IMG/VR virus record: IMGVR_UViG_3300046653_000093
Span: 1 to 64,000 of that record
Reading direction: 5' to 3' (one strand)
DNA length: 64,000 nucleotides
Part shown: positions 1 through 64,000 of the stretch, piece after piece
Position numbering within the stretch: position 1 is the stretch's first letter
Layout of the letters: the number at the start of each line of letters is the position of its first letter
Made by a program: the position numbers and the translations under genes
The notes under the pieces: generated by a model
Seen by the model: only the letters and a program-made list of their open reading frames with translations
Database searches by the model: none
Told to the model about the DNA's origin: nothing

Positions 1-10
1 AGCAGATTGG

Positions 11-841
11 ATGGAGCGCACCCGTGACGGTGGTAACTGGCAAGGGCGTGCTATGGATTTTCCAGAGTCATACTATGAAGAAAATTGCAAGTATCTATTA
101 GCAAAGCACTGGATGTTCGAAGATAGGCTGTGGAACTACATTGACATTGATATGCCTAGTGGATGCTTTGCCAAAGAACCATCTGATTGGGAAAAGAATT
201 GGGTAAATTTCTTCTTCAAGAACAAAGCTGTTGATCAGTGTGAATTCCGACGAAGAAGAATGTTGGCGTACCCGGTACAGCCGTTTGTATTCGCGGTCAT
301 CTTCTTGTTCTTCGCTTTGATAATTTCATTAGTTCAGATATTCAACCTAATGATTGGGCGTTGGACAATTTGGGAAGAGGTTTCAGCGTTTAAGATTGAT
401 AGAAAAGTTGACTTCTTGACCATTGAAAAATTTGGCAACCTTAAATGGTTATTGTTGCCAATGCCATGGTTAATTACAGTCGCATTCGTTCTTTTGAAAA
501 TCACCCATTTGAAGGTATGGATGCTGATACCTCCAGCATTCCTATTACTTATTCCAATTGCTTACTTGATTTTAGCTATAGTCATAATTGGTTGTGAAGC
601 TTTTGGTAAATGGATAACGCGGAGAAGTCCCAGAATACAAGAGGCGCGTAAGAAGAAGCTTGAGAAAGAGCGTCAACGCCAATTAGCCCTCCGCAAAGCA
701 GAGCTTGAAGCGCTCGATCTACTACTGTGTTCTTCTGGTAAAAGAATAACCAAGATCAAAGATCTGCCAAAGAATAAGCGAACTATCAAATTGAAGTTTA
801 ATGCTGTAAAGAGCCGTGTATGTAGGCCATTTGCCAGATAA
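11..841 (+). CDS. hypothetical membrane protein (may start before the window)
   Basis: 276-aa ORF with about 3 hydrophobic segments and a basic C-terminus. Confidence 0.6.
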   Translation: MERTRDGGNWQGRAMDFPESYYEENCKYLLAKHWMFEDRLWNYIDIDMPSGCFAKEPSDWEKNWVNFFFKNKAVDQCEFRRRRMLAYPVQPFVFAVIFLFFALIISLVQIFNLMIGRWTIWEEVSAFKIDRKVDFLTIEKFGNLKWLLLPMPWLITVAFVLLKITHLKVWMLIPPAFLLLIPIAYLILAIVIIGCEAFGKWITRRSPRIQEARKKKLEKERQRQLALRKAELEALDLLLCSSGKRITKIKDLPKNKRTIKLKFNAVKSRVCRPFAR

Positions 842-932
842 GTAACACAACAGCGCACATCTATATTACCAAAGAAATGTATTGATTTTTTTTATAGATC
901 GTGCATGAATATCCTCCACACTGAGGTGGCGG

Positions 933-1214
933 ATGTTAGTAAAATCAGCGAACTTATTTGGTAGTCCCGTAGAACTTGATGACGCTTGGATAGCAGATCA
1001 TAAAGATCATTCTTTGTGCTGGATGAATCATACTGTATTCGATAAGAAAAAGAATATTAGCCATATATTCAAAGAATGCATATGTTACTCTTGCACAAAG
1101 ATAGCTCGGAAGTTGATTGGAGATATTGGTCAGATTAAAGCTCCAGTAACTTCCGATAAGAAGGCGAAAGTAATAAAGGGTAGGCGAAGTAAAATTGAGA
1201 GTGTATTCTTTTAG
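933..1214 (+). CDS. hypothetical protein
   Basis: ORF with GAGGTG SD upstream; ends in TAG. Confidence 0.55.
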   Translation: MLVKSANLFGSPVELDDAWIADHKDHSLCWMNHTVFDKKKNISHIFKECICYSCTKIARKLIGDIGQIKAPVTSDKKAKVIKGRRSKIESVFF

Positions 1215-1302
1215 GTCGAGAGTCTTAGCCAGAAAAACTTAATAACCCAGTCCTAGTTTGCCTTCCCGTAGTTCTAGGACTGGGTTAATTTATTGGGACA
1301 AA

Positions 1303-1641
1303 ATGAAACGCCAAATATTCAAGTCAAAGATCCATCGAGCAACCGTAACTGGATCAAATATAGACTACGAAGGTAGTGTTACGATTGACTCTAATTTAAT
1401 GCGAGCGGCTGATATTGTTCCATATGAGGCAGTTCATATTTGGAACATAACTAACGGTTCACGCCTTTTCACATACGCCATTCAGGGTGATAATGACAGC
1501 GGAGAAATTTGTATCAATGGCGCTGGGGCAAAGCTGTGCAATGTTGGAGATCTAGTTATTATCGCAACATTTACCGAGATGACAAACAAAGTAGCCCGCA
1601 AGTGGATACCAAGGGTTGCCAGCAGTTCAACGGAAACTTGA
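1303..1641 (+). CDS. panD: aspartate 1-decarboxylase; 3' end interrupted by IS607, native tail continues at 4681-4844
   Basis: [18 protein letters not shown] (Gly-Ser autocleavage site), [22 protein letters not shown]; removing the IS restores ...WIPRVILVDEKNKI. Confidence 0.93.
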
Positions 1642-1692
1642 CTAAAGTTACTTGACTCCGCTCAACCCGTGGGTAATCCTTTTATCAGATCG

Positions 1693-1888
1693 GATGTACA
1701 TGAAGATGAAAGTGGTTCGAGTTTCGGCCACTGAGTTCGAATTGGAAGACGGTAGGGTATTTCCCCACGTCACCCCACTCGAACCGGTTCCGACTCCCGA
1801 AGAGTTTCAAGTACATTACGACCTGTGGTCAGATCGGTTGAAGTCCAAGGATGTCCAGTGGCCTCGTTTCGCTCAAAAAAGCGGCTGA
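1693..1888 (+). CDS. small hypothetical protein inside the IS607 left end
   Basis: ORF overlapping the tnpA start; start codon uncertain. Confidence 0.5.
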
Positions 1889-2474
1889 AATCCTTGGTTG
1901 TGGTACCTCGACGCTTCGGACTTGGGACAAGAACAAGAGCCTCGTAGCCGTTAGAACCCCAGGTGGTCAGCGCCGGTACCGCACTGAAGACCTAGACCGC
2001 TTCCAAGGGATCATCAAAAAGACCTCCAAGATGTCGGAAAATGTCGCTGTCTACGCTCGGGTTTCGAGCCATGAGCAGAAGGCTAAGGGCGACCTTGACC
2101 GTCAAAAGGGAAGGCTTCTAGAGCATTGCGTCAAGCAGAGCTACTCGGTGACGCATGTCATGGAGGAAGTCGGATCTGGGATGACGGACACTCGGCCGAA
2201 GATGCTCCGCCTTCTTGAGTTGGCCACGAGGGGCGAGATTGGGCGGGTGGTTATCGAGCACAAGGATCGACTCGCGAGGTTCAACTTCAACATATTCCAA
2301 AAGTTCTTCGAGAGTCATGGTGTACAGGTTGAGTGGCTGGAAAACGTGCTCCCAAAGTCCTACGAGGCCGAACTAGTCGAGGATATGGTCAGCCTCATGT
2401 CCAGCTTCTCAGCCAAAGTTTACGGAAAACGGAGCGCTGAGAACCGCCGAAAGAAGAAGCAAGAGGCCGCCTGA
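1851..2474 (+). CDS. tnpA: IS607 transposase (MerR-type HTH plus serine recombinase)
   Basis: AAEILG..TLRTWD..RTPGGQRRY HTH; YARVSS catalytic motif; EHKDRLARF; ELVEDMVSLMSSFSAKVYGKRS. Confidence 0.95.
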   Translation: MSSGLVSLKKAAEILGCGTSTLRTWDKNKSLVAVRTPGGQRRYRTEDLDRFQGIIKKTSKMSENVAVYARVSSHEQKAKGDLDRQKGRLLEHCVKQSYSVTHVMEEVGSGMTDTRPKMLRLLELATRGEIGRVVIEHKDRLARFNFNIFQKFFESHGVQVEWLENVLPKSYEAELVEDMVSLMSSFSAKVYGKRSAENRRKKKQEAA

Positions 2475-2809
2475 TGGAACCTAATGAGTCAAAGATTGAG
2501 GTTTTCGCAAGGTGGTACGGGTATCCGTCTGTCTACTGTCAAGCGAGCACACCAGATTACCGATATGTCGTAGCTATCCCTAGACTCCCCTACAACATAC
2601 TGGAAGAATTCAAGAAGGAACTGGACTCTCACTCCTCCGATGGTGATCCATACTTCGTGTTTGAATACTCAGATCAGTTCCTCAGTATAGCCGGTACCTT
2701 TGATATTCCGCGTAACCACTGTGAGAGTTGGGTGCAATGCTACTTGACTGCCCGCCCTGAGGGTGGGCTCAGATTCAAAAACGAGCCATGGTCAGAAAGG
2801 AACCCATGA
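2474..2809 (+). CDS. hypothetical cargo protein in IS607
   Basis: start overlaps the tnpA stop (TGATG). Confidence 0.6.
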   Translation: MEPNESKIEVFARWYGYPSVYCQASTPDYRYVVAIPRLPYNILEEFKKELDSHSSDGDPYFVFEYSDQFLSIAGTFDIPRNHCESWVQCYLTARPEGGLRFKNEPWSERNP

Positions 2810-3222
2810 CAAGTTACTCCAACTTCTTTGAGATGCTGGACGCTATTGAAGCGAAGATGCAAGACCCACGTTGTAAGGAGGCTGGACTCACCCCTTACAC
2901 AGGGGAGCCTCTACTAACGAGTATGGATCTTGGGTGGATCGTTGCGCTTCCCCTAAGCGAACGGGACGAAACATTCCAGTTCAGTGTGAGTCTACGTCAG
3001 ATAAAGATTGACCGGCAAGATCCTAGATGGGCCGATGCTTATGCCAGGCTCCAATCATTTACGACCCACTTCATTACATGTCCAAAGCATGGGGTGGTTA
3101 AAGGCATCCCGATACACAAGCTTCAAGGCAAGAAAGAGGGATCTGAGACGCTGGTATGCATACCTTGTGTGGCTGAGCGCATGGTGAATCCTGTTCGAAC
3201 TTCAGCCAATCTCTCGATATGA
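2788..3222 (+). CDS. hypothetical cargo protein in IS607 (CxxH/CxxC Zn motif)
   Basis: ORF between cargo 1 and tnpB; ATGA overlap with tnpB. Confidence 0.6.
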   Translation: MVRKEPMTSYSNFFEMLDAIEAKMQDPRCKEAGLTPYTGEPLLTSMDLGWIVALPLSERDETFQFSVSLRQIKIDRQDPRWADAYARLQSFTTHFITCPKHGVVKGIPIHKLQGKKEGSETLVCIPCVAERMVNPVRTSANLSI

Positions 3223-4646
3223 AGAAATGTCGGTTCTTCATGCTGCATCCTGAGTGCAACCCTGGGAAGATTCAATCCCTGGAAGCTCTTCACGTCGAGT
3301 ACATAGCTTATGTCCGGATCTGCGTTCAGACGATGCTCAAAGCCCATAGGCTGACTTTGCCCCGCTCGGAGAAGCAGGACTTCTTCCCCAGGGCTGAGAA
3401 GCTTACGTCTCAGATTGAGAAAAACGCCCGCGACCATGCCATCCAGATTGTGAGCACTTGGGCTAAGTCGGTTTATGCCAGGAAGATCAAGACTTTCATC
3501 AGGTTATCTTTCAAAGAGGGGAACTTTGACGAGGACTTCTGTAAGCAGCTTTACACGGTGGGTAAGTACTTGATTCATGAGCCGAAGGAAACCGTGTCCC
3601 AGGAAGCAATTGATCTGTATTGGTCTTGGCTCTCTGACCCAGAAGTAGTGGGGAACCCGCCTTCCATATCCAGTCGGATTCCAATGAGGATGTCGGAGAA
3701 CACCTGCTCATTGGAAGACCCAGAAGAGGCTACCCACGCGGATCTTTGGCTCAAGATCTCAACTTTGATTTCTCGGAAGCTTGCTTGGCTACCACTGGTT
3801 GGGAACCCATACGTCAAGAAGTCATCTGACGTAAGTAAGGGAATCCACGCTAGAAAAGACCGAAAGGGCCGTTGGCGGTTCGAAGCCGTTGATACCAAAG
3901 AGTGGTTGGTCTGCGAGGCCGAACCTGACTTACCCAGGATTGGAGTCGATGTAGGACTAAACGTGGTAGCGGCTACTTCGAGCGGACACGTGTTTGGGGC
4001 CTACCTAAAACCCAAGTTCAACAGGCTCTACGACAAGGTCAGGGAAGTCAGGGCGAACCGCCAAAGGCAGGATCTCAAGGAGAACAGTCCTAGGCTAGAC
4101 CGACTAGAATCACGCCTCTCTGGCTTGACCAAGAGCTTCACGGGACGGGTATCCAATGAACTGATCCGAACGTACTCTGAGTCCGTCTTCGTCTTAGAAG
4201 ACCTAGATCTTCGTGGTTGTCGTGGGCAAAAACGCTTCTGTTACAGGGAATTAGCTCATGCCCTTGAATCAAAGGCTCCAACTGAAAAGGTGAATCCGGC
4301 CTACAGTTCTCAGACATGCCCTTCGTGTGGGCATGTCTCTAGATACAATCGGGCTGGAATAGATTTCATCTGTCGCCAGTGCGGCAGGATTTCACATGCC
4401 GACGTGGTAGGAGGGATCAATTTGCTCGGACGTTCCGAGAGCAAACAGATTGGCCTCGATGATCATCCGTCGGAAGTGAAGGGAGTGCTTGTGAGGCTAT
4501 ACTGGTCTAGGAGGAATCCGGATCAGGACTGTCCACAAGACTTCTTGAATAAATACGCGCCATTACCGTATGGCCGAAGGCTTACTACCAGGGGACTCTC
4601 TCGAAAGAGAAGCACTGGCATAGCTTTTAATCAGGTAGCTGCTTGA
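3219..4646 (+). CDS. tnpB: TnpB RNA-guided nuclease
   Basis: RuvC-I IGVDVGLN, RuvC-II VLEDL, Zn finger CPSC..CRQC, RuvC-III HADVVGGINL. Confidence 0.93.
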   Translation: MKKCRFFMLHPECNPGKIQSLEALHVEYIAYVRICVQTMLKAHRLTLPRSEKQDFFPRAEKLTSQIEKNARDHAIQIVSTWAKSVYARKIKTFIRLSFKEGNFDEDFCKQLYTVGKYLIHEPKETVSQEAIDLYWSWLSDPEVVGNPPSISSRIPMRMSENTCSLEDPEEATHADLWLKISTLISRKLAWLPLVGNPYVKKSSDVSKGIHARKDRKGRWRFEAVDTKEWLVCEAEPDLPRIGVDVGLNVVAATSSGHVFGAYLKPKFNRLYDKVREVRANRQRQDLKENSPRLDRLESRLSGLTKSFTGRVSNELIRTYSESVFVLEDLDLRGCRGQKRFCYRELAHALESKAPTEKVNPAYSSQTCPSCGHVSRYNRAGIDFICRQCGRISHADVVGGINLLGRSESKQIGLDDHPSEVKGVLVRLYWSRRNPDQDCPQDFLNKYAPLPYGRRLTTRGLSRKRSTGIAFNQVAA

Positions 4647-4680
4647 CTACACGTAAGTTTGAGCAACTTCTTGAGTACGG

Positions 4681-4844
4681 TAATCCTGGTTGATGAAAAA
4701 AACAAGATAACACCCATTGTTGGTATTGCTATCGATCTGGAAACCGCACCCATTAGGCCTGATGAAAAAAAACCAACTACAATAATGGTGAACACTAATT
4801 ACTGGCAGAACCCTATCGGAACTAATAGCACAGGTATCGGATGA
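4681..4844 (+). pseudogene. panD: displaced native 3' end of panD
   Basis: (V)ILVDEKNKI matches the usual PanD C-terminal strand; in frame with 1303 once the IS is removed. Confidence 0.8.
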
Positions 4845-5125
4845 AATCTTTCATACCTCAAGCCTGGGCAATTCCGCCAGGTAGACATAGATCACAATTC
4901 AGAGTTGTAACTAAGTTCTTTGTATTCAAATATGTTTTACCAACTATTGTTGATGGATATTATCTTCAACAACGGCGATGGAAGCAAAATATTATACAGG
5001 AATATAAGGTAATTGGTGATTTGTATTGCGGATGTAGAGAAGTTCATAAATGGATTGATGTTTCTTGGTACGATAACTGCCTAGAAGCATGTGGTGATAC
5101 CTGCGACCTGCGACCCAGGCCATAG

Positions 5126-5503
5126 ATGAGAAGTATCGTAAAAGTACGCTGTGATTTTTGTAACGCAAAGATGGCCACGTGGGAATATATGCCACGTGAT
5201 TTCGAATACTATTGCGATGATTGCGTACCGCGCGGATGCTCTTGTAATCTAATCGGCGATGTAGATGATGAGTCTGGAATTGAGGCTACCGATGAGCTCG
5301 GTAGACTTCTTCCATGCTGTGAGTTTTTATATTCTAAGAATGGATGGACGGCTAATTACCTTCTGAAAAAAGGATGTCAATTTCCATTCAAACACAATTA
5401 CCAACACCCTAAGTGGGTCAATATTGTAGATCAAAAATACATGTTAGCTTTCATGAGGAGGCTATATGCTACGAGAAGCAAGAGAAGCATTTCTGAAACA
5501 TGA
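5126..5503 (+). CDS. Cys-rich hypothetical protein
   Basis: CDFC, CDDCVPRGCSCN, DELGRLLPCCEF. Confidence 0.65.
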   Translation: MRSIVKVRCDFCNAKMATWEYMPRDFEYYCDDCVPRGCSCNLIGDVDDESGIEATDELGRLLPCCEFLYSKNGWTANYLLKKGCQFPFKHNYQHPKWVNIVDQKYMLAFMRRLYATRSKRSISET

Positions 5504-5783
5504 TCTTTATAGAATAATATTGCCACCTGAGGCTTGGGATGGGGCATACAAACTTGAAGATCTTCCAGTTCCAACACACAAAAAGGTTGCATCTAAAGGT
5601 GCTCGCTTTGTATATTGCGAGACCGATAGAAAAGACGCTGGAATGGGTTGGTTCGCAGATGCCGGTAATGGTAATTACAGAGCTGGTAATTGCGGGTTTG
5701 GAAAGATGGGTGGTGCTTGGGCCAAAGAACATCTAACTGAACCAGTCGATATTGTAGGCACCAGGTTTAGGAATCAGTGGTAA
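5466..5783 (+). CDS. hypothetical protein
   Basis: co-directional ORF in a gene run. Confidence 0.55.
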   Translation: MLREAREAFLKHDLYRIILPPEAWDGAYKLEDLPVPTHKKVASKGARFVYCETDRKDAGMGWFADAGNGNYRAGNCGFGKMGGAWAKEHLTEPVDIVGTRFRNQW

Positions 5784-5827
5784 ATCCTCCTGAGTAAAGA
5801 GATTATGACTACTATCACGAGTTTATA

Positions 5828-6373
5828 TTGATACATAGCAACACCTCTAAAAGAGACAAGGTTTATAAATCCCTTGGTAAAATCATGACTAATCTATTCC
5901 CAACTCCAAGTGATTTGAAATATGGACACTCCAAAACTCTATGCCCTCATGACGATGTCTTATCATTATTCAATAATGAAGCCCAACATAAATCCGAATG
6001 CATAAACAAGGCTGTGGTAGATTGGATTGAATCAGAAGCTTCGAGGCGTGGGTGGAGTAGCGTTGAGTGGTTTAATGATTCTTTCACTGGTCGTGGTTGT
6101 TGGTTATCATTAACTCCACATCCAATTCCGTCAATTGGAGAGGCACTTTCAAGAGCATTCACTCGCATTGCTCATCATGCTTGCCGGCAAGGTGAATCTA
6201 ACAATAGATGCTGGCCAGATATTTCGGAGCTTCCAGAACCAGAAGATTGGAAGATGGTTGGAAATAAATACTCAAAAGAATTCGCAATAGAATTAATGAC
6301 TATATATTTCTCAAAGGAAAACTTCTTACAAGACTTAGTCATGATTGGTCATTTTCGAGAAAGCGGATTCTAG
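5828..6373 (+). CDS. hypothetical protein
   Basis: 181-aa ORF; start uncertain. Confidence 0.5.
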   Translation: MIHSNTSKRDKVYKSLGKIMTNLFPTPSDLKYGHSKTLCPHDDVLSLFNNEAQHKSECINKAVVDWIESEASRRGWSSVEWFNDSFTGRGCWLSLTPHPIPSIGEALSRAFTRIAHHACRQGESNNRCWPDISELPEPEDWKMVGNKYSKEFAIELMTIYFSKENFLQDLVMIGHFRESGF

Positions 6374-6642
6374 GAGTATACAATGCGAACATATACATTG
6401 TCACGAATTTATATTGATACAGAACACCAGAGAGATTGCTGTGGGGATATAAATTATACAAATAGTGAGCCATTTCTTATTATAAAGTGCAATGATGTCC
6501 CAATTAGATTTGCATCTGTTAAGAGCATTGAATCTAGTAGAGATATTTTTGAGAAACTAGACACTAACATCTTTACAGTTGAAGATATATTAGATGTTTT
6601 GTGTAAAAGTAAATTAACTATCTCACACGATATGGAAACATT

Positions 6643-7905
6643 ATGACTAGAACATTTGAATTAGGCGGCGAAGTAAACACTAGCAAAATAAGTTCTACTG
6701 TTAGTGTTCGTGACCAAATCATACAAAAAGTTGGTGGGGATATTGAACAGGTTTGCGAGCTTGGTCATCCTCTAATCGGCGGAAAACCAGGATATCGTGA
6801 TGAATCGTATATATCAAATCTAGTTGGTCTAGCCCACCTTTCATTCTCTAGTCACCGCCATATGATATTGGATCCAGATGCAGTCTGGATTACAATCGAA
6901 CATGGGCTGGCAACTCACATCAAAGAGAATGCCGAAGCTCTTCGTGACAAGTTCGTTTCATTCAAGGGCAAACGAACAATCGATATCAGGCGAGACGAAT
7001 TTAGGCGCGGCTCAATCAATAATTGGGAGGGATGCTTTGATGAGTTCTCGGAGAAGATTGGGGAATTTATCGGCCCAAAGAAAGATTTGATTGTCGGAAA
7101 TTTCTCGACCACAGGACAGCTACAAAGAGTATCCTCCGAAATTGTTCTGATGGATGCTATGAGTAAATACTTCGATTACTCAGTCAAAACATGTTGTCAC
7201 ATTCCTGTGATAACCCTCACTGGTACTGTGGAAGATTGGGAACGCATCCGTGATAAGGTGAATTCATTTGATGAATTTGGTTTGTCTTGGTGGGCAGATC
7301 ACCTGAAGCCAGTCCTTGATCAATTAGTTCTAGCCGCTAAGGGAGAGGTTGATATTGACTTCTGGAAGAGCTGGTATAAAGAGGGCGGCGGTAGTGGTGG
7401 CCCATTTATCTCAGGACATGTCAACGCATTCTTTCCATATTTAGGAAGAGATAATAGTAAAAACAAGTATATGGGTACTTGTCCGTCTCATCACGGGAAT
7501 ACTCTATCCTCTTTCAACCAATCTATTTCTAAGGTTCCATTCATTTGGGATTACTATAACCAGGAATATCCTATGGAGTTTGTTGGTGGATTGATTGGGC
7601 TAACACAAGATGACTCTGGCCGTGTTCAATGTTCCTTTGGCTGGGCTGTTCGAGATGAGTCAGTTCCACTCTCTAATTACCCAATCGAGAAGCTTGTGAA
7701 GGATATGGTCATCCACAACAAAGATGGAGAGGCCGGATTATTGAAGAGAGCTGAGGCAGAGCATTGGGATAATGCTCCAGATGACAAGCAGCTTTACGAA
7801 GTTCAAATCGAATGGAAAGACGGTTTGAAGACTTATAAGCAATGGGATTTTAATAATTTGTTCGTCAAAGAACCTGCTAATGGAGAGCAGATGGTGGTAG
7901 AGTAA
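6643..7905 (+). CDS. DUF4419-like protein
   Basis: PDAVWITI, HIKENAEALRDKFVSFKGK, NFSTT, LMDAMSKYFDY, GGPFISG. Confidence 0.8.
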   Translation: MTRTFELGGEVNTSKISSTVSVRDQIIQKVGGDIEQVCELGHPLIGGKPGYRDESYISNLVGLAHLSFSSHRHMILDPDAVWITIEHGLATHIKENAEALRDKFVSFKGKRTIDIRRDEFRRGSINNWEGCFDEFSEKIGEFIGPKKDLIVGNFSTTGQLQRVSSEIVLMDAMSKYFDYSVKTCCHIPVITLTGTVEDWERIRDKVNSFDEFGLSWWADHLKPVLDQLVLAAKGEVDIDFWKSWYKEGGGSGGPFISGHVNAFFPYLGRDNSKNKYMGTCPSHHGNTLSSFNQSISKVPFIWDYYNQEYPMEFVGGLIGLTQDDSGRVQCSFGWAVRDESVPLSNYPIEKLVKDMVIHNKDGEAGLLKRAEAEHWDNAPDDKQLYEVQIEWKDGLKTYKQWDFNNLFVKEPANGEQMVVE

Positions 7906-7906
7906 T

Positions 7907-8785
7907 ATGCCAACAAGAATCATTGCATTAGGTACAGGCTCTGCCTTCACAATGAACAACTACCAAACTAACTTTGTCATCAAAAGAAATGGCAAGTATC
8001 TTTTGGTAGATTGTGGTGGCGATGTCAGATTTAGCCTTAGAGATCAGGGCCTGTCTGCCAAGGATATAGATGCTGTCTATATTTCACATGCTCACGCAGA
8101 TCATGTGGGCGGCATGGAGTTCTTGGCATTCACACGCTACTTTACAAAGAGATCAATGGAAAATGCTAGGGCCCTCGCGCGAACTGTCGATCCTGAGCAT
8201 TCCCCAGAGCCACTTCAATTACCAGTGCTATTCTGTGAGCATGGGATGATTCGAACACTTTGGGATCACTCATTACGAGGAGGTCTCGAAGGACTTGAGG
8301 GAATCGACGCCAACATCGACACCTATTTCAGGGTACATCCAGTGCCAAAAAACGGATCGTTCGAGTGGGAGGGCTTGAAGTTCGATATCGTTCAAAGCCT
8401 TCATGTCTCTGCTAAATATAGTATTGTTGATTCATTCGGGCTGATGTTTACTGATGATATTGGGTATCGAATATTCATCACTACAGATGTTCAGTTCGCC
8501 CCAGAGACATCTATGAAAGCCTATTACAAAGAGGCTGATGTCATAATTCATGACTGCGAAACAGGATTCAAAAGCGGAGTTCACGCCCATTACGATCAGC
8601 TAAGGACATTGGATAATAGCATTAAGAATAAGATGCTTTTGGTTCACTACCAAGACAATGTCTTGGAAGATTGGAATGCGTGGGTGGACAAGGCCAACCA
8701 GGACGGCTTCGACGGATTCGTCAAGCCTGGGCCGATTTGGTCTGATGAACCACCTGACGTAATCGCAGCAACAACGAATGTTTGA
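7907..8785 (+). CDS. MBL-fold metallo-hydrolase (RNase Z/phosphodiesterase-like)
   Basis: LGTGSAF, LVDCG, SHAHADH motif, HDCE, GVHAH, LVHY. Confidence 0.88.
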   Translation: MPTRIIALGTGSAFTMNNYQTNFVIKRNGKYLLVDCGGDVRFSLRDQGLSAKDIDAVYISHAHADHVGGMEFLAFTRYFTKRSMENARALARTVDPEHSPEPLQLPVLFCEHGMIRTLWDHSLRGGLEGLEGIDANIDTYFRVHPVPKNGSFEWEGLKFDIVQSLHVSAKYSIVDSFGLMFTDDIGYRIFITTDVQFAPETSMKAYYKEADVIIHDCETGFKSGVHAHYDQLRTLDNSIKNKMLLVHYQDNVLEDWNAWVDKANQDGFDGFVKPGPIWSDEPPDVIAATTNV

Positions 8786-8810
8786 CATCGGGCGGACAGC
8801 CTGATACGAT
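8782..8810 (+). promoter_or_regulatory. sigma70-type promoter
   Basis: TTGACA-17 nt-TACGAT upstream of NadM-Nudix. Confidence 0.65.
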
Positions 8811-8861
8811 GTCGGCAACCTTCTCACGGAGAGAAGAAGTCGGTACAACACGGAGAGTGTT

Positions 8862-9911
8862 ATGAAGAAAATGAAGATTGGTGTTTTCATTGCTCGGCTA
8901 CAACCGTTTCATCTTGCCCACGTTGATATTGTAAAGTTGGCAATGAAAGATAACGATCATGTGGTTATAATTCTTGGCTCTGCATGTCAGGCTAAGACAA
9001 TCAAGAATCCATGGACTACTGACGAGCGCGAATTGATGATTCGCAAATGTCTTACGTCAGAAGGAAATACCCACATAAGTGTTGTTGCTGCTAAAGACTA
9101 TTTCTATAATGACAACATGTGGCTATCTTCATTGCAGTCTGCATTGGGGTCTGTAAAGGTCAATGGCGTTGAAGTTGACCTTGATGATTGTGACGTAACG
9201 CTTTATGGTCATGATAAGGATAGGTCAACATTCTATCTCCACTTATTTCCTAAGTGGAAGCTCAATGATGTTGGAAACTTACGCACAGAGTTTCCTAGGC
9301 TAGATGCAACGTTGGTCAGATCATTTTTCTTCAAAGGTAATACGGCTGAGTTAAGAAAGTTTATACCACAACCTGTATATGATATGTTGCTATCAGAAAT
9401 GGGAACTAGTACATACCAAAATCTTGTTGCAGAATTCGACCACATTACTGAGTATAGAGCGCTATGGGCCTCATCTCCGTATCCAGTTCAATTTGTGACA
9501 ACCGATGCTCTTGTGATAAAGTCCGGACACGTACTAATGACGGTGCGTGGCGGATATCCAGGCAAAGGTCTAATCGCGCTACCTGGCGGATACTTGAATC
9601 CAGATGAGCGTATAGTTGACGGATGCCTTCGTGAGTTAAAAGAAGAAACGCAAATCGCTGTTAGCAAAGATGAGTTGAGGAAGGCAATTGTTGATCAGAG
9701 GGTCTTCGATCATCCAGAACGTTCTTTGCGCGGACGAACTATTACACATGGTTATTGCATAAATCTCGGTGCCGGAGACCTTCCAAAAGTAAAGCGCGGT
9801 GACGATGCCGCTGAAGCGTTTTGGATGCCACTTCGAGATGTTTATCGTAGAGAAGAAGATTTCTTCGAGGATCACTTCCACATCATATTCTTTTTTACTT
9901 CGAAATTTTAG
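8862..9911 (+). CDS. bifunctional NMN adenylyltransferase / Nudix ADP-ribose pyrophosphatase (NadM-Nudix)
   Basis: FIARLQPFHLAH nucleotidyltransferase motif, KNPW; ALPGGY..RELKEET Nudix box, RSLRGRTITH, GDDA, FEDH. Confidence 0.93.
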   Translation: MKKMKIGVFIARLQPFHLAHVDIVKLAMKDNDHVVIILGSACQAKTIKNPWTTDERELMIRKCLTSEGNTHISVVAAKDYFYNDNMWLSSLQSALGSVKVNGVEVDLDDCDVTLYGHDKDRSTFYLHLFPKWKLNDVGNLRTEFPRLDATLVRSFFFKGNTAELRKFIPQPVYDMLLSEMGTSTYQNLVAEFDHITEYRALWASSPYPVQFVTTDALVIKSGHVLMTVRGGYPGKGLIALPGGYLNPDERIVDGCLRELKEETQIAVSKDELRKAIVDQRVFDHPERSLRGRTITHGYCINLGAGDLPKVKRGDDAAEAFWMPLRDVYRREEDFFEDHFHIIFFFTSKF

Positions 9912-9964
9912 AATAACTAAAGTTCGGCGTCGAGAACGCCAAGGGGCGTGGCGTTCTCTACGCT

Positions 9965-11299
9965 ATGAATCGCGTTCAAGAAGTAAAAAAAGCCTTTCCT
10001 GAATTTGCCAGTTTAGCTATCGAGACGGCAGACCCAAAACATAAGAACAAATACCTTATGTGGATTGCCTCTCAATTGGCTAAGAAATACAGCCCGGAAG
10101 ATATCCGATCAACGATATCGTCCTTTCATAAAGACTCAAGGCGTCTTCGAAAATCTGACATATATTCATATCCAGATTTGAAAGTTCTTGATAACGAGAT
10201 CAAAGACCTAGCGATGAGCAAGCGGCAGGTTGAGATCTTCTCTAAAGAAATGGGCGCTGTGAAGATATTCGGCGATGAGTCTTGCACACTCGTGAGGATA
10301 AATAGCAAGACCGCCATGCTGTACTACGGTAAAGCATCTAAGTGGTGTATTGCCATGGAATCTGAAGAGTATTGGGAAGACTATAGCTCTAGCGGGAATG
10401 TCTTCTATGTCCTTTTGGATAAAGAAAATCAGCGCAAGTATGCCATCCAGAAAAAAGGACTGATGGATGTTACAATCTGGGAAGAGGATGACGACGAAGT
10501 AGATGATATTGATGATTGGGTTAAGCGCAACGACAAGTTCGAATCTGCAGTATTTGCATGTCTTCACGATCGTGAAGAACCAATGCTTTACCGTATAAAG
10601 AGAGGTCTCACCACTCGCCAAGAAGTATCTGAATGGATAAAGTACCAGAATCAAAACACCATTAAGTTCTTGCATAATATGACTGGTGTTGGGTATTATC
10701 TCTTTGATCCTGCATCGGTAACTAGAAAAACAATCAAGTTATTATCCACACTCAATATTAAGTACCTTGAAGCTATCAGTGCAGAGTATCCTAACTTCAT
10801 TACTGATGTTGCTAATTTCTTGGCAGCAAATCCCAAGGTAGTTTTTAAAAGCTTTAGATTTAGATTGGCCCATCTACTTCCAGATCCAGATCTCATTCTA
10901 AATGAAGAAGATGCAAACTTCATTAAGATGAATACAGATCCTTCAATAGCGTCTAAACTTCTTACAAGTAAAAAGCAAGAAGTGTGGAGTAAGGCGCTTC
11001 TGGTTGCAAAGCCATCAACAATCGTCTCTATATTACCCTCAGTAAAGAGAACTCAAAAGAGAGAGTTCATTCGCAGATTGAAAATGCGAACAGATTATGC
11101 CAAATTAATAGAATGGCTGGCTGCTACAAATCTTCAAATACCCAATGAAGTTTGGCTGAGTAAAGCAAAGGGACAATACGGCGAATACGCCGAAGAAGAC
11201 AAGTGCACTGAAGAAGATGAAGAGTGTGATGAGGAAGAAGACTCGGAAGTAATCGTTGGTGTCACCGGTTCCCAACCGATGACCGATGCCTTCCACTGA
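9965..11299 (+). CDS. hypothetical phage protein with acidic tail
   Basis: 444-aa ORF containing a YGKASKWCIA motif. Confidence 0.7.
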   Translation: MNRVQEVKKAFPEFASLAIETADPKHKNKYLMWIASQLAKKYSPEDIRSTISSFHKDSRRLRKSDIYSYPDLKVLDNEIKDLAMSKRQVEIFSKEMGAVKIFGDESCTLVRINSKTAMLYYGKASKWCIAMESEEYWEDYSSSGNVFYVLLDKENQRKYAIQKKGLMDVTIWEEDDDEVDDIDDWVKRNDKFESAVFACLHDREEPMLYRIKRGLTTRQEVSEWIKYQNQNTIKFLHNMTGVGYYLFDPASVTRKTIKLLSTLNIKYLEAISAEYPNFITDVANFLAANPKVVFKSFRFRLAHLLPDPDLILNEEDANFIKMNTDPSIASKLLTSKKQEVWSKALLVAKPSTIVSILPSVKRTQKREFIRRLKMRTDYAKLIEWLAATNLQIPNEVWLSKAKGQYGEYAEEDKCTEEDEECDEEEDSEVIVGVTGSQPMTDAFH

Positions 11300-11494
11300 T
11301 CATTGGTCGAACATACGGCCGCAACGGCATAAATGCTGGACAATTCCTGACGACGATGTTATCGTGGCGGGCTGGTGACAGTGGCATGAAGTTTGGTTTA
11401 GAACAACAGGTGAACAATGAGATAGTGTTTGCAAAATTAAATTAGCAGGTGGATATTCCGCCATATTAATTTGTCCAATTGAAACGGAAGAAAC

Positions 11495-12319
11495 ATGATT
11501 CTACAGGCTTTATTGTTGCAAACAATATTGAAAGTCGCACCTCCTGGATATACAAAATTTTCAGTTACTCCGATAGAGTGTCATGGAGATGCGTGCTCAG
11601 ATTACCAATGGTCAACCTTCTATGGTGCCTATGTCACAAAGGAATCGAAGGAAGATGGAAAGGAAAGGTATTCAGTTATCACGGAAGAAATTGTCACATT
11701 AGCACAAAACAAACTGTGCATTGATGATAATTTGAGTACCGTAAAAGACTGCAAGAGAAGTCCTTTGTTCAAAGGATTTACGTTCATTGAACTTGTATCT
11801 CTTGAAAGCGCTGCTGCAATTGCAGAAAGCGGACTTCGAGAAGATGTGGAGGTTGGTCGAGGGCGTTCAGGACGCACTAAGCCAACAGATCCATTAGCAG
11901 ATGATGCTGGAGGCGAAGGAATTGGTCCGGGCGGTGAAGTGTGCTTGGTACAGGTTCATCCAGCTGTTCTCGTGAAGTTCAAAATTGATCCACAGACATT
12001 CTTGGGTGCAAATAGCGAAGCATTAGAAAACTGTTTTGGCTTTGGTATGGATATGTTTGGCCGCGCCAGAAACATGTGCGCGTACCAAGCAACTAAAACT
12101 CCAGACCTTGAACATGATTGGGTTTTTGAAACATTCTCAGCTTATGGAACTGGCAGCACTTGTGCCAGTGCTAATAATGGAAAGACGGCTTATAGGAGAT
12201 CCTTGTATACAGCGATATCTTCAGACTTCGGTGCTAGAATAAAGAAGGAGAAAAAAAGAGAAGCTAAAGAAGCAAAAAACTCTCCAACACTTCCTCTTCC
12301 TCCTCCATCTAAAATATAA
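11495..12319 (+). CDS. putative secreted protein, possibly lysozyme-like fold
   Basis: hydrophobic N-terminus; AIAESGL and CLVQVH motifs. Confidence 0.5.
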   Translation: MILQALLLQTILKVAPPGYTKFSVTPIECHGDACSDYQWSTFYGAYVTKESKEDGKERYSVITEEIVTLAQNKLCIDDNLSTVKDCKRSPLFKGFTFIELVSLESAAAIAESGLREDVEVGRGRSGRTKPTDPLADDAGGEGIGPGGEVCLVQVHPAVLVKFKIDPQTFLGANSEALENCFGFGMDMFGRARNMCAYQATKTPDLEHDWVFETFSAYGTGSTCASANNGKTAYRRSLYTAISSDFGARIKKEKKREAKEAKNSPTLPLPPPSKI

Positions 12320-12334
12320 TCAGAAAGATAATTT

Positions 12335-12934
12335 ATGTCAAAAGAATCTGGTGTTGACCGTTATGGAAGGGCAAAGATTAGGTCTGCTCCGCCAGAAAAT
12401 CCACTTGTTCAAAGGATAAAGATGGCAGCTGATGACTGCCCTCCAATAGATTCTTTGAAACGTGTTACGAATGATTTCCCAACGGGCTGCCCGTCAACAG
12501 CAATATCATTGAAGTTCGAAGAGAAACATCCAGATGTGCTTGTCATCCAGTGCAGTGATGGCAGGTACACCTCGATAGTCTCCGAGCTCATGCAGAGCAA
12601 CGGGATCACGCGCTATGATGTGATGGCAATGCCAGGAGGCCCAGCGCTGGCGAACGCTTCCATTCTACAATCAGAGGCTTGCAAGACTGGTACGTCTTTC
12701 TTAATCAAAGGCCATAACACAAGAAAAGTATGGCTGTTAACTCACTCTGAATGTGGGTACTATAAGTATAATCTCAATGGTATGCCAAGAGAGACAATTA
12801 CTAATAGACAGATTAGAGATCTTCAAATGGCAGCCATCTGGCTTCGTAATGTAAATAAAAGCCTTGAGGTTTACGCATCATACATTATCAACAATAATGG
12901 TATTGCGTCTTTCAAAACCATAGAGATTGAATAG
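12335..12934 (+). CDS. beta-carbonic anhydrase-like protein
   Basis: CSDGR, MPGG and HSECG zinc-ligand motifs. Confidence 0.78.
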   Translation: MSKESGVDRYGRAKIRSAPPENPLVQRIKMAADDCPPIDSLKRVTNDFPTGCPSTAISLKFEEKHPDVLVIQCSDGRYTSIVSELMQSNGITRYDVMAMPGGPALANASILQSEACKTGTSFLIKGHNTRKVWLLTHSECGYYKYNLNGMPRETITNRQIRDLQMAAIWLRNVNKSLEVYASYIINNNGIASFKTIEIE

Positions 12935-12936
12935 TC

Positions 12937-13389
12937 ATGCCTATCGAACCAAATCCTTTTGATGACGAACGCCTTGCAAAGATTAGAGCTGAGCAAGGAG
13001 ACCCTCTAATTCAATACTACATCGTAAGAACTGACTTGAACATGAGCGCAGGAAAGATGGGAGCCCAAATAGCTCACGGCGCTCAGATGTTCGTTATACG
13101 ATCTGGAACTCTGGCAGAACGTCACAAAAACGATATGACTCCACTGAAGCCAGAGTATGAAGAGATCTTGGGGGTTGTGGCAGAGTGGATGAATGGAAGT
13201 TTCCGCAAGGTTGTGCTCGGCGGCAAGAAGAAGGACTTCGAGAAGATCATTGCTGAGCTGCGGGTCTTCCTCGTGCGCGATGCCGGCCTGACCGAAGTGG
13301 AGCCCAACTCCGAGACAGTGTTGGTGACATGGCCAATTAGGCGATCTGAATGTCCTAAAATATTGAAAAGACTTCAAACTCTAAAGTAA
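12937..13389 (+). CDS. peptidyl-tRNA hydrolase, PTH2 family
   Basis: IVRTDLNMSAGKMGAQIAHG, KVVL, VRDAGLTEV. Confidence 0.9.
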   Translation: MPIEPNPFDDERLAKIRAEQGDPLIQYYIVRTDLNMSAGKMGAQIAHGAQMFVIRSGTLAERHKNDMTPLKPEYEEILGVVAEWMNGSFRKVVLGGKKKDFEKIIAELRVFLVRDAGLTEVEPNSETVLVTWPIRRSECPKILKRLQTLK

Positions 13390-14052
13390 GTTTTTAAATG
13401 ATTGCTCATCCATATGCATTTTGGTTTGCAATAGGAGTATTCGTAGGTCTGCTTATTGGTTGGGTGTCACGCGGCCTGCAAGAAGCGTCACTACGCCGAG
13501 CCTATTTACGCGGACTACAAGACAGATGACAATATGATAATGAAAAACCTGCCACTCAAGAAGATGTCCCTAGACATTCGAACTGGTCGATGCTCTGGCA
13601 TCCACTGGTGTTGCATCGCCTTTTACGTTATCGTCTGGCAACCGCTCTGTCATTGTTCAAAATTCAGCAAAGCCTATATCAACTTTGTACTCAAACACGG
13701 CAATGGAAATCTTCCGGGTTATGTTCCATGCCCTCGTTGCATTAAACATCCCATCCACGTCAAACGATGTACTACCTGCGGTCACACCCTTGAATGGGAT
13801 CAGCTTACTAAGGGTAGTTGAAGTAAGTTTTGACAGAAGCCTCTAAGCTATGCCAACCATCAGGTCTGATGGTTTCGTGCGCACATAACATCAAATGGTA
13901 GTCCTTCACTTCTCTATGGTGAAGGTATGGCCAACAGCATTGTCCATTGTAGCAGCTGAATTTGCCACTCGCTAATACTGGTAAATTGTTCTTCGTCGTA
14001 ATTGTTGGGGTGCAACACGACAAGCACAACAATAGGATAGCTAAATACTTTT

Positions 14053-14538
14053 TCATTTATTACCTAGCTGCTGATAGCTTGGAAGACTTTCTATTCTCTG
14101 CATACCACCGGACTTCAACCAATTTTCAAAATCTTGTTCCTGGCCTTTGGCTGGAGTTTCTCCGCCGACAAATCCTTGCTGTGGATTGAACGAAGCCACA
14201 TGACCTTTCTCATGTGCAATGACCTTGGCTGTTGCTAAGGCCGCTTCTTGTCCACCTTGTTTCCCGCCGGCTTCGGCAACAATTCTATCTGCATTCAGAT
14301 AGATGACAGTTGGATCTTTATCTGGTCCGGATTCTACATGGCCATAGTCAGCAGATGGTCCAATCACCACCGATCTAACTCCTATAAAATAGTTTGGCTG
14401 CCATAACTTAAGAATCTCCAAAGCACAATTTGCTTCAGGTTTACCAGGCTGAATAGTTATATTTGGAGTATTGATTGTATTATCCTGAGCACGCCTAAAA
14501 AATACATCAGCGTACATAGCTAACTTCTTAAGATTCAT
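14053..14538 (-). CDS. hypothetical protein with HExxH zincin-like motif
   Basis: VIAHEKGH. Confidence 0.6.
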   Translation of the reverse strand: MNLKKLAMYADVFFRRAQDNTINTPNITIQPGKPEANCALEILKLWQPNYFIGVRSVVIGPSADYGHVESGPDKDPTVIYLNADRIVAEAGGKQGGQEAALATAKVIAHEKGHVASFNPQQGFVGGETPAKGQEQDFENWLKSGGMQRIESLPSYQQLGNK

Positions 14539-14596
14539 AATTCAATACCAAATAATTGTAAGATGTGGATATATCAGTATAAACGTAGAGGTTTAG

Positions 14597-15895
14597 GTGA
14601 AGAAAAACTACATTCTTGATACTAACGTGCTGATTCATGACCCACAATCGATATTCAAATTTGAGGACAACAACCTATACATTCCAATTTACGTATTAGA
14701 AGAACTAGATAAATTGAAGAGCGAGCTTTCCCTTCGTGGACGAAATTCACGCGAAGTTTGCCGATTGCTCGATGACCTGCGCTGCCAAGGCTCATTACCA
14801 GAAGGGGTTCCGGTAGGAGATGGTAAGCTAATCATTTACGTCCCCCAAGAGCGGAAGGTCATCAAGGTTGCTCTCGATTCAAAAAGCATGGACAACGCAA
14901 TACTTCAGTGCGCTGTTGAAATCAAGGAATCTTCCGAACTTATATCCATCATGGTAACCATGGATGTTAACCTTCGCATCCGCGCTGAATGCATAGGAGT
15001 TCAAACAGCTTCATACGAATTCCAATCAGTAGACACTTCGCATATGATTACTGGTCACACCAATATGAATGTGGATCTTGAAGACATTGATAGGCTATTC
15101 AGTGAAGGATCTATTTTACCAAAAGAATCTGATGAGGAGTTGTTTGATAACATCTGCATCATGCTAAAAGATCCAAGTGGCAAAACTGCTATTGGAAGAT
15201 ACAATAAGAAAAAGAACATCGTAACTCCAATTCGTCCACATGGCGATGTGATGGGTATCAAGCCAAGGAACGTAGAACAGAAATTCGCATTGGATTTGCT
15301 ACTCGATGATAATGTCAAAATCGTAACCCTATCTGGTACCGCTGGTGGTGGTAAAACACTACTTGCTTTGTGTGTTGGTTTACAAAAGACGCTTGACGGC
15401 AAATATTCAAGACTACTTGTCAGTAGACCAATCATGCCTCTAGGTAAAGATATTGGATATCTAAAGGGAACTCTTGAAGAGAAGATGAATCCTTGGATGC
15501 AACCAATTTATGACAATCTAGAATTGCTCATGATGCAGGGCGGCGGAAAACGCAAAGGTCTCAAGTATGATGATTTGTTTGAACAAGACATTATTCGCGT
15601 AGAGCCTCTGACGTATATCCGAGGAAGAAGCTTACCTGGCCAATTCATTATTATTGATGAGGCACAGAACCTAACTAGTCATGAAATTAAAACAATCATT
15701 ACAAGATGCGGTGAAGGCTCGAAGATAGTATTAACTGGTGATCCTGAACAGATTGATAGCCCGTACATGGATAAGGGATCTTGTGGATTAAGTGTTGCGG
15801 TCGAGAAACTTCATGATAATCCTATTGTAGGTCATCTCACCTTATCTAAGGGCGAGCGTTCTGAGCTGGCAAATCTAGCAGCTAATCTGATGTAG
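14597..15895 (+). CDS. phoH: PIN-PhoH protein
   Basis: YILDTNVLIHDP PIN domain; GTAGGGKT; YIRGRS; IIDEAQN; GDPEQID. Confidence 0.93.
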   Translation: MKKNYILDTNVLIHDPQSIFKFEDNNLYIPIYVLEELDKLKSELSLRGRNSREVCRLLDDLRCQGSLPEGVPVGDGKLIIYVPQERKVIKVALDSKSMDNAILQCAVEIKESSELISIMVTMDVNLRIRAECIGVQTASYEFQSVDTSHMITGHTNMNVDLEDIDRLFSEGSILPKESDEELFDNICIMLKDPSGKTAIGRYNKKKNIVTPIRPHGDVMGIKPRNVEQKFALDLLLDDNVKIVTLSGTAGGGKTLLALCVGLQKTLDGKYSRLLVSRPIMPLGKDIGYLKGTLEEKMNPWMQPIYDNLELLMMQGGGKRKGLKYDDLFEQDIIRVEPLTYIRGRSLPGQFIIIDEAQNLTSHEIKTIITRCGEGSKIVLTGDPEQIDSPYMDKGSCGLSVAVEKLHDNPIVGHLTLSKGERSELANLAANLM

Positions 15896-15945
15896 GAAGT
15901 AGAACATAAAAACTCAACATTATATGAATACCTTCCCATTACTAT

Positions 15946-16608
15946 ATGGGTATATGTGGATTTTGTAATGGTGAAAATCATAGGGTAAGATCTGAGTTTT
16001 GTTCGCGGACATGTGATAAAGGGGCTAAGTATGAGAAGTATAAGTTATTGTGTTTGTGCGTAAATTGTGGAGAGAATAACACTTCTGACTTTTATACTTG
16101 TGCTAAGTGCAGAACTAAAAGAAAATCTCACGATGATAGCTGTAAAGAACAACGTCAAAATTATCAAAAGCAAAAGCGACAAGACGCTAGACAAAATGGA
16201 TTTTGCATTATATGTTGTAAAGTGAGACCGAAAGAAAATAGATTGGTTTGCGATGTGTGTAATGAACGAGCCAAACAAACAGCCAAGAGATTTACTGATA
16301 GTCCTCACTATCCACAACAGCTTCTTTTGAGAAACGCCAAGGCACGTGCAAAAAAGTTTAATCTTCCATTTAATCTAACCATAAATGATATAGTGATCCC
16401 AAAGGAATGCCCGATTCTTGGAATTACATTAGTGCCCGGCAAAGGTAAGCCGCTGCCATCATCCCCATCTCTTGATAGAATTATTCCAGCTCTTGGGTAT
16501 GTTCCTGGTAATGTTTGTGTTATCTCTTATAAAGCTAACTCTATAAAATCAAACCTTACCAAAGATATGCTTATTAAATTGACGGAATATGTCAGTAAAG
16601 AGAGATAA
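15946..16608 (+). CDS. Cys-rich HNH-like endonuclease
   Basis: multiple CxxC; CPILG..PSLDRIIPALGYVPGNVCVISYKAN. Confidence 0.75.
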   Translation: MGICGFCNGENHRVRSEFCSRTCDKGAKYEKYKLLCLCVNCGENNTSDFYTCAKCRTKRKSHDDSCKEQRQNYQKQKRQDARQNGFCIICCKVRPKENRLVCDVCNERAKQTAKRFTDSPHYPQQLLLRNAKARAKKFNLPFNLTINDIVIPKECPILGITLVPGKGKPLPSSPSLDRIIPALGYVPGNVCVISYKANSIKSNLTKDMLIKLTEYVSKER

Positions 16609-16609
16609 T

Positions 16610-16786
16610 ATGACTTATGAATATTTGTGTGTAAATTGTAATCACGAATGGGAACAGGAGTCTAAGATAACCGAAGATGCCGAAAAATTTTGCCCCAAGT
16701 GTGGCCAAGAAACTGCCAAACGATTGGTTTCTGGAGGCCTAGGGTTTCAACTCCAGGGAAGTGGATGGTTCAAGGACGGCTATTAA
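16610..16786 (+). CDS. FmdB-family zinc-ribbon protein
   Basis: YEYLCVNCNH..CPKCG..GSGWFKDGY. Confidence 0.85.
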   Translation: MTYEYLCVNCNHEWEQESKITEDAEKFCPKCGQETAKRLVSGGLGFQLQGSGWFKDGY

Positions 16787-16800
16787 TCTGATAGTAATAT

Positions 16801-17406
16801 ATGGCAATGTTAGCAATTCCAATCCAGCCGGACATATCTAGACTGTTCCAAGAATTTGATCTTGATATTGAACGTGATCCTTCAGATCATATAACTATGT
16901 TTTATTTCGGCGATGATTTGCCAATATCTAAGGTATTGAAAATCATACCTGTGATATTTGAAATAACAAATGATCTGAAACCATTTACAGCCTCAGCCTC
17001 AAATTATTCATCCTTTGACTCGGATGAAGAATATCCTATAATATGTCCAGTCAAATCTAAAGGCTTGATTGACCTAAGAGAAAAAATCAAGAAAGCATTC
17101 GATAGTAAAAAGATACCATACGATAAGAAGTTTCCTGACTATAAACCTCATATCACTTTGGGTTACTCAAAAGAAAAGAAAAAGAATACCAAGTTCCCAA
17201 AGGTTGAGTTTACAATATCCCAAATTTCTCTTTATGCAGGTGATAGTTCTGACACAAAGCTATTCGTTAATTTTCCGTTTACAATAAATAAGTTTTCTAA
17301 ATTAGACTTGATGTCTTCTTTGTATGCAAAACATACCTACGGAGATTATGAACGCTCCATCAATAACAATATCTCAAAGTCAGTTAGAATCTGCTCGCCC
17401 AGATGA
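16801..17406 (+). CDS. 2H phosphoesterase (LigT/Acb1-like)
   Basis: two HxT motifs: DHITM and YKPHITLGY. Confidence 0.82.
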   Translation: MAMLAIPIQPDISRLFQEFDLDIERDPSDHITMFYFGDDLPISKVLKIIPVIFEITNDLKPFTASASNYSSFDSDEEYPIICPVKSKGLIDLREKIKKAFDSKKIPYDKKFPDYKPHITLGYSKEKKKNTKFPKVEFTISQISLYAGDSSDTKLFVNFPFTINKFSKLDLMSSLYAKHTYGDYERSINNNISKSVRICSPR

Positions 17407-17853
17407 TTTATTGCGCCTTGCTAAATATCTCAAACTCAATAACTTCTATGAACTTGAACACGAACAGTTGGCCTTCGTCATCTCAATGGTACTGTCCGAT
17501 CAATATTTGAATTCATTAAAGGATTCTTTCTAACTCTGGATACATGAGCATGAGTCTGAGTGGGCTGCCAACAATTTTGATTGTGGATATTTTGTTGATT
17601 TTAACAGAGGATGTAGACCATAGTATAGATGGGTCTTTGGAGAAGTAGAGGCTCTCTATCCAAATTGGAAGCCGGCTCTTCAGAACGTTAAGTGATTGTT
17701 GTTTAAATCCTTCTTTGGTAACTACAATCAATTCCGAATTTAGATAATTTATGAAAGCAGCCTTAACAAATCCAAAAGATATAAGATTCTTTACGATTTC
17801 TACATTGGCAAAAGTACGATTTACAAGATCATCTATTTCTTCTTCCATTTTTG

Positions 17854-17924
17854 TGGAGCCGGCGAGATTCGAACTAGCGAATCAACGTTGCGAACGTTGC
17901 ATGATCCCACTTCATCACGGTCCC
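17854..17924 (-). tRNA. tRNA-Ala(CGC)
   Basis: minus-strand cloverleaf; arm CAACG-TTCGCAA-CGTTG. Confidence 0.75.
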
Positions 17925-17942
17925 GTGTTCCTTGATGCAGAA

Positions 17943-18656
17943 TTATTGCTTGACCAATCTGCAATCCATCAGTGGAACGCAATGCCCATCAGCATCGCAT
18001 TTATACACTCTACATAATACTCTATCTGGAGATTGTCCACAGCCACATCCACCAAAAACAGCAGTGGATTGTACCTGGTTATACCAATGGTTCTCTCTTG
18101 GATATTTAGGATCACACCTGGCTGGATAATAAGGGGATCTTCCGTCTTCAACAATTATTCCACCAGATGAGCCGCAACAATTACATTCTTTATCATAGGG
18201 CTTGCATGTTGTATCGCATCCACAATTACCATGGCAGCCACAATCTTTCTTAGCCTCTTCTTGTTTGCCACATCCACAACCTTCCTTTTTGCAAGAACGA
18301 TGCAGATTGGTATCGAAGATTCCTAACTGACCCCAATAGATGTTTGATAGATAGAATGCTTGCCCAGTTGGGCCAAAGCAATTCTTCTCAATATACACCA
18401 TACTCTCGCGAACGAAGATGACCACGTCCATCTCTGTTCGATTGGCAGTCTCCCGGAAGTCCCTCATGACCATCACTCGTTGTTGTAGCGCCCGGATGCT
18501 CTGCGGATAGCCAGGGTCCGCAGCGATGCGGAGGTCTAGATCCTGGCCTGTAATCGTTTCATTAATGTGCAACTGAATCTGTAGCCGATTCTGCACACTG
18601 GCTGAAAGATCGTTGTTGACCATGACAAGTGCCCCTGGCAATGCGATTGATCCCAT
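17943..18656 (-). CDS. hypothetical protein with Cys/Gly-rich C-terminus
   Basis: 237-aa ORF with CGC repeats. Confidence 0.65.
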   Translation of the reverse strand: MGSIALPGALVMVNNDLSASVQNRLQIQLHINETITGQDLDLRIAADPGYPQSIRALQQRVMVMRDFRETANRTEMDVVIFVRESMVYIEKNCFGPTGQAFYLSNIYWGQLGIFDTNLHRSCKKEGCGCGKQEEAKKDCGCHGNCGCDTTCKPYDKECNCCGSSGGIIVEDGRSPYYPARCDPKYPRENHWYNQVQSTAVFGGCGCGQSPDRVLCRVYKCDADGHCVPLMDCRLVKQ

Positions 18657-18715
18657 ACCTGTATGCGGTGGTAATAGTCTAGTTGTTCGGCCTGTTTAAA
18701 TAGGCACTAGAAGTC

Positions 18716-18827
18716 TTGACAGATAAAAATGATTCCGATATTCTGCAATAAGTAATTTGGTTCCAGTATAGCTGCAACGTCTGGAAAACTAAATTCATTT
18801 GACATCATCGCATACAGCTGATATCGT
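18716..18827 (+). promoter_or_regulatory. two tandem sigma70-type promoters
   Basis: TTGACA-17-TATTCT (18716-18744) and TTGACA-17-TATCGT (18799-18827). Confidence 0.65.
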
Positions 18828-18871
18828 CAGCCATATTTTATTGAATCAAAGTCCGTAACAAGGAGGTTTCC

Positions 18872-19555
18872 GTGCTGGGAAAATTCGGCAGTCTATTTTG
18901 GGAAAGCGACACGAAGGGATCTCCGGCAGAAAAGCCAGCGCCAGCTGCAAAGCCAGGAAAGCCAGTAGCAATCCCCGCCATTGATCCGGTAGTTGTTCCG
19001 GCTCGCGTGGCCCCGAAGCCCCAAATAACGATTCCTGGCCAAGTGGACGAAGCGATGGCCAAGATTCTGGAAGATGCAATCTTGGAAGCTAACATTCCTG
19101 GATTCGACTACGTCGAGTTCCGCGATGTTTTAGCCAACATGAGCACACTCGGGCTGCCAGAACCAAAGATGTTCCAGGCCGCATTCGCCTCGGCGCAGAT
19201 TGCCAAGGTAACCAAGACCCAACTGCTAGAAGCTATTGACTTCTACCTAAAGGTAATCGCTACGAAAGAGAAGGAATTCGAGGACTATGTGGCCGGTTTG
19301 AGGGCTACTGAGGTTACCGGCAAGGATCAGGAAATTGCCGACCTCGAAGCTCAGGTCGAAGCCGATGCCGCCAAGATTCAGGAATTGACTGCTGCAATCG
19401 GCGAGCGTAGACAGAAGCAAGACGCGATTCGCATGGGAAAAGCTCAAGCTGATTTGGACATCAACAACAAGACAGCTGCATTCGAAGCAACGAAGGCCGC
19501 TATTGTTGGCAGACTAAATTCTGATCGAAGCAAAATTGATACCTACATACAGTGA
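18872..19555 (+). CDS. coiled-coil hypothetical protein, first gene of the ABC/OmpA operon
   Basis: AGGAGG SD; ANIPGFDYVEF followed by coiled coil. Confidence 0.75.
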   Translation: MLGKFGSLFWESDTKGSPAEKPAPAAKPGKPVAIPAIDPVVVPARVAPKPQITIPGQVDEAMAKILEDAILEANIPGFDYVEFRDVLANMSTLGLPEPKMFQAAFASAQIAKVTKTQLLEAIDFYLKVIATKEKEFEDYVAGLRATEVTGKDQEIADLEAQVEADAAKIQELTAAIGERRQKQDAIRMGKAQADLDINNKTAAFEATKAAIVGRLNSDRSKIDTYIQ

Positions 19556-20604
19556 GCAAAATGGACACATCAAAAATCAAGAGTTTTTGGGATAAGCCTG
19601 AGGGCAATACCGGAATGATCGTACTCGGCACTCTTATTGTCGGTGGAGGAATATTTGTATTAAAAAACATAGATTTCCTCATTAGTCTTGCTCAGAATGC
19701 CATTTACTTCGGCTTTCTATTGGGTGTGATTGGTATTTCTGTTGCTGCTTTGATGAACCCAAGATTCCGGTTCTTGTGCAGTTCGATATTCCAATCAATC
19801 ATGCGCGGTATCACTAGTATCTGGATTGCTGTTGATGCAATTGGGATTCTCAAGAACTACTTGGTCGAAATGGTCAAGAAGCTGAAGATGATCGGTAACT
19901 ACATAACCCAGCTAGCCGGTCAAGTTGGTAAGGTCGGACGCGACATCGCGGCCCGCAAGAAAAAGGTTGAAGAATACATGCGCACAGCTGCTGCGGCGAA
20001 AAAGCGCAACGACATGGAAACCGCCAGCTTGCAGGGCACTTTCGCAGCACGTGAAATTGAATTCATTGAACGACGTCAAGCCAGTCTCGATAAGATGGAA
20101 AATACGCTTGAGATTCTCAAGCGAATGGAGGGCCGACTCAACATTCTGTACCAGGATACCGAGAACCAAGTACAGATGCTAACGGATGAGTACGAAGCCG
20201 TGAAGGCCTCTTACAAAGCCATGAAAGGTGCAGAGGCGCTCATCAATGGCGATGAAGCAAAAGCTCTCTTTGATCAAGCTTGTCAATATGTAACAGACGA
20301 CATTGGCATGAAACTTGGTGAGATGGATCGCTTCATGGAACAGGCCAAAGGCTCGTTGACTACCATGGATCTAAAGCAAGACGTGCTCAACGACAAGGGC
20401 CTGGAGCTGTTGTCTAACTGGGAAAAGACCGGCATTCTTAGCTACGAATCTGGCCAGCTTAGTCGGGTTGCCAAGGGCGAAAAGGTTCGAGTAGCTACCG
20501 ATGGCTCGCCATCAACTGATGAGCTCGAAGAGGCCGAAATGGCACAAGCTCGCGCTAATGGTGATCGTCCTAGTTCATTCTCAGCGATCTTCAATAAAAA
20601 GTAA
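19552..20604 (+). CDS. membrane-anchored coiled-coil protein (PspA-like)
   Basis: two N-terminal TM helices, then long heptad-rich helices. Confidence 0.65.
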   Translation: MSKMDTSKIKSFWDKPEGNTGMIVLGTLIVGGGIFVLKNIDFLISLAQNAIYFGFLLGVIGISVAALMNPRFRFLCSSIFQSIMRGITSIWIAVDAIGILKNYLVEMVKKLKMIGNYITQLAGQVGKVGRDIAARKKKVEEYMRTAAAAKKRNDMETASLQGTFAAREIEFIERRQASLDKMENTLEILKRMEGRLNILYQDTENQVQMLTDEYEAVKASYKAMKGAEALINGDEAKALFDQACQYVTDDIGMKLGEMDRFMEQAKGSLTTMDLKQDVLNDKGLELLSNWEKTGILSYESGQLSRVAKGEKVRVATDGSPSTDELEEAEMAQARANGDRPSSFSAIFNKK

Positions 20605-20649
20605 ATTCTCACGACCTAATGAACAACAAATCGACAGAGGATAATCAAA

Positions 20650-22218
20650 ATGGGCATGAAACCAGCTGGTAAAGCAGTAATTATGTTGGCGGTAGCGGGT
20701 GCTCTTATAGCCGCATTTCACTATCGAAGCGCAATCATTCCGGAAGGTAAAAAGGCCGAGGATGTAACTGGCCTCATGGCAAAGGGCGACTCAAGCGGCG
20801 ATATTGAAGGCTCAGGCAGCGGCATTCCCGCAGCCGCAGGCCCCAACAAATGTATCACGGTCGGTGTTGTAACCTGGCCCGGATACGCCGGTGGTGAATA
20901 TTGGAACAACGGCTTCGAAGACAACGAAGGCTCACGTTACCACAAGGACGGCATTTGCGTGAACTTCAAGCTCATGGATGACTTCGCGGCCTCACGCGCG
21001 GCGTTCCGTGGCAACAAGGTGGATCTCATGTGGTCCACTATCGATTCATTCCCAACCGAGTCAGGCGGCTTTGGCGAGAACGTTAGGTTCCTCTTTCAAG
21101 CTGACTGGTCACGTGGCGGTGACGCTATCGTGGTTCGAAAGGGCATCGGTTCAGTAGCTGATCTTTCCGGTAAAAAGATTGCGGTTGCCGAAGGTACGCC
21201 GAGCCATACCTTCCTGTTGTGGATGTTGGACATGGGCGGCCTTAGTATGATGGACGTCACCATCATCAAGCAGAATAGCGCTATTGATGCGGCCACTGCA
21301 TTCAAGTCTGGCAACGTCGATGCAGCCGTCGTCTGGTCTCCTGATGATTCAGACTGCGTCAAATCAGTTGCTGGGTCTTCAATTCTGATCAACACCAAAA
21401 AGGCCACTCACATCATTTCCGATGGCTTCTTCATCAAAGAGTCAACCTATCAACGACGCAAGCCGGAACTTGTCAAGTTGGTGCGTGGTTGGTTGCAGGG
21501 TGCAAAAGAAATCAATGAGTCTGCAGCTGCCAAAGCACAAGCGATCAAGATTCTGCAAACTCCGCCTCTCAAAGGAATTGAGCCCGATGCTATCGACAAC
21601 GTTCGCCTGACAACTTACGGCGACAACCTAGAGTTCTTTGGGCTTAACCCAGGCTACACAGGCGTAACCGGCAAGCAACTGTACGAAAAGATGACTACCG
21701 TTTATGGCAAGCTCAATCTCGCAACGAATCCTCTGCCATGGGACAAGATCGTCGATCTTGATTTCATCAAAGGTCTAGGCCTCGATGCGGCACAAGGTGG
21801 AGTTGCAGAGAAGAAAGCTACCTTCTCGGCCCCCACAGCGGCGATTGCACAGTCAAAGGCGATTGCCAGCAAGCCAGTCAGGGTTTCGTTTGCGAGCGGC
21901 AGCTCAGTGCTTGACGAGAATGCCAAGAGCCTCATCGAAGATCGCTTCGTTGAAGCGGCCAAAGCCTTCCCAGGCCAACACATTCGCGTCATTGGCAACA
22001 CGGATAACACCGGCAATGCAGCGGTCAATACTCGCATCAGCAAGGAGCGCGCACGAGCGGTGGTTGAGTATTTGGTGACTCAGCAAGGATTCGACCGCAA
22101 TCGATTCTCACCTTCGAATGGTGAGGGCGTGGGCCCGAGCAATCCGCTCTGCACCGATGATACACCTGCGTGTTTGGCAAAGAATCGAAGAACGGACTTC
22201 CAGATCCTAGAGAACTAA
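20650..22218 (+). CDS. NMT1/SsuA-type substrate-binding protein fused to an OmpA-like peptidoglycan-binding domain
   Basis: VVTWPGY, DWSRGGDAIV, DLSGKKIAV, VDAAVVWSPD; C-terminal FASGS, IGNTDNTG, SKERARAV, KNRRTDF. Confidence 0.88.
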   Translation: MGMKPAGKAVIMLAVAGALIAAFHYRSAIIPEGKKAEDVTGLMAKGDSSGDIEGSGSGIPAAAGPNKCITVGVVTWPGYAGGEYWNNGFEDNEGSRYHKDGICVNFKLMDDFAASRAAFRGNKVDLMWSTIDSFPTESGGFGENVRFLFQADWSRGGDAIVVRKGIGSVADLSGKKIAVAEGTPSHTFLLWMLDMGGLSMMDVTIIKQNSAIDAATAFKSGNVDAAVVWSPDDSDCVKSVAGSSILINTKKATHIISDGFFIKESTYQRRKPELVKLVRGWLQGAKEINESAAAKAQAIKILQTPPLKGIEPDAIDNVRLTTYGDNLEFFGLNPGYTGVTGKQLYEKMTTVYGKLNLATNPLPWDKIVDLDFIKGLGLDAAQGGVAEKKATFSAPTAAIAQSKAIASKPVRVSFASGSSVLDENAKSLIEDRFVEAAKAFPGQHIRVIGNTDNTGNAAVNTRISKERARAVVEYLVTQQGFDRNRFSPSNGEGVGPSNPLCTDDTPACLAKNRRTDFQILEN

Positions 22219-22223
22219 CCAAA

Positions 22224-23009
22224 ATGTCATCCCTCTTTGAAATACGAGGGACGCCGAGCCAGAGGATGTCAACAGCCTTGCAAGTTGCTGGCATCCTCGC
22301 TTTGCTGTCTCTTTGGGCTGGTATCTGCGCAACCGGCTTAGTCGGTCCGCGCCTCTTACCGTCACCGCTGGCGGTAATTCAGACCATTCCGGATTTGCAC
22401 TTCAAAGACGCAATGGTTCGGAACCTACTCTACTCGTGCTTTCTAAATCTCATGGGCTACGCAGAAGCGGTTGCCATCTGTCTGCCGCTCGGGTTCATAA
22501 TTGGAATGTTCCCGCTAACCCATGGAATGTTTAGCAAACCAGTTGATTCGATTCGGTACCTGCCACTGACAGCCTTGACTGGGCTCTTTATGGTTTGGTT
22601 CGGAATCGAAAACGCGATGAAGATCCAGTTCCTTGCGTTCGGGATCAGCGTCTACCTGTTACCTGTGGTTGTTCAACGTGTGCGAGAAGTTCCAACGCTG
22701 TATCAACAAACAGCTTTCACTTTGGGAGCATCCAAGTTTCAGATGTTCCAAACTGTATTCTGGCCACATGTCAGAAGTCGAATTATTCTAGACATCCAGG
22801 TACTAGTTGCTATAAGCTGGACTTACATCATCGTTGCGGAGATGATGAATAACACAGGCGGCATTGGTGGCATGCTCTACAGTTCTGCGAGAGCCGGACG
22901 TACCGATAAGACATTCGCACTGCTAGCCGTCATCATCTTGGTTGGCTACATCCAAGACAAGATATTCCTTGGGCTGGACATGCTCGTCAATCCACACAAA
23001 TACTCGTGA
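22224..23009 (+). CDS. ABC transporter permease (TauC/SsuC type)
   Basis: LLPSP, RYLP, AFTLGAS EAA loop, WTYIIVAEM. Confidence 0.9.
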   Translation: MSSLFEIRGTPSQRMSTALQVAGILALLSLWAGICATGLVGPRLLPSPLAVIQTIPDLHFKDAMVRNLLYSCFLNLMGYAEAVAICLPLGFIIGMFPLTHGMFSKPVDSIRYLPLTALTGLFMVWFGIENAMKIQFLAFGISVYLLPVVVQRVREVPTLYQQTAFTLGASKFQMFQTVFWPHVRSRIILDIQVLVAISWTYIIVAEMMNNTGGIGGMLYSSARAGRTDKTFALLAVIILVGYIQDKIFLGLDMLVNPHKYS

Positions 23010-23015
23010 GGTTAT

Positions 23016-23828
23016 ATGGCAGCTCAAGTTGTACAAATGGTGAATACTGAGCTTCCAGATATTCTGGAGCTGAGAAATATCCAGCAAATCTACAAAGACG
23101 CAGATGGAACAGATCACGTTGTCATCGATGGCTTGAATCTTCTCATTGAAGATTTACCAGGGAAAGGTGAGTTTGTTGTCATTCTCGGATCTTCAGGTTG
23201 TGGAAAGAGTCACATCCTTCGCTACCTGAGCGGGCTACAAACGCCAACATCCGGCGATGTTTTGATTGCTGGTCGTCCTCGATTATCAACAGACTACGTT
23301 GGTATGGTATTTCAGGCCTACTCTTCATTCGAGCATTACACCGTCTTGGAAAACGTTGCCCTCGGGTTGAAATATCGAGGCGTGCCCAAGAAGGACCGTG
23401 AAGCTAAGGCAATGGAGATGATCAAGAAAGTTGGTCTAGAAGGGCACGAGCACAAGTTCGCCAAAGCTCCTACACTCTCTGGAGGTCAACTGCAGCGCGT
23501 GGCGATTGCGCGCAGCCTCGCGTACGACAGCCGCATCTTGTTGATGGACGAGCCCTTTGGCGCACTCGATATCGAGACTCGTGGCAAGATGCAAGATCTA
23601 CTCGCTGCAATTTGGACAAGCATCGAACCAACAATCATCATGGTAACACATGCGATTGATGAGGCGGTGTATCTTGGTGATCGAATCTATGTTATGGGTG
23701 GTTCTCCAAGCAACATCATCAAAGAGTTCGTTTCTCCATTGCCGCTCGTGCGCAATCGGCAGATGAAACGCGATCCAGCATTCATTGACATGGTCCAAAA
23801 AATCGAAGACTTCATGATGTCTCTATGA
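23016..23828 (+). CDS. ABC transporter ATP-binding subunit (TauB/SsuB type)
   Basis: GSSGCGKS, LSGGQLQRVAIAR, LLMDEPFGALD, VTH. Confidence 0.95.
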   Translation: MAAQVVQMVNTELPDILELRNIQQIYKDADGTDHVVIDGLNLLIEDLPGKGEFVVILGSSGCGKSHILRYLSGLQTPTSGDVLIAGRPRLSTDYVGMVFQAYSSFEHYTVLENVALGLKYRGVPKKDREAKAMEMIKKVGLEGHEHKFAKAPTLSGGQLQRVAIARSLAYDSRILLMDEPFGALDIETRGKMQDLLAAIWTSIEPTIIMVTHAIDEAVYLGDRIYVMGGSPSNIIKEFVSPLPLVRNRQMKRDPAFIDMVQKIEDFMMSL

Positions 23829-23834
23829 GGCTAT

Positions 23835-25517
23835 GTGGGAAACAACGACATTCGTTACTATTTCGAAAATGTGAGAAACATACTCTTAAAAAAAATTGTT
23901 GACGACTGGGATCAAAATGGAGTATCTTTCATCGAAGCTTTAGAGGCAGTAGAACACCAATCGGCAGAAGAATGTCAATGTCCAGATTGCAGTGCTGAAA
24001 GGCTGCGGAACGCAAAAGTAGGCAAGAAAATTACTAAGCAATTGGCAGAAGGCTCGCCTGAAACAACCAACTCACCGACACCGAAATTAACACCAGAAAA
24101 ACAGAAAGAGACTGAAGAAATGGCAATGACGACAGCTGACCGGGAAAAGGCCGAACAAGATTTGGCTAAACTTCGAGATATTTCCATTGTGCGACAAGGC
24201 ACCAAGCTCGTAGTACCCGAGGGCATTGGATTGGATGTAGCCATCAAGGCTCTCACCCTCAAACAGCGTGAAGAAGAGCAGGAAGTTGGAATCAATATCA
24301 CCCTGCCTATCGAAGTGGCTGAGGGTATGGTTGGGTTCCTTCGCGTGCTTGAGCGCGAATACGGATTCGTCACCAATACTGGGCAGCAGTCGTTCTTTGG
24401 CAATCGCCCTCCAGAATACCTCGGCATCGAAACCACCCCAGGCCATCGCGAATCAATTCCGGTTGGCCGCCTCATGATCCCCGGTATTTCCGGATATCTC
24501 ACCCCAACATTCAACGTCCAAAAGAATCGCGTTGTGTTCCGGGTCGAGGGCGAGGTCAAAGGCAAGGACCGCCACGTCGTAGACAAGATCATGGCCATGG
24601 TGGAAGAGGAGTGCAAGAGAAACTCCATCTACAAGGGCCGAGCCATCATGACGGCCTTCCCCGTTGTCGAGGATTGCAGCTCATTGGAAGATACCTTCCT
24701 AACGTTTGCAAAGCTCAATCCGGTAAAGACAGAGGAGCTGATCTTCTCCAAGGAGACAGAAGACCAAATTACCGTTTCGCTCTTCGTACCAATCATGCAA
24801 ACAGAGGCTTGCCGCAAGAACAGCATTCCTCTCAAGCGCGGCATCTTGCTTGAAGGCCCCTACGGTACCGGCAAAACTCTAACCGCAGCTGCAACAGCAA
24901 ACCTGTGCGCACAAAACGGTTGGACCTTCATCTATCTGAAGGACGTCAAGCGCCTTGCGTATGCTTACGCATTCGCAGCACAGTATCAGCCTGCTGTGAT
25001 CTTCGCCGAAGACATTGATCAGATCATCAACGGCGACGATAGCGAGGATGAGATCAACGACATCCAAAATGCCATGGACGGCATTGATTCCAAGGGTGTT
25101 GAGGTCATCACAGTTCTCACCACGAACTTCCTCGAAAAGATCACTCGGGCCATGCTGCGCCCGGGTCGCCTTGACACCGTTGTCAGCGTTCGTGCACCTG
25201 ACCGGGAAGCTGCGGTTCGTCTTGTTCGCATGTACGCGCGGAGCGAAGGTAGGGATTTGCTGGATCCGAGCTGTGATCTGGAAAACTCCAACGTTGGCGA
25301 TATTCTTGCTGGCGAGATCCCTGCCATCATTCGCGAAGTTGTGGAGCGTTCAAAGCTTGCAGCGTTGCGGCGCAACAGTGGAGTGTTGACACTAACACCT
25401 GACGACATCGAGGTGACGGCCAAGAGCATGAAGGCTCACATGAACCTGCTCAAGACCCCAGAACCTGATGCTCGATCTGAGCGCGAGAAGGCAATATCTC
25501 TAATGTTAGGACAGTAA
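23835..25517 (+). CDS. AAA+ ATPase (start could be 24120; C-terminus possibly truncated)
   Basis: GILLEGPYGTGKT, IFAEDID, TTN, LRPGRLD. Confidence 0.9.
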   Translation: MGNNDIRYYFENVRNILLKKIVDDWDQNGVSFIEALEAVEHQSAEECQCPDCSAERLRNAKVGKKITKQLAEGSPETTNSPTPKLTPEKQKETEEMAMTTADREKAEQDLAKLRDISIVRQGTKLVVPEGIGLDVAIKALTLKQREEEQEVGINITLPIEVAEGMVGFLRVLEREYGFVTNTGQQSFFGNRPPEYLGIETTPGHRESIPVGRLMIPGISGYLTPTFNVQKNRVVFRVEGEVKGKDRHVVDKIMAMVEEECKRNSIYKGRAIMTAFPVVEDCSSLEDTFLTFAKLNPVKTEELIFSKETEDQITVSLFVPIMQTEACRKNSIPLKRGILLEGPYGTGKTLTAAATANLCAQNGWTFIYLKDVKRLAYAYAFAAQYQPAVIFAEDIDQIINGDDSEDEINDIQNAMDGIDSKGVEVITVLTTNFLEKITRAMLRPGRLDTVVSVRAPDREAAVRLVRMYARSEGRDLLDPSCDLENSNVGDILAGEIPAIIREVVERSKLAALRRNSGVLTLTPDDIEVTAKSMKAHMNLLKTPEPDARSEREKAISLMLGQ

Positions 25518-25867
25518 AAGGATCAGTTTCAAAACTCATGCTTGGTAAGTACAAAGAGCTTACCAATTTTGACTTAGTTTATGCTGCCGGTTTGTATGAC
25601 TACCTACCAGATAAAATTGCTACAGACATGACTACCTGGATGGTGGGAGCAACCAAGCCCGGCGGAATCACGCTGTTAACAAACTTCATAACCGGAACCC
25701 CAACTGATGGGTACATGGAAGCGTTCATGAATTGGCCGCTGATCTATCGGAACATAGATCAATTGGGAAATACTGCCAATGCAGTACGAGGCCAAGTATC
25801 TGCAACCAAAAGCTACTTTGACGATGATAATGTGATAGCTTTTATTGAGCTGCATAAACAGATTTAA
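25493..25867 (+). pseudogene. C-terminal fragment of a class I SAM methyltransferase
   Basis: FDLVYAAGLYDYL..KPGG..TNF; the glycine-rich motif I is absent; frame runs back into the ATPase tail. Confidence 0.65.
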
Positions 25868-25883
25868 CATTACTGGTGCAATT

Positions 25884-26610
25884 ATGAAAATACAAACCTT
25901 TTTGGTAACAACATTCATCTCATATATCGCCGCTGCAGCTGATCCAACTCCGGCAGCGCCACCAGAAGCGCCAATCCCAAGCTTCTTTCGATTCGATCAA
26001 GACTACATGCTTGGTACCCAAATCTGGGCTGGCGCAACATATCCATTGACGGATAAGCTTGGTATCTCCGCTGATATTTTTGTTCCAGAGAACTACCCAG
26101 GAATGAGTGCTGATTCAACCGGTGCTCCCAAGATCATCAATTCATGGTGGGGAGAATTTGATCTTGGCCCCGCATTGACGCTTGGCCCGGTTACATTGAC
26201 TCCGATGGCAGGCATAGCATTTGATTGGGCTGCGAAACGAGCGGTGGCCCTCAATGCACCACAGCTCTACACCATAGTCAATCTCGATAAGATCATGGAT
26301 TTGGGTTATCCTGTACTCCCCATTCAAGGATGCAGTGCTCAGTGATTTCATTCACACGCGCGATTGGGTTTTGTATAAGGCCACCAAGGTAATGAGCGTT
26401 GGTCCCCAATTCGAGTACTCATACAACCTCAACAACAAATTATTGGGAGCGAAAGGAACAACAGCCGCTCCATTGGGTGGTCACGTTGAGTTGGCATTCG
26501 GCTCAGGCAACTCGCTTGGACTGTTCCTCGGTTATGATCTATCAAAGACAGTGCGTGACAGAAGTAACGGGGCTGCAGAAGGTCGTTTGACTTTCGTTCA
26601 CAACTTCTGA
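25884..26610 (+). pseudogene. frameshifted outer-membrane beta-barrel-like protein
   Basis: signal peptide, amphipathic strands, C-terminal Phe (RLTFVHNF); frame change near 26295. Confidence 0.65.
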
Positions 26611-26882
26611 TGGCAGAATGAAAAACCTACCTCTGAAACGTGGGGATTTGGTGCGCATGTCCCGGGCCCACAAAGAAGCATTGAAGGCCAACCATTGCAG
26701 TCCTCACGTGCGCGAGTTCGGTCGATGCATTGGAGTAGTTCAGGGTCCTGTGGATTGGGGTAATGGATCCTTTGGTCCAGAGGTTGATGTGCGCTGGAAA
26801 CCATCGCACTTGCGCTACATGTACTCTCAGGAAGATTTAGTTGTCGTGAAGAGAAGTTGAAGTAAACAACAGGAGAAGAAAA

Positions 26883-27722
26883 ATGATATCTAAATGGTTA
26901 ACAGTTCTGGCACTGTTTGTAATTTCATGTGGGGCAACACATGAGGGGTCTTCAGAAAACCAAAGTCTAGGTGAAGTCAAGGCAAACATATTGATTGCTG
27001 CTGGGGTTGACATCTCTCAGATTACATACACGCTAGCTTGCACGCCAACTCCAGTACCTAGTCAAGTGGCCACTGGTACCTGGCAAGTAGCTGTGGATGC
27101 GAATGGTAGAGCGAAAGTAAACGGCTCCATTGGCGGTCTTGATCCGAGCAGCACGTGTACCCTTGTGCTTTCAGGTCAGGACACATGGGGGCTCAACAAT
27201 GGCAATATCCAGAATTGCAGAGGGGAGGCTGATGGAGTGCAACCCGCTAGTGGGGCAATCCAAATGAACATGGTCTGCACTGACAACAATGTTGTTGGCC
27301 CAAATTCAGGGAGCATTACGGCTGACATCACGGTACGACAAGGTACCCCTTATCAGTGCAGCGGGATTGCGTGGTATCGCAGTTCAGAGTACATGTCGCC
27401 GATCCAATATGTTGGTGACGCCTTCGCTCTAGATATGGCGGTTACTGTCCCAACCTCGCCACAGACTGTAACGTGGACCAGCAACGATGGTGCCGCCTAC
27501 TGGTATCAAGGATCCATTTACTCAAATGTATTCACCTTGACCGGCAACCCTGCGACGGACCCAGCTACATCTGGGAATCCAGCTCAGGTAATGTACTGCT
27601 ACACGAGTGGTCAATTTACGATTACCTTGACAGTGCAGGATCTAACTCCTGGGCTGTTGATCAACGGGCAGCCTGGACTTTGCCCAGCTTTCAGCAACAC
27701 ATTCCAAATTGGGTGCTACTGA
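26883..27722 (+). CDS. putative lipoprotein, Thr/Gly/Cys-rich beta protein
   Basis: AGGAG SD; lipobox-like LFVISC. Confidence 0.7.
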   Translation: MISKWLTVLALFVISCGATHEGSSENQSLGEVKANILIAAGVDISQITYTLACTPTPVPSQVATGTWQVAVDANGRAKVNGSIGGLDPSSTCTLVLSGQDTWGLNNGNIQNCRGEADGVQPASGAIQMNMVCTDNNVVGPNSGSITADITVRQGTPYQCSGIAWYRSSEYMSPIQYVGDAFALDMAVTVPTSPQTVTWTSNDGAAYWYQGSIYSNVFTLTGNPATDPATSGNPAQVMYCYTSGQFTITLTVQDLTPGLLINGQPGLCPAFSNTFQIGCY

Positions 27723-27821
27723 TTGTAATTCAACTGTCACTGTAATTCAAATTAGTGGGTTGACTCGCGTTGACGAAGCGCTAGGATAGCGCTCTCACAC
27801 TGAGGATTCGGTTCCCACCTC

Positions 27822-27857
27822 GAAGGGCCTGGACTTGTTTCAGGCCCTTTCTTTTTC
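27822..27857 (+). terminator. intrinsic terminator
   Basis: AAGGGCCTGGA / TTCAGGCCCTT hairpin followed by a T tract. Confidence 0.75.
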
Positions 27858-28380
27858 CCCTTGACATTCTTGGAAGCTTAGTGCACCTTTACAACCTTCG
27901 AGCACAGCAGATTCATGGCTGGCATCTGTGTCTGTTTGTGCTCAATTAATTTATCCTGACTAATTTCATCAGCCTTAATAATTCCAGGTCGAGAAACGTA
28001 AGCGTCAGGGCATAATTCAGCAGATAGATAACGCGGCAACAAAAACCGATAAATAGGATAATCCAGTGACTACTCTCAAGCAGCATAAAAACCACTTACA
28101 TATTAGCCTGATTCAGGTTGATATAGTGGTATGCGTCCGCCCAGAGTGGTTGCAAGATCGCTTTTATAATCTACCTGAAAAGGATCTCTGCCGCAGTACT
28201 AAGACTTAATGTTCTAACACATAGAAGTCAAAGGAAGCCGGCAGAGCGAAAGCAACGCCGGCTTCGGTCGTTTAATAGTTCATGGGTTCTGGTGAGTGAT
28301 TAAGGGTTCGAATCCCTTTGGCCCAACCAATAATGAAGATGGTTATCATTTTCATTGTTCATTGACAATTGAGTACTTCT

Positions 28381-28465
28381 GGTGGCGCTAGCCTATTGGC
28401 GAGGGCAAGAGTTTGTAAAACTCCCGGTTAATCCTGTGTTGGTTCAATTCCAACCGCCACCACCA
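28381..28465 (+). tRNA. tRNA-Tyr(GTA)
   Basis: loop TTGTAAA, long variable arm, ACCA end. Confidence 0.85.
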
Positions 28466-28511
28466 CCCTGCGCGGGCCCATCGTTAAAACGGATGAGCGC
28501 GGGGTTCTTAT

Positions 28512-28594
28512 GGAGTATCGCCGAAGTTGGAGGGTCGGAGCTGTCTGTAAAACAGTCGTCAAAAGCCTAATAGGTTCGAATCCTATATACTCCA
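28512..28594 (+). tRNA. tRNA-Tyr(GTA)
   Basis: GCTGT-CTGTAAA-ACAGT; GGTTCGAATCC. Confidence 0.85.
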
Positions 28595-28615
28595 CGAATT
28601 GATATATGCCTTTGC

Positions 28616-28981
28616 ATGGCAAGAAGGATGAGTGAATATCGAAGGGCATATCTAAAATTTCAGGTATCTGAAACAAGACGCAAATTGAAGATAAAAGCCA
28701 TTGAATACAAAGGCGGGAAATGTGAAAATTGTGGCTATGATAAGTGCGTAAATTCCATGGCATTCCATCATATAGATCCTAGCCAAAAAGAATTTACAAT
28801 ATCTGGTGATTACAAATCGTTTGAGCGTATAAAACCAGAACTAGACAAAACAAAACTATTGTGTCATAATTGCCATGGGGAGTTGCACGACGCAGAAAAT
28901 CAAAAGAAACTCGAAGTTGATAGAGTCGCTTTTGAGCAGATGGTTCGAGAACACAGATCAACAAAATCCATTCCAGGATAG
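28616..28981 (+). CDS. HNH endonuclease
   Basis: YKGGKCENCGY, FHHIDP, LLCHNCHGELH. Confidence 0.88.
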   Translation: MARRMSEYRRAYLKFQVSETRRKLKIKAIEYKGGKCENCGYDKCVNSMAFHHIDPSQKEFTISGDYKSFERIKPELDKTKLLCHNCHGELHDAENQKKLEVDRVAFEQMVREHRSTKSIPG

Positions 28982-29045
28982 CTCAGTTGGTAGTAGCGCT
29001 TGTCTGTTAAACAAGGGGTCGCAAGTTCGAGCCTTGCTCCTGGAG
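28972..29045 (+). tRNA. tRNA-Asn(GTT)
   Basis: CTTGT-CTGTTAA-ACAAG. Confidence 0.88.
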
Positions 29046-29147
29046 CCTGGCGACGAATGATCGATCAATACAATTGAGATACGCCGTGAAGCCTTAAGTT
29101 GGCTTACGTAACGGTCTTTGTTGACCGATCGATCATTCGAGGCCTAT

Positions 29148-29221
29148 CAGAATGTGGGAAAGCCTGGTAATCCGCCTCATTTGGGATGAGGAGATCGTGA
29201 GTTCAACTCTCACCATTTTGA
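29148..29221 (+). tRNA. tRNA-Pro(TGG)
   Basis: CCTCA-TTTGGGA-TGAGG. Confidence 0.85.
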
Positions 29222-29222
29222 C

Positions 29223-29297
29223 CGGAGTGTAGCTCAGTTTGTTTAGAGCATCTGGCCTGGGACCAGAGGGTCAGAGGTTAAAATCCTCTCACTCCGA
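29223..29297 (+). tRNA. tRNA-Pro (TGG, C33)
   Basis: CGGAGTG acceptor; TCTGG-CCTGGGA-CCAGA. Confidence 0.8.
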
Positions 29298-29305
29298 CTA
29301 ATTTA

Positions 29306-29515
29306 CTAAATGGAATATTTCACTACGAGCCAATTTATGGACAGGATAAACTTGATTCAATTCAAAATAACGATCATAGAAAGTTCCAGGCATGCTTAGA
29401 ACGCGGAATAGAGCTTGTTATAGTTGACTCCAGTTCACTGAAATACTTTAAACCACAAAATGCAGAAAAATATTTCACAATAATCAAAAGCATATTATTT
29501 ACTAAAACTATCTAG
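29306..29515 (+). pseudogene. C-terminal remnant of a Vsr/PD-(D/E)XK-like endonuclease
   Basis: startless frame LNGIFHYEPIYG..NDHRKFQACLERGIELVIVD. Confidence 0.55.
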
Positions 29516-29586
29516 GTGTACGATAGTGATAATCGGCCTGTTTCGGGAACAGGAAATCGTCTGTTTGATTCAGATCACCTAGACCA
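29512..29586 (+). tRNA. tRNA-Pro(CGG)
   Basis: CCTGT-TTCGGGA-ACAGG; ACCA end. Confidence 0.78.
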
Positions 29587-29608
29587 ATGGTTATCATAGC
29601 ATCATATT

Positions 29609-30298
29609 ATGGCCCCTCAAAACAAACTTCCGCCAAGGCCAATAAAGCCAAACTCTAAGAGCTATGATGACTTAGCTGCGGTTTCTGCTATGGACGCTGC
29701 CGAAGCTAGGCTACGCGCAGCAATGCATCTTGCGGAAGATGAGGCCAAGAGAGCGAATGAAGAGGAAAGAAAAAACGAAGAATTGAGAAGTGTATTGGAC
29801 ACGATGACAATGAAAGCGGTGCAGCCACCGGCTCCAATCCAAGTTACAGCTTCAATCATTCCGGCAGCTCCCGATGGAAAACCAATTTCTGTATCGCCGC
29901 AAGCTCTCACATTTCGTGGAAAGCATTGGAAATTTACAATCCCATTTACTTTGATAATATCATTACTTCCTTTAATTTGGGCTTTAGTATCTGACTACAT
30001 GCAAATGAAAAGAGATTTCAAAACTCAGACAGATACTTTCGCTAGAATTACGGCCAGAGTCGAGGAAGTTAATGCTTACGCCCATGATGTTGGCAAATCA
30101 AATTATGAATTACGTGAAACGGTAGCTCAACTTTCTGGATATTTATCTGGCGTTCTTCCGAAAGCTGGTGTAAAGGTTCCTGCTGTTGAACCTGGAGCGG
30201 CATATATAAATGTAGTTTCGGATCCGTTGCCTCTTGCAGAAATGAAGAAAAGACAGAAATCAATTATAGTTCATACGCCCGTGCCGGCACCTAAGTGA
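29609..30298 (+). CDS. hypothetical membrane/coiled-coil protein
   Basis: one TM helix flanked by coiled coils. Confidence 0.7.
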   Translation: MAPQNKLPPRPIKPNSKSYDDLAAVSAMDAAEARLRAAMHLAEDEAKRANEEERKNEELRSVLDTMTMKAVQPPAPIQVTASIIPAAPDGKPISVSPQALTFRGKHWKFTIPFTLIISLLPLIWALVSDYMQMKRDFKTQTDTFARITARVEEVNAYAHDVGKSNYELRETVAQLSGYLSGVLPKAGVKVPAVEPGAAYINVVSDPLPLAEMKKRQKSIIVHTPVPAPK

Positions 30299-30373
30299 TA
30301 CGCTATCGTGAACGAGCTTTTTGTTTTTTTTGGCGGCCAAAAGGTTATATATCAACAAATTCGTTATTTTTAT

Positions 30374-30458
30374 GCTGCTATGGTGGAACTGGTTTACACT
30401 TTCGATTTAAAATCGAACATCTAGAAATAGATTGGGGGTTCGAATCCCTCTAGCAGCA
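30374..30458 (+). tRNA. tRNA-Leu(TAA)
   Basis: TTCGA-TTTAAAA-TCGAA; long variable arm. Confidence 0.85.
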
Positions 30459-30460
30459 CT

Positions 30461-30630
30461 TGCGCACCTATCAAACAAACCTTACACGCAAAATATATAC
30501 AGGTTCGAGTCCTGTCATCCCCACCGCGCTTTGGCGCAAATTCATGGGGATGTAGCCGAAATGGAACAGGCATTGGTATAAGGAACCAAGTTGAAAAACT
30601 GCAATTCACGGTTTATTACTCAGGTGCGCA
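30461..30630 (+). ncRNA. YrlA-like Y RNA / permuted tRNA mimic, copy 1
   Basis: terminal stem TGCGCACCT/AGGTGCGCA encloses a T-arm, a loop-closed acceptor stem CATCCCCA/TGGGGATG, then a D-arm. Confidence 0.75.
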
Positions 30631-30676
30631 AAACCTTTATAGTGTTGAATTGGTTGAAAGCTAATTCATCACACCA

Positions 30677-30830
30677 AGTACATCTATCAAATCAACCTTA
30701 CAAGCAATAACGGTGGTTCGATTCCATCATTCCCCACCAGCGCTTCGGCGCAAACAATGGGGAATTAGCCTAATGGTAAGGCAAGTGACAGTAAATCACT
30801 CGATAAATAGGTTAATTACTCAGGTGTACT
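30677..30830 (+). ncRNA. YrlA-like Y RNA / permuted tRNA mimic, copy 2
   Basis: terminal stem AGTACATCT/AGGTGTACT; T-arm GGTGG-TTCGATT-CCATC; acceptor ATTCCCCA/TGGGGAAT; D-arm TAGCCTAATGGTAAGGC. Confidence 0.78.
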
Positions 30831-30836
30831 TACTAT

Positions 30837-30910
30837 GGTGGCGGAACACAAATGGCCAGTGGACACGTTGTGATCGTGTTATTTGCGGGTTCGAATCCCG
30901 TCCGTTACCC
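30837..30910 (+). tRNA. tRNA-His(GTG)
   Basis: ACACG-TTGTGAT-CGTGT; G-1 present. Confidence 0.82.
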
Positions 30911-31096
30911 CGGCTCGAAGACATGCTCCAAACATGTTACCTTTGATCGAGCCTTGCATTTGATCAGCGATGACAAAGGAACCTGATTGAATGAATCCGA
31001 TAGGCAGCCGGAGAGTAGTTATCGAAACAAAAAGCCGGTACGGAAGGGCCTGATAGATGGCAATTTATCAGACCCTGCTACTAACTAAGGATATTT

Positions 31097-31339
31097 ATGG
31101 AAGTAATTGAAACTGGTTTTAGTCATGCTCATGAAGCGGTAGCCTTTAAGATGGATAGTGGTCATGTTCTATTTTTTGGACCCAATGTCGTTCCCGGAAC
31201 AGATGTACCAACATTTCGTTTTACATATGGTGGAAGTATACCAAAGGAAGAACGTGCCCAGATGATTAAATCAATCAAAAAATATTGTAAGGAAAAAGGA
31301 TTCAGTGCTCCACTTGATTTCTTCAATTCCAAAGCATAA
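31097..31339 (+). CDS. hypothetical protein
   Basis: TAAGGA SD; 80 aa. Confidence 0.6.
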   Translation: MEVIETGFSHAHEAVAFKMDSGHVLFFGPNVVPGTDVPTFRFTYGGSIPKEERAQMIKSIKKYCKEKGFSAPLDFFNSKA

Positions 31340-31497
31340 TAAAAGAGGAGTTATGAAATCTAAACCTAGAAATTACGTCATGGCACTCATTGCCAAGAAT
31401 GACCCAACGCGATACCATACTCGCTCGGTTGAAGCCGAGCATATAAAGCTACAACGTAACAGAGCACGCCGACGCGCTAAGGAGCGCAAGGAAATAT

Positions 31498-31568
31498 GTG
31501 AAGGTAGCTCAATGGTAGAGCAATCGGTTGGCCCGATCTATGGGAGTTCGATTCCCCCCTGCACACCA
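31498..31568 (+). tRNA. degenerate tRNA with a 5-nt anticodon loop
   Basis: canonical D-arm TAGCTCAATGGTAGAGC, T-arm and ACCA; arm ATCGG-TTGGC-CCGAT. Confidence 0.6.
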
Positions 31569-31698
31569 GGAGTTATTCCTCCGCCAAGAACTCTTCAAGA
31601 CTCAGATCGTGATATAATAATAGCGGAAGCAATTGCTTGGGATAGAGAATTTTCTAAGAGAGTTGCGAATATCGAGATATATAGATAATAGAGTATTT

Positions 31699-31772
31699 TG
31701 GGACATAGTACAAAGGTAGTACAACTGGCTCTGACCCAGCACATGGGAGTTCGATTCTCTCTGTCCCAACCA
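31699..31772 (+). tRNA. tRNA-Gln(CTG)
   Basis: CTGG-CTCTGAC-CCAG; ACCA end. Confidence 0.85.
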
Positions 31773-31865
31773 TCTGGTTTATAGTGAGCCATATTGCGCA
31801 ATATGGTCTGGTAAAATCCCGAGGGTATTGTGCGTTCGATTCGCACCACTGTAGATCAGTCTTAT

Positions 31866-31936
31866 TGGGGTATAGTACAATGGTAGTACAGCTGGCTTTG
31901 ACCCAGTATACGGGAGTTCGATCCTCTCTACCCCAA
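31866..31936 (+). tRNA. tRNA-Gln(TTG)
   Basis: GCTGG-CTTTGAC-CCAGT. Confidence 0.87.
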
Positions 31937-31949
31937 CTTCAAAATATAT

Positions 31950-32031
31950 GTCCAGCTGGTGGATTTGGTATACACAACAGTTTAAGAAGCTGTCGCCGTA
32001 AGGCATGCGAGTTCGACTCTCGCGCTGGACA
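31950..32031 (+). tRNA. tRNA-Leu(AAG)
   Basis: ACAGT-TTAAGAA-GCTGT; variable arm GCC-GTAA-GGC; A73. Confidence 0.82.
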
Positions 32032-32267
32032 CAAGATCCTTTCCCTGGCGGGGAGACGTCACAGTGGTTCGAATCCACAACTGGATCGAGATTTGTAATT
32101 GATAACTACTGATCATGGTAATTCAATTTCAAATCGTTATGCTCAATTGGTTAATTACCGCTAGTTCAATTCTAGCGTTGAGCACGAATTCACTTTCTAC
32201 ACAGATTAGGAATGTCCTAGTAAGCAAACCACCGAAAGGATGTTAGGCTTGGGAGTGCGTATGTTAT

Positions 32268-32340
32268 GCAGCAGTAGCTCAGTTGGTAGAGCAGTAGCCT
32301 GAAGAGTTACGTGTCGTCCGTTCGACCCGGACCTGCTGCA
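32268..32340 (+). tRNA. tRNA-Phe(GAA)
   Basis: GTAGC-CTGAAGA-GTTAC. Confidence 0.85.
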
Positions 32341-32343
32341 CTA

Positions 32344-32465
32344 GAGGTTGGTTCTTGGTTCGATCCCAAGATAGATATGCAGTGCCGATAGGCCATTTCC
32401 CGCTCAATTAGTGTACAATAATTCGAAGGAAAGTAATACTATTAGCTCATTGGTAGAGCAGCCTC
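32344..32465 (+). ncRNA. third permuted tRNA-like RNA
   Basis: closing stem GAGGTTG/CAGCCTC; T-arm CTTGG-TTCGATC-CCAAG precedes D-arm TAGCTCATTGGTAGAGC. Confidence 0.6.
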
Positions 32466-32470
32466 GCAAT

Positions 32471-32543
32471 GGACTCTAAACTAATCTGGTGAAAGTGCTT
32501 GTCTGAAAAGCAAGAAAGCCCGGATCGTAACCGGGAGAGTCCA
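32471..32543 (+). tRNA. tRNA-Phe(GAA)
   Basis: CTTGT-CTGAAAA-GCAAG. Confidence 0.78.
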
Positions 32544-32714
32544 CTTACAGATATGAATCCTAGAATAGCCAAACACCAAGTTGGCGTTTACAATTAGGAT
32601 AACGGTTTCGTCTCTTCCGGACATACGGGAGACGGCAAACTCGTAGCGAGGCGAGGGCGATAATTCTGAGGTCGCAAAGTCTCAGAAACAACATCTAGAT
32701 AATAAAACTTAATA

Positions 32715-32789
32715 TTGTAGAGTAGGCAAACAGGTAAGCCGGCGGATTGTTACTCCGTTGATTTGGGGGTTCGATGCCCTCCTCTACAG
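32715..32789 (+). tRNA. tRNA-Asn(GTT)
   Basis: GCGGA-TTGTTAC-TCCGT. Confidence 0.8.
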
Positions 32790-32794
32790 CTAAT

Positions 32795-32866
32795 GGCCCC
32801 ATACACTAATGGCTAGGTGGGCAGTCTTTCTAACTGCAGGTCCGAGTTCGAATCTCGGTGGGGTCA
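32795..32866 (+). tRNA. tRNA-Glu(TTC)
   Basis: GCAGT-CTTTCTA-ACTGC. Confidence 0.82.
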
Positions 32867-32880
32867 CTGATAGAAAATAC

Positions 32881-32954
32881 GCCTCCATCGTCTAACGGTT
32901 TAGGATCGCTGTTTTTCACACAGCAAATGAGGAGTTCGATTCTCCCTGGAGGTA
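32881..32954 (+). tRNA. tRNA-Glu(TTC)
   Basis: GCTGT-TTTTCAC-ACAGC. Confidence 0.87.
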
Positions 32955-33143
32955 CTGATATATAAGCCAATATGTGTATTGCAACAGAACAAATATGCGA
33001 AGCTTGTGGAGAGAAATATTGGCAAGGAGATCTTCGGTTCGATGAATTACTGAAATGTGATGAGTGCCGAGGAATCAAACTACTTCCAGAGGAATATCCT
33101 CTAACAAGAGAACAATGGTTTGAAACTATAACCAAATTACAAC

Positions 33144-33227
33144 GCTAACGTGGCGGAACTGGTATACGCAGCAGCTTCAGAGACTGCCGTCGATTTAGAC
33201 ATAAGGGTTCGATTCCCTTCGTTAGCA
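33144..33227 (+). tRNA. tRNA-Leu(CAG)
   Basis: loop TTCAGAG; long variable arm. Confidence 0.85.
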
Positions 33228-33352
33228 CCTGAAGTAGCTTGAGCCTAATGGCAGAGCTAGAGTAACAACTCTGGTTGAGAGTTTGAATCTCTCAGTTACT
33301 TCAATACTATTAAATACTGAATATTGTGATATAGGCTATGTTAGTTGCTTTT

Positions 33353-33423
33353 GCCCTCATCGTTCATTGGAAGGATGCTAGCTTGTCACGCTAGAGAGAG
33401 GAGATCGATACTCCTTGGGGGCG
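33353..33423 (+). tRNA. tRNA-Asp(GTC)
   Basis: CTAGC-TTGTCAC-GCTAG. Confidence 0.82.
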
Positions 33424-33495
33424 CAAAATTGTCAGGCTATATTCTGACATGGGAAATAAGGTATATGGAATAATTATTATCATAGAGGTGTTCTA

Positions 33496-33816
33496 ATGTC
33501 ACAAAGTCTTAGGGAATCTCCACAACATTCAATTGCTCCCAGTGATGCAGAACACCATCCTAAAACCTTGGAACAGGCAGTCATTGCGCTAGATAATATG
33601 CTCAATGAAGAAACTAAATTGTTCCTTTCCGCTCTTAAAACAGAAGCTGCAATTATAGAACTTCATCATACGCTTGGACGCTATCTTAGAAATAAGTGGT
33701 GTCTGTGGAGTGGCTCAGATCTTGCTAGGCATATGAAGGAAGTTCACGGAATAGACCACCCAGATGATATGTCACATGCAATTCTGGTTGCATATTGTAA
33801 CAGTATTGTGAAATAG
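33496..33816 (+). CDS. DUF6794-like hypothetical protein
   Basis: HHTLGRYLRNKWCLW..GIDHPDDMS. Confidence 0.65.
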   Translation: MSQSLRESPQHSIAPSDAEHHPKTLEQAVIALDNMLNEETKLFLSALKTEAAIIELHHTLGRYLRNKWCLWSGSDLARHMKEVHGIDHPDDMSHAILVAYCNSIVK

Positions 33817-33870
33817 TCTCGGTCGAGAAAGCTACATTCTGGGTATTTACTAATAAACCAAGAATACGAT

Positions 33871-34734
33871 ATGAAATCTACAAAGTGGATTTTGATAGTC
33901 ACCGCTTTACTCGCGTGTATATCTGCAAAGAACATTCATCACGGCTCAATAGCCACTGCGCAAGAGCCGGCCTTAATTACCAAAGAACAAGATTTTGAAC
34001 TTGACTTCTTGACAGAAACTTACGACGAAAGTAAGTTCTCTTCACCAGCCGAATATCCGCCACCAATTTGCCCAGATGATATGATTGAAATATCTGGAGA
34101 GTATTGTCTCTTTGTAAAAGAAACATGTTTGAAGTGGATAGATGCGGATAATAAATATCCATATATGTGCGAGAGGTTTGAATACCCAACAAAGTGTTTA
34201 TCAAAAACCGTACATATGAATTTCTGTATCGATAAATTCGAAGCGCAAACTTCAAAAGATGAAATTCCAGAAGTCTTTATTGATTGGTTCACTGCAAAAA
34301 CTAGATGTGAATCTTCTGGTAAAAGATTGTGCGATGTACGTGAGCTTACCTTGGCCTGTGAAGGGCCAGAATTGAAACCATATCCATATGGTTATATAAG
34401 AGATATTACAAAATGTAATACTGGAAACTCATGGATTGATCCTGATAAAACTCCATTTGAAAAACTAGATCGAAGAGTTACTAGTGGCAAATATGAAACT
34501 TGCAAATCAGATTTTGGAGTGTATAATGGCATTGGGAATGTTGATGAGTGGTCAATTAATTCTGAAGGATCAATGACAAAGGCTCCATATAAGAGCGCGC
34601 TGTTCGGTGGGCATTATGTAAATGGAATCAGAAATAGATGTAGAGATCAGGGAGTTCCATCTGTTACAACATCCCATGGCCCTGGCGCAAAGAACTACGA
34701 AATCTCATATCGGTGTTGCTCAGATGTGAATTAA
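33871..34734 (+). CDS. formylglycine-generating-enzyme (SUMF1/FGE-sulfatase) domain protein, secreted
   Basis: signal peptide; CPDDM, FCIDKFE, GKRLC, YPYG, SDFGV..GNVDEW, YRCC. Confidence 0.85.
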   Translation: MKSTKWILIVTALLACISAKNIHHGSIATAQEPALITKEQDFELDFLTETYDESKFSSPAEYPPPICPDDMIEISGEYCLFVKETCLKWIDADNKYPYMCERFEYPTKCLSKTVHMNFCIDKFEAQTSKDEIPEVFIDWFTAKTRCESSGKRLCDVRELTLACEGPELKPYPYGYIRDITKCNTGNSWIDPDKTPFEKLDRRVTSGKYETCKSDFGVYNGIGNVDEWSINSEGSMTKAPYKSALFGGHYVNGIRNRCRDQGVPSVTTSHGPGAKNYEISYRCCSDVN

Positions 34735-34741
34735 TATTTAT

Positions 34742-34820
34742 ACCTCCATAACTCAATTGGAATCAGAGTGTCTCTCTTCTAAAGAGAATGTTGTGGGTTC
34801 AACTCCCTCTGGAGGTACCA
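34742..34820 (+). tRNA. tRNA-Arg(TCT)
   Basis: TCTCT-CTTCTAA-AGAGA; ACCA end. Confidence 0.82.
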
Positions 34821-34857
34821 AGATATATGCAGTACAAACCGGAAGTACTAAATATAC

Positions 34858-34930
34858 GCCCCTTTAACTTAACGGATTAGAGTTCCTGCCTTCGAAGCAG
34901 GGAGTGGGAGTTCGATTCTCTCAAGGGGTA
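34858..34930 (+). tRNA. tRNA-Arg(TCG)
   Basis: CCTGC-CTTCGAA-GCAGG. Confidence 0.85.
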
Positions 34931-35185
34931 CTAAAGGAAATATATGTCAGCAAATATGTTTATCAGACAAGCAGAACGAAACTCTTGTAGTGTAGGAAGT
35001 CTCAATAGAGGCTGGGACTGGCAAAATGGACACTGTAAATCTTTTGGGTTTAAGAAAGGTTTGCGTCGAGCAAGGCGCAGAGTCTCCAAGAAGATCATCG
35101 AAAGAGAATTAGCGGAGGCATGATGGCAGAGAAAGCAAGAATGCAAGAAGCTGAAATGAATATCGGTAATAGAGGAAGTCTTCTA

Positions 35186-35231
35186 GAATGCGGTAATCGT
35201 AAGGGCTTGAATGCGGTAATCGTAAGGGCTT
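35186..35231 (+). repeat. perfect 23-bp tandem duplication
   Basis: GAATGCGGTAATCGTAAGGGCTT x2. Confidence 0.9.
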
Positions 35232-35354
35232 GGTTGAGAATCTGAAGCGCGGCTTGCGAAGGGCACGGCGCAGGTTTTCAAAGAAGCTGATTGAGATAGA
35301 GTTGAAAGATGTGGCACCAAAAGCACATCATAGATAATGGCCGCGTAACTCAAT

Positions 35355-35430
35355 GTTCCTGTAGCACAATGAATGGTGCAGTTTCCTCCTAAGAAAACGG
35401 TTGTGAGTTTAAATCTCACCAGGAACGCCA
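35355..35430 (+). tRNA. tRNA-Arg(CCT)
   Basis: loop CTCCTAA; GCCA end. Confidence 0.8.
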
Positions 35431-35463
35431 ATATAGTCGAGAAACTTAATTCGCAGTTCAATA

Positions 35464-35964
35464 TGAGTGAATCATAGGAGAGCTGTGAATAAATGGACAA
35501 AAGAAGAATTCGAAGACGCAGTAGTAAAAAGCAAAAGCATCAAAGAAGTATTTCTACGTTTAGGAAATTCTACCACTGGATATAATACTTTCCACAGATA
35601 CAAAAAGCTATATAAAATTGATACATCTCATTTATGTGGACAAATACTTGCTGGGAAAAACCAAAAGGGGCGAGTCCATCAACGGCCACTAAGCGAGATT
35701 TTAATCAAAGATGGCACTTCCCTAAAGATCAGATTGATTAAAGAAGGTCTGTTAGAAAACAAATGCAAAATCTGCGGTATAGACAGCTGGGATGGTAAAC
35801 CATTGACTCTGCAATTAGATCATATCAATGGAGATCACTGGGACCACAGAATAGAAAACCTTAGGATACTGTGTCCAAATTGTCATACTCAAACAGACAC
35901 ATATGCAAATAAAAAAGGAAGTAATAAGAAACCTCTAAGACGTGTAAATGCGGTTGTGATATAA
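35464..35964 (+). CDS. HNH homing endonuclease; Zn/HTH tail continues in another frame to about 36167
   Basis: CKICG..LQLDHINGDHWDHRIENLRILCPNCH. Confidence 0.88.
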
Positions 35965-36144
35965 CATATCACTCAAGCACATGCAGAAAATGCCGGCAAG
36001 GAAATAAAAAGATCATTTGGCCAAGTTTAGAGTTCCTGGAAAAGTCCATACAAAACAGTAACTATTCATTTGTAGCCAAACAGCTTGGAGTGTCTGATAA
36101 TGCTATAAGAAAACACCTACAAAAATTAGGTGTTGAAGTTGTGA

Positions 36145-36217
36145 GCCCCTATAGTATAACGGAATAGAACAAGACCCTACGAAGGTTGAGATACAGGTTC
36201 AAATCCTGTTGGGGGTA
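36145..36217 (+). tRNA. tRNA-Arg(ACG)
   Basis: loop CTACGAA. Confidence 0.8.
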
Positions 36218-36218
36218 C

Positions 36219-36290
36219 TATCCTGTAGCTCAATGGTAGAGTGCCTCCCCGACTAGGAGGAAGTCGTCAGTTCGAACCTGACCAGGATAA
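36219..36290 (+). tRNA. tRNA-Val(GAC), atypical loop
   Basis: CCTCC-CCGACTA-GGAGG. Confidence 0.7.
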
Positions 36291-36297
36291 CTAACAT

Positions 36298-36368
36298 GGG
36301 CACTTAGTTAAATGGTAGAACGCCTCTTTTACACGGAGAAGATAACAGTTCGATTCTGTTAGAGCCTA
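36298..36368 (+). tRNA. tRNA-Val(TAC)
   Basis: loop TTTACAC. Confidence 0.78.
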
Positions 36369-36380
36369 CAAAGATTTCAT

Positions 36381-36451
36381 GGGCCATTAAGTCAATGGAA
36401 GACTCGCAGACTTTTAATCTGTAAACATCAGTTCGATCCTGATATGGCCTA
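36381..36451 (+). tRNA. tRNA-Lys(TTT)
   Basis: GCAGA-CTTTTAA-TCTGT. Confidence 0.85.
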
Positions 36452-36455
36452 CTAT

Positions 36456-36526
36456 AGAGGTATAAGTCAACGGTAGACTAGCGGTCTCTTAAACCGTCTA
36501 TGAGAGTTCGATTCTCTCTACCTCTA
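36456..36526 (+). tRNA. tRNA-Lys(CTT)
   Basis: GCGGT-CTCTTAA-ACCGT. Confidence 0.87.
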
Positions 36527-36829
36527 CTCATAAAAATGGTCGAGAAGTATCCATATATTATACTTAATATATGGATACTAAATAGCAAATTACACAAATT
36601 AGGAATTGATTGGAGTCATTATTCATTACCAACTCAATTGGTAAAATGACGGTAGTTCGTAAAGGAGATAGAATAATCAAAATAGGAGCGTCGGTCCGGT
36701 TAAGGCTCGTGAGGGTTTCCCTCCACACTCACGAAGTATCATCGTCCAATAACAACCCTGGATTCGTCCTGGACTTGTAGGATCAGGTTAAGTGCCGAGA
36801 TGGAAGACAATCTCCCTAATACTTCTTAT

Positions 36830-36901
36830 AGACCATTGGTGTAACGGTAACACAGCTGCCTCCAAAACAGTTAGATGCGGGTTCGAATCCTGTGTGGTCT
36901 G
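36830..36901 (+). tRNA. tRNA-Trp(CCA)
   Basis: loop CTCCAAA. Confidence 0.83.
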
Positions 36902-37198
36902 CAAGATAAATATGTAACCAAATACTCTTTGGTAAAACATAGATATATAACTAAACATGCTTACTAAAGAAGAACGCAAAGCAGAATTCTTAAGATTGAT
37001 GGAAGTTACATCTGATTTAGAATGTACTTTCTTAGCTGGCAATCCAGATGGTATTAGTATATGCGCTTATTGTGATTGTTGGTGGCATGTTGGTGACATA
37101 CCAAAACATACTTCAGGTTGTAATAGACCAAATCAGGATACGTGAGGTAACATGAATAACATACAAAAACTACAGTAAATCACAAAAGCAGAGATTGG

Positions 37199-37335
37199 TT
37201 GGATGATAGTAAAGAGAATCTTGAGTTCTTGTGTCCAAATTGCCACAGTCAAACAGATGGATGGTGTGGTAGTAAATATGAAATTGAACTTTTTAGTGAA
37301 GTAGAACACTCAAGAAGAGCACGTGTAAGAAGACA
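37199..37335 (+). pseudogene. HNH endonuclease remnant
   Basis: only DDSKENLEFLCPNCHSQT remains. Confidence 0.6.
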
Positions 37336-37337
37336 AT

Positions 37338-37419
37338 GTCAGCGTGGCGTAACGGCAGCCGCAGCAAGCTTAGAACTTGCTGAGTAATACTCGTGGGGGT
37401 TCGACTCCCTCCGCTGACA
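37338..37419 (+). tRNA. tRNA-Leu(TAG)
   Basis: GCAAG-CTTAGAA-CTTGC; long variable arm. Confidence 0.87.
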
Positions 37420-37612
37420 CTATGATAACTTATCTATTAACAAAGATGTTTTATTTTCTATTCAGTGTTTGTGGACCTTTGCGTACAGCCGCTGGAACAG
37501 CAGAACGCAGATTGTATAATGAACATCTTGGTGATATATGGGTATCAAAATATGATGTACAGATGCCAATAATATCGGAAGATGTTACTGAACCTGAATT
37601 AGATATAAAGTC

Positions 37613-37906
37613 ATGATGACAGATTGTCCACTTTGTAGTCGAGAAGTTCCCCACCGGAGCGATCATCATTTGACTCCTCGCTCTCGTGGAGGGAAGGTTA
37701 CACTTCCAATATGTTTAGACTGTCATAAGTCAGTACATGCATTTTTCACAAACAAAGAATTGGAAGATAGATATAATACAGTTGATGCGCTTTTAGGGGA
37801 CGAGAAGTTCGCCAAGCACATCAAATGGTTGAGTAAGCAAGACCCGAACAGGAGATATAGAACTGTAAGGGTTTCCGAAAAGAAACATCGAGGAAGAAGC
37901 GGATGA
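37613..37906 (+). CDS. small HNH-fold protein
   Basis: CPLC..HHLTPRSRGG..CLDCHKSVH..TNKEL. Confidence 0.8.
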   Translation: MMTDCPLCSREVPHRSDHHLTPRSRGGKVTLPICLDCHKSVHAFFTNKELEDRYNTVDALLGDEKFAKHIKWLSKQDPNRRYRTVRVSEKKHRGRSG

Positions 37907-38085
37907 AAGTATACGAGTTAATTGAAAAGCTTTCGGAAATGCCGCAATTAGCAAATGTAAATATTGTGTTCGATACTGGTTTTGCGAGTAGAGATATTGA
38001 AAGCGTTTATATAGATTGGGAGAATGAATATCCTACTATATGTATAGATGAAGGTAAAATGTCTCGGATCGTCTCGGAGTGATAT

Positions 38086-38157
38086 GGGCCTGTCATATAC
38101 GGGTTAGTATGCAATTCTTATAAATTTGACAAGATGGTTCGACTCCATCCAGGCCTA
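38086..38157 (+). tRNA. tRNA-Ile(TAT)
   Basis: loop CTTATAA; body closely resembles the adjacent tRNA-Ile(GAT). Confidence 0.75.
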
Positions 38158-38191
38158 CGCAATCTATCAATAACTTAGCAGATACATATTA

Positions 38192-38263
38192 CGGTCTATC
38201 ATATAATGGTTAGTATGCAAGTCTGATACACTTGTCACGATGGTTCGAGTCCATCTAGACCGA
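38192..38263 (+). tRNA. tRNA-Ile(GAT)
   Basis: CAAGT-CTGATAC-ACTTG. Confidence 0.85.
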
Positions 38264-38386
38264 CTGGGTAACGCGAAAAATAGTTCGGTTCTTGTCTTGT
38301 TCATGTGTGTTTCTTTCGTTTCTGGGTTCGTGACTTGTTGATTTGGTTTTCGCGTTACCCTTTTCTTTGCCCCCATCTTCTAACGG

Positions 38387-38959
38387 CTAGGAGTGATTTA
38401 GAGTAGCTAAGTGACACTTTTTGCATCTATTAGCATCTGGAGATATTTTTCGGTTACACTGCTCGCAGCGATGGTGATTTACTTTACCCTTCCTACCAGA
38501 AAACGTAGGCGTCTGAGTATGGCAATTGGGACATAATATCCTTAGATTTTCTAATCTGTTATCATCATGATCTCCGCTTATATGGTCTAGTTGCAACACT
38601 AACGGCTCTCCATTCCATTCATTACCTTGGCCGCATTTGAAGCATTTATCATCAAAAATATTGGAACTGATGAGCCGATCTTTCAATACTTGAGAATTTA
38701 CCTTAATTCCATTTTGCAAATACTCTGATATATCTTTTTTAGGACCAAACTTTCGGTTTCTGTTCGAGGCCAATCCCAACGTTATATGACCATAGCTGAT
38801 TTCATCTTCAATCAATCTTCTCTTGAGGGTTTTGTAGTTTCCGCTTCCAATCCCGAAATGTTCTAGAATCTCAGCTAAACTCTTGCAGGCATTGACAATT
38901 TCTTGAAATTTTTCAGTAGTAGGTTTATATATTACACTAGTCTTTTTTCGGTTTACCAT
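38387..38959 (-). CDS. HNH homing endonuclease, antisense within the tRNA array
   Basis: CFKCG..LQLDHISGDHDDNRLENLRILCPNCH. Confidence 0.9.
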   Translation of the reverse strand: MVNRKKTSVIYKPTTEKFQEIVNACKSLAEILEHFGIGSGNYKTLKRRLIEDEISYGHITLGLASNRNRKFGPKKDISEYLQNGIKVNSQVLKDRLISSNIFDDKCFKCGQGNEWNGEPLVLQLDHISGDHDDNRLENLRILCPNCHTQTPTFSGRKGKVNHHRCEQCNRKISPDANRCKKCHLATLNHS

Positions 38960-39002
38960 ATAAGGACATATATCAATATACATAGATGTCCTTAGATAAT
39001 TC

Positions 39003-39073
39003 GGCTCCATCTTCTAATGGCAGGATGACGCTCTCTCTAAGCGCCAATGCGAGTTCAAATCTCGCTGGAGTCA
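39003..39073 (+). tRNA. tRNA-Glu(CTC)
   Basis: CGCT-CTCTCTA-AGCG; Glu-type D-arm. Confidence 0.75.
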
Positions 39074-39074
39074 C

Positions 39075-39160
39075 TGCGGGAATGTAGTGCAAAGGCGGCA
39101 CACGAGGCTCATAACCTCGTCCGAAAGGCGCGATAGGTTCGATTCCATCTCCCGCTACCA
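39075..39160 (+). tRNA. tRNA-Met(CAT), initiator-like, with long variable arm
   Basis: CGAGG-CTCATAA-CCTCG; unpaired 1:72; ACCA end. Confidence 0.75.
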
Positions 39161-39380
39161 AATGGAAACGTTCAGACCAGGCGTATATAGTTGGTCAAAG
39201 AAGTGTGCAACCAAAACAAGTAACCGAAAACGCGCTGAATGGTACTTGTATAAGAAGGAACATAAGTCGCATTACCATCAACGTATTCGGCAAATAGGAG
39301 ATTCAGATTACCACTACGATTTTGATGGAGACTACGATCTCTTTGGTTGGTATGATATTCAGTGTGGAGATCATTAGTAT

Positions 39381-39455
39381 GTCGTGGAACCCAAAAGGCT
39401 AGGGGCCTGTCTGCAAAACAGGTATTTGTGAGTTCGACACTCACCCACGACTCCA
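39381..39455 (+). tRNA. tRNA-Cys(GCA)
   Basis: CCTGT-CTGCAAA-ACAGG; U73-CCA. Confidence 0.85.
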
Positions 39456-39457
39456 AT

Positions 39458-40138
39458 ATGGCAGCTAATTTAGGCACTAGAAAATCATGGACTGACGAGC
39501 AAATGTCAAAGGCAGTAGCTCAAGCACTTTCAATAGCCAGCACACTTAGGTTATTGAATATGTCACAAACTGGAGCTAATTATATAACAGTAAAAGATGC
39601 TATAAATCGACTAAGCCTAAACACTTCACATTGGACAGGGATTCATCATAGGAAGGGAAAGGCGTTAATTAATCCAAAGAAATCACTATCTGAATTATTG
39701 ACTGAAAACTCACGAACACAAACATCGCGTCTAAAACATCGACTCATAAAAGAAGGTCTGCTTACCAATCAATGCTCCGTATGTTGTCAAGAGCCTAGTT
39801 GGAAAGACAAGCCTCTGGTAATGGTGTTAGATCATATAAACGGAATAAATAATGATTTTAGATTTGAAAACCTAAGATTACTTTGCCCTAATTGCAACAG
39901 CCAGCAATCAACATTCGCTGGTAGGAACAATAAAAGTAAAAGAGGGCCAGGTCATTTTTGCAATAACTGCAATAGAAAATTAACAGCACTTAGAAAATCT
40001 GGTATGTGTAATGTTTGTAACAATAAATCCAGATCAAAATCAAGCCAAGGTGATGGAATGGCAGACATGGTAGCCCCAAACACTACTGCCGCAAGGCGTG
40101 AGGGTTCGACTCCCTCTCTTGGCACTTATGATAATTAG
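39458..40138 (+). CDS. HNH homing endonuclease
   Basis: CSVC..VLDHINGINNDFRFENLRLLCPNCN; frame runs through the downstream tRNA-Leu. Confidence 0.88.
   Translation: MAANLGTRKSWTDEQMSKAVAQALSIASTLRLLNMSQTGANYITVKDAINRLSLNTSHWTGIHHRKGKALINPKKSLSELLTENSRTQTSRLKHRLIKEGLLTNQCSVCCQEPSWKDKPLVMVLDHINGINNDFRFENLRLLCPNCNSQQSTFAGRNNKSKRGPGHFCNNCNRKLTALRKSGMCNVCNNKSRSKSSQGDGMADMVAPNTTAARREGSTPSLGTYDN
40044..40124 (+). tRNA. tRNA-Leu(CAA)
   Basis: loop CCCAAAC; variable arm GCC-GCAA-GGC. Confidence 0.78.
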
Positions 40139-40144
40139 GAAGTA

Positions 40145-40411
40145 ATGGGATATAGAATTTGGCGAAAAGATAAACCAGGAATCTGGAGTTTGGCATTTGA
40201 TACAATCTACGAAACTCAAGATAAAGTAAATACTGCGATTGAAGAACTCAAAGCAAGATATCATGACTTGATAAGATATGGAGAACTTGAATTCCTACCA
40301 TATCTCGAACACATCAAACTTGCTCGGGACGGCAGCATCATTGACAGCACGCCCTATAAGCGGCAAAGTCGGCCGGTTGAACGAAGAAGTCCTAATGGCC
40401 GCAAGAAGTAA
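40145..40411 (+). CDS. hypothetical protein
   Basis: AGGA SD; 88 aa. Confidence 0.6.
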   Translation: MGYRIWRKDKPGIWSLAFDTIYETQDKVNTAIEELKARYHDLIRYGELEFLPYLEHIKLARDGSIIDSTPYKRQSRPVERRSPNGRKK

Positions 40412-40702
40412 GCTTCAATTTTTCTTGCAATCGCTACCGAGATTTGTTAGGGTGGCAAAGTCATCCGGCCGCTTCGCGGTTGGAACCCTACTATCAATCG
40501 GGTGAAGCTGACGCCCAGCCAACCAATCAGTGGTGCTTACACGGCCCCATATAGATCCCATAGTTACGCGCTCCTTTCACAGCCCCATTAACTCGGTTGG
40601 CTGGGCGTTATTTACGAAGTACTCAATTGAATACATGAACAAAATCGAATAGTTGCTTCATGTCAAACAACATCTAGACAAGAGATGTTGTTTTGGGGTA
40701 TA

Positions 40703-41227
40703 ATGACCTACATGGATCCGAAGCTATTCTCAGTTGCCGCCCTGATTCCAATCGGCAATCAGGTTGTTGCCGTTTCTCGTAAGACCAACCACAATGACTT
40801 CGGTCTGCCGGGAGGTAAAATCGATCCTGGCGAGACTCCGGAAGAAGCTCTCGTGCGCGAGCTTCACGAAGAAACCGGTATCACCGCAACCAAATTCAGT
40901 GTTGTCTACGAAGATTGGGACCGCGTAGAAGGTGGTGAACCGCGCCCATGCCGAACGTATCTGATCGAAAAATGGGAAGGCACTCCGCAAGCCACTAAAG
41001 AGAGCGCAGTAGTGACGTTGCTTTACCCAAAGCAATTGATGAATCCAAGCAATACTTTCTGCAACTACAATTACAATCTGTTCAATCATCTGTCAAAAGA
41101 AGCAAGCTTTCGTAAAAAGCTAATTGAAATAGCGAGTCTATATGACGATGATGAAACAGATCCTAATATAGAAATTACTCGCGTTGATATACCAAGATCA
41201 AATCCATCTTGGCCAGTTCCAACATAA
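40703..41227 (+). CDS. Nudix hydrolase
   Basis: GLPGGKIDPGETPEEALVRELHEETG. Confidence 0.92.
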   Translation: MTYMDPKLFSVAALIPIGNQVVAVSRKTNHNDFGLPGGKIDPGETPEEALVRELHEETGITATKFSVVYEDWDRVEGGEPRPCRTYLIEKWEGTPQATKESAVVTLLYPKQLMNPSNTFCNYNYNLFNHLSKEASFRKKLIEIASLYDDDETDPNIEITRVDIPRSNPSWPVPT

Positions 41228-41245
41228 ATATGCTAGGGGAATTAA

Positions 41246-42007
41246 ATGGAAGAAACTGAGACCCCAGTAATAAAGGATGTTGAAAATTTTTCTGTTGAAA
41301 GTATATGGGAATTCTTAGAAAGATCTGGATTCATATACCCTGAGAAACGCAAGATAATTGATTTTGATGCAGCTAAAGAGACATTGTCAAAATTGATATC
41401 TAATAAATCTAGCATGTTCAAAGGTTTGGTTGTTACACGTGGGTCATCGATATACGCCCACATATCTGCTGTTAGAATTTACGATAAGGTATGGATGGTT
41501 CAGCATATGGCTAGCCTACCTTACAAAAAGGAAAAGGTATCTCATGCGCAGATATTGAACCTATCCCTATTAGAGTATTTTGAACAAAGCTCTGATGTGG
41601 AATGGATACGCGCAACATACAGACATGAAAATAAACGTGTATCCCGCTTATACGAATCATTAGCTAATCAGGTATCGTGTAAAGAATTGTCGATAATACA
41701 ATTCATGAATTGCATGAGATCAGATAAGGTTTATGATTTGGTCATGAATGGTTTGGAAGTAAGACCACTGCCAAATACGTTCAGTGGGGATCAGAAGCGA
41801 GAGTGTTTTGACCATATATCTCCTGAGTATGAAAAGATTGGCCTTGAACGTCGCCAAAGGTTTCTTGGAGTATATCGCGCAGGAGAATTGGTTGGATATT
41901 CTGTGATTGAAACCTCATCATTTGGTTTGAATTTAAGCGAACTAACTAGTGCCTTTCGCGTTTTTATGGATTCAGACATGGAACTTACTTGCTTTGACTT
42001 ATCCTGA
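41246..42007 (+). CDS. GNAT-like hypothetical protein, probably truncated
   Basis: GFIYPEK, HISAVRIY..WMVQHMA, GLNLSEL; recalls C-terminal domains of myxobacterial PilZ fusion proteins (from memory). Confidence 0.5.
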   Translation: MEETETPVIKDVENFSVESIWEFLERSGFIYPEKRKIIDFDAAKETLSKLISNKSSMFKGLVVTRGSSIYAHISAVRIYDKVWMVQHMASLPYKKEKVSHAQILNLSLLEYFEQSSDVEWIRATYRHENKRVSRLYESLANQVSCKELSIIQFMNCMRSDKVYDLVMNGLEVRPLPNTFSGDQKRECFDHISPEYEKIGLERRQRFLGVYRAGELVGYSVIETSSFGLNLSELTSAFRVFMDSDMELTCFDLS

Positions 42008-42635
42008 TCAAGTCCATCCTGGCCAGTTCCGCACAAAGATACGTCCTGGTCAATATAGAAGCGATGCAACAGATAAACTATTTGACCTGATTGTTGCAGC
42101 TTACTCAGAGCCACAGCGCCACTATCACTGTATCAATCACTTGCAAGAGTGCTTCTTCTTCTACGATTCGCTACCGCACCTTCAGGGCAAGACAGCGCGC
42201 ACCGAGATGGCCCTATGGTTTCATGATTCGGTCTACCAGATGGTTCCTAGCGGCAATGAAGAGGCAAGCGCTGAGCTGTGCAAGCAAAGCCTCATGTACG
42301 CTGGTACGCTCGAAGACCTGGCCCAGCAGATCTCGAACCTCATCCTTGCAGACCATAGCGCTGTACTGACGGACCAAGAGCAGCAAGTGCTAGCCGATGT
42401 TGACCTATGGATCCTCGCCGCCCCTCCGGAACGTTTCGAGGAATACGAGGTTCAAATCAGGAACGAATACAAAGAAGTTCCCGATGAAGTGTTCTACCCA
42501 ACTCGGGAGCGCATCATGAGGCGCTTTGCTGAGAAAGAACACATCTACTATACGCCTGAGATTAGACGGCAGCTGGAAGATAGGGCAAGGGAAAACCTAT
42601 CCAAGTACTTGGTTGAGTTCAGCGCCCATTCTTGA
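41949..42635 (+). CDS. HD-domain phosphohydrolase (start unclear)
   Basis: YSEPQRHYH, ALWFHDSVY, NEEASA, DVDLWIL, IRNEY. Confidence 0.85.
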   Translation: MPFAFLWIQTWNLLALTYPDQVHPGQFRTKIRPGQYRSDATDKLFDLIVAAYSEPQRHYHCINHLQECFFFYDSLPHLQGKTARTEMALWFHDSVYQMVPSGNEEASAELCKQSLMYAGTLEDLAQQISNLILADHSAVLTDQEQQVLADVDLWILAAPPERFEEYEVQIRNEYKEVPDEVFYPTRERIMRRFAEKEHIYYTPEIRRQLEDRARENLSKYLVEFSAHS

Positions 42636-43346
42636 TTAGGTATTAACTACAAGGCGCAAGTGTTGTCTTGCTCTTTGTTTTTCCAATACTTTAGCTACCA
42701 AAAATATAAGGTCATCATGGAACCATGATGCTGGATCTAGCTTCAATTCAGAAGCTATCGCATACAGCTTGGTGTATGGCATTTCAGCCAATTGCTTCTC
42801 GGACAGGTGGCAATATACGTACGTCATATGGAACCACTACCCAACTTGTTTCAAATGGTGATAGGTTTACTGACAGCTCCGCAATCCTTCGGTCAGTATG
42901 AATATTACAAATTGTGCGATCGATAAACTCACGAAGAGTTTCATACATCGAATAGATCTCCAACGGCTTTTACCAAGCAATATGGAACATGGGAACCGCA
43001 AGAGCAATCAGCTGCCAACCCACGAAATGGGCCAATGACAAATGGTAGGGTTGTTTCTATAAGTTTTCCACAACCCTGACAAGGTGCTATAACTGGTTCG
43101 ATGCCGAATCTGGCAGCCCAACGTTTTGGATCAGCTCCATAGACGTACAGCTGAGTCATTGGCTCTTCGTGCTTCACCAAATCTCACAGTATCCAAATTG
43201 GGTCTTGCCACAATCACGTAATTGTTCGGCTTGCTGCTTGTGCTCTTGATAGAGTTTGTTAAGTGCGTTTATTAGTACAGGCGCTTCGAACACAAACTCT
43301 TTACGTATCGCGCGCTCGATTTCAGTTTTCTGCCAAGGGGTCATAG

Positions 43347-43673
43347 TTACTTCTTTCCTGGCGGCCTCAATCTCTTCGGGCCAGAGGACTTTTCAAGGAA
43401 CGTCTTCAATTCTTCTCTTTGGGCATCGGTTACTTTGACCTGGCCAGAGCTAACTAGATTGACAGTTCCTGGGTCAAGGTTTAGTCCGCAATGAATGCCC
43501 TCGGCCCAGTCTCTTTGCTTTGGTGTCAGCTTCTTGAACTTGCCTGATGTCAAGCCATCTAACATCCCAGAGAATGTTTCAAGTTCTTCATCGGTAAGCT
43601 TTTCGCTGTCAATAAGCTCATTCAAAAGCTTAGAGTCTGTTAGTGTAATCTTGACGTCTTTATCTTTTGTCAT
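43347..43673 (-). CDS. hypothetical protein
   Basis: part of a minus-strand gene run. Confidence 0.6.
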   Translation of the reverse strand: MTKDKDVKITLTDSKLLNELIDSEKLTDEELETFSGMLDGLTSGKFKKLTPKQRDWAEGIHCGLNLDPGTVNLVSSGQVKVTDAQREELKTFLEKSSGPKRLRPPGKK

Positions 43674-43675
43674 AT

Positions 43676-43990
43676 TTATTTCTGACTTTCCTTTGGGCGC
43701 AAGAATGCCCGACACATATTCAATCTACCTTCGCTGGTAAAAAGATCTTTTGTAAGATTTGGAGCTTCTTTCATGATGATGGAAGCTGGAATTGTCCACT
43801 CTTTCATCTGCTCATCTTCTACAAATATTCCGCCAATAAACGCCACCCAGCCATATCTGCCCCTGTTGGGATCATCGGCAGGAATGATTTCGTGAGTGGG
43901 ATGCTCTGCCATGAACTTGGTAACATCGTCCCAAAGATCTTGGAAAGAATCCCAATCACTATCCAGCTTATCATATATTGATGACATCAA
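43676..43990 (-). CDS. hypothetical protein
   Basis: overlaps the vWA stop. Confidence 0.6.
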   Translation of the reverse strand: MMSSIYDKLDSDWDSFQDLWDDVTKFMAEHPTHEIIPADDPNRGRYGWVAFIGGIFVEDEQMKEWTIPASIIMKEAPNLTKDLFTSEGRLNMCRAFLRPKESQK

Positions 43991-44658
43991 TCGTCCGTTT
44001 TAAGTGATTTGACCTCAGCATCATTCAACAGCGCAACCGAAGCGGTAAACAAAACGCCTTCAGCTGCCTTGTCTCGACGTCGAGTTACGCCACCTGATAT
44101 ACCCTTGTATGCATTACTAGTTCCGCCATGATTGGCAGAGTAGTTATACGTGTTGCTGGCACTGAAACCCAAAGCAGCGCCCTGGCTAAATGCAGCATCT
44201 CCGCCACCTAGGAACGTGAATGTCCAGTTGTACTTCTCGGTCTGGTGTTTCACCATCTCGGCAATCTTTGATGCAACAATGTATTCCTTGGAAGAATTCT
44301 CTTCTCCGTCCGTAATGATGAGGAAGATTACCTGACCTGGGCGTTCCTCTTCCTTCATCTTGGCAAAGCGTTCACCAACAGTTACGATGGTCTTACCAAC
44401 CGCATCAAGAAGAGCGGTGCTGCCACGTGGTCTATAAGTATCACCCGTCAAATCCTTTACGGATTGAATATCAACTCCATCATAGTCAATTTGATATTGG
44501 TCATCAAACTGTACAAGAGTCAATTTTGCCTTTCCTGAGTTCTTCTTTTGTTCAGCTAGGAAAGTATTGAAACCACCAATGGTATCGTGGCGGAGACTAC
44601 TCATAGAACCAGAGCGATCAAGAATAGCAACAATCTCAGTTAAATTAATATCAGTCAT
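43987..44658 (-). CDS. von Willebrand factor A domain protein
   Basis: MIDAS ILDRSGSM; PRGSTALLDA; IITDGEENSS. Confidence 0.92.
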   Translation of the reverse strand: MTDINLTEIVAILDRSGSMSSLRHDTIGGFNTFLAEQKKNSGKAKLTLVQFDDQYQIDYDGVDIQSVKDLTGDTYRPRGSTALLDAVGKTIVTVGERFAKMKEEERPGQVIFLIITDGEENSSKEYIVASKIAEMVKHQTEKYNWTFTFLGGGDAAFSQGAALGFSASNTYNYSANHGGTSNAYKGISGGVTRRRDKAAEGVLFTASVALLNDAEVKSLKTDD

Positions 44659-45015
44659 AGTATCCCCTTATTTAAGAGTGAAGGTTATTGTAAAAGATTT
44701 GGTAATTGAATATGTGATTTTCTCTTCCGCTGTCCACTTGGCAAGCCATCTATCTAATCTATTCAATAAATATGTTTTAGCTACCGAATTATCATCAATA
44801 GTTGATAAGCTTATACCGTTTTCTGGTACATCACCTATATCAACATAAAAAGTATATGAGAGATCTTTGCATGGATCTTTTATAGTATAATACCTTACTC
44901 TTTTTTGTAAAGCAGTAATACATGACTAAAAATGCAAGTCTATTGACTTGATTATAGCATCAGTTGCATTTTTATATCTTGCTTGATTATCTTCGCCAAT
45001 AGTCATTTGATCACC

Positions 45016-45402
45016 TTATACTATTAGTTTGCCTGCCGGAGCCTTTGGAACATTTCTGGCGGTTGTCAGGCCCGCTCGCTGTGCACGATTTTCCATCATG
45101 ACTTCTTCAAATGAAGCGATCATGTTTTCGTACTTCTGACCACGGCCTTCCATCTGATCGAACCAACGAATGTTGTCGATACATACAGATATATCAACGG
45201 GATTCTCTTCAACATCCAATGGGACAACGTTGTTTTGGGTAATTGTAATTGGCCCCTGTGGCGTTGGAATCAAGAACATATCGCTTCTCAATTCGTACGC
45301 CTTATACACCATGACGATATCGCCAGGTTTGGAGTCTCGACTATCCAATTCCCCAATTAGTTTTCTACTGCCAGAATTAACAATTGCTTTACTGCGAGTC
45401 AT
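45016..45402 (-). CDS. hypothetical protein
   Basis: 128-aa ORF. Confidence 0.6.
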   Translation of the reverse strand: MTRSKAIVNSGSRKLIGELDSRDSKPGDIVMVYKAYELRSDMFLIPTPQGPITITQNNVVPLDVEENPVDISVCIDNIRWFDQMEGRGQKYENMIASFEEVMMENRAQRAGLTTARNVPKAPAGKLIV

Positions 45403-45522
45403 GAGAATAAAGCCGCTCTGGCAGCGTTTCTCGACCGCTTAATCATAGGTTGTTGAAAGGTGGCAGACAACGGACAATACGAGGCACTATTATAACTAAT
45501 GCTATTGCAATTATAATATCCA

Positions 45523-46539
45523 TCATAACCCCACTCTTATACCAAGATACAATCCAATGTTTCCTTTTGGATCAAGTGAAAATGCAGGACCAAGAAACAG
45601 ATTATCAACAAATGGAAGATGCTTTGCGATGTTATAATCAACTGGTGATAAATACAGAGCCAGCCCCTTTGTTTGAGTTTCATACCCAAGTCCAAGAGTA
45701 AGGAATGTCCAATCTGGATTTAGTTTAGTCTGACCATATGAGAAGAAACTTAGACCAATATCTGGCAACACTTCAAAATGTGTTGGTGGATTTGCAATAA
45801 CCCCAAAATCCACCCCAAGATAAAGTCTTGGACTAAAATGAAATGATGGCGATGGAACTTCTTCTGCTATTTTGGCCTCTGTAATAGGGACTGTATATTT
45901 CTTTCCATCAACATCAATCTCGAATCTGCTATAGGCGTAAGTTCTTCCATCTTCGTTTTTACCAAGGACAGTTGTAGAACTGTATGTGCGCGGCGCGATC
46001 TGTTCGCTCCACGGCTTAGGATCCCACGCCGAAAACCCAACCTTACCCATAGGTACGCTATCGTTCCCAACAGGCTCGGTCAAATTCAGCCACTGAGTAG
46101 CCGACTGGTATCCATAAGGATCGGTCACGGCTGGCTTTACCGCCGAATCTGCAGGCCTGGGAGTTGTGCCCGTACTGGGAACTGTATCACTCTGTCTCGG
46201 AGTTGTTGTAGTACTTCCAATATGGTCTGCCGAATATCCATGAGTAACAACTTTTACAGAACTAATACTGTCAACATTTGCCCCAAGTGTTGCTAAATCC
46301 TTTTTGATGGCCGCAAGATCCATTCCCTGATCATTGACCATCTTTTCTAAATCCTTCTTGGTAACATATGAAGATTGTTCACGAACAATTCCATTGCCAA
46401 TATCCTTAGATTCAACAACTGAGGTCTCTATAAATTTAAGACGCTGAACAGTGTCATACTGAACCTTGATGATATAGCCCATCGCAGATATTAATAGAAC
46501 AGTGCCTCCAGCAACTATTGTTTTTGTCTTCCAATCCAT
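45523..46539 (-). CDS. membrane-anchored protein with beta-rich C-terminus
   Basis: N-terminal TM helix, coiled coil, amphipathic strands. Confidence 0.65.
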   Translation of the reverse strand: MDWKTKTIVAGGTVLLISAMGYIIKVQYDTVQRLKFIETSVVESKDIGNGIVREQSSYVTKKDLEKMVNDQGMDLAAIKKDLATLGANVDSISSVKVVTHGYSADHIGSTTTTPRQSDTVPSTGTTPRPADSAVKPAVTDPYGYQSATQWLNLTEPVGNDSVPMGKVGFSAWDPKPWSEQIAPRTYSSTTVLGKNEDGRTYAYSRFEIDVDGKKYTVPITEAKIAEEVPSPSFHFSPRLYLGVDFGVIANPPTHFEVLPDIGLSFFSYGQTKLNPDWTFLTLGLGYETQTKGLALYLSPVDYNIAKHLPFVDNLFLGPAFSLDPKGNIGLYLGIRVGL

Positions 46540-46551
46540 CTTAACCTCAAA

Positions 46552-46890
46552 TCAGAATATATCCTCTGAATCAGGAACTGGTTCAGATACAGGTCCCTCT
46601 GTAATTGCAACTGCGCTAATTCCACGCGCAGGAGATGGAACTGTTGAATGATCTGAATAACGGACGGTAGGAATCTGATCCTCGACATCCATATCGTGAG
46701 GCATCTGTGGAGGTGGTGGAAGATGAGATGGGTCTAGACCAATTCTTTTTACCAAACGATCATATGCCATTATTGCATCTAACAGATTTTGTTCTGTTAA
46801 ATCCAAAGCCCTATCATTTTGCAATACTCCTCTTGCCCAATAATCTGCAGCAGATATGACATCTTGTTCTGCTTTGGTTCTAGCATCCAT
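46552..46890 (-). CDS. hypothetical protein
   Basis: 112-aa ORF. Confidence 0.6.
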   Translation of the reverse strand: MDARTKAEQDVISAADYWARGVLQNDRALDLTEQNLLDAIMAYDRLVKRIGLDPSHLPPPPQMPHDMDVEDQIPTVRYSDHSTVPSPARGISAVAITEGPVSEPVPDSEDIF

Positions 46891-47235
46891 AATTAGATAC
46901 TAGAATAAGCAAATATATAAACCTAACAAGAATTTACCTGTGGTTTTTGTCTTGTACTATATACTTTTTGGGATTTATTTTCCTTAATATTATCTCTGCC
47001 CTTTACCTTTACTGTTATACTTGCTACGCAATGAGGGTTTTCTTTGATTGCTTTTACAATATCCATTTTAACCTCTGAGGGCATTTGTGTGCTATTTACC
47101 GCACTATTAAATGCCAATTTATGTGCGGCCCCATTTTTGTTGACATTTCGTGCGCGCTTTGGTATTCAGGCATCCGAGCGCGGTAATTCAGATCGCGCAC
47201 CCCCAAACGAACATTGTTGTTGAATAGGAGAATTT

Positions 47236-49861
47236 ATAGCCAACGAAGATAGCCGTAGGGATAGGGATATAGTGCTCGCACCAAACGAGTACATGTACGT
47301 TAGCGATCAAACCAAGGGAAACATTGACGTTTTCGTTGGTCCCACCAAGCAGAGTTTGTCGGGAACTGATCAGCCCGTAATTTTTGATGACAAGTCAAAA
47401 CGATTTATTCCGGCCGAGACGCAAGATCAGGCAAAGCAATTGAGTAAGACAGCCCCCGAAGGCTGGTATATTGTTTTGAAAAATCCGGCGCAGAACGGAA
47501 AGCAACCTACTGCAAATTCCGGAAAATTGTCCAGCGCAGATTTGGACGTGGGCAAGAAAGTCATCGTACCAGGCCCGGTTACATTCTGTCTGTGGCCAGG
47601 TCAAATGGCCAAGATACTCAAGGGCCATCACCTTCGTTCCAATCAATACCTGCTATGATGAGTACGAGGCTCACCAGAATTGGAAGAAGGCTGTTGTCAA
47701 GGCAGTTGCCCCAACTGATGCAGTGAAGGCCGACCCCGCTACCTGCAAGATAGGGGAGCTGGCTGATTCTCCACCACCTCCACCGCTTACCCTGCCCGAT
47801 CCTCCAAACTTGACAATGGGTCAAGTGATCGTGATCAAGGGTACTGACGTTTCATTCTACATTCCGCCAACTGGTGTTGAAGTTGTTCCAGATGACGATG
47901 GCCAACTGGTCCGAGAGGCTGTCACACTTGAACGTCTCGAATACTGCTTGCTGATGGATGAGCAGGGAACCAAACGATACGAGCGCGGCCCCGCCGTTGT
48001 CTTCCCAGAGCCCACCGAAGTGTTCATCACTCGTGAAGGTCAAGATGGAGAGCCTGTTCGCAAGTTCCGCGCAATCGAACTGAGCGAAAACTCTGGCATC
48101 TACATCAAGGTTATTGCCGAGTACACAGATAACAAGACTGTGCATAAGGTTGGCGAAGAGCTGTTCATTACCGGGAAAGACAAGATGATCTATTTCCCGC
48201 GTGAAGAGCACGCCATCGTCAAGTACGAGAATCGCGAGATTCATTATGCAATCGCGATTCCTGCCGGCGAAGCGCGGTACGTTCTCGATCGCAACAAGGG
48301 TACTGTTTCCTTGGTTGTTGGTCCAAAGATGTACCTTCCAGATCCTAGAAACGAAGTTATCGTTCGAAGAATCCTTCCATACAAGACCTGCAGCTTGCTG
48401 TACCCGGACAACACCACCGCCTTTGCTCACAACGCTAGGTTGGCCGGTGTTGATCTTGATACATACATGAGCCATCAGGGCGCTGAGGCGGTTAGTGCGG
48501 CAGTGGCAAACGCTCCTGCGGCAGCGATGAACTTCCTAGCTGCGACGATGGATTACGAATCTTCGCATGTGATGTCTCGTTCGATTGGCAGCACAGAGAC
48601 TTCGCGCGGGCTTGGCACAAAGGCTGGGACAAAAGCAGCTGGCGATGCATTCCAACGCAAGACCAAGTACACCGAGCCTCGTTCAATTGTGCTTTCAACC
48701 AAGTACGATGGTGCGGTTGCCATCAATGTCTATACCGGCTACGCAGTTATGCTGGTTAAATCGGATGGTTCACGGCGCGTTGTCGAAGGACCGCAGACCG
48801 TTCTGCTCGATTATGATGAGACTCCTGAAATTCTTGAGTTGTCTACTGGTAAGCCGAAGACGACGGACAATCTGTTCCGCACCGCCTATCTGCGCACCAT
48901 GGCAAACAAGATTGGTGACATCATCGAAGTTGATACGAGTGACTTCTGCAAGTTCCAGTTGAAGCTATCCTATCGAATGGACTTTACTGGCACGCCAGAG
49001 TCTTGGTTTGGCGTAGAGAACTACGTCAAGTTCTTGTGCGATAATCTTCGCTCGCGTCTCAAGAATGCTGTTCGCAAGCACGGCGTTGAAGACTTCTACA
49101 AGAACAGCACTGACATCATCCGTTCTGCAGTTCTCAAAGAAGCAACTGATGGTAGCTTTGGCCCACGGCTATTCCCAGAGAATGGAATGCAGATTTATGA
49201 CGTCGAGGTTCTCAAGGTCAGCCTTGTCAATGACGACATTGAGAAACTGATCGCGCAATCGCAGAAGGCAATCATCCAGACCACGATTGCTCTGGCCAAC
49301 CAGAAGAGAACTCTGGAAGCTGGTATTCAAGAAGAAGACATCAAGCAGCAAATGGCCGAGGTCAAAGCCAAGACCAATGCTCGAATTTTTGAGCTGGAAG
49401 CCGAGGAGGCTAAGCGCAAGCAGGAGTCTCAAACAGTTGTCATCGAAGCGCAATCCGAAACGACAGCTCTCAAGCTCACCAAAGAACTCGAAGCCCAGCA
49501 GTCAAAGAACGCAGTGTCACTTGAAGCGCGCAAGAATGAGCAAGCGATTGCTGATTTCGAACTCGCTCAAGAGAAGCAACGACTCGACCTCAAGATCGCT
49601 ATGATCCAGGCCGAGATTGAAGCTATCGTCAAGAAGTCCGGCGCAATCACGCCAGACCTCATCTCTGCTCTTCAAGCCTTCGGAGATAAGGATCTTGTGC
49701 TCAAGGCTGCCGAAGCGATGGCTCCTCTGTCCATCATTGGTGGTTCAAGCATTGGCGATGTTCTTTCGCGGTTGCTTGCTGGAACTAAACTTGAGAGCAT
49801 TGCCAAGCTAGCTACAAGCAATGGAGCTAGCAACGGAGCTTCTCAAAGCGCTCACCGATAA
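47236..49861 (+). pseudogene. major vault protein (MVP)-like gene split by one frameshift near 47654
   Basis: repeated beta modules ending GP/GEE; SPFH-like shoulder YVKFLCDNLRSRLKNAVRKHGVEDFYKNSTDIIRSAVL; FPENGMQIYDVEV; long cap helix; AGGAG SD before ATA at 47236. Confidence 0.78.
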
Positions 49862-49887
49862 TCGAATCTGATTGTTCGTATTGGGTT

Positions 49888-49925
49888 GAAGGCCCAGGTA
49901 GATGCCTACCTGGGCCCTTCATTTT
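49888..49925 (+). terminator. intrinsic terminator after the MVP-like gene
   Basis: GGCCCAGGTAG-ATGC-CTACCTGGGCC followed by a T-rich tail. Confidence 0.8.
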
Positions 49926-50330
49926 AACTGTATCTATTTTTGGAATATATTAAAGCACAATCAGCAAGATTGTTTATGTGCTGATGTAAATCTCTATTAA
50001 CTTGATTAGACACTACTTTTAGTGCGGCAGTTAATAATTCATCAGCTAGTCTTAATGTGTTATCAATTTCAGCTTTAGTCTTTTTCATAAATTCTCCAAT
50101 TAGGAATTGTCTTCTGGAACTGGCCACGCCCCTGGATTCTGTTGCCTGAATTCGTTCACTCGCTGCTGCCAATTATCGTAACGCTCGAAAAATGAACGCA
50201 TCCTTCTTTGGCCGGCTCCCAGTTCACTATTTACAGCCCTGCCCAAAAGCCATCCCTCTTGCTCCAAAATGTACGCGCCTTCTGCTTCTAATTCCTGTCT
50301 AGTTGTAATCATATCATCACCTATACCTAC

Positions 50331-50359
50331 ATAGTAGTACTATATCCTACATATGTCAA
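50331..50359 (-). promoter_or_regulatory. sigma70-type promoter
   Basis: TTGACA-17-TACTAT on the minus strand upstream of the ORF starting at 50312. Confidence 0.6.
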
Positions 50360-50675
50360 TGGGTATAGAAAAAACGTCTGACCGGACAAATTATTCAACG
50401 AGAGCAACTCGAACGCGCTTGCGGCCCATTAAAGTATTGAGGGCTGATTTAGTAATACAACTCCCTCCAATTTTCTCATAAACAAGCCATCCAAGTTTCA
50501 TTGTTTTACATTCATCAGCTGGCAATACAATAATTTCTTGTACTGATTTTATTTTCTCGCCGTCCACTAGAACATCAACGCCTGAATATGAGTGTTCACT
50601 TAATTGATTATCGGTCATGCCAATCATTTTGGCAAATAAAAACTCTCGACCATTAGGATATTATGGCATGTGAAT

Positions 50676-50915
50676 ATGCCATTCCGAAGCAAAAGACAAC
50701 AGAGGTTATTCTTCGCCACAATGCCAGAGCTGGCGAAGGAGTGGGCTGATAAGACTGACTTCTCAAAATTACCAGAGAAGGCAAGAAAGAAGAAGAAGCA
50801 CAGTGAGTGCGATGATATAGATGATCAGTCAAAGAACAAGGATGATTGTGGTGAAAAGGCTTTACAGTTTGCGGCACAATACGAACGTCTTGTTTCTCTG
50901 TTAAAGGATGGATAA
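50676..50915 (+). CDS. small phage hypothetical protein
   Basis: MPFRSKRQQRLFFATMPELAKEWADKT..LPEK. Confidence 0.7.
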   Translation: MPFRSKRQQRLFFATMPELAKEWADKTDFSKLPEKARKKKKHSECDDIDDQSKNKDDCGEKALQFAAQYERLVSLLKDG

Positions 50916-51002
50916 ATGGCATCTCAAATTATAGTAATTGGAATTTGCAGTTTGGCGACTGCTATCCTATGTGCATCATTGTTGGTTGCAGTTTCAGAAT
51001 TA

Positions 51003-51812
51003 TTACTGGAACCAAAGTAAATTCTCTAGCGATGTTTCCTGCTGAGGCTTTGGTGGCAATAGAGAATCTACTGATGGCTGTGGTTTTGGAGTAATTGGAG
51101 CATTTACGTTCTTACTCATTACACCTATCTGGTTAAGGATAGAACTGTCAGTTGTCACTGGTAAGAAGTTACCAGGAGATTGCTGACTCCAAGCTGGAGA
51201 TTCGCCAAGCGCTGAGGCAATAGAATCTACATTCTTTTGTATGGCGTTTGCATGAACCCTAATACGTTCTGCAAAATCTGGAGCTGTGCCTTCGAAGTAA
51301 TTCGTGTACCACATAGCTCTTGAGAAAGCGTTTGTATCTCCACTTCTAGCTGCGGCTTGAATCAGCTCTCCGCGACTTGGACCATTGATACTGGGGCCCA
51401 TTGCACGATTGGCATTGTTTGGATCTGGCATTCTCTGCTTTAGGTTTGCTTTGAAAAGATTTTTTATAACATCCGCAGCTCCTGCAATATCATCTGGATA
51501 TGCTTTGAAGTTGGTAATATACTTTCCTTGGGCACTAGAATCTTGATGAGAGAAGCTATTTTCTTTGCTTTTGGTTTGAACGGCTCCCCAATTATGAGAT
51601 CCAGATCCCTGATCTTTCCATCCTTTGCCGTAATTTGATTCAAGATCTGAAACAGCCATAACGATTTGGCGCTCAGCAGGAGTAGGCGTTCTACCCATTA
51701 CCTGTCGAAAAGCCTGATCTACAACTCCAGCAGCCCAACGATGAAGATCGGCATGGGCGGCGGCAGAGAAGGCTGCTTCTTTATAAATTGAGGCAAATCG
51801 CAGTACTTGCAT
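51003..51812 (-). CDS. putative peptidoglycan hydrolase (glucosaminidase/lysozyme-like)
   Basis: LESNYGKGW, HNWGAVQ, FKAY motifs resemble GH73/FlgJ. Confidence 0.6.
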   Translation of the reverse strand: MQVLRFASIYKEAAFSAAAHADLHRWAAGVVDQAFRQVMGRTPTPAERQIVMAVSDLESNYGKGWKDQGSGSHNWGAVQTKSKENSFSHQDSSAQGKYITNFKAYPDDIAGAADVIKNLFKANLKQRMPDPNNANRAMGPSINGPSRGELIQAAARSGDTNAFSRAMWYTNYFEGTAPDFAERIRVHANAIQKNVDSIASALGESPAWSQQSPGNFLPVTTDSSILNQIGVMSKNVNAPITPKPQPSVDSLLPPKPQQETSLENLLWFQ

Positions 51813-52172
51813 ATAGCTGATACCAAAAAAGTGGCATACTAATCATCCGGAAATTCCAGATAGCTGGTAATATCTTTATATCTTATTAATCAGATGGAGA
51901 TATGTGATGCAAACACTTCCAGGAACAAAGAACACTATTACCAGGATCGCGGAAGCCTCTGAGACTTTCCGTGCTACGGTTGAAAACGTGCAGCTGGATA
52001 AAAAGTGCGCAAAGCCATCAACTGACATTGACAGTCTCCTGAAGATGGCTAGCTTATTTGCAGAGTCAACAATGACGTAGGTTTCTAAATTTCATTGGTC
52101 GAGAGGGCCTCCTGTAATCCGAATAAAACCAACACAAGTTTTATTCGATAGATATTGTTACAGGAGTTTAAT

Positions 52173-52532
52173 ATGGAAAATGAAATTAAGTTTGATGAAG
52201 AAACACGAAAGCTAATCAGGGCGTTCCGCGCTAAGGTTTCTGATGGACAATATGCCAGCAGAGCAACGCTATTAGCGTATTCTTTTCTTAAGCGGCGTCC
52301 TTATGTTGCATTAGAGAAGAAGATCAATGAGGATCATCCTAGCTTTGGGATTGGAAGAGATTCTTTCCTAAGCAATCTGGCATATGATATTGCACACGAG
52401 ATTAATAATTTAGTATTATCAGATACCAATGATGAATTGATTGCGCCGTCTGGTTTAAGAGATGACATTCAGCATTGGATTATGAAGAAGTACGAACCAG
52501 CCGCTGCTATTGCAGAAGAGAAAGCTGCATGA
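52173..52532 (+). CDS. hypothetical protein, first gene of the amber-suppression cassette
   Basis: AGGAG SD; RATLLAYSFLKRRPYVALE; stop overlaps the next start (ATGA). Confidence 0.75.
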   Translation: MENEIKFDEETRKLIRAFRAKVSDGQYASRATLLAYSFLKRRPYVALEKKINEDHPSFGIGRDSFLSNLAYDIAHEINNLVLSDTNDELIAPSGLRDDIQHWIMKKYEPAAAIAEEKAA

Positions 52533-52870
52533 CGTAGATTTCTGAAGGAGATAAACTTTACGTCATTACTAGGTCTGATCTTTCAAAGGGATATCAGGCA
52601 GTTCAATCTATTCATGCACTTCGTTAGTTCGTGAATGATCATCCTGATATAGATAGGGAGTGGTATTCTAAATCAAACTATTTGGGACTTCTTTCTGTCA
52701 AGACCGAGAATGAGCTTTCTGAGTTGTTTAGAAAAGCTTGCCAATATGGCATTAGATGTTCAGTATTTAGAGAACCAGATATTGGTGATCAAATTACAGC
52801 CATCGCCTTGGAACCCGGCCCCATATCCAAAAGGCTTTGTTCCAAGTTACCATTGGCCTTGAAGGATTAA
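52529..52870 (+). CDS. PTH2-like peptidyl-tRNA hydrolase with two in-frame TAG codons
   Basis: MT*ISEGDKLYVITRSDLSKGYQAVQSIHALR*FVNDHP..FREPDIGDQITAIAL; TAG at 52535 and 52625. Confidence 0.8.
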
Positions 52871-52887
52871 CACTTACAGCTTACAAT

Positions 52888-52977
52888 GTGCCCGTCGCTC
52901 AGTGGTCGAGAGCAACAGATTCTAAAACTGTCGCAGCCGAGAGGCTGCCATCGTGGGTTCGACCCCCACCGGGCACA
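52888..52977 (+). tRNA. amber suppressor tRNA (anticodon CTA), class II
   Basis: acceptor GTGCCCG/CGGGCAC; D-stem GCTC/GAGC; ACAGA-TTCTAAA-ACTGT; variable arm GCAGCC-GAGA-GGCTGC; T-arm GTGGG-TTCGACC-CCCAC. Confidence 0.85.
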
Positions 52978-53113
52978 CTATTATGGAACAAGAACCAGAA
53001 GAGCCGGTCCACGAACCTCCACCAAAAGAGCACCCAGATATCGAGCTTGATGGTGGTGGCAAACTTACTTGGTGCGAAATATGTGAATCATATTGGCAAT
53101 GCGGGTGTGGGTA

Positions 53114-54067
53114 ATGCCAAAAAAGATAATTGTAGTTACCAAGAAAACATCTTATTCAAAATACATCCAAGACCAAGATGATGTCGGTTCAAAGGAGTTA
53201 TTGCTAAGTGCAAATCCAGCTGTTGCGTTTTGGAAATCATCTCACAACAGTCATATGAAGACTCTTGATATTGTTGTGTCGGAGATTCAAAAACAGAATT
53301 TTGTCTGCCACGTAATTGATTCTAAATCATTTGTTGCCGAGCCAGATGATGTTGAAATGGTTGTTACTGTTGGAGGAGATGGGACATTACTATCAGCTTC
53401 TCACAACGTAAATAGTGCACTGCCAATTCTTGCAGTCAACTCCGATCCATCAACTAGTGTTGGGTTCTTCTGCTATACAACATCAAATACTTTTCAAAAT
53501 CATTTATCATTAGCATTAGATGGTAAATGTCCCAATACAATTCTAACAAGAATGAGTGTTAGAAAGAATAATAAGATAGTTGCGAATAGAATATTGAATG
53601 ACGTATTGTTCTGTCATACAAATCCAGCGGCAACATCTAACTACATCATTCAATTAATGAGTCGCCGCTCCCTAACTCCAGCGGCTGGAATGTCTGTTGG
53701 ATCGCGCGTTTCTCCGATGTCGCTGCAGGAAACTCAAAGATCAAGCGGAATATGGGTTGGACCTGCAGCGGGTAGTACGGCGGCTAGGCGTTCTGCCGGG
53801 CTTTCGCCGATGGATCTTGAATCTAAAGACTTGCAATTGGGGGTCAGGGAGTTGTACTATAAGCCATCCTCGAAGCCAGGCACACGATTTATGATGGCTG
53901 CCCCAGGGCAATTCATCAAAGTAATTAGCAAGATGGATAGTTCTGCTATGTATCTTGATGGAGATTACAGTGTAATTCCTGTTGGTCTTGGAGATGAAAT
54001 AAACTTCGAGAAATCCGATGACTCTCTGCAACTCTTAGGAAAACCAAATGTATTTTGTGGTAAATAG
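53114..54067 (+). CDS. NAD(+) kinase
   Basis: VTVGGDGTLL, LNDVL, SSGIWVGPAAGSTA, LDG. Confidence 0.9.
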   Translation: MPKKIIVVTKKTSYSKYIQDQDDVGSKELLLSANPAVAFWKSSHNSHMKTLDIVVSEIQKQNFVCHVIDSKSFVAEPDDVEMVVTVGGDGTLLSASHNVNSALPILAVNSDPSTSVGFFCYTTSNTFQNHLSLALDGKCPNTILTRMSVRKNNKIVANRILNDVLFCHTNPAATSNYIIQLMSRRSLTPAAGMSVGSRVSPMSLQETQRSSGIWVGPAAGSTAARRSAGLSPMDLESKDLQLGVRELYYKPSSKPGTRFMMAAPGQFIKVISKMDSSAMYLDGDYSVIPVGLGDEINFEKSDDSLQLLGKPNVFCGK

Positions 54068-54251
54068 ATCTTTTTCTGATATGTCAGACGCAATAAAGGC
54101 CTGTAGTTCTGGATCTATTAGTGACATGATTACTGATAAATATGGCACCATTTTGATGAAGCACGAAGAGGTGCCAATTGAAGATATCTACGGAATGATG
54201 ATTGCTAAGCAGCTTCTTACTCGTTCACACTTATTGATGATAGAGGGTTAA

Positions 54252-54728
54252 ATGATTCTTGGAATAACTGGGCACAGACCCAGTGTCTTAGGCTGTGGTT
54301 ACGATATACCAAATCCAACTTATGACCGTATCTGTCAACAGATAAAAGGTGAATTCATCGAGCTAAAACCAGAGAAGATAATTTCTGGTATGGCCCTTGG
54401 GGTAGATCAGTGGGCCGTGAGTATTGCAATGGAACTTGGAATACCTTTCATTGCAGCTGTGCCTTTCAAGGGACAAGACTCACGGTGGCCAGTTAAGAGT
54501 AAAAAGATCTACGAGGATATGTTGGGCTCGGCAGATCGAATAGTCATCATTGGAGAACTTACCTCAAATAACTTTGCCGAACTAATGTTCTTGCGCAATA
54601 GATGGATTGTTGACAACTCATCAGAACTGTTAGCGGTATGGAATGGAGATCGTAAGGGCGGTACATTCTCTGCTATCAATTATGCTGAGAAGAAATCAAA
54701 TTACCATATTCGCGTCATAAAACCATGA
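54252..54728 (+). CDS. SLOG-family protein (YspA/DUF1273-like)
   Basis: ITGHRP, ISGMALGVDQWA, RNRWIVDNS, GGT. Confidence 0.88.
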   Translation: MILGITGHRPSVLGCGYDIPNPTYDRICQQIKGEFIELKPEKIISGMALGVDQWAVSIAMELGIPFIAAVPFKGQDSRWPVKSKKIYEDMLGSADRIVIIGELTSNNFAELMFLRNRWIVDNSSELLAVWNGDRKGGTFSAINYAEKKSNYHIRVIKP

Positions 54729-55158
54729 CTGATACAATACCAATCGCAAATAGAAAAGTTTTACTTGGTAAGTATACCAGCCGCCTAAACAAAATTCACC
54801 TAGTAATTGGGTGGACTCATTTCCATCATTGGTATATTGATTGGAAGTGGGCTGGTGAAGAGTATAAATCTAGAATGCTTTTCAGATTCGGATCCGATGA
54901 GGCGTGGGTTCAAGCAGAATCATTTGAAGATGATTTGCTAACCACATATAAATTCGGAAAAGAAAAATGATTTGGCGCATATGGGCAAAGGCAATAGGCC
55001 AAAAAGACGGTAAGAGTGATAGAGAATCTGATGTCATTGCAATTATAAGAACATTCTTTGTTCTACTTGCAATCGTTACCAATATAATGATTATTATTGG
55101 TATAATTAGGCATTGGTAATATTCTTGTCGAGGGAGCTTCGGCATCCAGATCCATTTC

Positions 55159-55656
55159 ATGGATCCTACAACTGTAGAGTTGATAAAAACTCTAGCCAAG
55201 GCTAGATATCTTAGTAAGCGTGCTGTTGGAATTTCCAGTCAAAGATATGATGGAAGTGAATGCTCTATAGATAACGATATTAACGCTACTGCTGCCGAGT
55301 ATTTCGCCGCCCAACAATACAACCAGCCATTCGATGCAACTGTAGGTAAACGCGGCGATGGCGGTAGTGATTTTTCTTTGTCACTATCGATTGAAGTGGT
55401 ATGGTTAGGGGTCCAGAAGGACGGGTCGCCGCGTGATAAGGGGCACCTAATCGTAAATCCAGATGAGCCACAACGGTGGGCTGATATATACATTGTAGTA
55501 AAGGGATCGGTTGATACTGACTTTGAAGAGGTTGGTTGGATTCCTCATAAGGCATTAATTAAGTTACCAAAGAAGGATTTTGGGTTTGGTGATAAATTCG
55601 CTTGCGATATCTCCCAGCTCAAGAGTCCTGAACTTCTAAAGGCTCTGGTTAAATAA
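55159..55656 (+). CDS. hypothetical protein
   Basis: AAEY..GDGGSDF, possibly a nuclease fold. Confidence 0.55.
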   Translation: MDPTTVELIKTLAKARYLSKRAVGISSQRYDGSECSIDNDINATAAEYFAAQQYNQPFDATVGKRGDGGSDFSLSLSIEVVWLGVQKDGSPRDKGHLIVNPDEPQRWADIYIVVKGSVDTDFEEVGWIPHKALIKLPKKDFGFGDKFACDISQLKSPELLKALVK

Positions 55657-55823
55657 TATGGACAATATTGAATGCCAAGATTGTAACAATGGCGGGCAAT
55701 GCTGGGAACATAGTTCTGATGCAGCGTGCGAATATTGTAACACAATCCCCTGTGAATACCTGCATTGGAATTTGCCATTTTGTTCTACGCAGTGCATTAA
55801 TTTGTATCTAAAGAGGTTTTACG

Positions 55824-56213
55824 ATGAGCAGGCTGCCAAAAACAAAATCTAGACCAATTGTTATCGATGGACGTAAGTTCCGATGGTTATTGAGTGGTAG
55901 AAATAGATATAGTGGTAAAGCACCGGTTGCCACCACTATTTCAATCCAAGAAGATTTGGAACATCCAGGTCAAACGCTTCAGTGTACAGCTGTATCAAAT
56001 GAATTACTAGAAGCCCCATACCAGTCAGAGGTCGAGCGATACGGAGTGTGCAAAACCTCAATCGTACCCTCTGATATAGAAAAGATCATTCGAGCTGGGC
56101 TTGCGCGCGGCTGGAACCCAGCGGAAGGTAATGGTACTTTTCATCCTGGTAACTTGAAACTTGCACAATATACAGTAACAGAAAAAGAACCTGTTCATTA
56201 TTACTTTGGGTGA
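55824..56213 (+). CDS. hypothetical protein
   Basis: KSRPIVIDGRKFRW..IRAGLARGWNP. Confidence 0.65.
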   Translation: MSRLPKTKSRPIVIDGRKFRWLLSGRNRYSGKAPVATTISIQEDLEHPGQTLQCTAVSNELLEAPYQSEVERYGVCKTSIVPSDIEKIIRAGLARGWNPAEGNGTFHPGNLKLAQYTVTEKEPVHYYFG

Positions 56214-56726
56214 AACTTATGAATTATATACAAAATACTCAAACTGAAGAATCACCAAACGTTGGTGATTTAGCTCTCAATGAAGACGGCGCTCTTGGTA
56301 TAGTCACTGCTGTACGTAGATACGGTTCTTACATGTCCTGCTCTGGTGTACATGTATCAAATGATTATGCGCCAAAAGGATCTGTTTGGGAAAGTAAGAA
56401 TCCCAGAGTAATTGGTTGTGTGGATGATGCTAAGGCTTTTGTAGAAAGCCGTGAACTACCCTTGCCTAAAGGCAAGGGCTTCTTGGATCGTCATTGATCC
56501 AACATAAGTAGATGTTAATTTCTTGCTTGATTTCGCTGCAAAGTCAAAGTCTTCAAGAAAGAAAAAGGTTATAAACGAAGTGATCGTTGAGAGAATATCT
56601 CAAGAGAAAGTTCGTAATTTCGTATTGAATCAGCCAGCTGAAGTTCTAAGAGATTTGATGGTCTGATCGCCCGGTTCACTGTGTTCATTGACAGCACATT
56701 GACATTTCTGGTATAAGCGCCCACAC

Positions 56727-58451
56727 ATGAAAATAGCATCAAGATGGGCGATTGCCGGCCTTGGGCTGGTAGCAGTCTGGTTCTCCATACCGCTTGGGCT
56801 GACAGCCTACGTGAACAGCAAGTATGGCCCTGAGATACGGGCCGGTCATATCAGCATAGTGCCACTGCCGGCTAAACTGCCGTGGGGTTTAGATTGTGCT
56901 CGGCTGCGTAATGTTCAAATTGCCAACAAACAATGGTATGTTGATGGATATACAGCTACAATATCTGGAACAGTAAATTCGGCAGTTGCTTGTTATAGAA
57001 CAAAAACAATACACGCTGATGGCGGCAAGCTTAATGTTGTTTTAGATAAATCTTCTGGTAATAAATCTGCTAGTGGTACGGGGCCACATGGATTTTACAT
57101 TACAGCAAAGAACATTGAATTACACTTAGCAAGTGGTAATATATCAGTAGACGCATTTAATGCATCACTAAGCTCACAAACAATATGTGCTGACAAGGTT
57201 ATTGCGTCACATCCAAAAGCAGACGCGGTAATATTCAATACTTGCATTTATACAAAAGAAAAATACGCCAAAGCGTATAAGGGATCTATCGCTCCTAAGT
57301 TAGAAGTAAAGGGACATAAGATTGAGGAGATATCTTTCACAGGACTGTCAAGAATCTCAAGGAGCGAATTTAGTGTTGGAACGATCAAATACGAAGAAAA
57401 CATAGCTACAGGTGTTCATGCTGAAATTAAGGATGGCCTTGTTTCAATAGACATCGGATACTTCTCAGCTTCTCATAGAAGATTATTCACTTCACCATTA
57501 GGTGTACGAAAAATAAACATCTCAAACATCTCAAAAGACGATCCTCTCTCAAGCAATATTACTATAGGTATTGATGATAAGGTAACTGTTTTGGTAGATG
57601 TCGAGAATCGTCGTGTCTCTGGAAAAGACACCTGTAATAATTGGCTTGGAGTAGTCCCAGAAGAATTAAAGTCAGGACCAATAGGCCAGATGAGCGTAAA
57701 GGGAAACTTTGGTTTCGACATAAAATTAGAAAAGCCAATATCCCTGAAGATAAATAGCACATGCAGTATCGATGGACCAACTCCACAATTCATTACAGAA
57801 CTTGGGAAGCCATTCAAATATACTGCATACCATCCGGATGGCACTCCATTTGAGCGCACGGCTGGGCCTGGAACTAATGACTGGATTCCTCTGGATTTTG
57901 TTGACAACATGGCCACTGCCCTGACAATCACAGAAGATCCTGGATTTTGGCACCATCGTGGTATAATCCCTCAAGCTCTGGAAAATTCACTCAAGGACGA
58001 TATGCGCCTCGGAAAGTTCTTTCGAGGCGGCAGCACCATCACGATGCAGCTTGCCAAGAACCTCTGGTTGAACCGTACCAGAACGCTAGGACGCAAATTA
58101 CAAGAAGGCATTCTCACGATTGCATTAGAGAGCTGTCTTAGCAAAGAAAAGATACTTGAGTTATATTTGAATGTGGTTGAATTTGGTCCAAACATTTATG
58201 GCATAGGACCTGGATGTGCCAAGTTCCTAAAGAAGTATCCTGGAGAGATTAATATCTCTGAGGCCCTGTATATGGCAACTAGATTGCCATCTCCAAACAA
58301 AGCTCATTCATATGAAGCTAATAAAGGATTCATTAATAAGCTAATAGCCATTGGCGTTGCCTCTGGAAAGATCTCTGAAGAAGAGTTGGCTAACGAGCTT
58401 CAGGCTGAACAGGCCAAAGAAGCTGAGTCAGAAAATGAAGAGGACGACTGA
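56727..58451 (+). CDS. biosynthetic peptidoglycan transglycosylase (GT51, MtgA-like) with N-terminal extension
   Basis: TEDPGFWHHRG, RGGSTITMQLAKNLWL, RKLQE, SKEKILELYLNVVEFG..YGI. Confidence 0.9.
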   Translation: MKIASRWAIAGLGLVAVWFSIPLGLTAYVNSKYGPEIRAGHISIVPLPAKLPWGLDCARLRNVQIANKQWYVDGYTATISGTVNSAVACYRTKTIHADGGKLNVVLDKSSGNKSASGTGPHGFYITAKNIELHLASGNISVDAFNASLSSQTICADKVIASHPKADAVIFNTCIYTKEKYAKAYKGSIAPKLEVKGHKIEEISFTGLSRISRSEFSVGTIKYEENIATGVHAEIKDGLVSIDIGYFSASHRRLFTSPLGVRKINISNISKDDPLSSNITIGIDDKVTVLVDVENRRVSGKDTCNNWLGVVPEELKSGPIGQMSVKGNFGFDIKLEKPISLKINSTCSIDGPTPQFITELGKPFKYTAYHPDGTPFERTAGPGTNDWIPLDFVDNMATALTITEDPGFWHHRGIIPQALENSLKDDMRLGKFFRGGSTITMQLAKNLWLNRTRTLGRKLQEGILTIALESCLSKEKILELYLNVVEFGPNIYGIGPGCAKFLKKYPGEINISEALYMATRLPSPNKAHSYEANKGFINKLIAIGVASGKISEEELANELQAEQAKEAESENEEDD

Positions 58452-58699
58452 TGTCTGCTAGGCAGATAAAGACCGCACGCTAAACTGGAGATAATATGTC
58501 AATCAGAAAAGTAAAAGATAATACTTGGTTGAAGCCAAAACAATGCAAACACCTAGAACATAATCCACCTGGGTACATAGATCTACGGCCAGGTACATAT
58601 ATTCATAAATGTCCTGGTTGTGGTAAAGAACAAACATTGACGATTCAAGATTACGAATGTGCTTGATATATAATGGGGTGAAGGGAAATATATAACCAG

Positions 58700-59191
58700 A
58701 TGTCTTCTGTATTGTTTGAGTTCAATATACAAGGAACACTTGAGCATGCATTTGCAATAGCAGCATTCTATCACTCTGGTATAAAAGACAAAGGCGGACA
58801 ACCATACTTCAAACATCCCCTTTGGATTGCCTCTGAGCTTCTTTACAGAGGATCAACTGATACAGAGATTTCTGTCGGAATACTGCATGATGTAGTTGAA
58901 GACACATCAGTAACGTTTGATATGTTACGAGAGTGGAGGTTCTCTGAAGAAATTATTGACGCCGTAAATGCTTTGACTAAGCGCGACGGAGAAGAAAGAT
59001 GGGACTACATTGCAAGGGTAGCTCAAAATAGAATAGCTAAGAAGATTAAGCTTCTTGATCTACGTCACAATATGGACATAACAAGATTGAAGAATAGAGG
59101 AAATCTTCAAGATAAAGATCTTCAAAGAATAAAGAGCTATGCCAGAGAATATGAGTTTCTTTCTGGTGGTTGTATAGGACCTATTTTCTAA
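58700..59191 (+). CDS. HD-domain hydrolase, RelA/SpoT hydrolase (Mesh1-like)
   Basis: DKGGQPYFKHP, LHDVVEDT, IKLLDLRHN. Confidence 0.87.
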   Translation: MSSVLFEFNIQGTLEHAFAIAAFYHSGIKDKGGQPYFKHPLWIASELLYRGSTDTEISVGILHDVVEDTSVTFDMLREWRFSEEIIDAVNALTKRDGEERWDYIARVAQNRIAKKIKLLDLRHNMDITRLKNRGNLQDKDLQRIKSYAREYEFLSGGCIGPIF

Positions 59192-59419
59192 TGTCTATGA
59201 ACTTAGTAGTGCATACCAAAGGAGAGATAACAACTCCAAATGGATTTAAGCGAGAGCTTGGAGAGTATGGCCCGATAAGGCATACTACAACAGAAGACTC
59301 TTACAAAATAATTAATAGCGGATTAGACAGCAAAGGTAAATACAATCTCTATAGAAAGAAGTATGGAGATCCTGGAAATAATTTGAGATTGTGGATGGAG
59401 ATTAGAGAGGCTGAAGGAT

Positions 59420-59968
59420 TTGAAATTGTCTGGGAGGTTAGGTAGCATACGAAGTATCTACGAGAGCATTGGAGTTGAGGCCTTCTACTCCAGCGAAATG
59501 AGGTACGAGAATCCGCACGCCCTCGAAGTCGAAGCGCTGCTCCGGAATAATAGCGCGATCTTGCCGCTTGAGAATGTCCTGGACCTGGCCTGCGGAACCG
59601 GCCTAGTTACCAGTTTCCTCAAGAAGCTTGGGTATTGCGCAACGGGACTTGACCCGTTTCGTAACGTTGAGTACACTACTCTCACTGGATGTCCGTGCTA
59701 TCGGATGTCTTTCAAGGACATTGTAAATGACGGCCTGCCTCAAGAGTTCTCCTGTATAATTTGCAGCTTCGCATTGCATCTGTGCAAACACAGTATGTTG
59801 CCAGATTTACTTTGGCGATTATCAGAGAGATCAAATACCCTTGTGGTAATATCACCTACTAAATTTCCTATCATTGGAAATCCCGAGGTCGAGAACTTCT
59901 GCTTGACCTCCGCTAATAAGCGGATACAGTTCCGCTCATATAATCTACCAATATTTCAGAATATCTAA
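59420..59968 (+). CDS. class I SAM-dependent methyltransferase
   Basis: VLDLACGTG, GLDP, CSFALHL. Confidence 0.85.
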   Translation: MKLSGRLGSIRSIYESIGVEAFYSSEMRYENPHALEVEALLRNNSAILPLENVLDLACGTGLVTSFLKKLGYCATGLDPFRNVEYTTLTGCPCYRMSFKDIVNDGLPQEFSCIICSFALHLCKHSMLPDLLWRLSERSNTLVVISPTKFPIIGNPEVENFCLTSANKRIQFRSYNLPIFQNI

Positions 59969-59969
59969 T

Positions 59970-60040
59970 GGGACCGTGGTGAAGAGGGATCACGCAACAC
60001 TGGCAGTGTTGACTCGCGAGTTCGATTCTCGCCGGCTCCA
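59970..60040 (+). tRNA. tRNA-Ala(GGC)
   Basis: CAACA-CTGGCAG-TGTTG; G3:U70. Confidence 0.8.
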
Positions 60041-60240
60041 CAAGGTGCAATATGCATCCTCTTGGAAGTAGAAAAGATCATAGTTTTGATTCTGATGGTC
60101 AAATCAAGGCAACTCGTGGCCGTGCCGCCAATGAAGAGGAAGCCTTGATTCGTGAGCAATTCAATGAATGCCTCGCTTGTGGAAGGCACGAACAACTAGC
60201 ATGCGCTGATTGCCCAGCTCGGCAGATCAAGTAATATTTT

Positions 60241-60312
60241 GCCCCCATAGCTCAATGGAAGAGTGTCTGCCTTCTAAGCAGGTTGTTGAAAGTTCGAATC
60301 TTTCTGGGGGTA
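60241..60312 (+). tRNA. tRNA-Arg(TCT)
   Basis: TCTGC-CTTCTAA-GCAGG. Confidence 0.87.
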
Positions 60313-60324
60313 CTAAGAGGACTA

Positions 60325-60846
60325 ATGATTAGTTACGAAAAAGCAGTCGATATTCAAACTAAAGCCGAGAAGGCGTATGCAAAAGCATCAGCGCAATTGC
60401 AAGAAGCCAATAGTACATTGGAAGCTTTGAAGCGTGAACTTGAAATTGAATGCAGTACTTGTCACAAGACAACAAAGGTTAAGGATATCGAACTAATCGC
60501 TAGAAAGTCAGGAGGATATCAAAGTTACGATCATGGAGAGTGGCAATATAACACTAGGGTATGTTGGGTTTGCAAACATTGCACAACTCCGCAATCACTA
60601 CCCAGTGAAACAGAAGGCCCGTTCGCAAAGAAGCCACCATTTAAATATGGCTTTGATCATTATGTCAAAGCTGTTCATGAGTGGTATTCTGATAACGAAC
60701 GTTGTCACGGGAGAGTTCTGCAATTATTAGGGCCACATCTACAAAGAGAAGAGGATCTTCTGCGCAAGAAAGAAAAGGAAAGAAAAATTGAAGAAGCTAA
60801 AAAATTACTTGCAGACGAGGGTATATTAGGTAATACTGAAGCATAA
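60325..60846 (+). CDS. hypothetical Zn-ribbon/coiled-coil protein
   Basis: GAGG SD; two CxxC. Confidence 0.65.
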   Translation: MISYEKAVDIQTKAEKAYAKASAQLQEANSTLEALKRELEIECSTCHKTTKVKDIELIARKSGGYQSYDHGEWQYNTRVCWVCKHCTTPQSLPSETEGPFAKKPPFKYGFDHYVKAVHEWYSDNERCHGRVLQLLGPHLQREEDLLRKKEKERKIEEAKKLLADEGILGNTEA

Positions 60847-60854
60847 TTTAGAAC

Positions 60855-60932
60855 GCCGATGTAGTTCAATTGGTAGAACGCCAGTTTCATAAGCTGGGTC
60901 TTGTGTGGGTTCGACTCCCTCTATCGGCACCA
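60855..60932 (+). tRNA. tRNA-Met(CAT)
   Basis: CCAGT-TTCATAA-GCTGG; ACCA end. Confidence 0.82.
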
Positions 60933-61425
60933 AATGTTTGACGATCTACTATATAGCCTGACCACCACACGCGAGCCGCTAGCGGCGGCGTGTAGGAATA
61001 GTTATGGCAAATCACAAGCGGCGAAAGCCTAAGAATAGTAGATCTGGATGTTTGATGTGTAAGTATTGGAAGATTAATGGCTTCTCCCCAAAAGAGAAGA
61101 TGAAGTTTTCCGAATACCGAAGATACTCTGATGCTGCGGAACAGATGAAGGACGTCTGATTCTAGCAGAAGGATAGGTAATATGTTTGATACTAGTTAGG
61201 TAACCTTCTCTTCAAAAAGGAGGTGCCTATGCAATATTGCAAATGGTGTGCTCTCGTTCGCGAGCTGAGTAAAGACGAAACTGGCCACAGTAAGGTGGGC
61301 ATGTGCCGTCAATGCTACAGAAAAGAGCACAAGACGGATACGATAGTCGATAGAAAAAGACTAAGAAAATCCAGAAAGTAAGTAAACTGGAACCGAGACG
61401 TTTGTCAACTCAAGCGTCTCGTCAC

Positions 61426-61498
61426 GGGGCTGTAGCTCAACTGGGAGAGCGCTAGACCTGCAATCTAGAGGTTGTCGGTTCGATTCCGATCAGCTCCA
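61426..61498 (+). tRNA. tRNA-Ala(TGC)
   Basis: GGGGCTG acceptor; CTAGA-CCTGCAA-TCTAG. Confidence 0.88.
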
Positions 61499-61503
61499 CT
61501 TAC

Positions 61504-61575
61504 GGGGTCGTGTATAGGGATACAGATTTCCTTTGCAAGGAAATTTTGCGAGTTCAATTCTCGACGGCTCCACCA
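61504..61575 (+). tRNA. tRNA-Ala(TGC), short D-arm
   Basis: TTTCC-TTTGCAA-GGAAA; ACCA end. Confidence 0.72.
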
Positions 61576-61577
61576 AC

Positions 61578-61649
61578 GCTAGCTTTGCGCAATGGTAACG
61601 CACTTGTCTTGTAAACAAGTCCATATCAGTTCGAATCTGATAGCTAGCT
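61578..61649 (+). tRNA. tRNA-Thr(TGT)
   Basis: CTTGT-CTTGTAA-ACAAG. Confidence 0.85.
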
Positions 61650-61655
61650 CTACTT

Positions 61656-61727
61656 GCTGACTTGGTGCTAACGGAAGCATGTCTGTTTCGTAATCAGAAG
61701 GTATCAGTTCAATTCTGATAGTCAGCT
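61656..61727 (+). tRNA. tRNA-Thr(CGT)
   Basis: loop TTCGTAA. Confidence 0.82.
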
Positions 61728-62002
61728 CAACGGATAATTTTGTATTTATATAGGAGTAATAGTTAAGTAATCAAGTCGCTCCAAAGAGGTGATAAATGGT
61801 TACGGTAAAAGAAGCAATCATAAGAGTGGTAGCTGAAAAGCTTCGAGAATATTACCTTCGTGGTATTAGAGATGCCCGCATTGAAGTATCTGAAAACTCA
61901 ATGCCAAGTATTCTTGAAACATTTGATGCTGGAGATTTTGATAATGCATATGATCAACATGTCTGGCTAAAAATAGCAGAGAACATCATAGATATGTAAC
62001 AT

Positions 62003-62073
62003 GCCCATGTAGTATAATGACATTACATTTCCTTGGTAAGGAAAAAAATCTGGTTTGATTCCAGCCTTGGGCT
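62003..62073 (+). tRNA. tRNA-Thr(GGT)
   Basis: TTTCC-TTGGTAA-GGAAA. Confidence 0.75.
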
Positions 62074-62117
62074 CTAATAGTAGTTCGATTCAGAATTCAG
62101 CTGATATATGCCAACGC

Positions 62118-62762
62118 ATGAGAGCTGGATTAACATACGAAGAAGCCGGTAAACTTGGGGCAATTGCTTACGCCAAAACAGCAGCTACTCTAAAGCAACA
62201 AAGAGTAGATAATTGGAACAATAATCCTAAGCTTTGTAAGGCATGTAGTAGCGCAATTCCATACGAGAAGCGTCAGAATAATTTCTGCAGCCACAAATGT
62301 TCGGCAGCATTTAATAACAAGGGAATTAGAAGAAATGGTAACGCACCAATAAGCTGCCTCAACTGCGCAACTGAAACTCACAACCCAAAGTTTTGCTCTT
62401 CTAATTGTGCGCTTGAATGGAATTGGAAAGAGGCAAAGCAGCATTTGATAGACACTGGAGTCGATGAATCTTGTGCTAATAAAATTGGTAAAAGATATCT
62501 GATAGAATTGCACGGTAGATGCCAGCAGTGCTTGTCATCTGAGTGGCAAGGAAAAGCAATCCCGTTAGTTCTAGATCATATCAACGGAAACCCATATGAT
62601 AACTCATTACCAAATCTCAGGGTAATATGTCCTAATTGCGACGCTCAAACCCCAACCTTTGCAGGAAGGAATAGAGGCAATGGTAGGTTTGAGAGAGCGA
62701 AGCGTTATAAGTTTGAGAAAGATACATTTTGTGATCTAAACAGATCACAATGGAAACATTAA
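62118..62762 (+). CDS. HNH homing endonuclease with Zn-finger repeats
   Basis: FCSxxC repeats; LVLDHINGNPYDNSLPNLRVICPNCD. Confidence 0.88.
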   Translation: MRAGLTYEEAGKLGAIAYAKTAATLKQQRVDNWNNNPKLCKACSSAIPYEKRQNNFCSHKCSAAFNNKGIRRNGNAPISCLNCATETHNPKFCSSNCALEWNWKEAKQHLIDTGVDESCANKIGKRYLIELHGRCQQCLSSEWQGKAIPLVLDHINGNPYDNSLPNLRVICPNCDAQTPTFAGRNRGNGRFERAKRYKFEKDTFCDLNRSQWKH

Positions 62763-63427
62763 TTTGCATAAACCCGCATAGAAGTATGGTTTCCAAAATT
62801 TCTATCGTCGGGGTTGATGATAGTGTATGTCCCGCAGATCTAGTTGATATTTCACAGACCTTTCAGTTTGTTGAGTGGGGCGTTAATCTATGCCCTGAAC
62901 AAGAACAGAGGCCTGGACACCCCTCATCCGAATGGCTTGAAGAACTACTACCTTGCGCTGAAGATCTCCGATTGCGCGGAATCCTGCACGGCCGCTGGGA
63001 AAATGATGTGCTTGAAGGTGCTCCATCGCTAAAGGAGGAACGTCCAGATATCTGGGCAGCTTTTAGATGGTTGCAAGTTGACATCAGGAAAGATCCAAAG
63101 AAGATATTAACATCACTGCAACATTACCCAGATAAGATTATTCTATATACAAATCTAGAGCCAACATTTTCATCTAGGATTCTATTACCAAGAAATAAGA
63201 TATTTACATGTCTTGATTATTGTGGATACGATTTACTTGAGTCTGACCTTGATTGGTTGTGCCAAGAAACGAAGAAGTCATTTTGGGTAAGCATCGAGGG
63301 ATTTAGATCTGATGACGAGATTACCATGGACCTCTCTAGGGTAGTGAAGTTTTTGAATAGGGCAGAAGATTTTGTCACCCATGATAGTTTGGTGAAATCT
63401 CTGCGTCATAAGGGTTATCGAATATGA
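62750..63427 (+). CDS. hypothetical protein (possible TIM-barrel)
   Basis: IVGVDDSV..FVEWGV..PSSEWL. Confidence 0.6.
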   Translation: METLICINPHRSMVSKISIVGVDDSVCPADLVDISQTFQFVEWGVNLCPEQEQRPGHPSSEWLEELLPCAEDLRLRGILHGRWENDVLEGAPSLKEERPDIWAAFRWLQVDIRKDPKKILTSLQHYPDKIILYTNLEPTFSSRILLPRNKIFTCLDYCGYDLLESDLDWLCQETKKSFWVSIEGFRSDDEITMDLSRVVKFLNRAEDFVTHDSLVKSLRHKGYRI

Positions 63428-64000
63428 TCCTGAACCACATCAAGCAAATCGCACATTCCAACTACTCCGAAGAGATTCGGCATGTAACGAAGGAAGAGGT
63501 AGCCGCCCTAAGTTCACTTGACCTATCAATGCTTCACTCAATCATGATTGGGCCGCATGTAAGTTTGGCGTTAGCGGTACTTCAGCGTATTGGTTTCTTT
63601 GAAGATCTCATCCCGGAGATTCAGGAAGGGCTTGACCTCAAGAGTTCGAAGCACTTCAAAGAAATCTGGCCGCATACGATTCAGGTAGTTGGACAAACTC
63701 CGCCGGTTATCAACATTCGCTGGGCGGCACTGTTTCACGATCTGGGTAAGGCTAAGGCATTCGATATCAAGAACAACAAGGTTACATTCCATAACCACGA
63801 ACATATCAGCGCATACATCTTCGATCAGTTTGCAAAGCGTACTGGGATTTTCAGTAACGGACAGCGAAGATCTATCCGATTCCTTGTAGCCAATTTGGGT
63901 TATGTTGAAGCGTATGATAGCTCTTGGACTGATACCGCCGTACGTAGGTTTGATAAGGAAGTTAGTATTTTTATTGATGACCTCTTGACTTTATCCGAGG
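63425..64000 (+). CDS. HD-domain protein related to the tRNA nucleotidyltransferase C-terminal region (runs off the window)
   Basis: open frame from ATG 63425: LIPEI..IWPHTIQVV..WAALFHDLGK..FHNHEHISA. Confidence 0.8.

Follow-up and report, generated by a model that had tools for sequence, protein, structure and literature searches.

A probably inactivated major vault protein gene in a huge phage from peat

The window analyzed here (64,000 nucleotides, positions 1 to 64,000 of the IMG/VR record IMGVR_UViG_3300046653_000093) contains a homologue of the eukaryotic major vault protein (MVP) with an altered start codon and an interrupted frame, and this locus is very probably a recently inactivated copy of a phage-borne MVP gene. 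The window makes up the initial 64 kb of a viral contig of 216 kb; elsewhere, in peat, this phage is represented by a 392-kb contig (IMGVR_UViG_3300021077_000115). These two viral contigs, together with the PHROG-family genes and 45 tRNA genes of the window, are in agreement with the initial annotation, made from the sequence alone, which regarded the gene as phage-encoded.

The gene lies on the plus strand. A promoter candidate (47140..47174) consists of a -35 element TTGACA (47140-47145), a 17-nt spacer and a TG-extended weak -10 element TATTCA; the -35 element, the spacer length and a TTTGGTA sequence were also kept in the orthologous locus L001, as seen in a DNA alignment. A consensus promoter scan did not report the TTGACA site because it demands a T at position 6. 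The Shine-Dalgarno (SD) sequence AGGAG (47226..47230; anti-SD duplex -7.3 kcal/mol) is kept in the intact orthologue and is followed after 5 nt by the codon ATA. Downstream of the coding region there is an intrinsic terminator (49891..49926) with an 11-bp stem (8 G-C), a 4-nt loop and a T-rich tail, the hairpin occupying 49891-49916. Both neighboring genes are encoded on the minus strand, therefore a one-gene transcription unit is plausible. All elements listed in the initial annotation, namely TTGACA at 47140, AGGAG, the SD-spaced ATA, about 875 codons in two frames and the strong terminator, are present in the sequence.

Two lesions were identified by comparison with intact relatives. The former start codon (47236..47238) is now ATA, while it is ATG in L001 and the N-termini of the relatives (n = 46) carry Met. 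No ATG, GTG or TTG occurs between the in-frame TGA (47221) and GTG 47272. The second lesion is a deletion of 11 nt (TCGTCTGCGTT) after 47653 relative to L001 (junction 47653..47654), which shifts the frame by +1 at codon 140. Four residues were lost through this deletion, among them a Val that is invariant and an Arg conserved at 93%, and part of the conserved L-V-R-V strand is gone. The initial annotation had already recorded the change of frame, which is real; it is not a one-base slip but this deletion. The first piece comprises 140 codons (47236..47655), corresponds to the first beta modules (equivalent to R1-R2; pLDDT 60-80 in the orthologue model) and is 96% identical to residues 1-139 of the orthologous protein P0002, encoded at 8893-11547 of L001, by tblastn. 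Its frame is closed by TGA (47656..47658), directly followed by a second TGA. The second piece (47654..49861) comprises 735 codons and a TAA (49859-49861), is 85% identical to P0002 and encodes beta modules, Vault_3, shoulder, cap helix and C-terminal helices. No further damage was detected in this long frame, and tblastn revealed no second MVP copy in the 64-kb window of this genome of at least 392 kb. Owing to the ATA and the frameshift, the locus has neither the start codon nor the uninterrupted frame of a functional gene. Residual translation may start at ATA, at GTG 47272, which is preceded by an SD-like AGGGA, or at internal codons.

Several other explanations for the 5' end were considered and rejected. 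Both ATGs within the first 12 codons are now ATA, which seemed non-random and might be taken as a sign that the 5' end had been silenced by selection. Among the 46 intact relatives, however, position 12 is occupied by Ile in seven, by Leu in ten and by Val in one; M12I is a neutral replacement, therefore only the loss of the start codon counts. Reading of ATA as Met was rejected, since at another site of this gene, K-I-L-K, a conserved Ile is specified by ATA. Nor could the phage tRNA with anticodon TAT (38086-38158) be taken for an initiator at ATA: with its AT-rich anticodon stem and paired 1:72 position it looks elongator-like. A TAG-suppressor tRNA (52888-52978) would be of no help against a shifted frame that ends in TGA.

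The MVP match extends over the whole length of the pair of open reading frames (47236-49861). Pfam searches identified the SPFH-like MVP_shoulder (PF11978; E 9.1e-28, 97.1 bits against a cut-off of 25, 116 of 118 profile positions covered) at residues 418-526 of piece 2 (48905..49231), and the repeat Vault_3 (PF17795; E 1.9e-9, 38.0 bits against a cut-off of 28.8) at residues 371-406 (48764..48871). Both profiles matched in all 46 relatives. The profile Vault (PF01505) was below threshold in the window gene and matched 13 of the 46 relatives, down to 1e-7. A phmmer search of PDB sequences with piece 2 retrieved MVP chains only (2e-20); piece 1 alone (140 codons) gave no match in Pfam or in the PDB sequence search. 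For the structure search, the predicted model of an intact orthologue 85% identical to the window gene was used as query. The 12 best Foldseek matches in the PDB were full-length MVP chains from human, rat and rabbit (E 6e-27 to 8e-21), collinear over the full length with 908-1012 aligned columns and TM-scores of 0.2, which are low because the monomer model is long and flexible, as expected. The crystal structures of MVP R1-R7 ranked after them (1.5e-9). Pfam, the PDB sequence search and Foldseek therefore all agree with the initial annotation of the gene as an MVP homologue.

The orthologue model displayed the order beta modules, SPFH-like shoulder, long helix and short C-terminal helices, as had been proposed from the window sequence (repeated beta modules, shoulder, long cap helix). 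The putative cap-helix equivalent is modeled in the intact orthologue as a single helix spanning positions 675-811, about 137 residues, with pLDDT about 80-84; HMMER aligned this stretch to human MVP 640-814, and it would correspond to 49232..49642 in the window when coordinates are moved by the offset of the shoulder match. The monomer model is of moderate confidence, with a mean pLDDT of 61 and values below 50 in several beta modules, so that the repeats cannot be counted with certainty. Hydropathy over 19 residues peaks at 1.33, without a hydrophobic anchor segment, and from this maximum the protein is predicted to be soluble.

Compared with eukaryotic MVPs (rat, human, rabbit; PDB 4V60, 4HL8, 9BW5, 9Z4W), the intact orthologue belongs to the same length class (884 aa versus 861-893) and has the same order of parts, with beta repeats, an SPFH-like shoulder, a very long cap helix and a short C-terminal part. 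Identity in the structural alignments was about 17-19%. Unlike eukaryotic MVP, the orthologue shows fewer confidently recognizable repeats, and its model contains an insert, helical or disordered, at about 388-490. In the HMMER alignment to human MVP, a G-K-P-K motif of the window gene (48848..48859) corresponds to the "keyhole loop" G503-R504-P505-K506, which contacts NAD+/ADP-ribose in the human protein (PMC12280208). The four columns are conserved in 46/46, 45/46, 46/46 and 46/46 family members. Several residues that contact the ligand have changed: human W545 is replaced by Met and the equivalent of H509 by Asn in the window gene. The eukaryotic vault partners TEP1, vPARP and vault RNA were not found in the window. 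A tblastn search of the 64 kb revealed no TROVE-like gene, its best match (E 0.034) falling on an FGE-sulfatase-like ORF that is unrelated, and an Rfam scan of 40-56 kb detected tRNA families only.

The initial annotation had left open whether the inactivation was recent or artefactual. The broken allele was identical in the two IMG/VR contigs (216 and 392 kb), which come from different metagenomes, and 100% identical in Logan contigs from two runs; across separate assemblies from different runs, years and pipelines, identity was 100% over 13-22 kb. The allele recurred in peat metagenomes from several runs between 2021 and 2025. At the two positions marked earlier for a read check, 47236 and 47654, contigs agreed with the window: a contig of run X7 spans 47198-47373 with zero differences and covers the ATA, and contigs of runs X4 and X6 span the deletion junction without difference. 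The recurrence of the allele in independent assemblies and runs contradicts an artefact. The inactivation is recent, as had been suggested, since dN/dS between the window gene and the 85%-identical intact orthologue L001 was 0.07 (dS about 1) and the window lineage showed no excess of amino-acid change. Lineage-unique amino-acid changes numbered 32 and 31 for the two genes, with L004 as outgroup; by our estimate, less than about 2% of the branch was therefore unconstrained. The lesions are fixed in the phage population that was sampled from 2021 to 2025, therefore the phage replicates without the protein, and the MVP gene is accessory, or of use only under some conditions, and not essential.

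Two rival explanations concern the sequence and the identity of the gene. Metagenome assemblies may hold indel errors, and a diverged relative in run X4 retains the 11 nt in the same sample, so that the real gene might be intact and the break an error of assembly or sequencing. This is highly improbable. The deletion lies outside a homopolymer, which is atypical of read errors, the same allele recurs at full identity as described above, and the X4 variant differs at many other sites and is therefore another strain. It is just as hard to believe that the gene encodes a flotillin/band-7 (SPFH) membrane scaffold and not an MVP. The SPFH-like shoulder, weak Band_7 matches in 20 of the 46 relatives and the SPFH cages in the Foldseek results point in that direction; however, the orthologue scored 21.2 bits for Band_7, below the cut-off of 23.6, against 97 bits for MVP_shoulder in the window gene, MVP repeats are present and a hydrophobic anchor is missing. 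Flotillin, HflK/C and prohibitin cages ranked below MVP (2e-7 and weaker), about 20 orders of magnitude behind the full-length MVP chains, which matched best; a flotillin or band-7 protein as best match, which would have spoken against the initial annotation, was not obtained. The window gene is an MVP homologue with MVP repeats and not a plain band-7 protein.

Two further readings accept the lesions and assign a product to the locus. The gene might be used in pieces: initiation at GTG 47272 would give a 128-aa N-terminal fragment, and initiation at GTG 47723 or ATG 47816 a body of about 680-712 aa, made either together with that fragment or alone; we regard this as unlikely. Gene finders called the 128-aa and 712-aa products in independent assemblies, the AGGGA upstream of GTG 47272 forms a duplex of -6.9 kcal/mol, ATG 47816 marks the beginning of a beta module right behind a low-confidence linker, and the long frame is undamaged. 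However, an undamaged long frame is equally predicted by recent inactivation, such a split was seen in none of the 78 other viral loci, and the deletion cuts a conserved beta strand rather than a linker. SD-like sequences are absent before every in-frame start after the break (duplex 0.6 to -3.1 kcal/mol), which is weak evidence because a strong SD-like sequence precedes only about one in four long ORFs of the window, most window genes thus lacking one anyway. Use in pieces would imply a split or N-terminally truncated vault protein without the waist-forming repeats, which we likewise consider improbable. Recoding would instead give a full-length protein, by initiation at the SD-spaced ATA and a prfB-like +1 frameshift at CUA-UGA (47653-47658). 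ATA occupies the ancestral start position 5 nt after AGGAG, and a +1 shift would be required right where a stop codon stands, stop codons being known from prfB to promote such shifts. This reading is very unlikely. ATA is a very poor initiator in bacteria and the phage tRNA that could read it is elongator-like. The codon in the P-site is not shift-prone, as the Leu tRNA reading CUA could not re-pair on UAU, and an SD-like stimulator is missing upstream. The arrangement is not conserved, the 78 other viral loci being uninterrupted and the relatives having 11 more bases, and a shifted product would still lack the four conserved residues. Recent inactivation of a phage-borne MVP gene is the preferred explanation.

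The family is widespread. MVP relatives were detected in at least 192 IMG/VR contigs, and 1339 clusters at 50% identity were counted; many of these proteins are already labeled "major vault protein" by JGI. A search for intact orthologues in phage data, as advised in the initial annotation, found the frame intact in all 78 other viral loci examined, one of which reads TGA as Trp. The family is under strong purifying selection. Nucleotide searches of a phage collection gave no match, and protein-level searches of it matched only three unannotated huge-phage records. BFVD contained no phage MVP model, its closest full-length match being a giant-virus protein. Homologues had been expected in a few bacteria, but 359 bacterial species genomes carry one. 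Bacterial homologues from Nannocystis and other Myxococcota, Cytophagales, Riflebacteria and Sericytochromatia share 45-50% full-length identity and the same architecture with the phage orthologue; they are chromosomal, for example on 11-13 Mb Nannocystis replicons, while the window gene is phage-borne.

Nor is this the first phage example; the initial annotation knew of no characterized one. MVP homologues were described in silico in two gut Caudoviricetes phages, ctOa11 and ct2Ri15 (bioRxiv 10.1101/2023.11.10.566534), and MVP-like genes, also in silico, in Borgs (10.1101/2024.11.05.622173). All of these genes and the window gene are MVP-family members on viral or virus-like elements, located outside structural gene modules. 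The window gene differs in its origin, a phage of 392 kb or more that was sampled from peat, in being part of a large environmental radiation and in probably being a pseudogene.

No neighbor gene of MVP was universal among the viral loci, the best neighbor cluster being present in 19 of 80. One cluster proved to be the antisense shadow of a TROVE-like gene, and three clusters found mainly in loci of the window clade had no Pfam match. A tRNA was located within 10 kb in 37 of the 80 MVP loci, with 1.9 tRNAs per 10 kb; taken without a genome-wide background, these figures are no evidence of enrichment.

The ancestor of the window gene would have been an intact one-gene unit with promoter, AGGAG, ATG, about 884 codons and terminator, and its product would have shown the complete MVP layout, in which N-terminal beta-sandwich repeats lead to the SPFH-like shoulder and a helix of about 137 residues precedes the short C-terminal helices. 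In the window lineage, the change of ATG to ATA and the 11-nt deletion at codon 140 would have abolished the full-length protein. The initial annotation had suggested a cage made during infection. This does not hold for the window copy, with its lost start codon and shifted frame, and may apply only to the intact orthologues. By analogy with MVP and the SPFH cages, these would most probably close into soluble, vault-like shells inside infected cells, self-assembling through their cap helices and shoulders; such assembly, like any cargo or ligand, is inferred. The SPFH cages (HflK/C, flotillin, prohibitin, stomatin, erlin; Foldseek 2e-7 to 1e-4) could serve as a mechanistic model for ring closure of an MVP-like protein, their SPFH domain and coiled-coil wall resembling the shoulder and the following helix. 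However, these cages are membrane-anchored and lack the N-terminal MVP repeats, while the window-type protein has no hydrophobic segment.

In another, large clade of viral MVPs, the MVP gene adjoins and is syntenic with a Ro60/TROVE-like gene (for example at 6471-12457 of locus L033), with RNA-repair-type enzymes and tRNA arrays nearby. This clade echoes the eukaryotic particle of MVP, TEP1 (TROVE) and vault RNA. The window gene is set among tRNA, NUDIX, NAD-kinase and SLOG genes. From the Ro60/TROVE synteny, the nearly invariant G-K-P-K and these neighbors, we tentatively propose that intact family members build vault-like shells in infected bacteria as part of an RNA- or nucleotide-centered counter-defense module, although we consider this rather doubtful. 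If it were true, phages or bacteria would possess a counterpart of the vault ribonucleoprotein, and the broken window copy would mark a lineage that has lost the module.

The function of vaults has been an open question since 1986, and we know of no experimental study of prokaryotic or viral MVPs. A family that is common in huge phages, strongly constrained by purifying selection and in one clade linked to Ro60/TROVE may therefore offer tractable bacterial and phage systems for studying vault function. Taken as a single locus, the window copy is an ordinary fresh pseudogene; it adds the modest fact that a huge phage can lose its MVP gene and persist for years in the field.

The window carries one plus-strand gene between 47140 and 49926, flanked by minus-strand genes. 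The two-frame major vault protein (MVP) gene of the initial annotation, with its TTGACA, AGGAG, ATA and terminator, was confirmed in the sequence. A perfect TTGACA -35 element (47140) is followed, after a 17-nt spacing, by a weak, TG-extended -10 element (TATTCA), and the promoter was missing from the consensus-scan list because this -10 lacks the final T. Alignment with the intact orthologous locus L001 showed that the -35, the spacer length and TGGTA were conserved despite divergence of the surrounding spacer. The Shine-Dalgarno sequence AGGAG (47226-47230) precedes an ATA at the start position (47236). Frame 1 spans 140 codons before a TGA (47656), and the 735 codons of frame 2, open from 47654, close with TAA (49859-49861) ahead of a strong hairpin terminator (49891-49916). 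At ~0.50-0.53, the gene was richer in G+C than its flanks (~0.39-0.45).

The long piece matched MVP_shoulder (9.1e-28) and Vault_3 (1.9e-9) in Pfam, both over the curated cut-offs. A PDB sequence search with it returned MVP chains only (~2e-20), the alignment covering the last repeat, the shoulder and the cap helix. The short piece gave no match in Pfam or the PDB sequence search and was too diverged for sequence methods; therefore P0002, the intact 884-aa orthologue from L001 (85% identical to the window protein), was modelled from an alignment of 46 sequences. The model was of moderate quality (mean pLDDT 61), with the first module, shoulder and helix good. It began with beta-rich modules (residues 10 to ~385), separated from a second beta part by an insert (~388-490) that is helical or disordered; the alpha/beta shoulder (566-672) comes next, then a single helix (675-811) and short C-terminal helices. 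In Foldseek against PDB, the top twelve hits were full-length human, rabbit and rat MVP (6e-27 to 8e-21). Crystal structures of MVP R1-R7 followed (1.5e-9), ahead of flotillin, HflK/C, prohibitin, erlin and stomatin, none of which scored better than 2e-7. A band-7 protein without MVP repeats, which the initial annotation had named as the best match that would speak against MVP, was rejected, since full-length MVP ranked first and MVP chains outranked SPFH proteins. The two Pfam domains and the Foldseek ranking thus support the MVP assignment. The protein has no hydrophobic segment and is therefore predicted to be soluble, like MVP.

Compared with L001 (81% nucleotide identity, neighbours shared), the window gene displayed two disabling differences. 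The start codon ATG is ATA in the window, and eleven bases, TCGTCTGCGTT, are absent after 47653. The deletion site is not a slippery run; the frame is shifted by +1 and part of a conserved strand is lost, among its residues an invariant Val and an Arg that 43 of the 46 relatives share. Codon 12 has likewise changed from ATG to ATA, but this third difference is harmless because 18 of the 46 intact relatives have Ile, Leu or Val there.

The break is real and not an artefact. The window is the initial 64 kb of IMG/VR contig 3300046653_000093 (216 kb), and a 392-kb contig from a different metagenome was 100% identical across the 22.6 kb compared. Logan contigs from two runs were identical across 13 and 18.8 kb, and in each the predicted genes encode the 128-aa and 712-aa products. 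Contigs from peat metagenomes of several studies reproduced the lesions with zero differences, those of runs X4 and X6 spanning the deletion junction (47653/47654) and that of X7 the ATA codons (start at 47236). The same broken allele in two IMG/VR contigs, the Logan contigs and these three runs argues against the artefactual origin that had been left open. A second, more diverged strain at lower depth in X4 has exactly the 11 absent bases and a G at 47271. Two independent Logan contigs (L002 and L003) both stop exactly at window 56480, where the IMG/VR contigs run on; the boundary here may vary between strains or be repeated.

Divergence between the window gene and L001 (dS ~0.98) was accompanied by a dN/dS of 0.07, and of 0.013 over the first 139 codons. 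With locus L004 as outgroup, lineage-unique amino-acid changes numbered 32 in the window and 31 in L001. If the gene had evolved neutrally over a fraction f of the window branch, some 900 x f extra replacements would be expected, which suggests an f below about 2%. These values argue for the recent inactivation proposed earlier, and point to a fresh pseudogene of an already known family described in silico. A search for intact orthologues agreed with this, truly interrupted MVP genes being confined to two of the 80 viral loci of the family-profile set, both from the window's own phage. A third stop-bearing locus (L077:540-2948) has TGA at a family-conserved Trp of the MVP gene, which suggests that its phage decodes TGA as Trp (code 4).

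Residual expression was considered as an alternative to complete loss; among the sequencing runs listed for the gene, none was an RNA run. The first canonical start after the preceding in-frame stop is GTG 47272, which is preceded by an SD-like AGGGA and could yield a 128-aa fragment. In-frame starts after the break lack SD-like sequences, a weak argument because only a quarter of the window's long ORFs carry one. A prfB-like +1 shift would restore the frame at CUA-UGA, which is formally in the right position, but the site is without re-pairing and without an upstream stimulator, and the arrangement is not conserved in relatives. Full or partial rescue by any route is judged improbable, and we regard the copy as a pseudogene.

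In the intact relatives, the MVP architecture suggests that rings would be closed by the cap helix and shoulder, in the manner of vaults and SPFH cages, and that closure would produce a soluble shell. Across the family, conservation is highest in L-S-x-G-K-P-K-[TN]-x-D, whose G-K-P-K (window 48848-48859) was aligned by HMMER with the human MVP keyhole loop G503-R504-P505-K506. In human vaults, basic residues of this loop contact the NAD+ / ADP-ribose diphosphate (PMC12280208; 10.64898/2026.05.01.722283). However, other residues of the human pocket are not conserved in the phage protein, so that possible nucleotide binding by the phage family is a lead and not a finding.

The phage origin of the gene was upheld, the window forming an accessory part of a huge phage genome. 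Its 64 kb encode 45 tRNA genes (17853-62074), nearly all on the plus strand, with the main array at 28381-40125, and the MVP gene sits between tRNA clusters. A TAG-suppressor tRNA (52888-52978; anticodon CTA, long variable arm, labelled 'Pyl' by ARAGORN) is present. Since TAG still terminates 10 of 65 long ORFs, recoding, if it occurs, would be incomplete or confined to certain stages. An Apyc1-like metallo-beta-lactamase (7907-8785; anti-Pycsar family, 109 bits) and an Acb1/LigT-like 2H phosphoesterase (16801-17406; weak match to the anti-CBASS Acb1) are candidate anti-defence enzymes. An NMNAT-NUDIX fusion (8862-9911), a second NUDIX (40685-41227), an NAD kinase (53093-54067) and a YpsA-type SLOG protein (54252-54728) share the window with the G-K-P-K-bearing gene. 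Also encoded are PhoH, a phage-borne ABC transporter (20650-23828; substrate-binding protein fused to an OmpA-like domain, permease, ATPase) and an IS607-like pair (1851-4646) of a MerR-HTH serine recombinase (1851-2474) and a TnpB/Cas12f-like protein (3219-4646). A 223-aa vWA-domain protein (PHROG 7371; 43987-44658, minus strand), 2.6 kb upstream of the MVP gene, is conserved in L001. No universal MVP neighbour was found across phages.

Phage MVPs have been described, only in silico, in two gut phages (10.1101/2023.11.10.566534), and MVP-like genes were reported in Borgs, likewise only in silico. The family is much larger than these reports suggest, with more than 6,600 significant matches among the candidates scored and 1,339 clusters at 50% identity. 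Members were detected in at least 192 IMG/VR contigs, a large number of them 100-436 kb long, three published huge-phage genomes and 359 bacterial species genomes, Nannocystis chromosomes among them. An 802-aa 'prohibitin domain' protein of Harvfovirus (BFVD A0A3G5A4K1) aligned along the whole of the phage MVP model (2e-10), and could represent an MVP-like protein in a giant virus of eukaryotes. The window locus alone is of modest interest, while the family, above all its TROVE-linked clade, merits experimental follow-up.

In this second major viral clade, a 500-540-aa protein with DUF2828 and DUF7788 (Pfam) is encoded on the same strand as MVP, at a distance of 0.1-6.3 kb. Its model (pLDDT 72) gave only TROVE/Rsr/Ro60 structures as top Foldseek hits (9kop, 2nvo, 1yvr and the phage phiLo Ro60 9l5y; 2e-7 to 5e-5). 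The TROVE domain is the contribution of TEP1 to eukaryotic vaults, and their combination of MVP and TEP1 is echoed by this gene pairing. No prior report of the linkage was found in the literature searched. Among loci selected for the TROVE-like gene, 36 of 80 had the pairing, and among those selected for MVP, 16 of 79. All of them fell into one of the two main MVP clades of viruses (32/47 rows versus 0/43 in the window's clade), and the pairing is absent from the 64 kb of the window's phage. One example is L033:6471-12457, with 35 further viral loci in L084-L159. The TROVE-linked loci lie downstream of tRNA arrays and also contain calcineurin-like phosphoesterases and a kinase-HD protein.

What the first reader, a model, noticed from the sequence alone, without database searches (positions are those of the whole stretch)
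52173..52977. Amber-gated cassette: PTH2-like gene with two in-frame TAGs followed by its own amber-suppressor tRNA
Seen: a hypothetical ORF (52173-52532) is coupled by ATGA to a 113-codon frame MT*ISEGDKLYVITRSDLSKGYQAVQSIHALR*FVNDHP...LPLALKD. Its only interruptions are TAG at codons 3 and 33, and it ends in TAA. The PTH2 N-terminal motif (YVITRxDL..G..AVQ..HA) lies between the two TAGs, so the ORF caller saw only the last 79 aa. Seventeen nt after the stop is a full class II tRNA with anticodon CTA, far from both tRNA arrays. TAG is a true stop elsewhere (1214, 6373, 9911, 15895), so the genome is not globally recoded, and an uninterrupted PTH2 exists at 12937. Inference: a self-contained circuit in which the hydrolase is made only when amber readthrough is high, for example when suppressor tRNA accumulates or RF1 is inhibited. 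It could act as a termination-stress sensor or timer, or be a seed for stop-codon reassignment, and the upstream ORF may be an RF1 antagonist or tRNA partner. The inserted residue is unclear: the body looks Tyr/Leu-like (long arm, A73) while the context would suit Gln. This is my best candidate for an undescribed system.
Basis: partly seen in the sequence, partly recalled or inferred. Interest (0 to 1): 0.92.

Follow-up and report, generated by a model that had tools for sequence, protein, structure and literature searches.

The report
Suppressor-tRNA-gated PTH2-like gene in huge phages
A huge peat-soil phage, like about 80 relatives, starts a small tRNA-hydrolase-like gene with a stop codon and usually places a matching stop-reading tRNA next to it, so the enzyme can probably be made only when that tRNA works.

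Summary
At 52529-52870 a PTH2-fold gene has only two interruptions, TAG at codons 3 and 33. A cloverleaf tRNA(CUA) starts 17 nt after its TAA.

The first TAG is not decay. Of 102 distinct family genes from huge-phage contigs:
- 79 begin ATG + 0-5 codons + TAG.
- 2 carry TAA at that site, each with tRNA(UUA) nearby.
- 4 carry an internal TGA; three of those loci hold tRNA(UCA), and the fourth locus is short.
- 15 are ungated, and most of those have no suppressor nearby.

Shine-Dalgarno motifs sit before the leader ATG. The codon after the stop is usually not a start codon. dN/dS is about 0.11.

The second TAG is specific to the window's lineage (GAG in the nearest relatives). A second gene, 45006-44668 on the minus strand, also carries an in-frame TAG. 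The 64 kb otherwise uses the standard code.

The tRNA is not Tyr/Leu-like. It has the body of a class-I suppressor with an inserted extra arm.

The upstream ORF belongs to a conserved partner family. An HD-domain gene is a second partner and is fused to the PTH2-like domain in some phages.

Best reading: a translational gate that depends on the suppressor tRNA. I found no description of it in the papers searched. There is no experimental evidence.

The parts
52173..52532 (+). Upstream partner gene (119 aa), a member of an orphan helical family with the core motif R..LLAY.FLRG.PY..E. Its TGA overlaps the leader ATG (ATGA).
   Evidence: ORF. The family was found directly upstream of the PTH2-like gene, or upstream of the HD gene, in 51 loci by HMM; alignment A5. 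No Pfam, PHROG or NCBIfam hit. AF2 mean pLDDT 85, all helical, with no fold match in PDB or AFDB clusters.
52529..52537 (+). Leader and gate: ATG ACG TAG. Translation starts here and meets an amber codon at codon 3.
   Evidence: The same architecture (ATG + 0-5 codons + stop) occurs in 81 of 102 distinct family genes. 67 of 80 have an SD-like motif (58 strong) 3-18 nt before the leader ATG, and none has a strong SD placed for the codon after the stop.
52529..52870 (+). PTH2-fold gene of 113 codons, read through TAG at 52535-37 and 52625-27, ending in TAA at 52868-70.
   Evidence: Colinear profile hits of both pieces. The family profile hits solved archaeal Pth2 (2zv3, E 5e-10). An AF2 model of the 88%-identical relative L092 has pLDDT 98 and TM 0.75-0.80 to Pth2 structures. 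dN/dS is 0.11 against L092, with 0 nonsynonymous and 6 synonymous changes between the TAGs.
52625..52627 (+). Second in-frame TAG (codon 33), specific to this lineage, in a TAG-T context.
   Evidence: L092 and L093 have GAG here. The aligned residue in the family is Q 94, E 18, L 6, A 3, T 2. Context.
52888..52977 (+). Amber-suppressor tRNA: anticodon CUA at 52922-24, extra arm at 52933-52948 (GCAGCC GAGA GGCTGC), A73, no encoded CCA.
   Evidence: ARAGORN and Rfam. The minimum-free-energy fold is the cloverleaf plus the arm, -39.5 kcal/mol. Without the arm it is 69-72% identical to class-I phage suppressors and at most 59% identical to any tRNA of its own genome. The anticodon stem and extra arm keep pairing against L092 through compensatory changes in the anticodon stem and G-U wobbles in the arm.
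44668..45006 (-). A second gene with an in-frame TAG (44928-44926, codon 27). It is a hypothetical protein of 112 codons inside a tightly packed minus-strand operon.
   Evidence: Coding score is high on both sides of the TAG. There is no ATG, GTG or TTG for about 50 codons after the TAG. A 115-aa homologue, P0160, spans both pieces without interruption and has Ala at the TAG position.
12937..13389 (+). Uninterrupted canonical PTH2 paralogue. It is not part of the cassette but shows that the gated copy is a diverged second copy.
   Evidence: PF01981 E 6.8e-18. It keeps the GK..AQ and DAG.TE motifs that the gated family has replaced (alignment A1).

Best explanation
This is a translational gate that depends on a suppressor tRNA.

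Proposed mechanism:
1. Ribosomes start at the leader ATG (52529). This ATG is coupled to the upstream partner gene by ATGA.
2. Two codons later they meet UAG.
3. If release factor 1 wins, only a dipeptide is released.
4. If the phage's own tRNA(CUA), encoded 17 nt after the gene and probably on the same transcript, is mature and charged, the ribosome reads on and makes a diverged PTH2-fold protein. That protein is probably a hydrolase of tRNA ester bonds.

The gate lies in the N-terminal tail, before the folded domain. Which amino acid the tRNA inserts therefore does not matter there. In this lineage a second TAG at a variable position of the first helix makes expression depend on readthrough twice.

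Shown by sequence and comparison:
- the architecture itself;
- its conservation;
- the match between the kind of stop and the suppressor anticodon;
- purifying selection;
- the PTH2 fold;
- the conserved partner genes.

Inferred:
- that readthrough actually happens;
- that the amount or timing of the enzyme is thereby tied to suppressor activity, as a feed-forward delay or a feedback on readthrough;
- that the enzyme, together with the HD-domain partner found in relatives, works on tRNA 3' ends or on products of readthrough.
For: - Prevalence. Of 102 distinct family genes from 135 loci, 79 have ATG + 0-5 codons + TAG directly before the domain, 2 have TAA there, 4 have an internal TGA and 15 are ungated.
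- Match of stop and anticodon. TAG gates go with cta tRNAs. The two independent TAA gates (L033, sister of TAG-gated L032; L109, inside the window's clade) go with tta tRNAs. The TGA genes go with tca tRNAs (L138, L139, L064; L141 is a short locus without one).
- Linkage. In loci with full flanks: 36 gated with a suppressor, 6 gated without, 2 ungated with, 7 ungated without. The tRNA lies a median 570 nt away and is downstream in 53 of 55.
- Persistence of the stop. The stop persists while the leader codon before it takes 21 forms and the codon after it 12 forms, at saturated synonymous divergence.
- Start site. SD motifs precede the leader ATG in 67 of 80. None is placed for the codon after the stop. 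That codon is ATT in 37 and GTT in 17, with AAC, GGG, ACA and others making up the rest, so most are not start codons.
- Internal stops. Further in-frame stops inside the fold occur in several lineages (window codon 33; L050/52/61; L062; L064; L138 clade). Only readthrough can rescue these.
- Selection and fold. dN/dS is 0.11, and the PTH2 fold is predicted at pLDDT 98.
- tRNA. It has a canonical cloverleaf, and its stems are kept paired by compensatory changes.
- Standard code elsewhere. TAG ends at least 8 genes in the window, and TAG is not enriched among stops with coding sequence on both sides.
- Sequence reality. An RNA-library contig covers the junction and both TAGs unchanged.
Against: - There is no experiment. 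Neither readthrough nor charging of this tRNA has been shown.
- The tRNA has an A31.A39 mismatch. About 34 of 77 family suppressors also have a non-Watson-Crick 31:39 pair.
- Six gated loci have no suppressor within 5 kb, and two ungated loci have one.
- The loci are related to one another. A test on independent pairs for gate versus tRNA presence had no power, with only 3-4 pairs.
- XacN1 carries two CUA suppressors, but its family member is ungated and fused to the HD domain. The gate is therefore not the only reason these phages keep suppressors.
- In cluster C mycobacteriophages a GTG with a well-placed SD follows the TAG, so that variant can start after the stop.
- The second TAG sits in a TAG-T context and could be a recent nonsense mutation that is merely tolerated.
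- Genuine TAG terminators in the window are also mostly followed by a purine. The all-purine context of the gates is therefore weak evidence.
- The catalytic Lys of Pth2 is replaced.
- The metatranscriptome contig may derive from DNA carried into the RNA library.
Confidence: 0.68

Rival explanations
1. Start-stop or mini-ORF coupling. The leader is a tiny upstream ORF whose termination lets ribosomes restart at the next codon. The suppressor tRNA is only a neighbour because the gene sits among tRNA genes.
For: - ATGA overlap with the upstream gene occurs in 34 of 80 gated genes.
- ATT, a weak start codon, follows the stop in 37 of 80.
- In mycobacteriophages Catera and Myrna a GTG with a correctly spaced SD follows ATG-TAG or GTG-TAG.
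- The family does sit within tRNA arrays.
Against: - The kind of stop follows the suppressor anticodon in independent switches to TAA and to TGA. Restarting would not require this.
- GTT, AAC, AAT, ACA, GGG, GGC, AGT, GTA and GTC follow the stop in about 34 of 80 genes, and none of these is a start codon.
- Internal stops within the fold in several lineages, including codon 33 here, cannot be rescued by restarting.
- No SD is placed for the codon after the stop.
Confidence: 0.1
2. Plain stop-codon reassignment. The phage is on its way to, or already uses, a code in which TAG is a sense codon. The TAGs in this gene are ordinary sense codons with no regulatory meaning.
For: - Phage TAG and TGA recoding with suppressor tRNAs is well known (Borges et al. 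preprint).
- A second gene in the window has an in-frame TAG.
- The second TAG of the PTH2-like gene is lineage-specific, as expected if in-frame stops accumulate once a suppressor is present.
- Only 64 kb of a 392-kb genome was seen. Recoded phages concentrate in-frame stops in late genes, which were not sampled.
Against: - TAG ends at least 8 genes in the window. Standard-code ORFs cover 80% of it. Only 3 in-frame TAGs in 2 genes were found.
- In the 10-kb flanks of about 50 relatives, no other gene had a well-supported in-frame stop.
- A neutral sense-like TAG should drift to sense codons. Instead it is held at one start-proximal site across saturated divergence, and it changes only to another stop together with the tRNA.
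- No release factor or aminoacyl-tRNA synthetase was found among the window's ORFs of 150 aa or more that were scanned.
Confidence: 0.15
3. Decay. The window's copy is a dying paralogue made redundant by the intact PTH2 at 12937, and its TAGs are nonsense mutations.
For: - An intact canonical PTH2 exists.
- The second TAG is unique to this lineage and sits in a context that is poor for suppression.
- The catalytic Lys is replaced.
Against: - The first TAG is ancestral and conserved in 79 distinct genes.
- The residues changed from canonical Pth2 are family-wide and themselves invariant (FREPD, with E79 and D81).
- dN/dS is 0.11 on both sides of the second TAG.
- The identical sequence occurs in peat samples from several studies and years.
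Confidence: 0.05

Closest known systems
Stop-codon recoding in phages with phage-encoded suppressor tRNAs (Lak, crAss-like and other gut phages; Ivanova 2014, Borges et al., preprint 10.1101/2021.08.26.457843)
   Same: A phage-encoded tRNA with a stop anticodon allows translation of phage genes that contain in-frame stops. That work proposes that this delays expression until the tRNA is made.
   Different: In those phages many, mostly late, genes are recoded and the stop is no longer used as a terminator. Here TAG still ends genes. One small gene family carries the stop at one conserved start-proximal site. The tRNA usually lies next to that gene. The kind of stop changes together with the anticodon. 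The preprint does not mention a hydrolase target.
Xanthomonas jumbo phage XacN1, with two tRNA(CUA) genes (PMC5852040)
   Same: It is a cultured, standard-code jumbo phage. Its suppressor tRNAs are 70-72% identical to the core of the window's tRNA. It also encodes the same PTH2-like domain and HD domain.
   Different: The authors read through 18 annotated amber stops in silico and found no target. In XacN1 the two domains are fused in ORF364 and there is no gate.
prfB (release factor 2) autoregulation
   Same: An in-frame stop early in a translation-related gene makes that gene's expression report on the balance between termination and continued decoding.
   Different: prfB continues by a +1 frameshift stimulated by an internal SD, and its product acts on that same stop. 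Here the frame continues in phase, a dedicated tRNA is needed, and the target of the product is unknown.
Pyrrolysine system (pylT next to methylamine methyltransferase genes with in-frame UAG)
   Same: A dedicated UAG-decoding tRNA gene is clustered with genes that carry a conserved in-frame UAG. ARAGORN labels the window's tRNA 'Pyl' from the anticodon alone.
   Different: No PylS or PylBCD was seen. The tRNA has ordinary D and T loops and a long extra arm, not the tRNAPyl shape. The UAG lies in a dispensable leader, not at a functional residue.
Archaeal and eukaryotic peptidyl-tRNA hydrolase 2 (Pth2, PF01981; structures 2zv3, 1wn2, 1xty, 1q7s)
   Same: The fold matches (TM 0.75-0.80). The alignment is colinear and keeps the Q..HA helix and an acidic residue at the catalytic Asp position.
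   Different: GK..AQ becomes GYQ/GSQ, RDAG.TQ becomes FREPD, and a four-residue loop is missing. The family has its own invariant residues and its own partner genes.
Synthetic suppressor-tRNA feed-forward circuits ('leak dampener', PMC7969014)
   Same: A gene carrying an amber codon is expressed only when a co-expressed suppressor tRNA is present, which gives a threshold and a delay.
   Different: Those circuits are engineered. This one is natural, and it is conserved in huge-phage contigs from many environments.

Membership tests
PTH2 (PF01981) peptidyl-tRNA hydrolase 2 superfamily | Significant sequence match to the family profile | tested here: met
   The window's 80-aa piece alone scores 20.1 bits, just under the 23-bit cut-off, because the gene is split. 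Uninterrupted relatives pass: L034 39.9 bits, XacN1 ORF364 25.3 bits. The family profile hits solved Pth2 chains at E 5e-10 to 4e-5.
PTH2 (PF01981) peptidyl-tRNA hydrolase 2 superfamily | Pth2 alpha/beta fold | tested here: met
   AF2 model of L092 (88% identical to the window's protein): pLDDT 98.1. Foldseek hits 2zv3, 1wn2, 3erj, 1xty and 1q7s at TM 0.73-0.80.
PTH2 (PF01981) peptidyl-tRNA hydrolase 2 superfamily | Catalytic Lys (GK..AQ) and Asp (DAG.T), as defined by mutagenesis of Sulfolobus Pth2 (recalled from the literature, not re-read here) | tested here: not met
   The Lys position is Y or S. The Asp position is an invariant Glu within FREPD. The loop after it is four residues shorter. 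An acidic residue is retained, so hydrolase activity is possible, but this is not the canonical active site.
PTH2 (PF01981) peptidyl-tRNA hydrolase 2 superfamily | Hydrolysis of peptidyl-tRNA | not testable with these tools
   This needs an enzyme assay.
Genome-wide stop-codon reassignment (TAG as a sense codon) | Many genes broken by the reassigned stop, with low coding density under the standard code | tested here: not met
   Standard-code ORFs cover 80% of the window. Only 3 in-frame TAGs in 2 genes were found. The flanks of relatives showed no other supported case. Only 64 of 392 kb was examined.
Genome-wide stop-codon reassignment (TAG as a sense codon) | The reassigned codon is no longer used to end genes | tested here: not met
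   TAG ends genes at 1214, 5125, 6373, 9911, 15895, 33816, 40138 and 52080. In several cases the next gene's own start follows directly.
Genome-wide stop-codon reassignment (TAG as a sense codon) | Suppressor tRNA with the matching anticodon | tested here: met
   tRNA(CUA) at 52888-52977.
Pyrrolysine decoding system | tRNAPyl architecture (short D loop, 3-nt variable loop, 6-bp anticodon stem; from established knowledge) together with pylS and pylBCD genes | tested here: not met
   The tRNA has a 4-bp D stem with a 9-nt GG-containing loop, a GTTCGA T loop, a 5-bp anticodon stem and a variable region of about 20 nt that includes a 16-nt hairpin. No synthetase or Pyl biosynthesis domain was found in the ORFs of 150 aa or more that were scanned.
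Bacterial class II tRNAs (Leu, Ser, Tyr) | Long variable arm | tested here: met
   A 6-bp stem with a GAGA loop at 52933-52948. Pairing is kept in L092 through G-U wobbles.
Bacterial class II tRNAs (Leu, Ser, Tyr) | Body related to Leu, Ser or Tyr tRNAs | tested here: not met
   Identity to the window's own Tyr and Leu tRNAs is at most about 53%. Without the arm, identity to class-I phage suppressors is 69-72% (XacN1, L092 copy I). L102 has the homologous tRNA without the arm. The D stem has 4 bp.
prfB-type autoregulatory recoding site | Early in-frame stop bypassed by a +1 frameshift with an internal SD | tested here: not met
   Protein homology continues in the same frame across both TAGs.
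Lambda bar-type minigene | A free-standing 2-4 codon ORF with an SD whose product is peptidyl-tRNA drop-off | tested here: inconclusive
   A 2-4 codon leader with an SD is present. The last sense codon is CTA in 33 of 80. However, the leader is in frame with, and directly abuts, a conserved ORF. Drop-off cannot be tested here.

The most novel reading that the evidence does not exclude
The cassette is a natural controller of stop-codon readthrough. A tRNA-ester hydrolase is made only by readthrough, and it acts back on the suppressor tRNA (by deacylating it) or on the by-products of readthrough (peptidyl-tRNAs and stalled ribosomes; a phage tmRNA lies beside it in 18 of 45 gated loci with enough flank). 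The phage would then hold suppression at a set level while it uses the suppressor for other purposes. The window's lineage would show the next step. An extra arm on the tRNA may change which synthetase charges it, and new in-frame TAGs have appeared in this gene and in a second gene. That would be the start of a code change.
Probability: 0.2. Interest if true: 0.95.

Novelty: new variant of a known kind. Interest (0 to 1): 0.85.

Why it matters
Suppressor tRNAs are common in huge phages that otherwise use the standard code, and their purpose is unclear. The XacN1 authors looked for targets and found none.

This finding gives a conserved, testable client gene. That client was invisible to gene callers and to 'read past the annotated stop' screens, because the stop lies two to five codons after the start.

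If readthrough is confirmed, three things follow:
- It would be a natural example of a gene gated by a dedicated suppressor tRNA outside selenocysteine and pyrrolysine decoding.
- It offers a possible early step on the route to stop-codon reassignment.
- It supplies ready-made orthogonal gate and tRNA pairs (UAG, UAA and UGA versions) for synthetic biology.

It also means that annotation pipelines truncate or miss this gene family.

Tried and rejected
- Nucleotide search of the cassette against 50,697 phage records: no match.
- XacN1 direct terminal repeat (1-50 kb) and ORF295. The repeat holds the suppressors but no family member. ORF295 is the canonical PTH2, not the gated family.
- Independent-pairs test of gate versus tRNA presence: only 3-4 pairs, so no power. 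The Fisher p of 4e-4 is not corrected for relatedness and should not be quoted alone.
- All-against-all tblastn for in-frame stops. The raw output was swamped by antisense and off-frame hits. Only sites supported by 6 or more loci at under 85% identity were used.
- Purine after the gate stop (80 of 80) as a sign of selection for suppression. This was weakened because 7 of 8 genuine TAG terminators in the window are also followed by a purine. ORFs ending in TAA or TGA are mostly followed by T.
- Search for other mini-ORF + TAG gates in the window: none convincing.
- Fetching the structural region of this genome through the XacN1 portal protein. This returned 65 loci, none from this phage or from the gated-gene contigs, so late genes remain unexamined.
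- Function of the upstream ORF: no Pfam, PHROG or NCBIfam family, no PDB or AFDB fold match, and only weak Atlas leads such as DUF7222 at 0.66.
- Identity of the inserted amino acid. Aligned residues (Q, E, K) are simply the one-step neighbours of TAG. Suppressor discriminator bases vary (A 34, G 33, C 7, U 3). No call was made.
- Pyrrolysine and frameshift readings were rejected (see the membership tests).
Full report
**What is in the window.**
- ORF 52173-52532 ends in a TGA that overlaps ATG 52529 (ATGA).
- From that ATG the frame reads MT*ISEGDKLYVITRSDLSKGYQAVQSIHALR*FVNDHP...LPLALKD. TAG lies at 52535-37 and 52625-27, and TAA at 52868-70.
- The 29 residues between the TAGs and the 80 residues after them match the same PTH2-type profile colinearly: phrog_1866 positions 7-33 and 45-123; PF01981 for the last piece.
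- Seventeen bases after the TAA begins a 90-nt tRNA with anticodon CTA. It scores 53.4 bits against Rfam tRNA, and its minimum-energy fold is a cloverleaf with an extra arm.
- The window corresponds to a 392-kb IMG/VR contig from a peat metagenome.
- The same letters across both TAGs occur in a second IMG/VR contig, in independent DNA runs, and in a 300-nt contig of a metatranscriptome (52462-52761, no differences).
The RNA contig is only weak evidence of transcription.

**The first TAG is a conserved feature of a large family.**
- Scans of viral and metagenome contigs with an alignment of relatives returned 135 loci, mostly from contigs of 140-500 kb.
- Among 102 distinct gene sequences, 79 have ATG, then 0-5 codons, then TAG, then the domain ([IV]K.GDKLYVITR...). 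Two have TAA at that site, four have an internal TGA, and 15 have no stop.
- The leader codon before the stop takes 21 forms and the codon after it 12 forms, yet the stop itself stays.
- An SD-like motif lies 3-18 nt before the leader ATG in 67 of 80 (strong in 58). None has a strong SD placed for the codon after the stop. 34 have the ATGA overlap with the upstream gene.
- The codon after the stop is ATT in 37. It is GTT in 17, and AAC, AAT, ACA, GGG and others in the rest. These cannot start translation.
- The family tree places the TAG gate throughout, with two well-supported ungated clades nested inside.

**The stop matches the neighbouring suppressor.**
- ARAGORN finds a cta tRNA within 5 kb in most TAG-gated loci. 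It lies a median 570 nt from the gene end and is downstream in 53 of 55.
- The two TAA-gated genes arose independently. L033 is sister to TAG-gated L032, and L109 lies inside the window's clade. Each is followed by tta tRNAs.
- The clade with an internal TGA (L138, L139, L141) and L064 go with tca tRNAs, except L141, whose locus is short and holds none.
- L028 has a TAG gate and a tta tRNA. An ochre-type anticodon can read UAG by wobble (established knowledge).
- The ungated clades have no suppressor in their loci.
- Exceptions: six gated loci have no tRNA within 5 kb, and two ungated loci have one.
- The loci are related to each other, and a test on independent pairs had no power. The strongest argument is therefore the repeated joint switch of stop type and anticodon, not the contingency table.

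**The second TAG and other in-frame stops.**
- The second TAG is specific to this lineage. The nearest relatives, L092 and L093, have GAG there. Across the family the aligned residue is Q 94, E 18, L 6, A 3, T 2.
- It is followed by T. Most internal stops in other lineages are followed by a purine (L050/52 TAG-A, L062 TAG-G, L064 TGA-A); the L138 clade has TGA-C.
- Selection is purifying on both sides. Against L092 there are 0 nonsynonymous and 6 synonymous changes between the TAGs, dN/dS is 0.115 after the second TAG, and 0.11 overall.
- This pairwise value cannot exclude a very recent nonsense mutation on the window's own short branch.

**Is the genome recoded?**
- In the 64 kb, TAG ends at least eight genes. 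In several cases the next gene's start follows directly.
- TAG is not enriched among stops that have coding sequence on both sides.
- Standard-code ORFs cover 80% of the window.
- There is one more clear case. The minus-strand gene 45006-44668 has TAG at codon 27, coding signal on both sides, and no start codon for about 50 codons after it. A 115-aa homologue (P0160) spans both pieces and has Ala at that position.
- In the flanks of about 50 relatives, only the PTH2-like gene has well-supported in-frame stops.
- The window therefore uses the standard code with sparse amber clients. Late genes of this genome were not seen, and an attempt to reach them failed.

**The tRNA.**
- Without its 16-nt hairpin, the tRNA is 69-72% identical to class-I suppressors of other phages (XacN1, L092 copy I). 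It is at most 59% identical to any of the 44 other tRNAs in the window.
- L102 has the homologous tRNA without the arm. L092 and L093 have a class-I suppressor followed by the long-arm one.
- Between the window and L092, the anticodon stem keeps pairing through compensatory changes, the extra arm keeps pairing through G-U wobbles, and the A31.A39 mismatch is shared.
- Across 77 distinct suppressors the discriminator base varies (A 34, G 33, C 7, U 3), and about 34 have a non-Watson-Crick 31:39 pair.
- The inserted amino acid therefore probably differs between phages. That fits a gate placed in a leader where the residue does not matter.
- Inference: the added arm may recruit a synthetase that ignores the anticodon (Ser or Leu type).

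**The protein and its partners.**
- The family profile hits solved archaeal Pth2 (2zv3, E 5e-10). An AF2 model has pLDDT 98 and TM 0.75-0.80 to Pth2 structures.
- The canonical GK..AQ and RDAG.TQ motifs are replaced by GYQ and an invariant FREPD. An acidic residue is kept at the Asp position, and the Lys is lost.
- The canonical motifs survive in the window's intact paralogue at 12937.
- The upstream ORF belongs to an orphan helical family (core R..LLAY.FLRG.PY..E) found upstream in 51 loci, both gated and ungated. It has no family or fold match.
- In many relatives an HD/HDIG-like gene lies between that ORF and the gate. It is fused to the PTH2-like domain in XacN1 ORF364 (HD first) and in L034 (HD last).
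- The HD profile weakly matches a region of the A-adding tRNA nucleotidyltransferase (E 1.5e-3). This is a lead towards tRNA 3'-end chemistry and nothing more.
- A phage tmRNA lies within 5 kb in 18 of 45 gated loci that have enough flank.

**Literature.**
- In the searched library I found no description of this gate.
- The XacN1 paper reports two CUA suppressors and no identifiable target after in-silico readthrough of 18 amber stops.
- The Atu_ph07 paper notes a UCA suppressor.
- The phage recoding preprint, a 2026 jumbo-phage survey, the jumbo-phage comparative review, the huge-phage paper and a tRNA-array paper mention suppressors or PTH2, but none links them.
- The search covers open-access papers only.

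**Verdict.**
- The finding is real. Its core interpretation, an amber-gated PTH2-like gene served by its own suppressor tRNA, is strongly supported by comparison, though not by experiment.
- The second TAG, the tRNA identity and the RF1 idea are not supported as written.
- Why the gene is gated remains inference. I favour a coupling of the enzyme's amount or timing to suppressor activity.

Noticed in passing
window 44668-45006 (minus strand): A second gene with an in-frame TAG (44928-44926, codon 27). An uninterrupted 115-aa homologue, P0160, spans both halves and has Ala at the TAG position. The suppressor therefore has at least two client genes in this genome.
   Followed up: yes
window 52072-52080 and 52529-52537: The 9-mer ATGACGTAG occurs twice 450 nt apart: once as the last codons and stop of ORF 51904-52080, and once as the gate. 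The first copy is also present in L092 and L093. I could not tell whether this is chance or a small duplication. The intervening 52084-52150 is conserved and contains an AATAAAAC...GTTTTATT hairpin.
   Followed up: partly
L145 (Myrna gp84) 2970-3540; L146 (Catera gp153) 2980-3690: Cluster C mycobacteriophages have a family member annotated as peptidyl-tRNA hydrolase, preceded by GTG-TAG-GTG or ATG-TAG-GTG. An unusual tRNA that ARAGORN reads as anticodon CTA lies just downstream; it is annotated as Ser or Arg. The SD is spaced for the GTG after the TAG. These are cultured phages in which the gate idea could be tested.
   Followed up: partly
L150 1961-2800 (XacN1 ORF364); L034 4989-5906: The PTH2-like domain is fused to an HD/HDIG-like domain, in either order, in some phages. 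In most relatives the two are adjacent genes. XacN1's copy is ungated although the phage has two CUA suppressors.
   Followed up: partly
L153 (LR756500.1, 462-kb uncultured phage) 3989-5174: It has the same gate (ATG AAG TAG ATT) and a CTA tRNA about 780 nt downstream. A second ATG AAA TAG ATT follows the gene but opens only about 12 codons, so it looks like a remnant copy of the leader.
   Followed up: partly
L019/L090 5381 and 5492: A small frame between the PTH2-like gene and the suppressor tRNA has TAG and TGA aligned to Trp in 9-16 relatives. It may be another readthrough client or an off-frame artefact.
   Followed up: no
window 47723-49861: A 712-aa protein with Major Vault Protein shoulder and repeat domains (PF11978, E 9e-28). 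This is unusual for a phage.
   Followed up: no
window 1851-4646: A serine recombinase with a MerR-type HTH domain, followed by a TnpB/Cas12f-like OrfB_IS605 protein. This is probably an IS605-family element inside the phage genome.
   Followed up: no
window 7907-8785 and 16801-17406: A metallo-beta-lactamase-fold protein matching anti-Pycsar Apyc1 (E 3e-31), and a 2H/LigT-like phosphoesterase with a weak Acb1 match. Both are candidate enzymes for degrading cyclic-nucleotide defence signals.
   Followed up: no
window 20650-25517: A segment with about 50% G+C, against about 42% elsewhere. It holds an ABC transporter set (OmpA-linked binding protein, permease, ATPase) and an AAA/STAND-like ATPase. 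Three consecutive ORFs share one frame and are separated by single TGAs, but they are distinct genes with their own starts.
   Followed up: partly
window 8862-9911, 40685-41227, 53093-54067, 54252-54728: NAD-related and nucleotide-related genes: an NMNAT-like + NUDIX fusion, a NUDIX protein, an NAD kinase directly after the cassette, and a YpsA/SLOG protein.
   Followed up: no
window 28381-40125 and 59970-62074: 45 tRNA genes lie in two arrays, but the 64 kb holds no tRNA-Ser or tRNA-Gly and no tmRNA, whereas many relatives have a tmRNA beside the cassette. A PhoH-PIN protein lies at 14597-15895.
   Followed up: no
window 52983-53114: A 43-aa Cys-rich ORF (..WCEICESYWQCGCG) starts five bases after the suppressor tRNA and overlaps the start of the NAD kinase gene. 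It has no family match.
   Followed up: no
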